The notes beneath the pieces are model-generated. The model saw only the letters and a program-made list of their open reading frames with translations, did not search any database and was not told the DNA's origin. Both the position numbers and the translations under genes were made by a program. DNA of 64,000 bases. Origin: Geosiphon pyriformis uo1 (lineage: Eukaryota; Fungi; Glomeromycota). Numbering within the stretch: the stretch's first letter is position 1; the number at the start of each line of letters is the position of its first letter. Positions 1-64,000 of this stretch are shown one piece after another. Location of the stretch: assembly GCA_016748015.1 (NCBI GenBank), contig JAAOMT010000664.1:873518-937517 (forward strand). The letters are read 5' to 3'.

Positions 1-3000
1 TTATTTAGTTATTGGCAATAAGTTGGTTCTAAAACTAAATAAAATAAAAAGTAGAATAGATAATATTATAAAAGAGTAAACAAAAAAATGTTTAGTATCA
101 AAAATTATGCTTAATTATTGATTTTCTCAATATATACTTTTAAATTATATAAATAATAATGTATTCTCTAATATAATAAAAAAAATTGGTTTGGCAGAGT
201 TAAAGCATATAATTAACTATTTTTTTAATGGCAAAATTGTTGGTCTTTTTAAAATTTTAAATAAACTATAAAAGCATAATAGTAATACTATTTTAAAATA
301 TCTTTTGAATTTGTTGAATGATTGCTTAGTTTTAAAATTTGTTTCTGAATCTTAAAAAAAAAATTGGGTTTTTATAATTCTAAAACCACATAATTAAAAA
401 GAAATGTTAACAAATACTAAATTTATTGCTTTAATAAAAACAACAAGAAAAATTTTATTAAAGATACTATTAAACTGAATTTTTTTTGCTTGTAACAAAT
501 TTAATGTGCTTTTTAGAAATAATTTTTCTGTGTTTAAGAACACTTTTACTTGAAATTTTATCTTTGCAATAGGCTCTGTTATTAAGAATGCTTTAAAAAA
601 AGATAGAAAGATGTGATTGATTTTACAGAATATGTGCAAAGCTTATAATTCTGCTGGCTGAATTTATTTGTAACAGAGTCTAAAATAAATAAAAATATAC
701 AAGAATTTTATCAGATTTTTTGGCAATCTGTATGAAAATAGAATTAATAAAGTGATAACAAATTTTGGACTCTCACATAAATACAAAATACATAATAATT
801 TAAACCAAAATAAAGTTTTTTTATCATTTTTTTAGAAAATATTTTACAATTTTTTTTTGTATAAGATTAAAAGACAAAAGCATTTGTGTAGATATTATAT
901 CAATATTAAATTTGTTGCTAATTTAAAAAAAATAGAAGCCAATCTAAAAAAAAATGTTTTTTTTGTAATTAGTGCATTTGTAAATAATACAATTTAAATA
1001 AAAAATAGTCATGTATCTATGCAATATATTTTGGACTTTATTAGTGAATTTTTTTTATCAATAATATTTTAATTAGCAATAAAAAGATAGTAGCTATTTC
1101 TATTAATCAGAAAATTAGAGTTGCTTTTTTGTTTATTAACAAGTTGTTAATTGTAATAGTATATAAGAGTAAACTACACAAATATTTGGAGATTTTTTTG
1201 TTAACTAAGAGTATATTTAAGTTAAGCTTGGCTAAAACATATTTAGATGTTAGATTTTTTTTAATATAATTTTAAGAAAACTTTAATAAATAAGCAATTT
1301 TTTTACTTGGTGTTGACTATACTACAGCCAATTGTTAGTTATAAAAAACAGTTTAATTTTGTCTTAAAGAGTATGTGTTGTAAGTAAAATATTTTAATAA
1401 GAAAAAACTTAGAACCAAGACTAATTTGCCAAGATTTTTTTAGTAAATTTTTGTATTATTCTTTTTTGTATAAACTAAAAATTTTTAAATAAATATAGGC
1501 AAAAAATAAGACTGTTTTAGTGATTGTTTTTTCTAATGCTATTGGTATTTTTGAATGTTTATTTGATTATTAGTTTTTAAATTTGCAAATTTTAGGATAA
1601 ATACTTTTAGATTTTTTGCAGTTTCTGTAAAGTTAAAAATTAATCTAGTAAACAATTTTTTTACAAGTGTAATAAAATTTTTTTTGGACAATAAGATTTT
1701 TTTAATTAATAATCTGCTTAGTATTTTCTATAACTTTGGCAAGTTTTTAATATTAACAATTTTAGAGATTTTTTGTTATCATAGTGTAGTTACTTTATTA
1801 AAGCACTTTAGTATGGCTTTTGATAATAAGCTTTTAATAATAGGCTTTTGAACAAGCATAAAGCAGTTAGAAATTAGAAAACATTTTGTTATTAGAAAAA
1901 GTTGAATTTAAGAAGTTTAGTGTCTTATTGGTTTGATATTGTTTTTAGATTTATAACTACTTTTTGTTCTGGTTCTTTACAAGTGTTTTTTGTCTTTAAC
2001 TTCTTTAATGTTTTAAATTCTAATAACTTTTTGGCTATTCTTACTAGTATTACTGCTTACTTATATTTGTTTCTTAAGTATTATATTCAAAAAAAAATTA
2101 TTTTAATTGATGATTAATATTAGATAATATTTACTACTTTGTATATAATATTTATAGATTAATTAATTATGTTAATTGGAAAGCAGATTTTAATACAAAA
2201 ATTATGATTGGTTCTTTTGCTTACTATATTAATTAATTGTATATAATGTTAATTTGGCATTTGGATTCTTATATATATATTGAATTTACTAGTAAAATAT
2301 TTTTAAATCTGCATATATATATTATAAAAGCTATTTATAGAAAGTTGTTAGTTGTCATTAGAAAAAAATTTTATGACAAATACTACTTTAGTGTTTTGTG
2401 TTTGATGTATATTAAGATAAAATTTTCTAATTATGTGTTTATCTGCCTTAATAATACTAATTTACATAAAAATATAGTTCAAAAGATAGTTTTTTGTTGG
2501 AAATTCTTAGTTAATATTAATTTTTTTTTAATATTAATGGTTATTTAAAAAATTTAACAAATTTATTAGATATTAGTTAATATAAAATTATTAGTAAAAG
2601 TTTTGTCATAAAAAACTGATTTGAGAAAATATTACTGGTATTTAAAAATAAAAAAAAAACTGTTTTAGTGATAATAAAATTTGTTTACAAATTTGTTAAA
2701 TAATATAGAATAGTAATATGAATTTTTAGATCTAAATTCAGAACAAATATAAAAAATAGTGAGTTGATAAATAATATAAAAATATTTTTGAATTGTTATA
2801 TTTTATGTTTTTTTAGTTGTTAGACAATATTGTTTGTTTATTTGAGATTAATAAGATATTTGTAATTAGTTTTGGTTTTTGTAAATCCTGTTTGTTCTAT
2901 TTTAATATAAGTAGTAATATTATAATTTAGATAAGTATATAAAATAATCTTAATTAATCCAAGTAATTGATTACATATAGAAAGTGTGTGAGTTATATTT

Positions 3001-3080
3001 AATTAAAAATTTTTAGTTTGGTTTTTTGTATTAAATAATAATTGAATTGCACTCATTAAATAAAAAATAAAAAATAAAAA
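1..3080 (+). mobile_element. LINE copy A: heavily decayed 3' half of ORF2 (RT, C-terminal Cys motif), 3' UTR and A-rich tail; 5' part outside the window
   Basis: Degenerate translations match ORF2 of the 52-59 kb LINE (e.g. LTNTKFIALIKTTRKILLKIL at ~405-470, SAFVNNTI at ~971, FYDKYYFSVLCLM at ~2370). 2940-3080 matches the reverse complement of the 3' UTR at 52065-52200. Confidence 0.9.
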
Positions 3081-3174
3081 GTTAAAATTTCTTATTTTGG
3101 TTTTTGTCAAAAATAAAAAAAATGTTTAATTTTATAAAAATTTTTATATTAAATCTTAATAATAAAAATAGATA

Positions 3175-5441
3175 TTTTTATTATTATTAAAGTTTAATAA
3201 GTAAGATCTAACCACTATTTAATACAATATGACTACATAGAATCTTAAATTAAATATGGCTCACGTATTGTCTACATGTAACTAGCTACTTGAGCCAGTT
3301 TAGACTATACTACATTGATACACTAGAAGAAAACTTATCCAAAGATGACATCTTTTGAATGACAAGAAACAAAGTTGCACTACAAGGAACCAATCCAACC
3401 AGCCACTTAGCTGTTTTTAAGACATAAGTTTTAATATCAATAGACTCATGTTCTCAAAGGAACATCAAGTTAGAAAACACTTGGTCATTCAAATCAACTG
3501 GGTGCTCTGAATCACCAGACATATCAATATCCTCCATACAGCACTCTTTTTTTAAAGAAATCACTTCTCTTTCCAACTTACTAACAATTTTACTAAAAGA
3601 ATCTATGTGCACCATAACTTCATTAATCTTAAAGCCAAGTGTACTGCTTAAAACCAAATCTTCATTAATAAATTACTTGAACAATTTGACCAAAAAACCA
3701 ACTGGTTTAACAATAGATTCAATCAAAGCAGAAAGCTTGACCAAATTAAACTCCAAAGAAACCAACTGAAAAACACCAAGAAATTACCAATAATTATAGA
3801 AGGGGAAGTAGAAGCCACCAGGGGAGGAAATTCAGAAGAATCCAAGGAAGCAAAAGTTTTTGCATAAGAAACACTACTCACAAAATGTGTTCTAAACACT
3901 TTAAAAGCCTTGAGAAAAGGAGATAGTAAAACTTTGCAGTCAACAGCCAAATGGCTTACTTCTTGACACCTAAAGCAGTGTTAACAACCAGAATTTCTCA
4001 CCAAATATGACATTTTCTTAAGGTACCAGTTTTGACAACTGCAAAGTTCAAATCAACTTGGGAACCAAATATAACCAGAGCAAACCAGAAACAATGACCA
4101 GAATCAAACAAACAAGGAATGAAACAAGTCTGGCCACCAACCTAGAAAATTATATTACTAATCTCAAAAACAGTACAGCCAGAAAGAAGATTGACCAACT
4201 TGGCCTTAAACTGATTATGAAGCAAAATTGTCTTATTTTAATTGATAAGAAAAAAAATACAAACACTATCCTTGTCCACCAAAATCAACCAGTGATTGAG
4301 AATAGAAGCAGCAGCATCCAATTCTTTGAAGTAAACAACCACATATTGCCAAACACCAGCAGGCTTCAATATCACACAAGAAACTTTACCAAAAACACTA
4401 AAAGCTAACTTAATATTAGCAGCAGACACACCCAAAGGCACATCATGCAGTGTAACAGCAGCAGAAAAAGAACTAGACTTAGAAAACACCAAAGACTTGG
4501 CAATTTTGAGAGAAGCAAAGCAAACAAAGCTTGTAAGTTCAATCAAAAAAGCAGCATCCAAAAAACTTTGAAAAGCAAACTCCACATAAAACAGCTTTAC
4601 ATTGTCCTTTGATACTGACTTTGCATCCAAGAAACCATGTACTGACTAAAAAACAGCCTTAACATGAGCCAATTTGATCTTGAAAATAGCACCAAGCACC
4701 AGAGTGGAGGCCACCCACCCAGCATACTTTTAATGACTAGTAATAGTTTTTTAAGCACCACCAGAAGTAACACCAAAAACTAAAGGAGGAGATAATTCAG
4801 TTTCCATTTGATCAGCCCAGTTCTCAAGAATAGGTGACCCAACAGAAAGAGATTGTTTTGCTTCTAAAACCAGTAATGATCTACTGGAAGACATCACATT
4901 TGACAACACAATCAGTAGTTGATTTAGGCCTATTTTGAACAACATGCCAGATGATGCTATAGAGATCTCATTGGGAACCACAAAGAGGTTTTGTGTAACA
5001 ATAGCAGAGACAAGCAACTGCTTTTACTTTTCTGAACTTTTGGTCTTTTTGACCATTTTTTTTAAAGAGGAGATGCTAGCAACACCAGATGTAAAAGCTA
5101 TAGAAGGGAAGACCAGCTTGTTAACTGGTCTATTATTAAACACTTTTGGGCTCTTAGTAGGGGTGGAGGCAACACTAGAACTAACCCAAGTGTGTTTTTT
5201 GAAGGAACTTTGACTGATGAAAAACCAGCCAAAGATGAAGAAGTTGCTTCAGTGGCCACTAAAGACAGCTTATTATAATTACTGGGTAAAGAAAAGACTT
5301 CTAAAACGTTTTGCCTAGTTGCTTTTACAACAAAGAGAGCTCTTCTGGTTGAAATTTTATTAGATATTTCAGAACAGATATCAGATGCAGCTTTTTTACT
5401 TTTTGCTCTGGTTGTAGTCATAAAATTAAGAAGACAAAAAG
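3175..5441 (-). mobile_element. ORF1-only non-autonomous LINE derivative (HAL1-like), copy 1; disrupted ~700-codon ORF 5421->3310
   Basis: ORF-track fragments (MTTTRAKSKK..., VTLHDVPLGVSAANIKLAFSVFG, ECCMEDIDMSGDSE) are colinear with 49499-51626. The ORF is followed directly by a LINE-like 3' UTR and (TAA)nA tail, with no EN or RT sequence. Confidence 0.88.
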
Positions 5442-5611
5442 TTTTTTTTTATTATATAAAGTATTAAAATAATAGATATTATAATATTAATTTAAAACAT
5501 ATAAATACATATTATTATAAAACTGTTTTTTTAATATATTTATATTAATAAGTTTTAGTTTAAACTGTAATTAATTTTTTGTAAGTTTTTTAATTTTAAT
5601 TTTTATTATAT

Positions 5612-6607
5612 TGTTACTAATAAAATTTTCACTATTAATTAGCATAAAATTACTCTTATAATTTCTATTATTAATTAGCATATATTAATATTGTTTCAAG
5701 TATTATTTATTATTTAATTAAATTATTGAATATTATTATTCAATTAACAAACTAATTTGTACAATAGAAATTAAAATAATTAGATTACAAAATACTTTAA
5801 ACTATGTAACATTTAAGAATTGACTAAAATTTGTAAAAATTTGCTAAAATAATAAATAGTTTACTAAAATAGTTAATAATTTATTAAAATAACTTGAAAT
5901 TTGTCAAAGTGTATTTTTAGTTTATTGAAATTATAGCAAAGAAAAAAATTCAAGTTTATAGACTAGTATTATAACAAGTTGTATAAAAAAAAAGCTTTTT
6001 TCTTTAAGAAAATGTATTTTATCTTAGAATTATTTTACTCAAAATCATCTTAATTTGAATAAATCATCTTTTACAAAAAATAATAAAAAAATTAATTAAT
6101 TAAGATACTTTAAAAACCCAAATTTTGCAAATCAATTACATTTGAAATTTTCCAAAAACCAATTTAACATTTTGAAATTAATTAGCTACCAATTTTAGTA
6201 ATTTGTTAGTAATCTTAGGCCTAAATAGAAAACAATTTTTTTGATGAAATTTTATTTTTTTTATATTTTTATATTTTTTTATATTTTTATATTATAATAA
6301 TTAGAGTAATCTACAAATAAAATTTTTGTAAAAGAGTTGACTTTTACAGCAAAGTAACTACATATTTTTAAGTAAGCTTTCAGATAAACAATTCTTAAAA
6401 AAAATTGACTTGTACTACAAAGTAACTACATATAGTAACTAATATAGAATTGACTATTTTACTTATAAGTTTAATAATATAAATTATAAAAAATAATTTA
6501 AAAATAAATTCAGTTATCAGAGGTTTAACTGCTTTCAAAAAACGTAAATTTAAAGCAAACAAATATTAACAACATTCAAAAAAAAAGAACAAAAATCTTT
6601 GGTAACA
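5612..6607 (+). repeat. 5' LTR of Gypsy A
   Basis: Begins TGTTAC and ends GGTAACA; followed by PBS-like TTTGGTATT; aligns along its length with 32015-32995. Confidence 0.88.
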
Positions 6608-8043
6608 TTTGGTATTTTCTCAAAGATTAATATAGCAACAACAACTTCAAAATAGCGACTATATTTAACACAACAGCTTTAGAGTATTATTAATTGATTT
6701 ATACTTACTGCAAGCAAAAATTCAATATTTAAGATGGAATTGAAGCTTTCAAAAAATCACTATACCAATATATTAAGAATTATATTAAAAATTATTTTTT
6801 TGGAGACTATAATATTTCAGAAATTAGAAACAACCTCTACAAAAATCTACTATACTTACTTAAAAACAAAAAACTTTAATAGTGAAACACTTAATATCTA
6901 CTTTCAAAAACTCAACTTTAACATTATTTAATATTGTGAAAAAAAATACCTAGTATAATTTAAATTCTCTTTGAACATAAAATTAAAATCTAAGAATAAC
7001 AACAAAAAAAAACAAAGACAAAAATAAAATTCAAAAACAATTTACAACACACTAAAAATAACTGTTAAACATCTGTAAATACCTAAACAAAAAACTAGTA
7101 TTAAATTATTACTTTTTATTACACTATTTCTAATTTTATTTGTTCAACTACAAATACCTAATTTACTTCTTATTCAGTTTTTAAGACTAAAAAATTTTAC
7201 TTTACCAAAAAGCCCTACTCAACAACCAAAACCAATATTTATTAGTATTAATTTTCTTAATTATTTAGCAGAAAACCAAAGTGATTACTCCAAAAAATTA
7301 AGTAACAAAGAAAATATTTTTGAATTTACTGAGAAAAAAACTACTGAAAACAAAGATACAGATAAAATAGCAACTACTTATATTACAAAAATTACAGAAT
7401 TTACAGGAAAAGATATTAACACTAATCTACAATAATAGCTTAATAAAGTTTTAAAAACAAAAGATACAAACAAATAAAATACAGCCAGAATATTAAAAGC
7501 AATTCTTTACTTTCTTTAAGAAACAACTAAAGAATAGTTTGAAAATTTGGCTAAATTATTTAAAAATTAACAAGCATTCAAAAATGTTTTTTTATATTTA
7601 TTACTCTCTGAAATTAGTTCTACAATATTAAACAAAAACTATTCAAATCTATTATGATCTATCTTAAGAAATTCAACAAACTTCTTTAATAAATTTAACA
7701 ATTGGAAACCAATAACTATTACTTTAATACTCAGATTTTGAATTAATTTATTGCAAGATTAAAAGATAAACTTATTAAAAAAGTTTGATCACATGCTTTA
7801 AAAAATTTAACCACTGTTATTTAATATGCTAAGACTTATAAAATAACAATAAAAAAAGCCAACTGCACAAAACTTGTTAACTTAGTCATTGAAAAAACCA
7901 GCTTAACAGCTGAAAAAAAAATCAACCAACTAATTAAAAAAATCAAAAACTATTTTACCAACCAACAACAACAGAAATATCAACTATCATAATAATAAAA
8001 CCCAAGCAACTTTCTATTATTAAACAGCCAAAACCAAAGCTGT

Positions 8044-8993
8044 TGTTACAAATAATTATTTGGAGTGTTGAAACAAATAACAAACTTGTAACTTGGTGCT
8101 TAATAATTGGTAATATTGATAATTTTTAAAGGTTTTGGAGTCTGAAGATTTTAGAGTCTGAAGATTTTAGAGTCTAAAGATTTTGAAGTTTGAAGGTTTT
8201 GGTTAAGTTTTTTGTATAATAAACAGAGATTTAATTAATAGTTTTTTTCATGAATTTTTTTTTCAGCATAATAACCAGTTTAATTTAATAGTTGTGTTTT
8301 TTTAGTAAGCTATTTTTAAATTTTTACTCTTATTTTTGGGTTTTTTATTAGGCTATCCTTAATATTAAATACTTAATACTTAATTATTTTAATCAATTAA
8401 TAAACAACAAAAAATAAAAAAAATAAAAGAAAATAAAAAATTAGTATTTTGTTAATAGCTGTAATTAAGAGCTATTAGTTCAGTATGATTAAGTCTTAGA
8501 TTCTATTAACATGAAGTATTGATAGTGTGAAGTTGATTAATATTTCTTAATTAAATAATGATAACATAAATTTAGGTAATAATTAATATTTTATTGATAT
8601 GTGTTTTAATTCTACTTTAAGTAATAAAAACTACTTTTTAAAGGAAGAAGTATTGGATAATTAATGGTTTTAACTGATTTTTTTCAATTGATTCTGTCTT
8701 TTCTGTTTTTAATACTCTCATTATATATACATATTTATTGTTATATAAGATCTCATATTTTCTTAAGCAATATGTTCTATTTTTTTTGACAATGTACTTA
8801 TTATTAAGCAATATGTTATAATTTTCTAACAATGTGTTTATTGCTAAGCAGTATATCATAATTCACTAACAATATGCACATTGTTGAGTAATATATTATA
8901 TTTCTAATATTGTGCTTACTTGCTATGTCCTATTTTCCTATTGGTCTATTTTTCTATTTGTTTTTTCTATTTTTTTTCTTTCTATAAGTAATA
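8044..8993 (-). repeat. 3' LTR of Gypsy B
   Basis: Aligns with 17146-17918; adjoined by TTATTTCTTCTTTT (a polypurine tract on the minus strand); contains ~4 units of a 17-bp tandem repeat (GAGTCTGAAGATTTTA-like) at ~8138-8200. Confidence 0.88.
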
Positions 8994-11900
8994 TTATTTC
9001 TTCTTTTAATATTAAGCTCCATCAAAATTTTCATTTTAAATTAAGTTTATTACTTCTCTTTTTAATACTGTTTGTTTAATTCTGTTCTTTATTTTTTCAT
9101 ATTAAGAGTTGTTTATTTTTTTCTACTGGTTAACAATTATTGTTTTTATTTCTTGGTGTAATAGTATTTCTGGATAATTTTGAAATATACTGTGTAGTCA
9201 GTAGATTGTTTTGATGTATAGTCTAGAATTTGTCTTTTTTCTAATGAAATCTTTAATCTGTTGTACTATTTCTTAATTGAATATTCTTTTGGATTTATTA
9301 ATATATAATTTTTGGATATTTAGCTTTTGTTCTAATTGATAATAATAATATGATATTGAAAGTTGTTTTATCTATAGCTTCTAATTTTTTTTAGTTAGTT
9401 TTTCTGTTAAAATTATTATTACTATTTTTTTAAAAATGTTTTTTACTTTTTCTATAACTTTATTTAATCAGTGTTTTGTTTGGTTTTGTAGTCACTAATA
9501 AGGAATAATTCTTGTTTTTTTTCTTTTTTGGTATTTTAATAGCAAATTGTTTAGTGATTAATAACAATTTCTATGTTTAATTGTTGTTGATTTATAGCTT
9601 AAAATAATTGTTAAGCCATTGTGTAAATGTAGTTTGGAATTTTTATTTTTCTATTGTTGGTTTTGTCATGTATATTGTGTTTTTATATACTATTTTTGTA
9701 AATCAATTTAACATGTTTGTGTTAATAATTATGATTGGTTTTAGATTTTATGAAATCTCATCTGATTGGACTAATATTTATTGTACTTCTAGTTGTAGAA
9801 TATTATTAATAGATAATAATACTATATTGTAATATGGTTTCAGTTGATTTTTATGTACTGCTTTAGCTAAGATTTTGTTGTTTTATCTTAAATTATAAGC
9901 TCTATTTTCTAGAATTTTTTCAATGTAAAATGGTTTGTTCTATTTAGAGTCGAATTTTCTACTTTATTGTTTTTCCACTTTAGTACAATATAAGAGTACT
10001 TTGTTTCCAATTCTAAATTTAACTGGTTTATTTGATAATTGATTATCATGTTGTTTTTTTTGTTTTGTTTGTAACTTTTGTATATTATCAGCTGTTATTT
10101 ATCTTTTGTTTTCTAAAGTTTTTATTAAATTATATGTTTTTTTTAACAATGTTTTTTGGAAGTTGGCTTTTGTTATTGGTTCTGTTGGATATGTGTTAAT
10201 ATCTATTTTAATTAATAATGTTGCTGTTTTATTATACACAAGTTTAAATAGTATTGTTTTTATGGTATTTTGCTTTATTATCTAATAAGCAAATAATACT
10301 AATAATATAAATAAATTTTATTTGTCCTGGTTTTTTTGGCTGATCTTAGTTATTGCTTTACATAATATTCTGTTGAATCTTTCAACTAAGTCATTTGTTT
10401 GTGAATAATATAATAATAATAATAGTCTTTTGATTTCAAATTTTTGACTTAATTTTGTTAGTGTTCTGTTTACAAAGTAAATTTTTTGATCTAATAATAA
10501 TTTTTTTGAGCATTCATGTTAAAAAATCAAATTTTGGTATATGAATTTGGCTATGGATTTTGCATTTGCTCTTTGAATTGCTTTTGCTTTTGGTTATTTT
10601 GTAAGATAGTTCATGGCTATTACTATATAACAATTGTCTCTGTTGGTTATTGTTAATGATCTAACTAAGTCAATTCCAATTCAATCAAATAGTTGTCTTA
10701 TTTTAATTGGTCTTAGCAGTTTACTGGGTCTTATTTCTCTTTTTTTTTGACAAGCATTACAATTTTGAACATATTAGATAATATTTGGATATATGGATGA
10801 CTAATAATATCTTTTTTTGGTTTTTTTTATGATTTTTTATTTATGAAAATATTCTGTTGTCAAATCTAAATACATATTAAACAATATTGTTTTTTTTTCT
10901 GGTTTTGTAATTACTCTAAGTAACTAATTTGGATTTTTTTTTGTTTTTCTAATATAGTATATTTTGGTAAGTAATAAAATATTTTGATTGTTGTTTTATG
11001 TTGTTTTGTTTTTTTTGAGATAATTTTTTCTTGAACTATTGAGTATTAATATAATATTGGAGTTGTTGATATTTTTGTGTATTTATTTTTTGTTATATTT
11101 TTGGGTTGAAATGTTTTTAGATTTGTCTTATCTATGATAAACCATCAGCATTTTTTTTTTATAATATACAGTATAATTAAATAGTAATAGTTTTATTTTT
11201 TATTTTGCATAGCAATTATCTCTAAATTTTTGCTTTTGGATTGATGTCAATTTTTTGTGATCAGTATATACATCAAACTTTTGACTTAAATATTCCTTCT
11301 ATTTAATAACAACTCAATAGATAACTAAATATTCTAATGCTGGAGTTCTATAGTTCTTCTTAGCTGAACTTAAACTTTGGTTAACATATGCTACTAAATG
11401 TTTTTATCTATCTGCTCTTTTTTAGGACAATTCAGTTCTTAATGTTTGACTGAATGCATCAATAGTAATAATAAATAGCTTGTTGTGATCTAAATAGATT
11501 AATACTAATGAATAAGCTTTCTTCTTAAGATATTAAAAGCTTTTTATTGGGTTTTAGTCTATTTATATTTAATATTCTTTGCTTGTAGCTAGTAGAATAG
11601 TTGAGCCAGTTTAGAAAAATTTTGGATAAAGTAACAATAGTATTTAGCAAATCTCAAGAATGCTCTTAATTCTATCAAATTAGTTAGTACTAGAAAGTTT
11701 TTAACTATTTTAATTTTGTTTGGGTCTGTTTTGATGCTGTTTTTGCTTATAACATATTCCAAAAACTTGAATTTTGTTTTGCCAAAGAAGCATTTGGTTG
11801 TATTAACTTTAATCTAGCTTTTTTTAATCTTTTTAACATCTGTTGAAAATAATAAAAATAATTGTTAAATGTTTTTGAAAATACATTGGTGTTATTTAAG

Positions 11901-12929
11901 TAGATAATTACTAATTCCTATAGTAGTTTAGTGTAAAAAATTTTCATAACTTATTAAAAAGTAGCTAAAGCATTGGTTAAACCAAATAACATAACATTAA
12001 ATTCAAAATTTTCTTCTTTAGTAGTAAATACTGTCTTTTTTTTGTTAGTTGAATTTATGGCTATTTGCCAGTAATCACTATCTAAATCTAATATTAAAAA
12101 CCATGTTTTTTCTTCAAAAGCATTAAATAATTTTTGGATCTATGGAATTGGATAGCTGTCTTCACAAATAATACTATTGAGCTTTTAGTAATTTACACAA
12201 AAGTGGATTTTTCTATTCTTTTTTTGGATAAGTACTATTGGTAATAACTATGGGTTTATTGATAATTAAATTAACTTGTTGTTCAACATTCTGTTGATTT
12301 TTTGTCAAATAATTTCATCGCTAGTGGATAGTGCTTAGTATATTTTTTGTTTAATTAATATTGTATTTTCCATTTTGATCTGGTGTTAAATAATGTTAGT
12401 TCTGCCAAATTTATTTTTACTGGCAAAGATGTCAATAAAGTTGTTGAATAGTATTTTGAATTATATCTGTTAAAGTGGATCTAAATTTTTTAAGTTTATT
12501 TGTTTCAATTGTTTTTATTATAACAAATAACATTTTTTTATTTGTAAATAGTTTGTGATATAATATTCACATATTCACAAAGCTGTGAAAAGTCTGGAAT
12601 AGTAGTAAGTACTTGATTCTTAACTTTAGTGCTTAAATATTTGATAGTAGTTCTATTTGGTATTTCTATAAGATTTCTAATTGTGTTGTATATAGAAATC
12701 TTGATGTGTTTATTGTTTTTGGCTAGTATATAGAGATTAATAATAGCAATTTTTCTTGATTTACAAATGTTTGTTTCAGCTTCAAAAATTTGGAGTTTAT
12801 TTTTTACTTTTTTTTCTATTACTATTATATACTAGTTATATGATAAAATAAAAATTGATTAATAAGTAAAGATAATTTCTCTCTTATTAATTGTTTCTTC
12901 TTTTATTATATTAACTAGTATATCTATTT

Positions 12930-13345
12930 TACTTATTAATTCAAATTTTTTTATCTTTCTTACTGTAATTCTTAACTTTTTTTTTGTTTTTATTAACACT
13001 AACTGAGCTATTTTAACCAAAGGCAGAAATATTGTCTGTGCTATCTTTTTATTTAGTTTAATTATGTATTTTTTTTCTGAGTTATTTTGTAGTATTACAA
13101 TAATATTTTTTACATATCTTGTATCAATTATTTTTTTTTAATATTAATTCTGTTTTTTGCTAAATTAGATCTAGAGACTAGTTGAATTATTGTTGTTGCT
13201 AAAATTTTCAGTGCTATTTTCAGATCTATACTGGTGTGCAAATAAGATTCCAATATAATGGCAGTTTTTCCTGAATACCTGAGATTAAACTCTGTGTTAA
13301 TATTATATGTGTGTTTTGGCGTAATACTTTGATTATTATTGCTAA
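12930..13345 (-). pseudogene. dUTPase domain in Gypsy B pol (degenerate)
   Basis: Manual translation gives TEFNLRY...IQLVSRSNLAK...IIDTRYVKNI...KIAQTIFLPLV, which maps to dUTPase motifs AGFDL, RSSLA, IDAGY and IAQ after reverting transitions. Confidence 0.75.
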
Positions 13346-16300
13346 ACTATTTTAGTTTCTGCTCTATTGACAGATTTGGAAGTGTGATATATTGTTTGAG
13401 ATTATAATCAAAATTTGAATTATTGTAATTATTGTTGCTATTATGAACAGAGTTGGAACTGTTGTTGTCATTATTATTAGAGTTTAAATTACAATTAAAT
13501 TTTGATTTTGATTCTGATGCATATTTGCTGATTGGTTTTTTTTCTTTGGAGATCAAATTGATCATGTATGATAGTGAATTATAAATAATATTACAATTAT
13601 CACAATATTCAAAGTCATTAGAGATTAAACAATATTTACAGAGTCTTATATTTAACTGTTTCAAATACTGTTTTTGCTCTTTTTTAGTGGGTGCTAAGTC
13701 TTGATAGTGTTTATGGAATTGTTTTGAATCATTTAGAATGTCAATAAATACATCTGGATTGGAAATAAGAATAATCTTGACAGGTTCTGGTGGGTTATTC
13801 TTAATTGCCAATATTTTACTGGACAAAGTGCTTTTAACTTTGGCACTTGTCATTTGTCAAATTTTGTCTTCATTATGTGAATAGTCATCTAAGCATAAGA
13901 GTGCTTAATTTTATGTAGCATTAAAAAATGTTCTTCAACTTATTTAGTCACTTATTAGAATTATGTATTGACATAATATATTACATGTTTCTCTTTAACT
14001 AGGAATGTTATTCCATATTTTTTTATTAAATAGTGTTTCTCTATAAGTAAGACATGACTTGTTGTCCCATTTTTCTTGTTACTTAAGATAACTAAAGTAT
14101 TTTCTATAACACAATTTACAGTAGTAATAAGTGTGTGTCCAATAGTTTTTGTCTGACAAAATTTAAGTTCTCATAAAAGAAAGCTTTTTATTGCAGTCAG
14201 TATATCTTAGTAAAATATATAGTAAATTTTTTTTGTGTTTATGAAGTAGAATTAATTTCAGCCACTGGTTATTTTTTTAATGGCTGTAATGGCTTTGGTT
14301 TTGTCTTTTTTTTTCCTTTCCTTTTATTATTTCAAGAGAATATTAGTAGTAATTTGTTGTGCTTATTCTCAGTCCATAAAACTTAATTGGCTTTTCAGAT
14401 AGGGTTTTTTTTTCTTTCAACTCAATCAATGGTTGCTTTTTTGAAAGAGCTTTAAAATGTTCACAGATAGTTAGTACTTAAGTTTGCTAACCATTTTAAC
14501 TAAAATGTAGCTCTTGTATAGTCTAGTCAAATATGGCATTGGTTTTGAACAGCTAGTTGTTACCAATAAGAGCTAAGTACTGTATAGCTTCCATTATAAA
14601 AATTTTGATGAGTATTATAATGCTGTTGATTTTAAATAAAAAGTTGTCAATTTTTGCCAATAGAAATCTTAATGATTTTATCGACAGTAATAATTTTAGC
14701 ACTGATAGCACAATTAACTTAGTAATCTAATTGGTTTATAAGTTGTCAAGTAATAATGCTGTCTGCTAAATTATTATTAAAAATAAGTTTGATAGATTGG
14801 CTATTGACTTTGGCATTAATATATATAGTAATAATTAATTTAGTGTTAAGAATAACTTTACTGAATAAAAGTGGCATTGTTGATTCTTCTATTTTGAAAA
14901 AAAATATGGTTGTGAGTGATTTGTTTTCTATAATAGTTGCTAGTAAAATGTTGTTAGTAAGTAGTGTTTTTGGGTTTTTCAAATAATTGGATAAATTGGG
15001 TTCTGAAGTAACCAGAAGACTTAAATAGTTTTGGAAATTTGGGTTTTAAGTATACTTACTTTCTGAACTCTATTAACATAATCCTAATAGCTAATTTAAT
15101 AAACTAAGGATTAATTGATGCATTACTATTGTCAATTTCCAATTCTGTTATATGTGCATAATTTTCAGTTTTTGGTTGCCAGTTGACATTTGAACTAGAT
15201 TTTGGAGTGGTATTTGAATTGGTGGTGGTTGATAGATAATTTGTGACTGTAGTTAATAAATAACTAGTGCTGAATTTTGATATACTAGAGGTAAATATAT
15301 TGATTGTTGTGTTATTAGAATGTAATAAAGTTGATATTATTCCTGATTCTGGATATAGTTCAGAGTTTGAAACTAGCAATTAGGGTTTCAATATTGATTT
15401 TTCAATTATTGGTTATTTAATCTTATATGGCAGTCTAATTTTAAGAGTTTTTGTTTACTACAATAATAGCAAATATACATTTTTTGCTGTTATAATTGAT
15501 TGGTTAATAAGAATAATAGATGTAATTGATTCTGAAAACAATTGAAGTTTCCTTGATTGTTACAGTATTATAGTAATTAATAAATTGCCTAATTGTTAGT
15601 TAAGTATCTTTTAATTTTCTGATTAATAACTTTATCAAATTGTTTTAATTTGGTATTTAATTCAGATAATCTATTCATTATTAAGTTAACAGCTTGGGTA
15701 TAATTGGCTTTAAGTTCAGCTGATTCAAAATCTTGGACATATGTGATTATATCTTAGAGAGTATTTAGATGTATTAGACATATTTGTTATAAAAGACTAC
15801 TATATAATTCATAAATAAATTGATTTAGAATTTGTGCTGCTGTAAAATAGTCAGCTTGAATTGCTTAAATCTGATACAGATTTCTGTAAAAGCATCTTAA
15901 GTAAGTAGTAACTGCTTTTGTATTATCTTGTTTGATGGTAGTAAAGTTAGTTAATAGATGATTAATACTATTATAATTGTTAAAATATTAAAGAAATACA
16001 ATTTTAAATACATTACAGATTTGTGGCTTGTTGATTAAGTTCTGATATCACAAGTTAGCAATATCCTATAAAAAGTAGGAAATAGCTCAAATAGCTTTGA
16101 TATTGTCTCAGTTATTGGCTGTAATTGTCTTGACAATATTGTTTAACTATGCTTGAGCATTGTTTTTTTTACCAGTAAATTTCTCAAGTTTGGTAATAGA
16201 TACATATGCTATTGGTGCTAATTGTTATTGTTGTTAAGATTATTATTAAGATAGAGTAATTAGTGCATATGGTGGATTGATTATAATGACTGAAGATAAG

Positions 16301-17145
16301 TTTTACTGAATAATAGAAGTAAAATTTAGATTGTTTGGGTTTGTCAAAGTTTAACTAATCAGAGTTTGTATTTTCAGATTATTTGAGATTGAGTCTTAAT
16401 TATTTTTTTTCTAATCACTGTCTTTCTTTTTTTTCTGAATTAGTATTTTCTTAATGACTAATAGATCTGAAATCTGGTTGAAATGATAGTAATCAAAATT
16501 TTAATAGTATTATTGGTTATGATTTGAATTTTTCAAAGAAATTATTATAAGTTCTTAATAATTTGGCTTTTTCTTAATTATTTTAGAACAGAATTTGAGA
16601 TAATAATATTTTTATAATTGATAATAATAAAGATTCTGATGATATGTATATAGTATTTTCTAGTATATAATAATATAATAAATAAATAGATAAAATGATT
16701 TTTGGTTTTTTTCAAGTAAACAGTTGTATTTTTCTTGGTGTTTTTGTTGGTGTTTGTAAATTTTCTGTTTGTAAAAGTAATAAAAAATTGCTATTGGGTC
16801 TAATTTCCAATTTCTCTGTTTATTTCTGTGATTAATAATATAAACAGATAGTTTGGTAGAAGTATGATGCTTTGGAATAATTTACTGTAAAAATGGTTGA
16901 AAGTGGCTTTTGGATCTTCTTAACTTTCCAAGTAGAATTTAATTTATTCATTAACATAGTAATTAAAAGCTAATTTTATTGGCCAATAGTTATTTGTTAA
17001 TTTAAAGTAAGTTTGGTAATGTTAAAATAAAAATTTCACAAATTCTAAATAATTTTCTCTTATAATTTCTTGATCTGTTACTTTTTCAGATAATTGCTGT
17101 TAATACTGGTTTTTTGTTAAATTATATCTTATAAGGAGCATTAAA

Positions 17146-17918
17146 TGTTATAGGTAATTATTTAAAATATTGAAACAAATAACAAATCTGTAATTTGGTG
17201 CTTAATAGTTGGTAATATTGGTAATTTCTGAAGGTTTTGGAATCTAAAAGTTTTGGTTGAGTCTTTTGTATAATAGACAGAGATTTAATTAATGATTTCT
17301 TCTATGAATTTTTTTTTTCAATATGATAACTGGTTTAATTTGGCAGTTATGTCTTTTTAGTAAGCTATTCTTAAATTTTTATCCTTATTTCTAAGTTTTT
17401 TACTAGGCTATTTTTAATGTTAAATACTTAGCACTTAATTTTTTTAATTAATTAGTAAACAACAAAAAAATAAAATAAAAAAAAATAAAAAATTAATATT
17501 TTGTTAATAGCTATAATTAAGAGTTATTGGTCCAGTGTGATTAAGTCTTGAATTCTATTAACATAAAGTATTAATAATGTAAAATTAATTAATATTTTTT
17601 AATCAAATAATGATAATATGAATTTAGATAATAATTAATATTTTATTAATATGTGTTTTAATTCTATTTCAAGTGGTAGAAAACTATTTTTTGAAGAAAA
17701 AAATATTAGATAATTAATGGTTTTAACTGATTTTTTTTAATTGATTCTGTTTTTAATACTTTTATCATATATACATATTTTTTGTTATATGAAATCTCAC
17801 ATTTTCTTGAATAATATGCTTTATTTTCTTTGACAATATCCTTACTTGCTAAGTTTTATTCTATTATTGGTCTATTTTTCTATCTGTTTTCTTATTTGTA
17901 CTTTTTTTATAAGTAATA
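17146..17918 (-). repeat. 5' LTR of Gypsy B
   Basis: Aligns with 8044-8993; followed on the minus strand by TTTAATGCTCC, consistent with a G>A-mutated TTTGGTGCTCC primer binding site. Confidence 0.88.
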
Positions 17919-19172
17919 CTGTTATTATTGTAAAATTCTAAAACATTAAAAACAAAACTGCCAACAAAAAAATAATTAATAGTATTTTTAATTATAGTAA
18001 TTCTATTATTAACTTCTATTACCATCTTACTATTTATTAAAATTTCAACACTAAAACAATTACTATTAATCTGTTCTACAACCCATTCAACAATAATATT
18101 AATAACTATCAAGTTAATAATATTAAGTACTTGCCTAAAAATTGGATCAACAAAACCAATTCACTTTTCAAAACCAATTTATAATAAACAACAATAGATT
18201 TAATTTTAATAACCAATTAATTTTTTAAAATCTAACTCAACAAAAGCCTATATATTATTACACTTAGCCAAATTATCTCACATTGCCAGAAGAATCAGAT
18301 TTTTAACAAATTGTATTTTTTGAAGATAAAACTATAATACCAGAGCAAAATTCTTCTAGTAATACAATTTTATTAGTCATAATTATCCAAAATACCAATC
18401 TTTCAGATATATTTTCATCCAAATTTGAAGCAAATATATTATTCATTTTGCTTAACAATATAGTTATTACAAAACAAAAAACAATTACAGCTATGTACAC
18501 AAAAGCCAAAGTTAAAAAAAAAACAATTCAATTAATCTTAAACAATAGATTTATCAGAAGCATTATTACTTATTAGTTAATACAACAGCTACAATGAAAC
18601 ATCAACAAATCTGCCCAAACAGTCATTATTACAACAGATGATATAAAGAAAACACCAATATAAAAAATTAACAATTTCTTATTTATAATTGATAGAATTA
18701 CCATTTTAATTAAAGTTCTTATTATAAATACTAATTTCTTGTCAGAAATAATTGGCTTTTTAAGGCCAATACTAATCTAGATTAGAAAATCTAGGAACTT
18801 AAAATCTTATATTAGTAATAATATACCAGAGTATTTAATACTTATGATACTTTTAACAAATAATTAGAAAAAGTTTCTGTGTTTGAATTTGAAAAAAAGA
18901 AAAAAAAACTGATTATTAAAACTTATATGGTTCTTGAATCAACATTCAATTGAGCTGAAAAAACTGAACAAAAACTCTTTGAAAAAATTAGTAAATAAAA
19001 CATCTCATATTCAAAACCAGAACTAAAAAAGCAATCATCTTATATTCCACTAAAATACCAAAATTACAACAAAAAGCTTTTATTTATAAAAGCTTGTATA
19101 TTACTAGAAAAAAAATATAAGATGCATATTTGCTATTACTATAAAGTCTGCTACTGGGAATGATTTGAATAC

Positions 19173-22100
19173 TATTATTTATAAAAATTCAGGAATTTGT
19201 AATAAGAATAAAAAAGTAGTTAATTAGAAATAGACATAGTAAAAGAAAAATTTCAGAATTTCTTTTGAAGAATTACAGAATTCCAGGAATTTCAAGATTT
19301 CTTTTGAAAAATTACAAGATTTCAGAAATTCCAGAATTTTTGGTTAGAAAAATTAAAAAAATTCAAGAAATTTCATATAATATTAATTATGTATATATAA
19401 AAAGAGCATTAGAAGCAAAAAAGACAGAATTCAATTTAGAATTAATACTTACAATTAATTAATTATCCAATATTTCTTCCTTTTAAAGATAGTTTTCTAT
19501 AACTTGAAATAAAATTAAATTACATATTAATAAAATATTTATTATTATCTGAATTTATATTATTATCATTTGATTAAAAAAATTAATTATTTTTACTTTA
19601 TTAATACTTCATGTTAATAGAATCCAATACTTAACCATACTGAACTAATAGTTTTTTTTTTTATTAACATTTAATAAGTAAGGTCTAAACATTATCTAGT
19701 ACTATATATCAAAAAAATAATCTATACTAAGTATGAATCATGCACTTTCTACACATGACCAGCCATTTGGGCCAATCAGAACATTACTATGCATCTATAT
19801 GAACAGACACTAATTTACCTATACCCAAAAAAAACAAACAAGATTTGCAAAAACCAAAACAAATGCCCAATGTCTCTGTGATGCCAAGCAATTTTACCAC
19901 ACCAGTAGAAAACCCCAAAGCCAAGTCCAGAACTGGTACAAGAGCTAAACTATCAAGTGGAATTAGGTTGGTTTTTTCCATATAGGTTTGATGCTTAACA
20001 TAAACCAACCAAATATTATTTCTAAAGGCAAAACCAAAAGATCTCACAAACTTAACAACTTTTAAACCAGCAATTTTAAGATCATGGAAGATGGAAACCA
20101 CCTCGCAAAGCCAATTATTAAACACAAAATCTTTATAAAGGACTATAAAGACTAAGAAATCAGAAGCACAAGATGACAACAGCTGCAACACACAAGAAGA
20201 GGAGTGTGAAAAGCCAGAAATTGTTCTCCAAGAAGCTGCATGAAAGTCTAATATGTGGAATTGAGCAGAATTGTCGACTTTGCAAAAAAACACATAATCC
20301 AAAGTCTTCACATTGCCACAATACAAACAAAGCACACTAGAGTAATGTCTATTATAGAAATGCTTTCGAATTGCCACAGAAAGCTGATGATACAGAGTTT
20401 TCATAAAATAAGTACGAACTCCAGCCAAGAGTCTGTTAGTAAACCTGGTGGCCATATGCAAATCAGGATGCCAAAACAGTGAAGAGCAGGGCCAATCTAC
20501 TTTAGAAAGCAAGCTACTTGCCAAAAGCTTAGAGCCAGAACCAACCTTCCAGTGTGCATGATATATAGAGTGACAAATATTATGAACAAAATGTCTGGAA
20601 TTGCCAGAAACAACATTACTATCAGCAACAATATAATGTTCATCCAAGTGAAAAAGAAGACATCAATCAGAGAGAGATGCATCACCAGCAATCAGGTTAG
20701 CATGTTCATTCCTGGAAACACCAGAGTGACTTTTAATCTTGTGCCAATTAACACTTAAATTCCTACTTTTAACAATATTGACAATATGTCGGCACTCAAT
20801 CCAACACTAATTGTGGAAATCAGGACACACAAGACCCAATTTAGTCTTACATACATTCAAAACAGATTGACTATCTGAAAACAAATAGACAGAACTAGAT
20901 AGAAGAACACACTCTAAGGCCAATGCAATAGCCTGCAATTCTGCCAGAGTAGATGACATTAAACCTGATATACCAATATTCAGACCCAAACCAATGTCCT
21001 CAAAAAAAGCAGCGGCACCAGCCTTACAGCCAGCTGTGCCCAAATTCTTCAGAGATCCATCTGTATATACTGATATATCACTCAAACTTACACGAGAGAG
21101 ATGGTCACGAACAGACACAAAATTATGAAATCTAAGAATGTTCAAAGAATCAATACCACCCAATACCAAAGGGCCAGTAGGAGTGGAATTCACACTATTG
21201 AGAAAAGCAGTAGCAAGCTTGAACCACTCAGAAATGGGGCCACGGAGACTGAGTCTCTTCCACCACTTAAAGATGTGCCAATCAAATACAGCACCATGAC
21301 AATCACAAAGTTAATCCACAAAGGCAACACTGAACCTCCAGAGAGAAGGGAGAAACTTGGAAAATTTTGACTCACCCAGAACAGCAGACATGAGCACCCC
21401 ACCATGAAACCAAAAAGAATTGGCTAAAGAGCCACCCAAAAATAAATTGCAATCAAGAAGAATTCTGACCATGCCTGCCAAGAAATTATTAGAAACACTG
21501 ACATTAATACGAACAGAAAAACTCAATAGATGAACAGGACACCAACATTGAACTTGTAAGTCATAAGACCTATAAGAAAATAAGCAACCCAAAATTCCAC
21601 CAAAGTTCACAAAGCTAACAAGAAAGGCAACTTTGCATTCAGACTGAATCTGTGAAAAAGACTTCAAACCATAAAAAGAAGAGTGGTAAAGTGTATTACC
21701 AGGAAAATTGAGTGGGAGACCAGATTTAAGCTTCAAATCTTTGCAAACCAAAGCATCTCACTTGCCACAAATGCTGACTGGAACAAAACTAAATTGTGTA
21801 CAATAGCTAACTATGAGTTGGAGAATTGCTGACACCAAATACAAAAATTGTTTATCAGAAATGGCTTTTTTCAGAACCAAATTGACAAAAAATTGAATGT
21901 CTGAATGTGTCTTAGCCAAACTAGGTTTCGAAAGACTCTCAGTCGAAAAAAAAATACCTAGATACTGATGAGACTTCTCCTTCTTGGTAATAGATATGAG
22001 TGAACCACTGATAGAAAGGAAAGGATTGCTGACCCTGCTATTGATCGAAATGGCCATTGTCTTGTCATTATTAATTAAGATGTTGTTAACCCAAAAAAAT

Positions 22101-25100
22101 TCACTGGCAATATTAAGAATATGTTGAGTAGCAACCTAACTGCTACCAACCCAAATTGTGTTATCAACAAAAACACCAGCAGTAAAAAAGGAAGAAAGCC
22201 CAACCCAGAATTTAGAGTGACCACTTCTGGAAACAAAATGAAAATTTAACTTATACCCACATACACTTTCCTAATGCTTGACTTCACACAGCAGAGGATC
22301 ATAAAATATGTGCCACAAAAGGGAGAAAAAAACCTCTTCCTAATCCAGACTATTATGAACATAATAACTATCAGTCAAACCAAAATTCGTCATAACATGG
22401 TTGGTACAATCCTTGTGGATATTACCAAAAAATTGAATGAATTTGCTGCACATCTTAATCCTAATCAAACTTTTCTTGAGATGCTTTCAGCCAACCAAAT
22501 CATAAGCCTTTTGCATGTCTTGTAAAACCAGCCAGAGCTCATAGTCTTTTTCCAAGACATTTTCAATTACTGAACCAATAGCAAAAATGGAGAATTGAGT
22601 AGTCATACCCTTTAAGACTGAAAAATTGTCCTCACAAAGAACATCAAAAGCACTGCAAGCTGTGGAGATCCTATCAGATAAAATCTTGAAAAGAATCTTG
22701 TGAGCCATTTTGATCAAGGCAATGGAACATGTGTTTGTCAAAATGTCTTCCCACTTATAGGGTTTGGAAATCATTAAGATCCAGACTTCCTTCCAAGGAC
22801 AAGGCACAGATTCACCAGTCAAACAAAAATTCAAAAGTACCAACAAAACATCTAAAACCGACTTATCACAATGTTTTCAAAGTTCATTTGAGATTCTTGA
22901 CAAACCAGCAGTTTTGTTATTAGGAAGATCAGAAACTACTCTAAACAATTCATCAAAGCCAATTAAACACATTACACCAGAAAAAGCTTCATCAAAAACA
23001 TACTTTAATGGATGGTATTGGCAGCACCAAACATCTGAAACATTATCAACTATCTGATATTTTCTGGTCCAACCCTCCATGATTATATTTACTTTAAACT
23101 TAATCAAACCAGACTCCAAAATTAGTTCATCATCAACAACCAAATGGTTGAGCACCATCTTGTGAAATAGACACTCAAGCATGCTTCTTATCAAGTAACC
23201 CTTATTCACTTCAAAACTTTCCATCTTTTTATCAACAGCAGACTTGATGTTTATCTCTTTAATATACTATGATTTAGCTAATTTAGACACATGATAAAAT
23301 TTTCTGGCACCCATAAGAGCAGAACAAACATGACCAGAGTTCACATCAGAGGTTACCAGAGTCCAAATGACTAAAGCTTTATCACCATCCAAAGATTTCC
23401 AACATTTCATAAGAGACTCAAAATGCTTAACATTCTCCCCACAATATGCCTTAACAATTTTAGAAATTAGAAGTTCCAATTTGTAAAATCTAGAAGAATC
23501 TTTGGTGAAAACTACATCAAAGTCCTTGAATTATTTCTTTTTGAACACTTCATTTGCCGAAAGAACCATAATTTTGTGAATAACTGCCTATATTGCATCC
23601 AAATCCGAAAGCTTCATAAAAGCAACAAATTCATCCGAAAACATAGTCATATTAGCCTTTGTAGTGCACTTAAAATCAACCCATTTATTTTTATCAGCAC
23701 TCTTCAAATCAAACTTCCATCTGTCTCTGTTTGCTTGTTTGCAAAGAAAGCACAAATGCACATCCAAAAGCTCATCCAAACCCAAAGACACAGAAACAGT
23801 CTGATGATCTGTATCAAAATGTTCACTCACATTCACAACAGTGCACTTCATTACCGCATTGATCAAGTTAGACAAAACAAGTATGTAATCAATTGTTTTA
23901 TTCACGCCCCTTGAATTTCTCCATGTACAACTATTCACTACTGGACTGCCTGACAAAGAGTTAACCAGCCCCAAGTTGAGACATCTTTTAAAACTTGCAC
24001 TCTTATGTAAACCATCCTCATTAAAATCACCACCCAGAATGATGAAAAAAGAATTATTGACAGTCTTAGCAACAAAAAAGTTGATCTTACTGGCCTGCGA
24101 GAACTGAATTGCAGAAGATGCACCAGCATAGAACCCTAAAATTGACACTGAGAGTCTGTTCTTGAAAAGTAATTTGATAGAAAAGAGCTGATCAGGCATC
24201 TCAGAAATTTTACATACATGACGAGCAATAGAGATGTTCATAATAATGGCAACACCAGCACCAAGAAAACCCGCATCTGAACCAGAAGTGAAAACTCAAA
24301 TACCATCAAACCTATCCTTGATCCATGGCCTACAACTAGACCTTAATTTCATTTCCGTCACAATCAAAACCAAATTCTCTGATTCCCTATGCCAACAAAC
24401 AATGTTTTTCTGCTTAGCAGAGACATTGATACCCTGAACATTGCACGTAGCAATCTTCCAAACCAGACCACTCATTGGGAAGAATAAGGTAAAAAGGGAC
24501 CCAAACCAGAACACAAAAGATCCAATTTTGCCAAAACAGAACTGACCAAAGCCTCCATAGCTAACATCTTAGACTCCAAACCACCTATCTTGGTGGTCAG
24601 AACCTTTGAACTACTTAGATTGAAACCAGCATCTAACTCAACACTTGAAGGAGGGGGAGAGAACAAAGCCAACACACTATCTAAAGCCATATCTGAATCC
24701 AAAACAGGAGTTATCAGCACAGAGCTGACCAAAAAAAGAGCACCAGAAGACAGCACCATGGGCACCAATTCAACAAAACTCAATTTTCTAAAAATACCAG
24801 AAATCTGGTCAGCCAAAAGTTCAAGAGAGTGCTCCAAAAATGCCAAACAAACAACCAAGGGAGACTTGTCAATTGGGAAAAAAGAAGCACTACCACCCAA
24901 CCCCAAAGCACCAGATGAAAAGAAACCTAAACCATAACCAAAGCCAGAAGGAGAGCCACCAGAAAAGGAAGCAAGAGAGACTACTTGAGCCCACAATTTG
25001 CTACCAAAGACAGTAGAGCAAGAGATAAGAACATTTTTCTTTATATACAACTTGGCTAATTAAAAACAATCAATACTAGAAGCATTTTTTTTAAAGGGAA

Positions 25101-26921
25101 CAGAGAGTGTAAGAACAGAAACATCAAAAGTATTACATTCCAAGGCTGAATGACCAAATCTCCCACACTTTCCATACCGTACTAAATCCAACCTAGCCCA
25201 TGATAATTGCACACTGTCAAAAACAGGCTCAGTACGAAAGGTGGAATCCAAATCCACCTCAGACTCAAAACCAACCACTGCACAACAAACCCTATTGCCA
25301 GTTGTCAATGATTGATTAATGGTGCAAGTTTTCCCACCAGTCTTATCCAAAAAAGTACCAAGATCATGTGCAGTTGTTCCCATTGGCAAAGTAAACAACA
25401 GTGCTTTAAACCAATTCTTAGATGCCCAGGTGTCATGATCACCTACAGCTTTGGCCACACGTATTAAATTTTTCCTGATTAGGAATGACCATCTTGAAAC
25501 CAACTGATCGGCTTGACTTGATTTGGCAAATTTCACTACAGCTTTCTGCCACATGCCAATTAACTGAATTTTGATCGACTTAATTTCTCCAAACTCGGCA
25601 ACTGCAGCGACGATCATTTCCTTTAGGGTATCTATTGGAATTTCTTTGATTACTATGGTCCAATCTGAACATACTCCTGATTTTCTGAGATTAGTGTTTA
25701 CATTGGTCTCTTTTTCTCTGGCTAATGATGTGGCCATTTCTATGTTTTTTTCTGAAGTGAAAGTAGATCAGATGATCCTTTCAAATTTTGAGGGGGTAGT
25801 GGCCCCCCCCAAAACCATTGACTGTTGAAAAAATTTTCCTAATTAACTGAGTCTTTGCCATTGCCGATTTACCTTCCACAGCTGAGAGATTAATATCCAA
25901 AGCAAATGACTTTTTAATTAACACTTCTACAGAAGTCTTGATAATTTTAGGGTCAATCCACTTTTTTTCTAAAAAGATAGGCAAGCAAGAAGGGAGCACC
26001 ACTTTTTCATCATCCATATAAAAGTCGGGAGAGCCAAGTAGAGAACCAAAGCCAGCATCAGTGTTGACTCACTTTGCCTTGGGTGTAGTAGCAGCTAAGC
26101 CCAAAAGAAACTCACCATTCACTCCAAACATGCTAACATTTTTATCCTCACCAGATAGACTCTCCACATCAGAATAAACACTGTTATCAGACCCAGATTT
26201 GCTCAAGAATATATCCCTTTTGTTACCAGAGTGTTTTATATTACCAAAAACAGCTTTTTTCTTCTGAAAAAAGGAGCCATCAGCAGGACCATGAAAAGCA
26301 CCCTTAGGAGTCTTCTTCTTAAGTGTGGTGCTACTAGCATTAGCCTCCATATTCACAAAAAATGAGTTATTATTAGGTAAAGAAATATTGATATAGACTA
26401 AAAAAAAAAAAAAAACTTCTTTTTCAGAAAATGTGCTTTTTAGAGATTTGTAGAAGTAAAAGAGAAAAAAGTTTTTTTTTAATAGCTTTTAATTATGGCT
26501 ATTAACAAAATATTAATTTTTTCTTTTCTTTTTATTTTTTTTTATTTTTTTTATTTTATTTTGTTTTGTTTCTTTGTTTTTTACTAATTAATTAAAAGAA
26601 TTAAGTACTAAGTTATTAACATCAAAGATAGTCTAATAAAAGACCTGTGAAACAAGGGTAAAGAACTCATAAAATTGAGGATAGCTTACCAAAAAAGCAA
26701 GACTACCAGAAGAACTGACCACTATCCTAAAAAAAATTTACAGAAAGGACTTCCAGGATGAGTACTAAAATATCAAATAAATCTCTGTTTATTATACAAA
26801 AAACTCAACCAAAATTTTCAAATCACAAAAATTTTCAGATATTACCAATATTATCAAGCTATTAAATACCAAGTTATGGATTTGTTATTAGTATTAACAT
26901 CTTAAATAATCATCTGTAATA
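19173..26921 (+). repeat. Solo LTR of the Gypsy B group, split by LINE copy B (pieces 19173-~19651 and ~26480-26921)
   Basis: Both pieces match the reverse complement of 17146-17918 and join seamlessly around ACTAATAG; flanked by 4-bp TSD ATAC (19169-19172 / 26922-26925). Confidence 0.85.
19652..26479 (-). mobile_element. LINE copy B, full length, moderately decayed (ORF1 26356->24472; ORF2 24475->19787 with stops and frameshifts)
   Basis: ORF fragments show RRM-like VIKEIPIDT, APE IATCNVQG / LGGDFN / IDYI / TDH, RT LQDMQKAYD, RNase H VYTDGS / AELQAI, and C-terminal CLYCG. Poly(A) tail at 19652-19662; short TSD TAATAGY(TTT). Confidence 0.93.
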
Positions 26922-27524
26922 ATACTCAAAAAGAAATAAAAAATAGAATAATATACTTTGTCTTATTTGTGAAAAAATACTATTAAAAAAATACAATTGA
27001 ATTGATATTGTAATAAAAAAAAAGTCTGCAATTAAACTTGCTAATATGCTCTATTGATTACTAAAAAAGTAAAAAAAGGAATTCTATTTAATGTCACTTA
27101 CAATAGTGTTTTCAATAAACTTTACTATTTACATAATATTGAAATAATCTATAAATTAATCATAGTTCTAATTAATAAAAGAATACAAAAAAATATATGC
27201 TAAATAAAAGAAGCAGAATATATTAAGTACACAATAGAATTAGCTAAATTTGATTATAAAGATAAAATAAAAACCTATTATCAGATTACAAATCATATTT
27301 ATCTAATCAAAAAAACTCAAATTTAACAATTATAACAAATAAATATTCAACTATATAAAGAATATATTATGTTTTATAATAATCAATAGTGTTTAAAATG
27401 TTATACAATTAGTATTTTCTTGCTTAGTAACAATAATAAACATAAAATTGAATTTAAAAAACTTAAACTTAAAGAAGAAATTTCAATTACTTTAATCTAT
27501 CTAATTAAAAATCAGTTTGCCATA

Positions 27525-27955
27525 CAACTCAAGTATTTTAACAATAATGGCCAAAAAATCAAGCCAGAAAAAATTCATGAAATCAATACAGAATATGATT
27601 TATAATATTTAGAAAAAGATACTTTGGTTCTTTAACCAAAGTTTTTAACAAAAATCAATTTTAAAATTGCTTTCAAAATCTCATTAAGAGCAATGATTCA
27701 AATTGCTTTTTGATTATTCTTGGCCAGCAAAAAAATCAATGCTTAAAAAGAAATCATTAATACAGAATATATTAAAAATATTATTATTATTATGTTATAA
27801 AATGAAACTGAAAAATCATTCAAAATTGAACATGACAAAAAAATTGCCCAAGCAATTTACTTACTCTTAATCAACATTTTGGGTTTGTAATTAGTTAATT
27901 AAAAAAAACAATTAGGCAAAAGTAATAGAGAAACCCAAAGTTTTGGTTCAATTAA
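27525..27955 (+). pseudogene. dUTPase domain in Gypsy A pol (degenerate)
   Basis: PEKIHEINTEYDL...IQIAF*LFLASKKIN...IINTEY...KIAQAIYL...RETQSFGS corresponds to the five dUTPase motifs (AGYDL, RSSLA, GIIDAGY, IAQ, RGxxGFGS) after reverting transitions. Confidence 0.8.
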
Positions 27956-30900
27956 ACAATTCACAGCTACAGCAAATATAGCTCTTAATACACAGAATAA
28001 ATTTTACTAGATTCTTTAATTTTTACAACCAATTATTATTTCATCTTTTGGAAAATATTATGAAATTTACACTTGTCTAAAACCAATTACTATTTAATAA
28101 ATTTTTAAATCAAATAGACAAATTTGTCTAAAACACAAAACCTCAATAACTATTTCATCATTTTATTAAATAAATTAGAAATTGGAATTATATATAGCAA
28201 TATCTTTCAGAATAAAATCTTTCAAACTGTTTCTAATTTTATTGAAATTATAAGATATATCCTTTTTCTAAACCCAAATATTCATTCTATTATTGAAAAT
28301 TACCACATTAATAAAGAAAAACTTTCTTAAATTTACATAGATTTTCTAAAACCCCAACAACAGAAACAATTGAAACAGTTAATCACAGAATATGTCAATA
28401 TATTTGTAAAAAATAACAACAGTCTTGGAAAAACCAACATTATACAGTATTAAATTCACATTAAAAATACTATTCCAATACAATAACAGACTTATTAAGT
28501 TTTACTTATTAGTTATTAATTCATTAAAAAAGAAGTATAACAGATGTTTAACAATAAATTGATTCAACTATCAAAAAGTTCTTGGATTTTATCAGTAGTT
28601 TTTGTTAAAAAAAAAGAAAAAAATCAGATTTTGTATTAACTATAGACAATTAAATAGTGTTATAATTAGATATATATATTCCTTATTCAGAATTAATAAT
28701 ATGTTAAATGTTCTTAGAAAAACCAAGTTTTTTTCAACATTAAACTTGGAAAGTAAATACTGATAAGTTGAAATAGATTCTAAAAACTGTCTTAAAACAG
28801 TATTCATTACACAAAAAAAAAATTACGAATTTAACATAATGCCTTTTGAATTTTGTAATATACTAACAACATTCTAGTAATTAATAAATATTGTATATAA
28901 AAAACTTTTATGGCAATTAGTAATCATTTATCTAAATAATACTAATGTTTATTCTTCAACTTTTAAAGCTTATTTAATTTATTTACAAGAAGTTTTTTAA
29001 TGATTACAAAAAGCAAGATTAAAATTAAATATTGAAAACTATTACTTTAGAAAAACAAGCTTGATTTTTTTTGGACACATTGTGAGCAAAGATGGAGTCT
29101 AATCTAATCCAAAAACAATTGATGTTGTAAAAAATTTCTAAGTTCTACATAATATTACAGAACTAAAAAAATTCATAAGATTAGTCTTTTATTATTGAAA
29201 ATTCATCAAAAAATTTTTCTAAATTACCAAACTACTTAATCACTTGATTAACAAAAATGTAAAATACTAATAAACACAAACTCAACAACAAGCATTTGAC
29301 ACTTTTAAAGAAAAACTTACCACAGTTCCAATTTTTGTTTATTTAGATTTTAGTAAAAAGTTTCAATTAGTCACTGATGTTTTATATATAGCTTTTGGTA
29401 TTATTCTATTATAATTAGATAACAATAACAATAAGTAAGTAATTATATATACTAATAGAACACTTAAGCCAAAAAAACTCAAATATGGCCTAATTAAATT
29501 AGAAGCAACAGTCATTATTTAGGCTCTTAAATACTTTTAACAATATCTCTAAAATAGATTCCAATTTAATATTATTACAGATAATATTGATTTTAAATAT
29601 CTTAATAAAAAGAGCTTTAAATTCAGTGCAAAGCAATTTTAATAAACTGATTTTCTAGCTAATTACAAATATATTGTTTACTATAAATCAAGAAAATTAC
29701 ATATAAACATTAATAGTCTTTTCAAAATAAGACAAAATTAAAATTCACACCAATATTCAACCAACTTAACAAACAAATTAGCAACAAATGATAGATTCTG
29801 AAAATTACAACAACATTAAAACCTATTTAGAAAACTTTAACATATCAAAAAATTGATTTTTAATTAAAAAAACCAATTACAAAACCAAGCAAAGCAATAT
29901 TTTATTCACTATAACAAAATCTATTACCAAAATTGCCAAAATTTAACCAATTTACTCAGATTAATCCAACAAAGTAAAAAAAAACAATCTTTTAAAACAT
30001 GTATAGAAATTCATTTTTTGCATATTTAGAAAGAAACAATACAATACAAAGAACATTAAAACATTATTTTTGGTTCTATATACAAAAAAATATTTAATAA
30101 TATATGAAATTATGTAACAGTTATCAAAGAAAAAGAAAATTGTTCTACTAAATTTTTAATTTAATTAAAATTGGACAACTTTTTAACAGAGTTGGTATTA
30201 ATTTAGTTGAATTACTACTTATTATAACTCAAAAAAACTATTATATTGTAGTTGTTATAGATTATCTTATTAAATAATCTAAAATCAGAGTTATTTAACA
30301 AGCTGATGCAAAATTAATAGCAAATTTCATTTACAAAGACATTATTTGTAAACACAAATATCTAATCAAACTTTTATCTGATCAAAGAACATATTTTATG
30401 AACAACTTAATACAAAAATTTGCAAACAATTTAATATTAAATGATTTTTATTATTATCATATCATCTATAAACAAATAAACTTGTAGAATAATTCAACCA
30501 AACATTATGTAAATTATTAGCCAAAGTTTCAATTAATTTTAAACAAAAATAAAATATTTTTATTTTATTAATATTATTAACATATAGAATACTAAAACAA
30601 GATATTATAAAATATATACCATTTAACTTAACATATAAAAAAACAGCAACATTACCAATTAATTTCACTGTAAAAACATATTTAGTACAATCAATCAATA
30701 AAAAAAACTTTTAAGAGATACTTTAATAAAAAGCTTACATTTTTTTCAGTACTTTGAAAAGAAGATAACAAATAGTAGCAATCTATATTAAACACTTCCA
30801 ACCTTAACAAAAAAAATAGCATAACAACAAATTGCCACTAGTTACCAATAAATTTAAAGTTGAAAACAAAGTTTTTTTACATAAAACTAAGACTAAAAAA

Positions 30901-32014
30901 CAATAGAACGAAAAATTTAAACATAAATTAGATAGATTATTTTATATTTACAAAATTTTAGACAATGAATTATATAAATTAAAACTTAATAATAAAATTC
31001 TAGTAAAAATTGTACATAGAAATTGATTAAAATATTATTATTCCAAAAACAATTTTAAATTATTAATTCCACAAATTAATAAATATTCTCTTTTAATTAA
31101 TCTTAAAAATATTCTCCAAAATTTAGAATTAATAGTTATAATAAAACAATAATTAAATCTAAATATCTAATTTAATAATACACAAATGTAAAAACAAAAA
31201 TAGTAAATAATTACAAGTATTTAAAACCAAAAATACATAAAAACTCTATATTCAAAAAAATATTATTTATTTTTTTTTTAAATTTTTTATCAAATTTTTA
31301 CTTTTAAATTTTATTTTTTACATTCATCATGATTATTTTCCAAAATATTCAACAAATATTTTATAAATTAATGCTAGTTTTAAAAATATTTCTTAATTTA
31401 TTCATAATAATTAATAAAAATTAAATCAACTATATTCAAAAAAACTATAATACCAGTAGTAAATAATTTTCAGAATTATTACTCTTATAGAAAAAACACA
31501 AAAAGTTATTCTGAAATTCAATTACCAAAACTTTTGAAGCAAACATTAAAAGAAAATTTTTTGTTTATTTTTATTAATATTTTACCAAATACCACAATTC
31601 AACAAAAGTTTCAACTGTGTTTTAATAAACAAAATAATAAACATATTCTTATACATAAATATTTTTATATCAGAAAAACATCTTATAAATGAAAATTAGA
31701 ATTCAAAACAACAAATCTTATTTTTGAAGCCATACAAAAACAAATTCACAACAAATTCAAAACAGCAGTTAAATTAACAAATATTTATTACAAACTTAAA
31801 ACAGTTCTTAGACACTATAATCTATTCAATATTTGTAAAAACATTCTACAAAATTTAATACTTTAACCAATAAAAATTCAATATATTAGCAAATTTACAG
31901 AACTGAAATTTCAATAATTTTCAGACCAAATTATTTCAATTATTTTGGACTATTATCTTAATATTACAAATAGTATTTGAACTTCAATAAAGCTCAGTCT
32001 TAAGAAAAAAATTA

Positions 32015-32995
32015 TATTACCAATAAAATTTTAGTCAATAATTAGCATGAAATTATTCTTATAATTCCTATTATTAATTAGTATATATTAATATTGTTTC
32101 AATTATTACTTATTATTTAATCAAATTATCATATATTACTATTTAATTAATAACCTAATTTGTAAAATAAAAATTAGAATGATTAGATTATATAATATTC
32201 TGAACTATGTAATATTCAAAAATTTGTTAAAATTTGTAAAAATTTGTAAAAATAATAAATAGTTTACCAAAATAGTTAATAATTTGTCGAAATAATTTGT
32301 AGTTTATTAAAATGTATCTTAGTTTGTTAAAATTATAACAAAGAGAAAAGTTTAAGTTTATAAACTAGTATTACAACAAGTTGTATAAAAAAAGAGCTTT
32401 TTTTTTAAAAAAAATATATCTTATTTTTAAATTATTATATTTAAAATTATCTTATTTAGAATTAATTATCTTTTATATACCAAAAAAAATAAATATCAAA
32501 TATTTTAAAAAACCCAATTTTTTTTATTGTACTTAAAAATTTCTGAAACCTAACTAATGTTTTGAAATTAATTAACTATTAATTTTAGTAATTTATAAGT
32601 CATTTTAAACTTGAACAGAAAACAACTTTCTTAACACAATTCTATTTTTTTATATTTTTTTATTTGTTTTTATTTTTCTTAGTATAATTATTAGAGTAGT
32701 TTATAAATAAGATTCATGTAAAAAGTTGATTTTTATAGCAAAATAACTACATATTTTTAGTAAGCTTTCAGACAAGCAATTCTTGGAAAAAAATTGACTT
32801 TTATTACAAAATAACTATATATAATAATTAGTACAGAATTGGTTATTCTACTTATAAGTCTAACAGTTCAAATTATAAAAGATAATTTGAAAATAAATTC
32901 AGTTATCAAAAATTCAGTAGCTTCTAAAAAATATAAATTTACAGCAAATAAACATTAATAACATTTAAAAAAAAGACCAAAAACCTTTAATAATA
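32015..32995 (+). repeat. 3' LTR of Gypsy A
   Basis: Aligns with 5612-6607; preceded by a purine run AAGAAAAAAA (PPT); termini mutated to TATTAC...AATAATA. Confidence 0.85.
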
Positions 32996-35900
32996 CAAGT
33001 TACTCAAACCAGTTAAGACAATATTATATATTTATATATATAAAAACCATGTTTTTAATATCCAAGAAAAAACAAACACAATTTATGTATGTTTAAATTA
33101 ACTTCAAAAACTTTAATAATTTCAAGCAGCTTAATTATACTACTAAACAAAACAGATAACACTTACAAAAAAAGTTTTATTATTTAGAATTAAATCATTT
33201 TTTTTTAATAAAGCTTAATGCTTAAAATAAATAAGCCAAATATTATTTCTATAAGCTAACCTAAAATTACATACAAAATTTATAACTTTACAGCTAGCAA
33301 TTTTGGCATTTTTAAAAATTAAAAAAGATTCTTAAAACCAATTCTTAATAACAAACTTCTTATATAAAGTTAAATATATTACAACATCCAAAAAGCACAA
33401 AAAAAGTAGCTATAAAACAATAAAAATAATCTGAACAGATTAAATAATATTTTTTAAATGATTACATAAATATTTAACAGTTTTTTGTAAATTTTACTAT
33501 CTAATTTACAAAAAAAAACATGAGTTAAAAACTTAATATTTTCACAAAACAAACATAAAAAACTACAATAATATTTATTATACAGATACTTATAAACAAT
33601 TACAAATAGTTTGTAATATAAAATTTTTATGAAATAAAAATACAATTTAGCTATAAATCTGTTTGTACATATAAAAATTAAGATATTATACAAGTAATAA
33701 TTTAATTTAGTTGATGTTTTTAAGCAAACTAGTTTTTAAAACATAAGTTTTAAATTTAATTTTCGAATAAACATAATAAATTACCTAAAAAACTTTATAA
33801 ACAAAATATTTTGTATTATTAAAAATAACTTTACTACTAATTTTAATAAAATATTTATATATATAAATTAGAAGTATTAAATTTAAAAATGAGACTGCAT
33901 TAACCAAACATCAGTTTTTTTATTGCTCAGAACACCTAAATAGTTTTTAATCTTATATCAATTTATATTTAAATTTTTATTTTTAATAATATTTACAATA
34001 TACTAATGTTTAACTTAATAATAATTATGAAAATTTAAAAAAACCAAAGCTAACTTCAAATAACATGTATTTAAAACAACTTGGTTGTTAAAAAACAAAT
34101 CAATTAGATAGAAAAAAAATACATTTTAAGATAAATATAATAGTTTGCAATTTAGCCATAATAAAAGAAATTATTTTTAAAACTTTAACACTTAAATCCA
34201 AATTTACATTCTCAAAAAAAACTGTAACACTAGTCTTTATATTAACAGTATTTAAATTGCTTAACAAACTATTAATGTAAATAAAAAAACATATTATATT
34301 AGTATTTAACAGCTAGTTATAAATTAGATTAAACTTATATAAACCAAAAATATTCAGAGATTAAAAATTAACAACAGAAGATAAAATAACAAAGCAGAAA
34401 ACTAAATTATTTAAAAACTTAACAGCAAATCTAAACCAATCAGAGACAAATTTATAAGAATCTAGTCTCTTTTATGTTTGAAAGTTTTTTAATTAAACAT
34501 TAATTTTTTTTATTATATAACTGTTTAATAAAAACAACATTAAACTATTTAAATAAATAAAACATCTTAAAAAAACAGACTTTTTTAAAATCAATAACAT
34601 CAAAGTTTTATCTTAAAAAAAAAATGTTAAATATAAAAAATTAACCAAAAATAAATCATATTTGCAAAAACCATAAATCATATTTGCTAAAAAATTGTTA
34701 GATAAATTAACTTTAAGGTAAACTGAAAAGCACAAAAAGTGGTGAAAAAATTAGCTCAAAACTTATAAATCAAAAAATTTATGTTTAAACAGACAATTCA
34801 GAATGCTATATACATTAAAAAACACAGCACAAAAGCTAATTTGCTCTTAATTTATATTTGTTTAAAAGTTTTTAGATCATACAAAAAAGAATAATGAATT
34901 ATATTACTTGAAAAGTCTAAAAACAAATAAGATTTTAATTTTAAGCTTTAATAAATTACAACATTTTATTTATTACACATTATTAAAAACAAAACTAAAC
35001 TGAATCTTATAATTAATAATAAAATAAAGCATTACTGAAATTAAGTATAGAAATTACTTATTAAAAATAGTTTTTTATAAAACAATATTAGTAAAAATTT
35101 AATATTCAAATAAGCTTTTGTTAAACTAGATTTTAACAAGTTTTTTGTTAATAAAAAAATATTAAAGTATCAATAAAATTTCCTTTTTTTTTGCAATAAA
35201 AATCAACAAATCACTAATTAATAAAAAAAATCTATAATTCTATAATTAATTAAAATAGTTATTGTCTTGTTGTTATTAATTAAAATATTGTTGATTTAAA
35301 AAAATTTACTTGTAATATTCAAAATATATTAAGTTACTATTTGACTATATTCTACTTAAATTGTATCATTAATAAAGATATTAACAGTAAAAAATAATAT
35401 CAAACTAGTTTAAACTTCAATTTAACCAGTTTTAGCAACAAACTTAAAATTAATTTTATAATTATAAATACTTTTCTGTCTTTTAATCTTACATAAAAAA
35501 AAATTATAGAAAATACACCAAAAAAAAAATGAAAAAATTTCACTTTAATCCAGTTTATTATGAATATAATATTTATTTATTAAGCCAAAATTAATTATAA
35601 CTTAATTAACATAATTATTGTAAATACTACCAAAAAATTTAATCAACTTGTTACATATTTTAATTTTATTTAAGCTATATTTTAAATGTTTTCAACTTAT
35701 AGAATTATATGTCTTGTACATATCTTGTAAAATTAGCCAAAGTTTATAAACCATTTTTTATTATTAATTTAATTATAAAAATAGAAAATTGTGTTTTTAT
35801 ATTTTTTAGAACTGAAATATTATTATCACAAAAAACATTAAATTTGTTATATACCAAGAAAATTTTATTAAAAAAAATTTTAGAAAAAATTTTTTAGGTT

Positions 35901-38900
35901 GTTTAATTAAAGCAATAAGTAAAATATTTGTTAAAATGCTTTTTTATTTATACAGTTTGGAAATTATTAAAAACTAAATTTTTTTTAAAATTAAAAAACA
36001 GATTTATGCACTAAACAAAAATTTAAAAGATTCAAAAGCATATTTAATATTATTTTATTGTAATGTTTTTATAATTTATTTAAAATACCAAAAAAACAAA
36101 CTGTTTTCTTATTAAGCAAATTTTTTATTATATTTATTAATTCATAAAAACCAATAGAATACATAATATTAGAAAAAGTATTATTAATAACATAATTCAA
36201 TAAGAAATATTTATAACTCTATATCTTAAGTATTTTTTTCAATTTTTATACTTTTTTGTCTAATTTTTTATAATAATATTTACATTAAATTTGACCAATT
36301 TATACTTTAGTACCAGTTTTTTTTCAACTATTAAATAGTCTAATACTATTTTATAAAAAAGATGCTTTAAAATATTTTGAATTATATGATCTTTTTTTAT
36401 CTTAAAACTTTTTATTTTTCTGTTAATAACAAACTTAATATGTATTTTTTTAATATACCAAAATTCTGCTATTTTAAAAATTTTTTTGTAACAACAAAAT
36501 TATTAACAAACATGACAATAGTATTAAACATTAAAATTCTAAACAATTTTTATTTTATATTATTAATATTTTTTATATTGAATTTTATTAATTCTTATTA
36601 ACTTGTATATAAAAAGTTCTTAAAACTGATTTCAAAAGACTATTAAAACCAATAATAACATAAATAAAATTGTAATTAGTATTAAAAAATTTATTTATAT
36701 ATGTAATTTTTTTGTTGGTCAGCATATTTACCAAATTAGATAAAATAAAAATAAAATCAATAGTTTTTTTAATGTTTTTAAAGTTTTTCTAAGTAAAAAA
36801 CTTAGCAAATAAACTATTAATTAAAAAATTAACCAAATCTAAATCTATACATTTTTGAAACTGATATTATATCTAATACTATCTTTATTAAAGTTATTTT
36901 TTAAAATAACAAAAACACTTTTATTGTATATATAAACTATAAAAAAATTGGTTTAAATATTGTTTTAAAAATATATTTACATACAATCCTAATACAAAAA
37001 TTGTTTATTTGTTTTGAACAGTAAATAGATTATTAAAAACTTACCAAAAATTTTTAAAATTTTTAAAACATGCTTGGCTAAATATTTATTTACAATAAAA
37101 GCAATATTAATACTTAAATACTCAGAATTTAAACCAGAAGTAAACACTTTTACACCTAAAAACTTATTTGCTATCTAAAATTTAATACTCGAATAAAATT
37201 TAATTTTAATAATAATTAAAATATTATTTTTTAATTCATTATATTACTTAATAATATTATTCTGCTTAACAGAAATATTTATTTTTTTAATATTATATGT
37301 AGTTATCTTTTAAGTTAAGCTACTTATTAAGAGCAATTCAAACTAAAAAACTTTAATTTATCCAAAATAGTTTTAATTAAACCTTCTATAATTACTATAT
37401 TAACTTTTAGACCACTAATTTTAGTGGTCAAAACTTTGAATTCACTAGAAAAAATATCTTAAAAGTTATTAAAAGTAATACTTAAAACAGAAATAATAAA
37501 TAATAACTCATTAATAATTATTGTTACTCATAAAAATTAAGAATTATAATAATAAGTAAAATAACCAATCATAAATAGACATAATAAAAAGGGAAAATTT
37601 AGGATTTTTTTTAGAGAATTGTAAGATTTCAGAATTCTAAGATTTTTTTTAAAAAATTGCAAGATTTCAAAATTCCAAAATTCCTTTTAGGAAATTGCAA
37701 AATTCCAAGGAATTTTATATAACACAAATTATGTATATATAGTGAAAATATTAAAAACAGAAAAGTATTCAAAATTTGATTCAGATAGAATAGTAGCTAG
37801 TAATAATTACTTATTCTTATCCCTTCCTTCAAAAAATAGTTTTTTATAACTTAAAATAGAAACTTATCAATATTAATAAAATATTTAATTATTATTAAAT
37901 TTATATTATTATCACTTAATTAAAAATATTAATCACTTTCACTATTATCAATACTTTAATACTTAACTACATTAAACCAATAGTTCTTGATTATAGTTAT
38001 TAATGAAATACTAATTTTTTGTTTTGTTTTTTTGTTGTTTATTAATTAATTAAAGAAATTAAGTCTGAATATTTGACATTAAGGATAGCTTAATAAAAAA
38101 TCTGAAAATAAGAGTAGAAATTTAAAGATAGCTACCAGAAGAACATAACTGTTTAAATACAGTAAACTGGTTATTATACTAAAAAAAAATTCATAAAAGA
38201 AACCATTAATTAAATTTCTGTTCATTATACAAAAAATTCAACCAAAATCTTTAGAAATTACTAATATTCTTAGTTATTAAGCACCAAATTATAGGTTTGT
38301 TATTTGTTTTAACATCTTAAATAATTATTTATAATACCATGTTTAATATTGAATTGGTATTTAAAATAGATGTTTTTATAATATAATTCAAAAATAATAT
38401 AAAAAAAACTATTCAATTTGTAAAAAATTTCAGTAATATAATTAAACAAAAGCTTTAAAATATGCTTAAAAATATTTAATTAGAAGACTATAGTCGAAAT
38501 AACAAGAATTTTTTTAAAATTACCAACTATTATATTTACTAAAAAGATATTAACAAATAACTTAAAATATATATATTTTAAATTATTACTTATTACAAAA
38601 GCTCATATTGCTTTATTAAATAAAACTAAATAAAATATAGAAATTTGTTTTTTAATATAAATAAAAGTAAAATACTTTTTATCTGACTTTGAAAAAAATT
38701 CTTTTTTAAATTTTAATTAAATAATGTAAAATTATTATTATAAACAGCTAAAATATAATCAAATTTTTTATATTTGGTATACTTAGGAAAAAATAAATTA
38801 GCCCAAATCAGATCAATATTCATAAATACAAAAATCAAATAAATAATAGCATTTTTGATTATGATAAACTCAAAACACATATATAAAAAACAAAATTATA

Positions 38901-40049
38901 AAAAATAGAGCATATTTTTTTATTATAAAACTGAATTAAACTTAAAAAATTATGAATAATTGTGCCTATTAGTAGAATATATAAGAGAACATAATAATAG
39001 TCCTTCAGATTTTATATATGTTTATTAGCATTAACTTTAATAATTTGTACTAAATTTTTTTTTAGTAAAATTAATTATTTGGCTGCAATCAGATTAATAA
39101 CTTTAAAGCTCTTAAATTTAATCAAAACTTTTTGCCAAAAACCAATAAACTGTATTTTAATAGAAATAATTTTGTCAAATTTAGACAGTATTAATTTAAT
39201 TACTAATTTAGAAAAATTTATTAAAATTTTTTTAATTATAATTTTCTAATCTGATTTAATGTTAATTTTTTTTTTATAATTAGCTATTTAATAGCTTTGA
39301 AACTAAATTTAAATATAAATAATGTTCTAATAACATCTTAAATTTGAGAGAATTAATGCTTTTCTAAAATAATTAATATTATAAAAAAGTTTTTTTATAA
39401 ACTTGAGTTTATTATTCAGAATCTTGTTAAATATGATCAAAAAATTAATTTTTAACATATATAACTTTACTAAATCAAAGTTTTTTCTCTTTTTAATGTA
39501 AATATTTAAATGCAAAATAGAATTGATTAAAAAAAATAAAGAAAAATTTATAGTATTACTGTTATTATTAAAACTAAAATTATATGATCCAAAAAAGAAA
39601 ATTGCTATTTTGTTAAAGTTAAATTGCTTTGTTTTTGAAATATTGGTATAAAAATCCAAAAGCCTATTATTTTTACTCTTAATACTATAGTTAATATTAT
39701 ATATAACCAAGTCTTTTATTATATTATTAAAAAAAATATTTATATTTTTAAACTGACTTATATTATATAAAAATAACTTGAATTCTAAATATGTTTTATT
39801 ATTTAAGTACTTTATCTTAATAATTAATATTTTAAATTTTTGTATTAGATTTCTATTTACTGAACTTAAAATAATATTTTTAGCTAATTTTTTTTTAGAT
39901 ATTATATTATTAATAGTGGTTGCCAAAGCAATCATAAAAAAGTTTGTGTTTTATAAAATAGTAAAAACAAAATAGCAAAGAAAAATAAAAATAAAAAGAC
40001 TTTTTTATTAAATTAATTCTTTAAAAATTTTTAAATATAAAAAAAAAAG
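32996..40049 (-). mobile_element. LINE copy C, extremely decayed; distal 3' UTR missing; solo LTR inserted in ORF1
   Basis: Colinear with copies B and E (LYNKYYCSFLCLFCENIKFLTHVFFC at ~33520-33590, FINDTI at ~35370, IATYNIK at ~37300); very low GC. Confidence 0.82.
37522..38336 (+). repeat. Solo LTR of the Gypsy B group inside ORF1 of LINE C
   Basis: Starts TGTTACTCATAAAAA; matches 19173-19650 and the reverse complement of LTR B; flanks TTAT / CCAT are a 4-bp TSD differing by two C/T changes. Confidence 0.85.
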
Positions 40050-40074
40050 TTTTTTTGGTTTTTTTATTTAAATT

Positions 40075-42328
40075 TTATTATTATTATGTATTTAATAAAT
40101 ATGAGCCAATTATTATCTAAAAATAAGAAACAAACTAAATATTTTAAAGCTAAATACAGTTTATATGCTTTTTATATATTATTAACTATTTAAGCCAATT
40201 TAGGCTATATTATATTAATATTTTTTAAAAAAAAACTTATCTAAAAAAACATTTTTTGAGCAATTTCAAACAAAATAGCACTATTATTAACCAACTTAAT
40301 CAGTTATTTAGCTGTTTTTAAAACATTAGTCTTAATATTAACAAATTTGTGTTTTCATAATAACATTAAATTAGAAAATATATTATTATTAATTATAGAA
40401 AAATTTATATAAAAACCAGTCATATTAATGTTTTTATAGTTACATTTAGTTTTCAAAGCAACTAGCTTTTGTTTTAGCTTATTAACAATCTTGTTAAAAA
40501 TACTTATATACATTAAAATCTAATTGATCTTAAAACTAAGTATATTACTCAAAACCAAATTTTTATTAACAAATTGTTTAAATACAACAACCAAAAAACC
40601 AATTGGCTTAATAATAAATTTAACCAAGCAGAAAACTTAACCAAATTAAACTTCAAAGAGATTAATCAAGAGAAAATTACAAACATTAACTATTATATTA
40701 GCAAAAAAAGCAAAACTAATTGAAATACTAAAAACCAAAAAAACACAAAAATAACAGTCTTAACATAAAACTTAATGCCAATAAAATAAAACACAAAAGT
40801 TTTGAGAATCTTAAAAAAAAAAAGTAAAAACACTTTATAATCAACAGCCAAATAATTTAAGTCTTGTCATTTAAAACAACATTAGCATCCAGAAGTTTTT
40901 TATTAAATACAATATTTTTTTAAGGTATTAGTTTTAATAATAACAGAATTCAAATTATTTTATAAGCCAAATATAACTAGAACAAACTAAAAACAATAAC
41001 CAAAATTAGATAAGTAAAAAATAAAACAGATTTAACTACCAACTTAAAAAATCATATTACTAATTTTAAAGACAGTACAGCCAGAAAAAAAGTTGACTAA
41101 CTTGATCTTAAACTTATAACAAAACATAATAGTTTTATTTTGATTTATTAAAAAAAAATTTTAATGCTATTTTTATTTAATAAAACTAATTAATGATTTA
41201 AGACAAATATAACAATATTTAAATTCTTAAAGTAAACAACTATATATTGCCAAATATCAGCAGATTTTAATACAACATAAGTGATTTTCTTAAACACACC
41301 AAATACTATTTTAATGTTAACAACAAACATATCCAAAGGCATATTATACAATATAACAATAGCAGAAAAAAAGCCAACTTCAGAAACCACCAGAAATTTG
41401 GCAATCTTAAAAATAGTCAAATAAACAAAACTCTTAGGCTCAATTAGAAATACAGTTTTTAAAGATTGTTTAAAAGCAAAATTCACACCAAAAAATTTTA
41501 TATTGTTTTTTACAACTAATTTTACACCCAAAAAACTATACACAAATTAAAAAATAATCTTAATATAAGCCAATTTGATTTTGAAAATAGCATTAGAATA
41601 GAAGCCATTTATTTAGCAAATTTTTAACAATCAATTAAAATTTTTCAAGCATCATTAATAGCAATACCAAAGACCAAAAAAAAAGATTCAGTTTTTATTT
41701 GATCAGTTCAGTTTTTAAAAACAAGTAATCTAATAAAAAAATTTTGATTTGCTTTTAAAATCGACAAAAATCTGCTAAAAAACATCATATTTAACAATAT
41801 AGTTAGTAGTTAATTTTGGTTTATCTTAGATAATATATTACATAATACAATAAAGATTTCATTTAAAATTACAAAAGAGTTTAATGTAACAATAACAAAA
41901 GCAAGCAACTGTTTCTGCTTTTTAGAATTTTTGGCTTTTTTGGCCATTTTTAAAAAAGTGGTGTTAATAACTTTAAATATAGTAGCAATAGTTAAAAAGA
42001 CCAACTTGTTAATTGGTCTACTATTAAAAACTTTTAAGCTCTTAATAGAAATAAAGACAATATTAAAACTAACTCAAATGAGTTTTTTGAAAAAAATTTT
42101 AACTAGTAAAAAACCAGTTAAAAATAAAAAAAATGTTTCAAAAATTATTAAAAACAGTTTTTTACTATTATTACTTAGAAAAAAACTTCTAAAATATTCT
42201 GTTTAGCTGTTTTTACAATAGAAAAACTTTTTTAGTTAAAACTTTATTAAATATTTTAAAAAAAATATTAGATATAGCTTTTTTATTTTTTGTTTTAATT
42301 GTAGTTATAAAATTAAGAAGACAAAAAG
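40075..42328 (-). mobile_element. ORF1-only HAL1-like element, copy 2 (strongly decayed)
   Basis: Same 5' end as copy 1 (AAAATTAAGAAGACAAAAAG on +); degenerate VILYNMPLDMFVVNIKIVFGVF...IWQYIVVYF; LINE-like 3' UTR and (TAA)n tail at ~40075-40210. Confidence 0.85.
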
Positions 42329-42350
42329 TTTTTTATTATTTAAATTATTA

Positions 42351-45300
42351 TTTTTTATTACTATTTAATAAATAAAGTTCAATTGCTATATAGTATATAG
42401 AATCAAATTAAGTGATTTAAACTAAATATGACTCATACTTTTACTATATATAATCAGTCATTCAAACCAGACAAAGTTATATTAAATACTTATATTAACA
42501 CATGTATTATTACTCAAATTAGAAAAAAAAGAGCATAGTCTGTGTTTACTAAAGCTAACTGCAAAAGATTTAATAATATTAAACAATTAAATCATTTTAT
42601 TTGACAATACAAATACTATATTACAAAACAAACCTATTATTAAACTATTATTCCTAACCAATTTACTCTTTTTTATATTTATTTTATATTTGGATTTTAT
42701 AAACCATATCTTAAACTAGTACAATTCTACTAGTTGTCTTATATATATAACAATAGTAAAAACAGTCTTTTTTCTTTTATTAAAAACTATAAACACATTT
42801 ATATATTAGTTTTTTAGTACAAATTTCTTGCAAACCATTGCATTTAAGCTCACATTTAAAAAAAGTCTGTAAAACAGTAAAAAAACAAATTATAAATATT
42901 TATAAATAAAACTTACTATTTAAAAGTATTTACTAAAATCTCTTTTTAAATATTATTATTTTTAGCATAAGTAAAGATATGGTTTAGCAGTTTTACCTTA
43001 TTATACAGTAAACACAATACATCTAAATATATTTTGTTATATAATCTTTTTTTAACCATCATTGGCAGTTATTTATGCACAGTTTTTATTAAGTATATGT
43101 ACAAATTAATAAATTTCTTACTAATAAACTCAAAAAACATATATAAGTCTAGATGCTATATTTTAATAGTAAGCAACCAATCTATTTTTTTAATCAATAC
43201 ATTTAAAATTACAGTATAATTAAGACCAGTTTCTTAGTAAACATAACAAATAGACTTATACAAATTGTAAACAAAATAACAAGTATTATTAAATATTACT
43301 GTGTTTTCAGCTATTATAAAATGTTTACATACCTTAATTAGCAAATAAAAAAAAGAGTTAGTGACCTTGTCTATTATTATATTAGTTTTAATATTGTCTG
43401 GTATTTTTAAATAACTTTTAATCTTTACCTAATTAAAAAAATTTTATTCTTAATTAGATTAGCAATATGCTTTTTTTCTATTTAGTATTAATTACAAAAG
43501 TCTAGCACAACAAAAAAACTCTCAGACACATATATATTAATAGCAGCTTGGCTATTCAGATACAAAATTACCACACAAAAATATAAAACACATTTTAAAA
43601 ATAGAGCAACAATCTGTAATTCAGCCATTGTGAAAAACAAAAATTTATGTACTTCAATATTAATACTCATATCAAAAGCTGAAAAATAAGCAGTTGTTTT
43701 GTTAACAACCTTAGCAAAACCTATATTTTTTAAAAACTCATTTATGTAAATCTTAATAATATTAAACCAAATCTTATATAAATATTTTTACATATCAAAA
43801 AACTTTTTAGAATTCAAAACATCCAAGTCAGATAACTTATCAATACTGGTAATTTCAATTATTAAGAAAATTTTGTCAAGCAAAACTTAAATGCCAGTTT
43901 AAATTAGTAAAATATAAAGTCTCTAAGATTCAATTTTTTTTATTAATAAAATAGTTTTTAATCTATTATATTGTTTTTTTTGTCTAAAATTTGTTATTAA
44001 ACACAATCTTAAATTGGTTTAAAAAATAAACAGAACTATAATACAAGAACTTTTCTAAAATGTTTAACATTAAAACTTATTAGAACTATAAAATACATTA
44101 GACAAATTATTTATTAAGAATAAATTATTGTTTAAAAAAAATTTATTACTTTAGTCAAAAAATTGTTTATTAAACTAATGTGCAATTTGACAAAAAATTG
44201 CAAAAGCTTTAAAAAAGCTTACACCAGAATTTGCAAATCCAAAAATCTGTAATTAAACAAATATCCAAGAATATCCAAAGTATTAAAAAAGATAATTAAT
44301 AAAGCCAGTTTCTTTTTAGACTGTATTTACTTAAAAAACTTTAAGCCATATAAAAAAAAATGATGTAAAGCTTTATTAAAAAAGTCTTGAAACAAATTGG
44401 TTTTAGTTTTAAGATTTTTTCTGATTATCATATTCTACTTATAATATATATTTGATAAGACAAAACTAAACTGTAACTGATAATTAACTATAGATTACAA
44501 GACAATTAACATTAATAAAAAACTGCTTATCTGTAATTACTTTTCTTAACACCATATTAAAAAAGAATTTAATATCAGAATAAGTCTAAGTTATACTAGG
44601 CTTAAAAAAATTCTTAGTCAATAAAAAAATTTTCAAGTATTTATATAATTCATTTTTTTTAACAATTGAAATTAGTAAGCCACTAATTATTAATAAAACA
44701 GTTTTAACACTTTAGTTAATAAAAATAACCACTATTTTTTCATTATTAATTGAAATATTATTAATATTAAAGAACTTATTAGCAATATTTAAAATGTATT
44801 ATGTAAAAATTTGGTTACTTTTAATCCAAATTGTGTTATCAACAAAGACACCTGTAGCAAAAAATAATGTTTTTTCTCTATTATTCTTTATTTTGCCAGT
44901 TTTAACTATAAACTTAGTATTAATTTAGTACTTATACAAATGTTTATATTTCTTGACTTTACACAAAAAAAAATTGTAGAAAATTTTCAAAAAAACAAAA
45001 GAAAAAACTTCATTCTTGTTCAACTTATTATGTACTTTGTAATTATTTGAAAGCCCAAAATCAGTTATTACTTTATTAATTCTGTTTTTATATATGTTGT
45101 CAAAAAACTCAATAGATTGACTACATATTTTAATGTATTGCAAGCTAGTTTTTAGATGATATTATTTTACTTAATTATAAGTTTTGTACATATTTTGCAA
45201 AACTAACTAAAGCTTTTTATTTTTTTCCAGAGTATTTTTAATAACTGACTCAATAGCAAAAATAAAAGACTAAATTGAAATACTCTTTAATACTGAAAAG

Positions 45301-48300
45301 TTATTATTGCAAAGAACACTAAATCTACTATATACAAAAAAATCTGATTAGAGAAAATTTTAGACAAAATTTTCTTAACTGTCTTAATTAATATAATAAA
45401 TTAAGTATTTATTAAAATGCCATTTCATTTATAAAGCTTGGGAATTATTGAAATCCACACTCTCTATTAAAAAACTAGAATATTATTTAAAGACAAACAA
45501 GAATTCAACAAACCTAAAAGACATTTCATAACACTTTTATTACAATGCTTTTAAAGTTTATTTGAAATTCTAAACAACTTAGCAGCTTTGTTATTAGACA
45601 AAACTGTTAAATACCAAAACCAATTTTTTTATGTTAATCTTTTTTATTATACTAAAAAAGACACTATTATTTATGTAGTTTAAAAGCATATATTGGCAAA
45701 ACCAAATATTAGGCATTTTTGAAAACACAAACTGCTTTTTTGGCTATTTTTTCATAATTTTATTGATCTTAAGTTTTATCTTATTAAGTTTTATAACCAA
45801 TTTTTTTTCAACCACCAAATAATCTAAAACAATTTTGCAAAAAAGCTGTTTTAAAATACTTTTTATCATTTGTTTTTTGTTAAAGCAAAAATTCTCCATA
45901 TATTATTCAATTGTTTTCTTAATAACTGTATTTTTAGATATCTTTAACTTATAATACTTAGACTTTTAATATCTTTTCTTGACTATTAATAAATATTTAA
46001 TACTGTTAATTAATCTTATATTATTTTGAATTATATTAACAACTTTGGAAACCTTAGTACTATTAATAATTATTCAAGTTTTGACAAGATATTTAAATTC
46101 CAAAAAAATTTTAGAGTTTATCTTTTTTACAATTTTAGCAATAAACAGTTTTAATTTAAAGAATTTTAACAATTGCTTATTTTTTAAGCAATTATATTTA
46201 CTATATCAATATTTAAAGAACATTATATTAGCAAAATTACTCTTAACACTTTCTATATTATATTTAAATTACCACAAATCTCTGTTTTCTCAAATACACT
46301 TAATACTGCCAACAATTTAGTAAAAAAACACTTTTTAAAGTACACTTATTTGGTCTTATTTGTATCTTTTATCTTGAATTTTCAGTGATTTTTGTTAGCT
46401 TGTTTGCATATGCTATTCAACTGTATATCTAAAAAACTATTTAAACCAACTAAAACCAAAACTGTCTTGTAATTTGTATCAAAAAATTCAAATACAAAGT
46501 TGACTCTATAACTTATAACTATAATTAACAAACTTTTACTAATAAAAATATAATTTATAATCTTTTTAACTTTTCTAAAATTGCTTTAAATAGAAATTTT
46601 AACTAATAAATATTTACTAAATAAATTAATCAATCTTAAATCCAAACAAAACTTGAAACTTGTACTTTTCTTAGACTTATTTTTATTAAAATCTTTACCT
46701 AAAGTCACAAAAATACTGAAACTAACTGCTTTAACAATAAAAAAGTTGATTTTTAACACTTGACCAAACCTAACTTCAACAAAAACATCAGTATACAAAC
46801 TTAAAATTGTAATTAATAGTTTACTTTTAAACAAAAACTATACTAAAATAACTTAACCAAAAATTTTTTTTACTTTTAAAATATGTAAAACAGAAAATTA
46901 TTTATGATAATAATTATCTTAGCACCAAAAAAACTTTTATCTAGATCAAATGTAAAAATTTTTATCTTATTAAACTTACTCATAATCCATAATCTAATAC
47001 TAGATCTCAATTTTATTTTTATGATAATCAAAATTATATTATTTAAATTTACATATCAACAAATAATATTTTTTTGCTTAATAAAAACATTGATGTTTCA
47101 AACATTATATATAGCAAAATTTTAAACCAAATTATTTATTAAGATAAAAAAATTGCCAAAAAATCTAAGCTAGCATATAATTAATTTAATTTTATCAGAA
47201 CTGAACCAACAGAAGTTTTAAAAGCCACCAACTTTAATTTTAAACTGCTTACTTTGGTGGTTAAAACTTTAAAGCTACTTAAATTCAATATTGAAATTTT
47301 AAAAAACACTAGTATAAAAAAGAAAACAATATAAATAAATTATTCAAAACCATGTTTAAATCCAAATTCAAATCAGAATTTGGCAAATCTGCTAAAATAT
47401 TATAAGAAAAAAAAGAAGTTATTAAGACTAATTCCATATTACTTAGTCTGTACATAATACTAGATACTTAATTAATTAACAGTTTTAAGAAATGTTTTAA
47501 GAAAATTAAGCAAGTATATATAAAGAAATTATTTAATAGAGCAAAAAATTTTTTTTACCAAAACATAAAACACCAAAGAAAGAAAACCTGAAACCAAGAC
47601 CAAAATATATATTATCAAAAACAAAAATCACCAAAACTACTTAAACCCATAATTTGTTATTTAAAATAGCAAAATGAGAGATAAAAATATTTTACTTGGT
47701 ATATAATTTAGTTAATTGAAGACAATTTTTATCTAAAACAAACTTCTTAAATACTTTTAATAATGGAAAAATAAAGATATTAGAGATATTACACTTTAAA
47801 GCAAAATATTTAAAGTGTCTATATTTTTTATATTAAACCAAATTCTACTTAATTCAAGAGAGTTTTATATTATCCAAAATTGGCTTTATATAAAATGTAA
47901 ATTTTAGATTATTTTTTGTCTTGAAACCAATTACAAAACAGCAAATTCTATTGCCAGTTTCAAATAACTAATTAATAATGCAAATTTTTTTACTAGTTTT
48001 TTCTAATAAAATGTCTAAATTATAAGTTATTGTTCTTATAAGCAAAATAAATAAAAGCACTTTAAAACAATTTTTAGACATTTAAACATTGTGATTTTTT
48101 ATAGTTTTTACTATATATACTGAATTTTTTTAATTAAAAATAATTATTTTGCTGCCAACTAATCTACTTAAGCCAATTTAGCAAATTCTACTACAGTTTT
48201 TTATTACAGCCCAATTAATTATAATTAAATTAATACAATTTGATTAAATTTAAATACTACATTAATAATTATTTCTTTTGATATGTTTATAAGAATCTTT

Positions 48301-49117
48301 TTGATTACTACAATCTAATCTAAATACATTTTTTGTTTTTTAAGATTGTGGTTTACAATAATGCTTTTTTTTCAGATCAATAATATGGTTTTTTTTATGT
48401 TTTTTTTAATATAAATATTAATCTAATAATATTTTCAAATTTTAAGAAAGTAATAGCTTTTCAAAACCATTAATAATTAAAAATTTTTTTTAATAATTTG
48501 AATTTTTATTATTACTAATTTGCCATCTATTGTTAAGAGATTAATGTTTAATATAAAAAATTTTTTAATGACTATTTTTACTTAAATTTTTTTTATCTTA
48601 AGATCTATCCATTTTTTGTCCAAAGAGATATTAAGAGAAAAAAAAAATTCTATATATTTTATCTATATTATAGTTAATTATTTTAATTAAAAAACCATAT
48701 TTTAATTCAATATTTATCTTCTTAGCTTTAGAAATTATTGTTATTAAACTAAAAAAAAGCTATTATCAATACTTACTAAAATATTATTACTTTTATTATT
48801 ACTTAATTTACTATCTATATTTGAATATATACCACTTTTAGAGCCAAAGTTGACCAAAAACATATTTTTATTATTATTAAAATACTTGATATTATTTACA
48901 AAAACTTTTTTTTTGGAAAAAAAACCTTTAACAGATCCATAAAAAGCTTCTTTAAACATCTTTTTTTAGACATATTATCACTAAAAATAGCTACCAAATT
49001 TATCACAAAAAAATTATTTGCTTAAGAATAATAAAAATAAAACTACAAAAAAAAACAAAAAAACTTTTTTTCAAAAAACTACTCTTTAAAAAATTTTAAA
49101 TATAAAAGAGAAAGAAG
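42351..49117 (-). mobile_element. LINE copy D, full length, strongly decayed
   Basis: Colinear degenerate ORF1 and ORF2 (GVFVDNTIW ~44830-44855, MAELQIVALFL ~43600-43630, LGKDFN ~46690); 3' UTR at 42351-42485. Confidence 0.88.
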
Positions 49118-49478
49118 TTTTTTTTTTATTTAAATTAAGTAATAAAAATAATAATAAATAATTAAAAAGTTAATACAAAAAGATATAAATATTAAAAAAC
49201 ATTTTTTACATGTATTTTTAATTTTTTAAACAAGCTTAATAGTTATGTTTATTGTTAAAATATTTTTAAAAATAAAAAAAAAATTTTATGTTTTGTTTAA
49301 TTTTTATTAATATTTATTTACTTAATAAATTTTTAAATAATTTTAACATATTTAATTACAATTTTACAAAATTTTAAACTTTTATTTTAATTTTATTTGT
49401 TATTTAAAAATTAAAATTGGGTTTTAAATTTTTGTTTAAACTAAATAATAATAAAAATTATATTTTTATTAACATTAA

Positions 49479-51765
49479 CTCTTTGTCTCCTTAATTTTAT
49501 GACCACAACCAGAGCAAAAAGTAAAAAAAACTGCACCTGATATTTGTCCTGAGATATCTAATAAAATTTCAACCAGAGGAGCTCTCTCTGTTGTAGAAGC
49601 AACTAGGCAAAACGTTTTAGAAGCCTTCTTTTTACTCAGTAATCGTGATAAGCTGCCTTTGGTAGCCACTGAAGCAACTTCCTCATCTTTGGCTGGTTTC
49701 TCATCAGTCAAAGTCCCCTCAAAGAAACACATCTGGGTTAGTTCTGGTATTGCCTCCACCCCAACCAAGAGCCCAAAAGTTTTTAATAATAGACCAGTAA
49801 ATAAGCTGGTATTTCCCTTCATAGCTTCAACATCTGGTGCTGCTAGCACTTCTTCTTTGAAAAAAATGGTCAAAAAGACCAAAAGTTTAGAAAAGTGGGA
49901 GCAGTCACTTGTCTCTGCTATTGTTACACCAAACCCCTTTGTGGTTCTCAATGAGATCTTAGATGAGATCTCTGTAGCATTATCTAGCACGTCATCCAAG
50001 ATAGGCCAAGATCAACCACTGGCTGTATTGTCAAATGTGGTGTCTTCCAGCAGATCTTTGCTGGTTTTAGAAGCAAAACAATTTCTTTCTGTTGGGTCAC
50101 CTGTTTTTGTGAACTGGACTGATCAAATGGAAACTGATTTATCTCCTCCTCTAGTTTCTGATGCTACTTCTGGTGGTGTTTGGAAAACTATTACTAGTTG
50201 TCAAAGATTTGCTAGATGGGTTGCCTCCACTCTGGTGCCTAGTGCTACTTTTAAGATTAAATTGGCTCATGTTAAGACTGTTTTTCAGTCTGTGCATGGT
50301 TTCTTGGGTGCTAAATCTGTTTCAAAAAACAATGTAAAGCTTTTCTGTATGGAGTTTGCTTCTCAACAGTTTTTGGAAGCTGCGTTTCTAGTTGAGCTTA
50401 CAAGCTCTGTTCGTTTGGTCATTCTCAAAATTGCCAAGTCTTTGGTGGTTTCTGAGTCTGGTTCTCCTCCTGCTACTGTTGTGCTGCATAATATACCTTT
50501 GGGTGTGTCTGCTGCTGATGTTAAGTTGGCTCTCAGTGTATTTGGTAGTGTTATTTGTGTTGTGCTGAAGCCTGCTAGCATTTGGCAGTATGTGGTGGTT
50601 TATTTTGAAAAGTTGGACTCTGCTGTGTTTGTCTTGAAGCATTGGTCAGTCTTGATGGGCAAGGATAGTGTTAGAATCCTCCCTCTGGTGAATCAAAATG
50701 AGACTATTTTGTTTCATGATAAGTTTAAGGCCAAATTGGTCAACCTTCCCCCTAGCTGTACTGCCTTTAAAATTAGTAATATGATTTTTCAGATTGGTGG
50801 TTGAACATGTTTCATCCCTCGTTCTCCTGATTCTGGTCATTGTTTCTGGTTTGCTTTGGTTACATTTAACTTTTAAAGTGATTTGGATTCTGCTATAGCC
50901 AAAATTAATACTTTAAGGAAATACTGTATCTGGTGGGAAACTCCTGGCTGCTGGCACTGCTTTAGGTGTCAAGAAATGAGCCATCTGGCTGTGAATTGCA
51001 AGATTTTTCTACCTTCTACTCTCAAGGTTCCCAAGGTTTTCAAGTCTCATTTTGTGGGTGGTGTTTTTTATGCGAAAGCTTCTGCTTCCCTGGATTCTTT
51101 TGAGTTTTCTCTCTTGGTGGCTTCTACTTCCTCTTCTATGGTTGTTGGTGATTTCTTAGTGTCTTTCTGGTTGGCTTCTTTGGAATCTGATTTGGTCAAG
51201 CTTTCTACTTTGGTTGAGTCTATTGTTAAACCAGTTGGTTCCTTGGTCAAATTGTTTGAGCAATTTATTAATGGGGATTTGGTCTCGAGCAGTAAACTTG
51301 GTCTTAAGGTCAATAAGGTTATAGTACATATAAGTTTTTTTAGTAAGATTGTTGGTAAGTTGAGAAGGGAAGTGGTTTTTTTAAAAAAAGAATGCTGCAT
51401 GGAAAATATCGATATGTCTGGTGATTCAGAGTGTCCAGTTAGTTTGGATGATGAAATGTTTTTTAACTTGTTGTCTCTTTGGGAACATGAGCCTATTGAT
51501 GTTAAAGCTAATGTCTTAAAGACAGCTGAATGGCTGGTTGAATTGGTTCCTTATAGTACGACTCTGTTTTTGGTTATTCAAAAGATATCATCTTTAGGTA
51601 AGTTTTCTTCTGGTGCATTAACATAGTATAGCCTGAACTGGCTCGAGTAGCTGGTTACATATAGAAAACACGTGAACTACATCTAATTTAAGACCCTACA
51701 TAGTCATATTGCATTAGATAGTGGTTGGGCCTTGCTTGTTAAACTCTAATAATAATAATAAAAAA
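49479..51765 (+). mobile_element. ORF1-only HAL1-like element, copy 3 (best preserved)
   Basis: 11-bp TSD ATTAACATTAA (49468-49478 / 51766-51776), single long ORF, LINE-like 3' UTR 51627-51747, and (TAA)nA tail. Confidence 0.92.
49499..51626 (+). pseudogene. ~708-aa ORF1p-like RNA-binding protein (Ser-rich N-terminus, 2-3 RRM-like domains, CCHC knuckle, coiled-coil-like C-terminus); one +1 frameshift and two stops
   Basis: ATG at 49499; extra A in the run at ~49523-49530; stops at 50802 (CGA>TGA) and ~50874 (CAA>TAA); motifs VVLHNIPLGVS, AKLVNLPPSCT and CFRCQEMSHLAVNC. Confidence 0.85.
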
Positions 51766-52199
51766 ATTAACATTAAAACCAAATAACAAAAAATTTTAAA
51801 AATAGCACTTATAATTTAAAACTTATAATTTAAAATTATTTAATAAAATCTTGTATATTATTTTTAAACAAAAATAAAAATATGTTATTTTTTGTTTTAA
51901 TATAATTTAAATATCTTAAAAAGTTAATAATATGGCTTAATTATTATTAAAAAAAGCCATAAAATTAAAAGTTAGATTTTAAATATTGTATTTAAACTAT
52001 TTAAATATAATTGCTATTTAATAGTTTTTTTGCTTTAAAAAAGTTTTAATTAATTAATATATTTTTTTTTTTATTAATGCATTTAACGAGTATAGCCCAA
52101 TCGCTATCTAGTACATAGAACCAAACTAAGAGGCTCAAACTAAACACGACTCACGCACTTTCTACATGTGGCTAGCCACTTAGGCCAGACAAAGCAACA

Positions 52200-55100
52200 C
52201 TACACATCTATAACTACCCACACACTGCCACCCAGACCAGAAAAGAAACAAAAAGGCTTCCGATGACCAAAGCTAACAGCAAAGGAATTGGCCAAACCAA
52301 GCAATTTCACAACACCGTCAGACAAAACCGAAGACACATCACAAGGGAGCCCAGAAACAACACCAACATCACAGACCAGACCAGTCTTCTCCATCACCAC
52401 CCAGTGGCTGGCTCTAGCCAACCATACCTTAGCATGATGTAAACCAACAATGAACCTGACATAATCAACAATCCTAGCAGTGGCCACTTTTCTATCCTCA
52501 AAAACATCACAAGTCTTCTTATACCACTCCTCCAGCACAAACCCTTTGCACACCAAAGTGTATAGCCCAACATTAATGGAACATTGAGACAAAACCCACA
52601 ACACAGCAGAAGCAGAGGAACCACCAGACAAAGCTGACCAACAAGCAGAAGCCTCTGCCAAAATCTCACCACGAATGCCAGACTCATAAACACAAGTAAA
52701 AACGTGGTCAGAGAACTCCACCTCACCACAAAGCAAACACAACACACTAGGATAGCATTTATCATACAACCTCTTCCTAATGGCCACTGGCAACCTTCTG
52801 TGCACAGCCTTCATAACATAAGTGCGAAGCGATGAGAATGCGCGGCTAGTGAAACCAGCAAGCATATGAGAATCAGGATGCCACACCTTCGCTGTGACAA
52901 CCCAGTCTATGCAACCAACCATCGCATCCGGAACTACATCACAACCAGGCCCAGCTTCCCAACGAGCACAACGAATTGATCGAAAAATATTTCTGACAAA
53001 ATGATGGGCATTACCAGAAACAGCGACACCTTCAGCAACCAAAAAATGTTCACGCACATCGGCACAAAGAGAAAAGGGAGACCCAGAGGCAGCCCCAGCA
53101 GCCAAGTCAGCTCTCATATTACCAGGAATCCCAGAGTGTTCTTTTACCTTAACTCAACTCACACTAAGATCCTTATCCCTGATCAAATTGAAAATATGAC
53201 GCCTTTCCAGCCAGCATTGATTACGGAAATTAAGAGCAACCAAAGACATCTCAGACACACATGCGTCAATAGTAGCCTGGCTGTCAAGACGCAACACCAC
53301 AGTACTTGAAGAAGGAACACACTCTAAAGCCAAAGCGACAGCCTGTAACTCGGCCATAGTAGATGACAAAAGACCACAAACAGTGACATCAATACTCATA
53401 TCCAAGACTGGAAAGTATGCAGCAGCACCACAGGCAATCTCAGCAGAGCCTGCATTCCTCAAAGACCCATCCGTGAAAACTTCAAAAGAGTCTGACTAAA
53501 TGTCATGCAATCCATCTTTAACCGCAGAAAATTCCCCAGACCCCAAAATGTCCAAACCAAGCTTCTTTGCTGAGCTAACAGAACCAGAAAATGAGTAACC
53601 CTGACCTTTCAAAAACTCAAAAAAAATCATGAACCAGTGAAACACAGGGCCACGCGGATCCAACCTCTTCCAACGACAAAAAGTTTTCCAATCCAACAAA
53701 ACACCTTTCTTATCAAAAAGCCGATCACCAAAAGTGACACCAAAACGCTTAAGAGATTTGACCGAATCAAAATACAGAGACTTTCCAAGAACAGAGGACA
53801 ACGGGAACTGACCAGGACTACGAAATGCAGTGGGGAGATTGTTCACCAAAGTAAGCTCATTGCCCAGAAAGATCTTCACCATCCCAGCCAAAAAATTGTT
53901 CACCGGACTAACACGCAACCTGACTGGAAACTGCAAAGGATCCAAAGGAGCCCAACCAAGAACCTGTAGGTCCAAAAACCTATGTCTAAACAAACGCCCA
54001 AGAATGCCAAAAGCATTAGAGAACACCATCAAAGCAGCAATCTTCCCTTCAGACTGCACCTGCTCAAAAGGCTTTAGGCCATACAATGAGGGATGATGCA
54101 AAGCAGCATCAGGAAAATCACGGGGGAGACAAGCTTTGGACCTAAGACCCTTTCTAACCAAGACATCCCACTTGCGACAAACATTAGATGAGACAAAACT
54201 GAACTGAGTATGATAGCTAACAATAGGCTGCAAAACAGCTGACACCAGATATGAGAATTGTTTGTCCATAATAGCCTTCCTAAGCACAACATTGACGAAG
54301 AAACGTACATCTGCATGAGCCTTGACAACACTTGGCTTGGAGAGCCCCTCAGTCGACAGAAAAATACCCAGATACCGATGTGCTTCCCCTTTCTTGGCAA
54401 TAGAGATTGGCTGACCACAAATGTTCAGTGAAGCAACTTTAACACCCTGATTGATGGAAATAGCCACCGTCTTCTCACTATTGATAGAAATGTCATTGAT
54501 CACAAAAAATTTACTGGCAATGTTCAGAGCATATTGAGTAGAAGCCTGACAATTTCCAACCCAGATCGTATCATTGACAAATGCACCAGCCGAAAAGTAT
54601 GATGTCAAACCACCACTGCCCTCAATCCTGCCAGATTTCGAAACAAACTTAGTATCAATCCGGTACTCACACAATTGTTCGTGCTTTTTAACCTCACACA
54701 AAAGCGGATCGTAAAAAATCCTCCAAAGAAATGGCGAAAAGACCTCACCCTGGTCCAGCCTATCATGCACCATATAACCACCAGACAAACCAAAGTCAGT
54801 CATCACCCTATTAACTCTATCCTCATGAATACCACCAAAAAACCTTATGAACCTCTCACACATCTTGACACACCGCAAACTAGCTCTTAAATGATGCCAC
54901 CCAACTGAATCGTAAGCTTTCCGCATATCTTGCAAGACCAACCATAACTCCCTATCCTTCTCAATGGCATCCTCAATTACTGAACTGACAGCAAACACCA
55001 GAGATTGTGTTGACGTACCCTTCAGCACCGAAAAGTTGTCACCCTGAAGAACATTGAACTTGCTACAAGCCATTGAAATATGGTCAGACAGAATCTTGGA

Positions 55101-56884
55101 AAGAATTTTTCTGGCAGTCTCAATCAAAGCAATGGGCTGAGTGTTCATAAGAACTCCATCCCAGTCATAAGGCTTAGAAATCATAGACACCCAAGCCTCC
55201 TCCACAAAACAGGCACCACACCACCCGACAAACATTTATTAAACAGCGCCAGCAGGCACCCCAAAACTACCTCACTACTATGTTTCCATAATTCATTAAG
55301 AACACCAGACAAACCAGCAGCCTTGCCATCAGGAAGACCACCAACAACAGAAAGTAACTTGCCCATACTGATTGCACCCATAACACCTGAAAAAGCATCA
55401 TCCCTAACATAGTCCAAAGGCGCGTACTGACGAGCCCAAAGATCAGGAAGCATTGACTGCACAGAGCGTTTTCTCGTCCACCCCTCCATTATTCCATCCA
55501 CACTGGACTTCATCTCTTCAGGCAACAAAACCAGATTATCATCAACTATCAAGTGATCCAACACAACCTTGTGAAAAGGCTTTTCCAACACACTCCTGAT
55601 CATACTACTCTTATCTGAACAGAAATTATCCATGCGCTTCTCAATCGCCTTCCTAACCGAAGCTTCCTCAGCCAACTTTGACTCAAACATCTTCGACCTC
55701 CTGTAATCTCTACGAACCAATGACAAATGCCTAACAACAACATCAGATTTAACACCCGAGCCAACCAAATCCTTGAAAGCATGAGCCTTTGCATCATCCA
55801 GAGTTGACCATTTACTCACAAGACGATCAGTGCCCAGCAAGTCACCAGAGCAAAATTTCTTGACAATCTTGGCCACCAACAATTCCAGACCAAAAAACCT
55901 AGAAGAATGTTTGTTTCTCAAACACTTGAATTCACTAAACCAATGCCTCGAAAATGCCACATCAGCAGAATCCATCACAGCTCCCACCAGAACTGCCCAC
56001 ATAGCATCCACATTACCACGTATTTCAGCACCAGAGAACACCTCACCCAAAGACAAAAGTTTAGCTGACGAGAGATCCTTAAACTTAGCCCATCCAACAC
56101 AGTTAGCATTCCTGATTTTGAACTTCCAATGATTTTTATTTGCCTGCTTGCGCAAACTGTTCAATTGTACATCTAGAAGCCCACTCAAACCAACTGAAAC
56201 CACAACTGCCTTGTGATCGGTGTCAAAGAAATCTGAAACAGAAACAACTTGATGACCAGCAACAGCAGAAGACAAATTACCACCAACAAAAATGTAATCA
56301 ATCATTTTCCCAACCCCTTTCGAATTGCTCCACGTATAAAAATTAGCCAAATGATGACCAACAAATGAATTGACCAAACCCAAACTCAAACAAAACTTGA
56401 AACTAGCACTTTTACCAGATCCATTCTCATTAAGGTCTCCACCCAAGACAACAAAATTGCTGGAATTGACCGCCTTTGCAATGAGGGTGTTAACTTCAGA
56501 AGCCTAACCAAATCTAGCCCCAGAGGAGGCATCAGCATACAACCCCAAAACAGTAACCGAGAGCTTGCCCTTAAACAGAAGCCGAACAGAAATAACCTGA
56601 CCAGGAATCTCCTCCACCTTAGATACATGACGGGCCAAAGAAGTGTTCATAACAATCGCAACCCCAGCACCCATGAAACCCTTATCCAAGCCAGAAGAAA
56701 ATACTCGCACTCCATCAAACTTATCCTTTATCCACGGCCCAGAAGAGAACCTCAACTTAGTCTCAGTGATAAAAGAAACCATATTTCCCAAGTTCACATG
56801 CCAACAAACAACATCTGCTTGTTTCGCAGGAACATTGATACCCCGAACATTGCATGTAGCAAATTTCCAAACCAAACTACTTAT
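52200..56884 (-). pseudogene. LINE ORF2: APE endonuclease, reverse transcriptase, RNase H, C-terminal CCHC-like motif
   Basis: ATCNVRG, ETKL, GGDLN, IDYI, TDH (APE); PIALIE, QDMRKAYD, QGEVFSP, FVND, YLGI (RT); FTDGS, AELQA, LDSQ, HSGIPGNxxAD (RNase H); CLLCGEVEFSDHVFTC. Stops at 56504, 53496 and 53154; frameshift at ~55200; start codon mutated ATG>ATA. Confidence 0.93.
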
Positions 56885-58842
56885 TGAGACGGAGGAAAAG
56901 CCAACAAACCCGATCCAGAATGCAGATGATCCAATCTATCCAAGACCGAGTGAACTGAAGCCTCAAGAGCCATCATATTCGATTCCAAACTGCCAATCTT
57001 GGCAGTCAAAACCTTAGAACTGCTCAGACTGAAATCAACAACCGACCCACCAACATTGGGAGAAAAAGAGGCAGATGACAACAACGTGCCATCCAACTCC
57101 AAACCCAGGTCCATATCTGAAACAACGGCAGTTGGAGACACCAAAGGAAGAGCTGAGGGAGAAGACGCCAATGGCACCAAGTCAACGAAACTTAACTTCT
57201 TTAAAATGAGTGAGACTTGGTCTGAGAGAATTTCCACGGAGCGTTCCAGCACAGCTAGGCGACCACCTAGATCAGCGGCACTAGACGAGGAGGAATCCAT
57301 TGAGAAAGCCATTGAACCAGAGACCAAACTGACACCAGGAGCACCTGAAGAGACAACGCGAGAGGGGGAACTGCCTGCCACTTGGGCCCACGTCTTCCCA
57401 CCAAAAAAAACTGGACGAGTGACAGGGGCCGACTTCTTCTTATATATCCCAGCTAGATGAACCCGATCTTGCTCAGAAACCACCCTTCTTCTTCGAACAC
57501 CAGAATACATACCCAAGGAACAATTGACCGAAACATGACCAAATTGTTTACAACGAGCACAACTGGCCAAAGAAAGACCAGCCCAATACAAACTCACATT
57601 CCTAAAAACTGGAACGGTACCAATAGCAGCCAATTTGGATGTCTCATCACCAAAACAAATTACAGCACATCTATCACGAACATATAAACTAGAGTTACGG
57701 CCAATATAACAAGTCTTCCCACCATATGATTCCAACAAATTGGAGAGGTCATGAGCATTAGTGCCAACTGGAAGAATATAAAGTAAAGCCCGATGCTGAT
57801 CCCTCGATACCCACGTTTGTTTATCAATATTTGCTTTTGCCACTCGGACCAAATCCTTTCCCATGAGCACAGACCATCTAGCTGCGACCAAATCAGCCAT
57901 CTCAGAAGATTCATATTCTACCAGGGCCTTTTGCCAAAGACCAATAAGCTGCACTTTGATTGAAACAATCTTGCCAAACCTGGAAAACACCGCCTCAATT
58001 GCCGATTTGGGAAGATCCACTGGAATATTTTTGACGATCACCTCCCGATCTGAATGGCTGTTTACTTTTCTTAGATCATCATTTACCAATATTTTTTCAC
58101 AGATTGCCATTTCTCTCGTCTTAAACAAACTTTTTTCAGATGTAAATGATGATTTTATTATTCCAGGAAATTTTGAGGGAGTCGAAGCCCCCCCAAAACC
58201 ATCAACCTGATAAAAAATTTTTTTCACACAAACCAACTTATCACCAGTAGTTTTGCCAGGAACGGCAGATAGCTCAATATCCAATGCAAACGATTTTGAC
58301 GAAATAAAACTCCGTTTCTCCGGAGCACGTGACCCGGCTGGAGGAAGGCGATTGAACCCACAAAATTTTGAACTCGGAAGAGGCAGAGTGTCTTCACTAT
58401 CACTTAGCACATTGAAAGAGAGAAGTGGCGGCTTACTGTTCAGAACATAGGTGCGAGTACGCGTCTTCCTAAGCGTGACATCATTCATGTCGTCATCCAA
58501 ACCTGAAGCATCTGACTCTGCATAGCTAGTTTCCTCAGCGACAACGTTTTCCAAGTTATCCAAGTCCGAAACGCCACTTACGCTGTCCACTTCGCTGTTG
58601 ACTTCGCTAGCCCACGATCGCCCAATATTAAGTCCATCACCACTTTCATCCATAATGTTTGAAACACCAGCAGACGACTCCACCAAACCATCAACTGCCA
58701 CAGGTTTCTTCGGCTTCTTATAGGACGCACCGCAAGATTGAGGACCAACTGAACGCTTATTTCTGACACCAGACCAGGTCCCCAACCCAGCCGAAACGGA
58801 CCCAGAACCACCAACAGCAACGCCCACCGGTTCCATAGCCAC
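56881..58842 (-). CDS. LINE ORF1p (653 aa; RRM-like domains, CCHC zinc knuckle, coiled coil)
   Basis: Uninterrupted ORF with VIVKNIPVDLPKSAIEAVFSRFGKI, LLYILPVGT and CARCKQFGHVSVNC. The ORF-track start is GTG; the first ATG is two codons downstream. Confidence 0.9.
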   Translation of the reverse strand: MAMEPVGVAVGGSGSVSAGLGTWSGVRNKRSVGPQSCGASYKKPKKPVAVDGLVESSAGVSNIMDESGDGLNIGRSWASEVNSEVDSVSGVSDLDNLENVVAEETSYAESDASGLDDDMNDVTLRKTRTRTYVLNSKPPLLSFNVLSDSEDTLPLPSSKFCGFNRLPPAGSRAPEKRSFISSKSFALDIELSAVPGKTTGDKLVCVKKIFYQVDGFGGASTPSKFPGIIKSSFTSEKSLFKTREMAICEKILVNDDLRKVNSHSDREVIVKNIPVDLPKSAIEAVFSRFGKIVSIKVQLIGLWQKALVEYESSEMADLVAARWSVLMGKDLVRVAKANIDKQTWVSRDQHRALLYILPVGTNAHDLSNLLESYGGKTCYIGRNSSLYVRDRCAVICFGDETSKLAAIGTVPVFRNVSLYWAGLSLASCARCKQFGHVSVNCSLGMYSGVRRRRVVSEQDRVHLAGIYKKKSAPVTRPVFFGGKTWAQVAGSSPSRVVSSGAPGVSLVSGSMAFSMDSSSSSAADLGGRLAVLERSVEILSDQVSLILKKLSFVDLVPLASSPSALPLVSPTAVVSDMDLGLELDGTLLSSASFSPNVGGSVVDFSLSSSKVLTAKIGSLESNMMALEASVHSVLDRLDHLHSGSGLLAFPPSQ

Positions 58843-59641
58843 AAAAAGGGGAATGTCTGAAGAAATAACTGGAGAGAGGTGAAAGGGAAAGGGAAAAAGA
58901 AGGCTATTTCAATGATGACTCAAAGCTTTCGTTGTGACCAGGGGATCATATATTTAAAATTTTTATTTTTTTTACTTAATATAATTTTATGGCATTATCA
59001 AAGGTAATAGCAAAAAGCTGTTAAAAAAAAATTCATTAATATATTGTTATCTAAATATAAATTTGGTAATTTAAATGCTTAAATTCAAAATAATTGTTTA
59101 AAAATTATTAACTAGAAAAGCTAAGTAATATTGTTATTTTTTTTTGTATAAATTTTTAATTAAAAAAATTATTAAATAAACTGTATAAAATTTAACCAAA
59201 TATTTATTAAAATTGTTTACTAAATTGATTAATAACATAAAAACAAGAATAATAAATTAACAAATAAAACAATTATTAAAAGTAATAAAAAATAATCAAT
59301 AAAAAATTCAATTAAAGAAGTAAATTAAATTTGTATAATTTTAAAATTAATAACAAGCAAATGAATTCTTAGATTAATTTTAACGATACAAATTAAAAAT
59401 AAAAAAAGATAAAATATGTGAATAAGCAATAAAGTACAATGAAATTTACTTTTTTTATTACTTTAGTTTTGTAATTAATTGTTTTTTTTACAGCTGGAAG
59501 GGTTTATTGCTTATGTATAGTTGTCAATAATTAGGTTAACAATTAGGTTAATAATCAGATTTGATTGGTCCAGAAAAAAAAATCGATTTCTTGTTTTATT
59601 TTATGAGTCAGAAATGACTGAATTAATTTGTCTAATTTATT

Positions 59642-60259
59642 ATGACCGAGTTACTCCCGTTACAGGACGAGGACTTTACAAAAGCAAAACGTAATGGGCC
59701 TGATTCTTCTCATGCAACGGGAGCGGTCACACAACGGCAAGCTCAAAACCCTCAGGGAGTGTTCCTTGGGCAAGATGGAAAGCCCTGTCGTCCTTGTACA
59801 GCCTTCAAAGATTGGACGAGAAAAGGAAAGAAAAGTGCACATGAGTCATCGGCTGTACCCAGAACGTCTTCCAACACAAGTTCAAACTCTTCCCCCGAGT
59901 CCTCATTAACCAATTTAGAAGATTGTCCCCCAGATTCAGAGCAGTTGGGTCGTTCAACTTGGACCTTTCTACATACTATGGCAGCCTATTATCCAGATCT
60001 CCCGTCTACAACTCAGAAACAAACGATGACTACTTTCCTTCGTACCTTTTCCAATGTCTACCCATGTTGGTATTGTGCCGAGCATTTACGCAGTGAGATG
60101 CAACGATCACCACCAAACGTGGAAAATCGACACGCTTTATCTCGTTGGTTGTGTAATATACACAATGAGGTGAATTTAAGATTGGGAAAGAAAGTGTTTG
60201 ATTGTGAGAAGACTGATGAGCGATGGAAGGATGGCCCACCCGATGGAAGATGTGATTGA
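59642..60259 (+). CDS. ERV1: Mitochondrial FAD-linked sulfhydryl oxidase Erv1/ALR
   Basis: Shuttle CRPC, CPPDSEQLGRSTWTFLH, redox YPCWYCAEHL, WLCNIHNEVN...FDC and RWKDG; single exon, 205 aa. Confidence 0.96.
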   Translation: MTELLPLQDEDFTKAKRNGPDSSHATGAVTQRQAQNPQGVFLGQDGKPCRPCTAFKDWTRKGKKSAHESSAVPRTSSNTSSNSSPESSLTNLEDCPPDSEQLGRSTWTFLHTMAAYYPDLPSTTQKQTMTTFLRTFSNVYPCWYCAEHLRSEMQRSPPNVENRHALSRWLCNIHNEVNLRLGKKVFDCEKTDERWKDGPPDGRCD

Positions 60260-60728
60260 GTTTCAAATCGAAGATCCGAGAGGATTGTAAAGGGATAGTG
60301 CAGTCTTTAATGATTTTACCATGTTACAACTTTATCCAGCTTTATTTTTTACGATATAAAATTATGACATAGAAATAGATTTTTTCGTCTATTATCGAAA
60401 CCAGAATTTCGGAAAGGCGACTTGGTAAAGGATTGCATACCAATTACAGCAATATTTAATTAACAACAATGTTAATAGTGTAAAAGTACAAGATTTTCAG
60501 AAATTTTGACACAAAAGTAACAAAAAATTGCCGAATGGGCTCAATAAAATGTCCAAAACCAGTTCAAGTCAGTTTTGGGCACGCTCTATAGGAAGGCGTT
60601 CCATCCAAGTACGCTACAATTATTCCTTAGCATTCATCTCCGAATTAGTCAGTCTCTTTCTTTGCTCTGCCACTACCGATCACAAAGGCAAAAGATCAAC
60701 AATTTACCCAACTTGTATAAATGGTGAT

Positions 60729-63151
60729 TTAACCAGGTCCGATCTCATAGTACAAAGCAGATTCTGTACTACTTCCTTCCCAACCTCGATTTCCGGATGT
60801 GGTGATCATGTAACGACAACTTTCATCAATTACTAAACCGAAAAAACATAGTATCATGTCAAGAATACCAAATTATCTTTTGAAAGGTCAAAAAACCCCG
60901 CACATAGTAAAGGATACGAATCTGAGATATTGTTCCGCTATGGTGGCCAGCCACGATAAGGAAGGGTACTGCTGATCTGTTATGCTCCTTCTCTTCCAAA
61001 TTCCATAATCTTATATTATCTTTAGAAGCACTGCCAAATTGGAATCGTTTACTAAAACAATTGAAGAGAGATAATGGAAATTGAAAATTGATCCATACCA
61101 AATGAGCTGCTTTCCATTAGGCATGCTCATCACACAGGAAACAGGACCTGACCCAGCCGGCATTCGAAGAACGCGTAATACAGATCCGCCACGGACGTCC
61201 CATTCATCAACTGAAGACCAAATAGGATATCAACAATCCAATACGGTCAGCGATTAACAGATGACTTGCTTTGAATCTTCTCACCTGTGCCATCCCGTCG
61301 ACCGCAAAAAATTCTCGTACCATCGGCACTCCAGCAGGCCTTCATGATGCAGCGCCGATATGTCAGAACAACCCCGCATACTTGTGAAAGGTTACAACCC
61401 ATTCGACTCAAGATTTATATATGAATATTGAACGAAATCATCAAATTACTTACAGAGAAAGACCATGGTGTAGTTCTTCCAGGAGGTGTGAGAGTTTTTA
61501 TTATTGGATCTTCAGCTCTTTTATCCCATATAATAATATGTCCATCGATACTTGTTGTCAATAAAACGTCATTTGAATGTACCAGATCCTCTTTGTCGTT
61601 AAAGAATTCATCAAAGGACTCTTGTGAACTTATTGATTGAGATGATGATCCAGGAATAACGGGACGAAATTGTATGGAGCTTAGCTGAGAATTATGTCCC
61701 AAAAATCGGCGAATCACTTTACCATTATTAAGATCCCAATACTAGAAAAACTTCAATTAAATATAAAGCTAGAATCAAACTCCATTAACACAGCATAGTA
61801 GACAATTACCAATACTTGTTTATCCCAAGATCCGCTAATAAATTTAGTTTCGTCCTTTGTTATCTTTAGAATAGAAACTGGACCATTATGTTCCTTTAAG
61901 ACATGATGGCACCTCCCTTCTTCGTGACGGACTGTAAACAAGTTTATTCCACCACTCTAAAATATATCAAAATAGGGAGTTAAACAAATTAATACAATTC
62001 TTGGAAACTTTAAATTTGAAGCAAGAATATGTTATTCTTACATAAGGATATATAATTATGATTGGGACCCATGCATACCTCTAAACCACTGAGCAACCAT
62101 AATGCTTCAGATTGTACTGCCAAACTATACACAGGTGATAATTTGGGGTCTAAATTTGGAGGATCTGGTACAATTTCTGGTTGTACAATACCTTCCTCTA
62201 TAGTTGTACCATTAACAGGTCCATTACTATTTTCTATAATAATAAATTTTTTAATACAGTGATGGAATAAAATAAGGGGTTCACGTGCGAAAAGTCCTAA
62301 ATTTACCAAGTTTTACAACCACTGGGGATGGTCCAGGTGTGGCTGCGGGGGTTGGAACGGTCACTGGAATGGATGGTAATGGTTCCTCATTCTTCCAATA
62401 TGACAGAAAAACGCCGGCCTATTCAATAGGTAACATGTTACATGGATAATGTTTCAGCGGCTAAATAATATAATGGAGCATTACGAAGATATTTCCGAGC
62501 CCTTTTGTAAATCCTCTTGTTTGGAAGGATATTACCTACCGCACCTTTTGGACAGACTCCACTTGGGCATGTTTTTGATTTTGGGTGAGCAATTGTTTAC
62601 CGTTCATTGATGCAAAAAAATCATATTTCCGAATATAGCCATCATCACCGCCAGTAAATATCCATCGCATATTCCTAGTGGCATCTAAAGAATAAATATT
62701 ACAGCCGTGAATTGCCGCAACCTACAAGTATTAAAGAGAAAATCATTCATTTTATAAGTCTAAAGAACCTGCAGTAAAAATATCGTGATAAATTGCTTAA
62801 AAAATAAATTCAATTTACCAGAGGAACAATATCATAAGTTTTGTACTCTTTAGCATTAGGCTGTGGCCTATGGGTTGACGATCCAGCCGTGATAGACGAA
62901 GGATTATTAGTATTAGGGAATGACGGTTGTACAGAGTATGAAGAAGTATTAGTTGGGACAACTTCTTCAAAACCATCTACTGTGAGAACCCAAGAAAAAT
63001 TTGAGCAATGACCCAAATAAAGAAGCAAGAAAGTCATCAAAGGAAAAAGCAAAAAACCTTCTGATATAGGCGTTCGGTCACCACCTTCTCCATCGGATGT
63101 TTGGGGTGAAGGGTCTCTTGAGTCGTAGTCATCGTCGCTGTCGTTATCCAT
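60729..63151 (-). CDS. SPT8: SAGA complex WD40 subunit Spt8, multi-exon (about 10 exons)
   Basis: Manual splicing at GT-AG introns gives an acidic N-terminus, YDIVP, TGGDDGYIRKYD, AGVFLSYWKNE, SPVYSLAVQSEALWLLSG, SGSWDK, PWSFSACWSADG, GHHSGTISQI and MITTSGNRGWEG, ending at TAA 60729-60731. Confidence 0.9.
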
Positions 63152-63631
63152 AACAAAATAATTGTGCTTTTGGGTATGTTGTGGAAAATTTCAAAGTTAG
63201 TTTATTCCGTAAAGTGCCGACTCGCCTTTTGTTCTATTTTTGGAAAGAAGTGCATCAGGGGTCTTTGCTTCACCCTCGTGAAGTATGCCACCATAAAAAT
63301 ATAAAATCAAAACTTTTGAAATCTTAAAGTAATAAAATAAATAGTTAATAAATTAAAATATTTATTGTTTATTTATTATATTTTTAAAATTTTTATAAAA
63401 GTTTAAAGGATGAATCTAGTTGTAACAACCTGTTACATGAAACAACCTTGGAAATGGCTTCAATTAGGATCGGAAATTTTATTAAATTTTAAAAAAATAA
63501 CATGTAATAATGATGTGTTTTATTTATTTTTATTGGACAAATTAAAGTTGGATCATTAATTTCACTAGAAATAAATGCAATGTTTAATTATTGCAAAGTA
63601 AGAAATAAACAAATAATTGACTAAATCTTAC

Positions 63632-64000
63632 CTAATTTTGACATCTTGTACTATTGTGTCTTGAAAGATCACATCTACTACAAGTATATTTTGTGCATGG
63701 TTTTCCTTTTTTTTCAGTAGGAGACTTATAATGTTTAGTTTCTGAATGTTCTTTACATTATAATACTAATGAATTTTCAAGTTGTTCAAGCTTATTTTTT
63801 TTATTGGCATTATTAACTTGATTGTTCTTCAAAACTTGGTCTTGATTTTGAAGTATAGACACCACTTTTTTATGTTGGTCAATAAATTGTCTTAATTATA
63901 TTATTATCTCATTATAATTGTTATGTTCAATAACAAACTAAGCAATTTGTTATGTAAGTTCTTACAATTTACCATATTTTTGTTTTCTCTGTGTTATAAG
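63632..64000 (-). mobile_element. Probable C-terminal remnant of a MULE/Mutator-like transposase
   Basis: Minus-strand reading ...EKKGKPCTKYTCSRCDLSRHNSTRCQN* shows a KGRP-like motif plus a terminal CX2CX4HX4C knuckle, typical of MULE transposase tails; upstream frame has stops. Confidence 0.45.

Follow-up and report, generated by a model that had tools for sequence, protein, structure and literature searches.

The window analysed here, a 64,000-nt stretch of the genome of Geosiphon pyriformis (Glomeromycotina, related to the mycorrhizal fungi), carries nested transposon copies in various states of erosion and two host genes, which we used as controls. One of these, ERV1, is 100% identical to its G. 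pyriformis counterpart, confirming the earlier premise of a Glomeromycotina host. The other we take to be SPT8, a candidate name from the first-pass annotation. The features are as follows:

1..3050 (+): LINE A, heavily eroded; GC 0.18, CpG 0
5612..6606 (+): left LTR of an outer, older Gypsy element within which Gypsy B is nested; interior with Pfam matches
8044..8992 (-): left LTR of Gypsy B, starting TGTTAC and ending in TA; target site duplication (TSD) CTGT at 8040-8043; CpG 0, GC 0.20
8993..17145 (-): Gypsy B interior, gag-pol with RT, RNase H, integrase and a weak dUTPase match; GC 0.23
17146..17918 (-): right LTR of Gypsy B; TSD CTGT at 17919-17922; CpG 0, GC 0.19
19170..26921 (-): solo LTR of the B family, split by a LINE into halves (~19170-19650 and 26490-26921); CpG 0
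~19652-26480: younger, less eroded LINE inside this solo LTR; GC 0.37, CpG o/e 0.15
32015..32994 (+): right LTR of the outer Gypsy element, pairing with 5612..6606
33000..37500 (-): LINE C, heavily eroded; GC 0.16, 2 CpG
37522..38336 (-): solo LTR of the B family, used as outgroup; TSD TTAT/CCAT; CpG 0
42330..49120 (-): LINE D, heavily eroded; GC 0.19, CpG 0
52070..58910 (-): LINE E, a young copy; ORF1 (RRM) open, ORF2 with endonuclease and RT
59636..60259 (+): ERV1, host gene, control; identical to G9A89_017538
60728..63151 (-): 11-exon host gene (presumably SPT8), control; open 505-aa model; introns with GC 0.31 and CpG o/e 0.83

The Gypsy B LTR pair is bounded by the target duplication CTGT/CTGT, and its interior, which contains numerous stops and 4 CpG, gives minus-strand Pfam matches to RT-RNase H (E 7e-14) and to an integrase Zn-finger (E 1e-5). 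The imperfect duplication TTAT/CCAT reported for the solo LTR is indeed found at 37522-38336.

Spectrum of change in the repeats

The two Gypsy B LTRs differ almost exclusively by transitions. About 18 differences, all transitions, had been reported in the first ~108 bases; we find 15 in the first 98 nt, 15/15 being transitions, and the clean 5′ part of the pair holds 91 transitions and 3 transversions (all A/T) over 660 columns. The probability of 3 or fewer transversions among 94 changes is 5e-13 at a Ti/Tv of 2, 5e-5 at 5 and 0.024 at 10. The 3′ tip adds 8 transitions and 4 transversions over 62 columns, and the unedited local alignment, in which the 3′ end is misaligned, gives 95 and 13 over 699 columns. 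As previously claimed, both types of change occur in both LTRs (19 C>T and 23 G>A in one, 20 and 29 in the other). Cytosines preceding C or T, where no CpG can be hidden, are mutated as frequently as those preceding A or G (49/94 and 42/76, respectively); hidden ancestral CpG is therefore rejected, and the claim that many changes are non-CpG, and so not confined to ancestral CpG sites, holds for this pair. On the 5′ side, mutated sites more often follow a pyrimidine (55/84 vs 36/86, p 0.002). Each copy has lost about 37% of its C/G, with transversions at 0.2%.

Two other readings of these alignments were examined and rejected. Neutral scoring was used, which dismisses alignment bias. As for T>C being the true direction, the outgroup LTRs, poorly aligned at their 3′ end, carry C or G at 30/85 and 37/93 of the differing sites. 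Where the two LTRs agree, the figures are 31/438 and 33/480 for A/T sites and 33/66 and 48/77 for C/G sites.

Mutation spectra were also obtained from annotated LINE-E proteins on other scaffolds (11 ORF1 and 12 ORF2 copies), with LINE E as the reference; they comprise missense changes only, in copies intact enough for annotation, and their sequence context is taken from LINE E. The inferred rates are 0.138 for CpG, 0.053 for non-CpG C>T, 0.004 for T>C and 0.001 for each transversion, or about 140, 50 and 4 times one transversion route for the first three. Among the ORF1 copies, non-CpG C>T reaches 208/4307, T>C 16/5046 (ratio 15, CI 9-27) and transversions 18/18646 (ratio 50, CI 31-86), and the ORF2 copies show the same asymmetry (320/5303, 28/6378 and 26/23663, respectively). 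The T>C changes produce the equally conservative reverse amino-acid swaps, and selection thus does not explain the asymmetry. In the close ORF1 and ORF2 sets, C>T represents 597/685 of the classified changes, and 501/597 of these are non-CpG. The broad-context, transition-type hypermutation of repeats proposed initially is confirmed in the LTR pair and in the LINE-E copies alike. A few hot sites are not its cause, the rate remaining 0.044 once the 8/459 sites with at least 3 changes are removed; sequencing artefact was ruled out by the intact host genes and by the recurrence of the pattern on many scaffolds.

CpG is the hottest context, 2.6-3 times the others, a point which the first-pass annotation had missed, and CpG o/e falls along the age series of the repeats (0.48, 0.15, ~0). 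The 3′ context is otherwise flat (CpA 0.051, CpC 0.047, CpT 0.047; homogeneity p 0.87), and a 5′ pyrimidine about doubles the rate (YCH 141/2173 vs RCH 67/2134, p 3e-7). This last preference, together with that of the LTRs, could be expected of an AID/APOBEC-like deaminase or of UV photoproducts at dipyrimidines. AID/APOBEC editing is marked by a 5′-TC preference, strand bias, clusters and C>G by-products. Here TpC is raised only about 2-fold, strand bias is absent and C>G is nearly so (1/4477); furthermore, non-dipyrimidine RCA sites are mutated at 12/530, about 20 times a transversion, tandem CC>TT codons (3/611) show no clear excess, and the LTR differences postdate integration and did not arise on cDNA. 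We regard such an origin as very improbable.

RIP proceeds in episodic, strand-coordinated bursts. In the LINE-E copies, strand overdispersion was not seen (p 0.91 and 0.72; 0.48 in the all-copy set of 120), and the sense strand received 0.38 of the changes for 0.39 of the opportunities, i.e. both strands were mutated equally. Weak same-strand clustering was detected in the ORF1 set (runs Z -2.2) and was not repeated in ORF2 (Z -0.16) or in the LTRs (0.69 and -0.80). The non-CpG load per copy is graded, from 0.02 to 0.10, and tends to be higher in copies with more transversions (Spearman 0.64, p 0.026, n=12).

LINE E itself, described at first as GC-normal, is already eroded: its GC is 0.44 and its CpG o/e 0.48, vs 0.80 for the gene region. 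Its ORF2 is interrupted by three stops of C>T/G>A type and, near 55190, by a single frame change overlooked earlier. That the stops are transitions is confirmed by the residues in homologues, with Q in 34/42 aligned homologues at the first (a gap in 8) and W in 28/29 and 46/49 at the second and third; at the stop at position 53497, TGG is restored in 99% of the read depth. Alone, these stops are weak evidence, since 88/479 one-step routes to stop are transitions. Reads of the public run X1 on 49200-58900 give 1699 transition places and 216 transversion places; runs X2 and X3, with 9 and 3 contigs only, were left out as too small. A metagenome scan with the LINE E RT gave no relative among 143 pattern matches.

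LINEs A, C and D were thought to be copies of the same family as E. The erosion gradient stands, but they are related subfamilies rather than plain copies of E, from which they differ by transversions mostly at codon position 3 (0.09/0.04/0.19 for LINE D). Loss of C/G is, on the other hand, even across codon positions (0.61/0.61/0.60), and therefore took place after insertion; selection and lineage divergence were on this ground ruled out as its cause. The C>T changes of the transposons are post-insertion, affect both strands and all contexts, and are fastest at CpG. Counter to the main pattern, dispersed old repeat pairs in the window have a Ti/Tv of merely 0.9-4.1, and the outer Gypsy LTRs differ by 123 transitions and 35 transversions over 868 columns; we tentatively read these low values as C saturation, lineage divergence and misalignment of A/T runs. 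A three-copy family gave no clean polarisation (apparent T>C 0.05-0.12).

Composition of the adjoining unique DNA

The normal composition and CpG content attributed to SPT8 are borne out in its introns. If the spectrum of the repeats applied to unique DNA, equilibrium GC would be 7%, or 12% with upper bounds. The ten SPT8 introns, for which 7–12% would thus be predicted, have 31% GC and a CpG o/e of 0.83. GC is 31% in the intron cores (815 nt), 30% at fourfold sites (100/328) and 34% in a 3′ intergenic stretch, CpG o/e over the three classes being 0.83-0.94; 29 CpG are observed vs ~1.6 expected at the repeat level. ERV1, compared with 7 relatives, shows no shift towards AT-rich amino acids. 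These values argue against a strong genome-wide C>T bias, visible in repeats merely as unselected DNA. In favour of such a bias, the comparison is one of composition, introns may be maintained by selection or gene conversion, and a 510-nt stretch upstream of ERV1, without clear repeat identity, has only 14% GC. We hold it to be decidedly improbable. The unique DNA next to the repeats does not have the composition that their spectrum would give, a conclusion which is compositional, drawn at one locus and supported there; of the proposed restriction to repeats, it is the composition of adjoining unique DNA that agrees, at one 4-kb locus only.

Proposed cytosine methylation and other explanations

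Our analysis confirms, from sequence comparison, that Geosiphon transposon copies lose C to T in every context, about 50 times as fast as by any one transversion route, and that the introns of the adjoining gene seem spared, this latter part being compositional and from one locus. In our literature search we found no report of all-context C>T repeat erosion for Glomeromycotina; RIP signatures are stated not to be found in AM fungi or Mucoromycotina, and the available part of one survey places strong RIP-like signals in four ascomycete classes only (PMC12543289).

The explanation we favour, and judge somewhat probable, is gradual deamination of 5-methylcytosine present in all contexts on repeats. 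Cytosines would be methylated throughout the repeats, at CG by a DNMT1/DNMT5-type enzyme and elsewhere by a DIM-2-type enzyme, and the methylated bases would be steadily deaminated, spontaneously or with enzymatic assistance, and left unrepaired during ordinary growth. Meiosis would not be required, and the outcome would be RIP-like, copies accumulating stops and finishing near 15-19% GC. The C>T loss would thus likely arise because methylated repeats are steadily mutated, and the 2.6-3-fold CpG excess is expected if CG is the most methylated context. CpG is both the most mutated and the first depleted, and decay looks gradual and strand-symmetric, as 5mC deamination should be; the nested LINE, less eroded than the LTR it interrupts, fits gradual accumulation. 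Between the two mechanisms suggested at the outset, all-context methylation and deamination fits better than RIP proper, because neither CpA nor TpCpG is preferred, strand overdispersion is absent, the load is graded and tracks transversions, and CpG is in excess.

Other fungi provide comparisons. Methylation affects 32.5-49.5% of C in Rhizophagus, and retention of DIM-2, DNMT1, DNMT5 and RID is reported for AM fungi (PMC8298701). Phycomyces transposons carry CG and CHH methylation, non-CG reaching 0.5-0.9% vs 3.4% for CG (PMC11258239); with non-CG levels so low, a CpG to non-CpG ratio of 2.6 needs far heavier non-CG methylation. As far as the available text goes, Zymoseptoria tritici Dim2 produces mitotic C>T in repeats, repeat-confined, >95% C>T, methyltransferase-linked and without need of meiosis, but >98% of it falls at CpA and CpG is spared (PMC8016269), whereas in Geosiphon CpG is hottest, CpA, CpC and CpT are equal and a 5′ pyrimidine is preferred. 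The absence of the Zymoseptoria signature counts against the methylation model, as does the 5′-pyrimidine preference, which it does not explain, and, weakly, the ORF1 clustering. CpG-biased and TpCpG-biased decay in Microbotryum, rusts and Tuber resembles ours in that CpG is the most mutated and nearly gone from repeats, and differs in that most Geosiphon changes are non-CpG (PMC4352252, available part).

Could CG alone be methylated, the other cytosines mutating through poor U:G mismatch repair in heterochromatin? This would account for the flat 3′ context, the strand symmetry and the gradual load without a non-CG methylase, and CG methylation of transposons is shown in Rhizophagus. However, the 32-50% 5mC of Rhizophagus suggests that non-CG methylation is available, and with T>C and transversions so low the repair failure would have to concern deaminated C alone; we consider this quite unlikely.

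True RIP with a relaxed context, in which a RID-type enzyme triggered by homology before meiosis mutates both copies, would imply cryptic sex. Like RID-dependent RIP of Neurospora and Pezizomycotina, the Geosiphon changes are almost only C:G>T:A, hit both copies and both strands and leave AT-rich dead repeats beside normal genes; the heavy C/G loss of the linked LTR pair with so few transversions and, weakly, the ORF1 clustering point the same way. So does the lack of a near-identical LINE E copy among the matches, the best having 90% (ORF1) and 93% (ORF2) in a database clustered at 90%. Unlike RIP as described in the accessible parts of PMC12543289, PMC6714961 and PMC4352252, the Geosiphon repeats have no CpA/CpT signature, whereas RIP-like defences share the CpA preference (PMC12543289), and young copies have lost just 2-10%, a low and graded load. 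The RIP indices are positive in 1/103 windows (strict) or 11/103 (lenient), strand overdispersion is absent and the host lies outside Dikarya. Surveys conflict on RID itself, reported from AM fungi (PMC8298701) or found in Dikarya only (PMC5751038). On balance, we find true RIP rather unlikely.

The Geosiphon erosion is as one-sided as RIP yet missed by CpA indices, so that screens based on these can give false negatives. In the text available, the claim of RIP-like change outside Dikarya, in Zoophthora radicans (Entomophthorales), rests on CpA-based indices (PMC11105155), which the Geosiphon window fails; the phyla also differ. We tentatively raise the possibility that Glomeromycotina, perhaps Mucoromycota, possess an enzyme-driven repeat-mutating defence ordered CpG > YpC > RpC with no 3′ preference, either a context-free RIP run by RID or a mitotic DIM-2 mutator, to which CpA-based screens would be blind. 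The former, if true, would amount to a trace of cryptic sex left in the genome, and the mitotic or meiotic origin of the changes would bear on sex in fungi of this type. The spectrum suggests a role for the DIM-2 and RID genes reported in AM fungi and predicts a methylome with heavy CHG/CHH methylation, YC over RC. Ages of Geosiphon transposons estimated by LTR divergence or Kimura distance are likely inflated, with early saturation, and transversions would offer a safer clock.

Transitions in the LTRs and LINE copies

The erosion of repeats in Geosiphon is real and well quantified. The features on which the analysis bears are as follows.

Bases 1 to ~58,900: stack of Gypsy and LINE elements inserted into one another
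8044-17918 (-): Gypsy B, an LTR retrotransposon with an identical 4-bp duplication at either end
Final 4.5 kb of the window: two host genes, ERV1 (59636-60259, +) and an 11-exon neighbour (60728-63151, -)

The LTRs of such elements are identical when inserted, and those of Gypsy B must have been so, because the same 4-bp duplication flanks both sides. Aligned with a scoring that gave transitions no advantage, they differ by 91 transitions and 3 transversions over the 660 columns of the clean 5′ part, and by 8 and 4 over the 62 columns of the 3′ tip (95 and 13 over 699 columns in the unedited alignment). The first-pass annotation had described many of these changes as non-CpG, and indeed, where C or T follows the cytosine in both copies, which excludes a hidden CpG, 49 of 94 sites differ, against 42 of 76 where A or G follows. 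The two solo LTRs carry C or G at 35-40% of the differing sites, 7% of the shared A/T sites and 50-62% of the shared C/G sites, from which we infer that the change ran mostly from C/G to T/A. The implied C/G loss is ~37% per LTR, beside 0.2% transversions. The LTR pair of the outer Gypsy, in which Gypsy B is nested, has ~9-fold more transversions than the clean part (4.0% vs 0.45%) and yet an equal transition share (14%), an indication of saturation.

At every codon position, 53-65% of the C/G is gone from LINEs D, C and A when they are compared with the young copy E, whereas their transversions concentrate at codon position 3; this pattern marks them as older subfamilies whose C loss postdates insertion. 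Homologues carry Q, W and W where the three ORF2 stops of LINE E fall; E also contains a frame change that the first-pass annotation had overlooked.

The best 120 of 222 ORF1 matches and the best 120 of 418 ORF2 matches are all from Geosiphon. All 240 are annotated as 'hypothetical proteins' and match LINE ORFs, which makes it likely that decayed LINEs account for many of the genes annotated in this genome. From these listed matches we took the 11 ORF1 proteins nearest E (83% or higher once filtered) and the 12 ORF2 proteins that reach 80%, and assigned to E's codons every amino-acid change falling at a majority-conserved position. Of the 349 changes in ORF1, 38 were multi-step or ambiguous and were set aside; the others comprise 277 C>T, 16 T>C and 18 transversions. 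For ORF2, 43 of 417 were set aside, leaving 320, 28 and 26, respectively. Pooled rates per opportunity were 0.053 for non-CpG C>T, 0.138 for CpG, 0.0039 for T>C and 0.0010 for each transversion route; larger sets (20, 24 and 120 proteins) gave the same picture. In the public sequencing run X1, 25,638 contigs on 49200-58900 showed 1,147 places with C>T/G>A, 552 with T>C/A>G and 216 with transversions, and among the T>C/A>G places listed the window copy often carries the derived base. Since the window itself may derive from X1, these contigs are extra copies, not an independent sample.

Repeats compared with unique DNA

The ERV1 frame is 100% identical to Geosiphon pyriformis G9A89_017538 (runner-up: Ambispora, 61%), which establishes the suspected Glomeromycotina host. 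CpG content tracks the split between the repeat and gene parts of the window, with 8 CpG in bases 1-19,600 and 7 in 26,500-49,200 vs 110 (o/e 0.80) in the host-gene region, 59,600-63,300.

The repeat spectrum predicts an equilibrium GC of 7% (12% using upper bounds), and old repeats in the window already stand at 16-19%. The neighbouring gene lies far from this prediction: its ten intron cores stand at 31% GC and a CpG o/e of 0.83, and its fourfold sites at 30% GC. The 3′ intergenic stretch has 34% (o/e 0.94). A bias acting genome-wide is accordingly improbable. If T>C is equal inside and outside repeats, composition at this one locus would place non-CpG C>T at ~6 times and CpG at ~16 times background. 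The proposed restriction of hypermutation to repeats is probably right, on composition at a single locus, with one stretch that sits uneasily with it: 58990-59499, which separates LINE E from the ERV1 promoter, 510 nt as AT-rich as the repeats (14% GC), whose self-matches are low-complexity only. It is either an old repeat beyond recognition or unique DNA eroded through spreading.

Methylation, deamination and the alternatives

The first-pass annotation left the choice between a RIP-like process and all-context methylation with deamination. RIP (repeat-induced point mutation) proper resembles the Geosiphon erosion in outcome, but the features tested fail. The 3′ context is flat (CpA = CpC = CpT, p 0.87), with no CpA or CpT preference; a 5′ pyrimidine doubles the C>T rate (p 3e-7). 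Strand bursts are missing: there is no strand overdispersion among copies, strand shares agree with opportunity, and the weak run excess of ORF1 (Z -2.2) is absent from ORF2 and the LTRs. Only 1 of 103 window segments passes the RIPper thresholds (as given in excerpts of PMC6714961). We do not class the erosion as RIP, and consider RIP proper unlikely.

Per-copy load ranges from 0.02 to 0.10 and increases with transversions. Because of this gradual load, the CpG excess and the symmetric strands, deamination of methylated cytosine fits, and it is the explanation we favour by a modest degree: repeat cytosines would be methylated in all contexts, a methylation that we infer for Geosiphon, and then deaminated to give C>T, the non-CpG share requiring non-CG methylation or an equivalent. 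A repair deficit seems improbable as the source of the same spectrum, and a deaminase or UV more improbable still.

Excerpts of the following sources bear on methylation. Rhizophagus methylates 32.5-49.5% of its cytosines, and DNMT1, DNMT5, DIM-2 and RID are reportedly retained in the AM clade (PMC8298701); a separate survey places RID in Dikarya alone (PMC5751038). Phycomyces TEs bear CG and CHH marks (PMC11258239). The mitotic C>T that Dim2 causes in Zymoseptoria repeats is CpA-specific (PMC8016269), unlike the erosion described here, which does not match the CpG-only type either (PMC4352252, in part). The Geosiphon erosion is probably methylation-linked repeat mutagenesis in a new form, with a putative enzyme.

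As far as our searches reach, it is also new for the Glomeromycotina lineage: we came across no earlier description of mutation of this kind in Geosiphon or elsewhere in the Glomeromycotina, though the Geosiphon genome papers (Malar 2021, Sorwar 2024) may mention it. The portions of PMC12543289 searched (parts 2 and 4 of 11; 12 of 19 supplement files) hold no Geosiphon entry, and the other seven files could bear on the point; 'RIP' and 'deamination' are absent from the accessible text of PMC11952901, on Geosiphon TEs. In passages of the respective papers, RIP signatures are not detected in Gigaspora and Mucoromycotina (PMC8647823) and RIP is proposed on indices in Entomophthorales (PMC11105155).

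Other elements of the nested stack

Within 5612-32994, the outer Gypsy contains Gypsy B and a solo LTR, itself interrupted by a LINE. The target duplications CTGT/CTGT (8040-8043/17919-17922) and TTAT/CCAT (37518-37521/38337-38340) each fit a decayed CCGT. Weak dUTPase matches, both below the Pfam cut-off, lie upstream of RT in the Gypsy interiors 8993-17145 (-) (E 0.004) and 27000-32015 (+) (E 0.0005). A ~2.6-kb element with three window copies (49219-51949, 3057-5705 and 39962-42350) has a LINE ORF1 look-alike as its sole coding content, gives no Pfam match and may be a non-autonomous derivative of a LINE; the summed contig depth in run X1 is highest over its left half.
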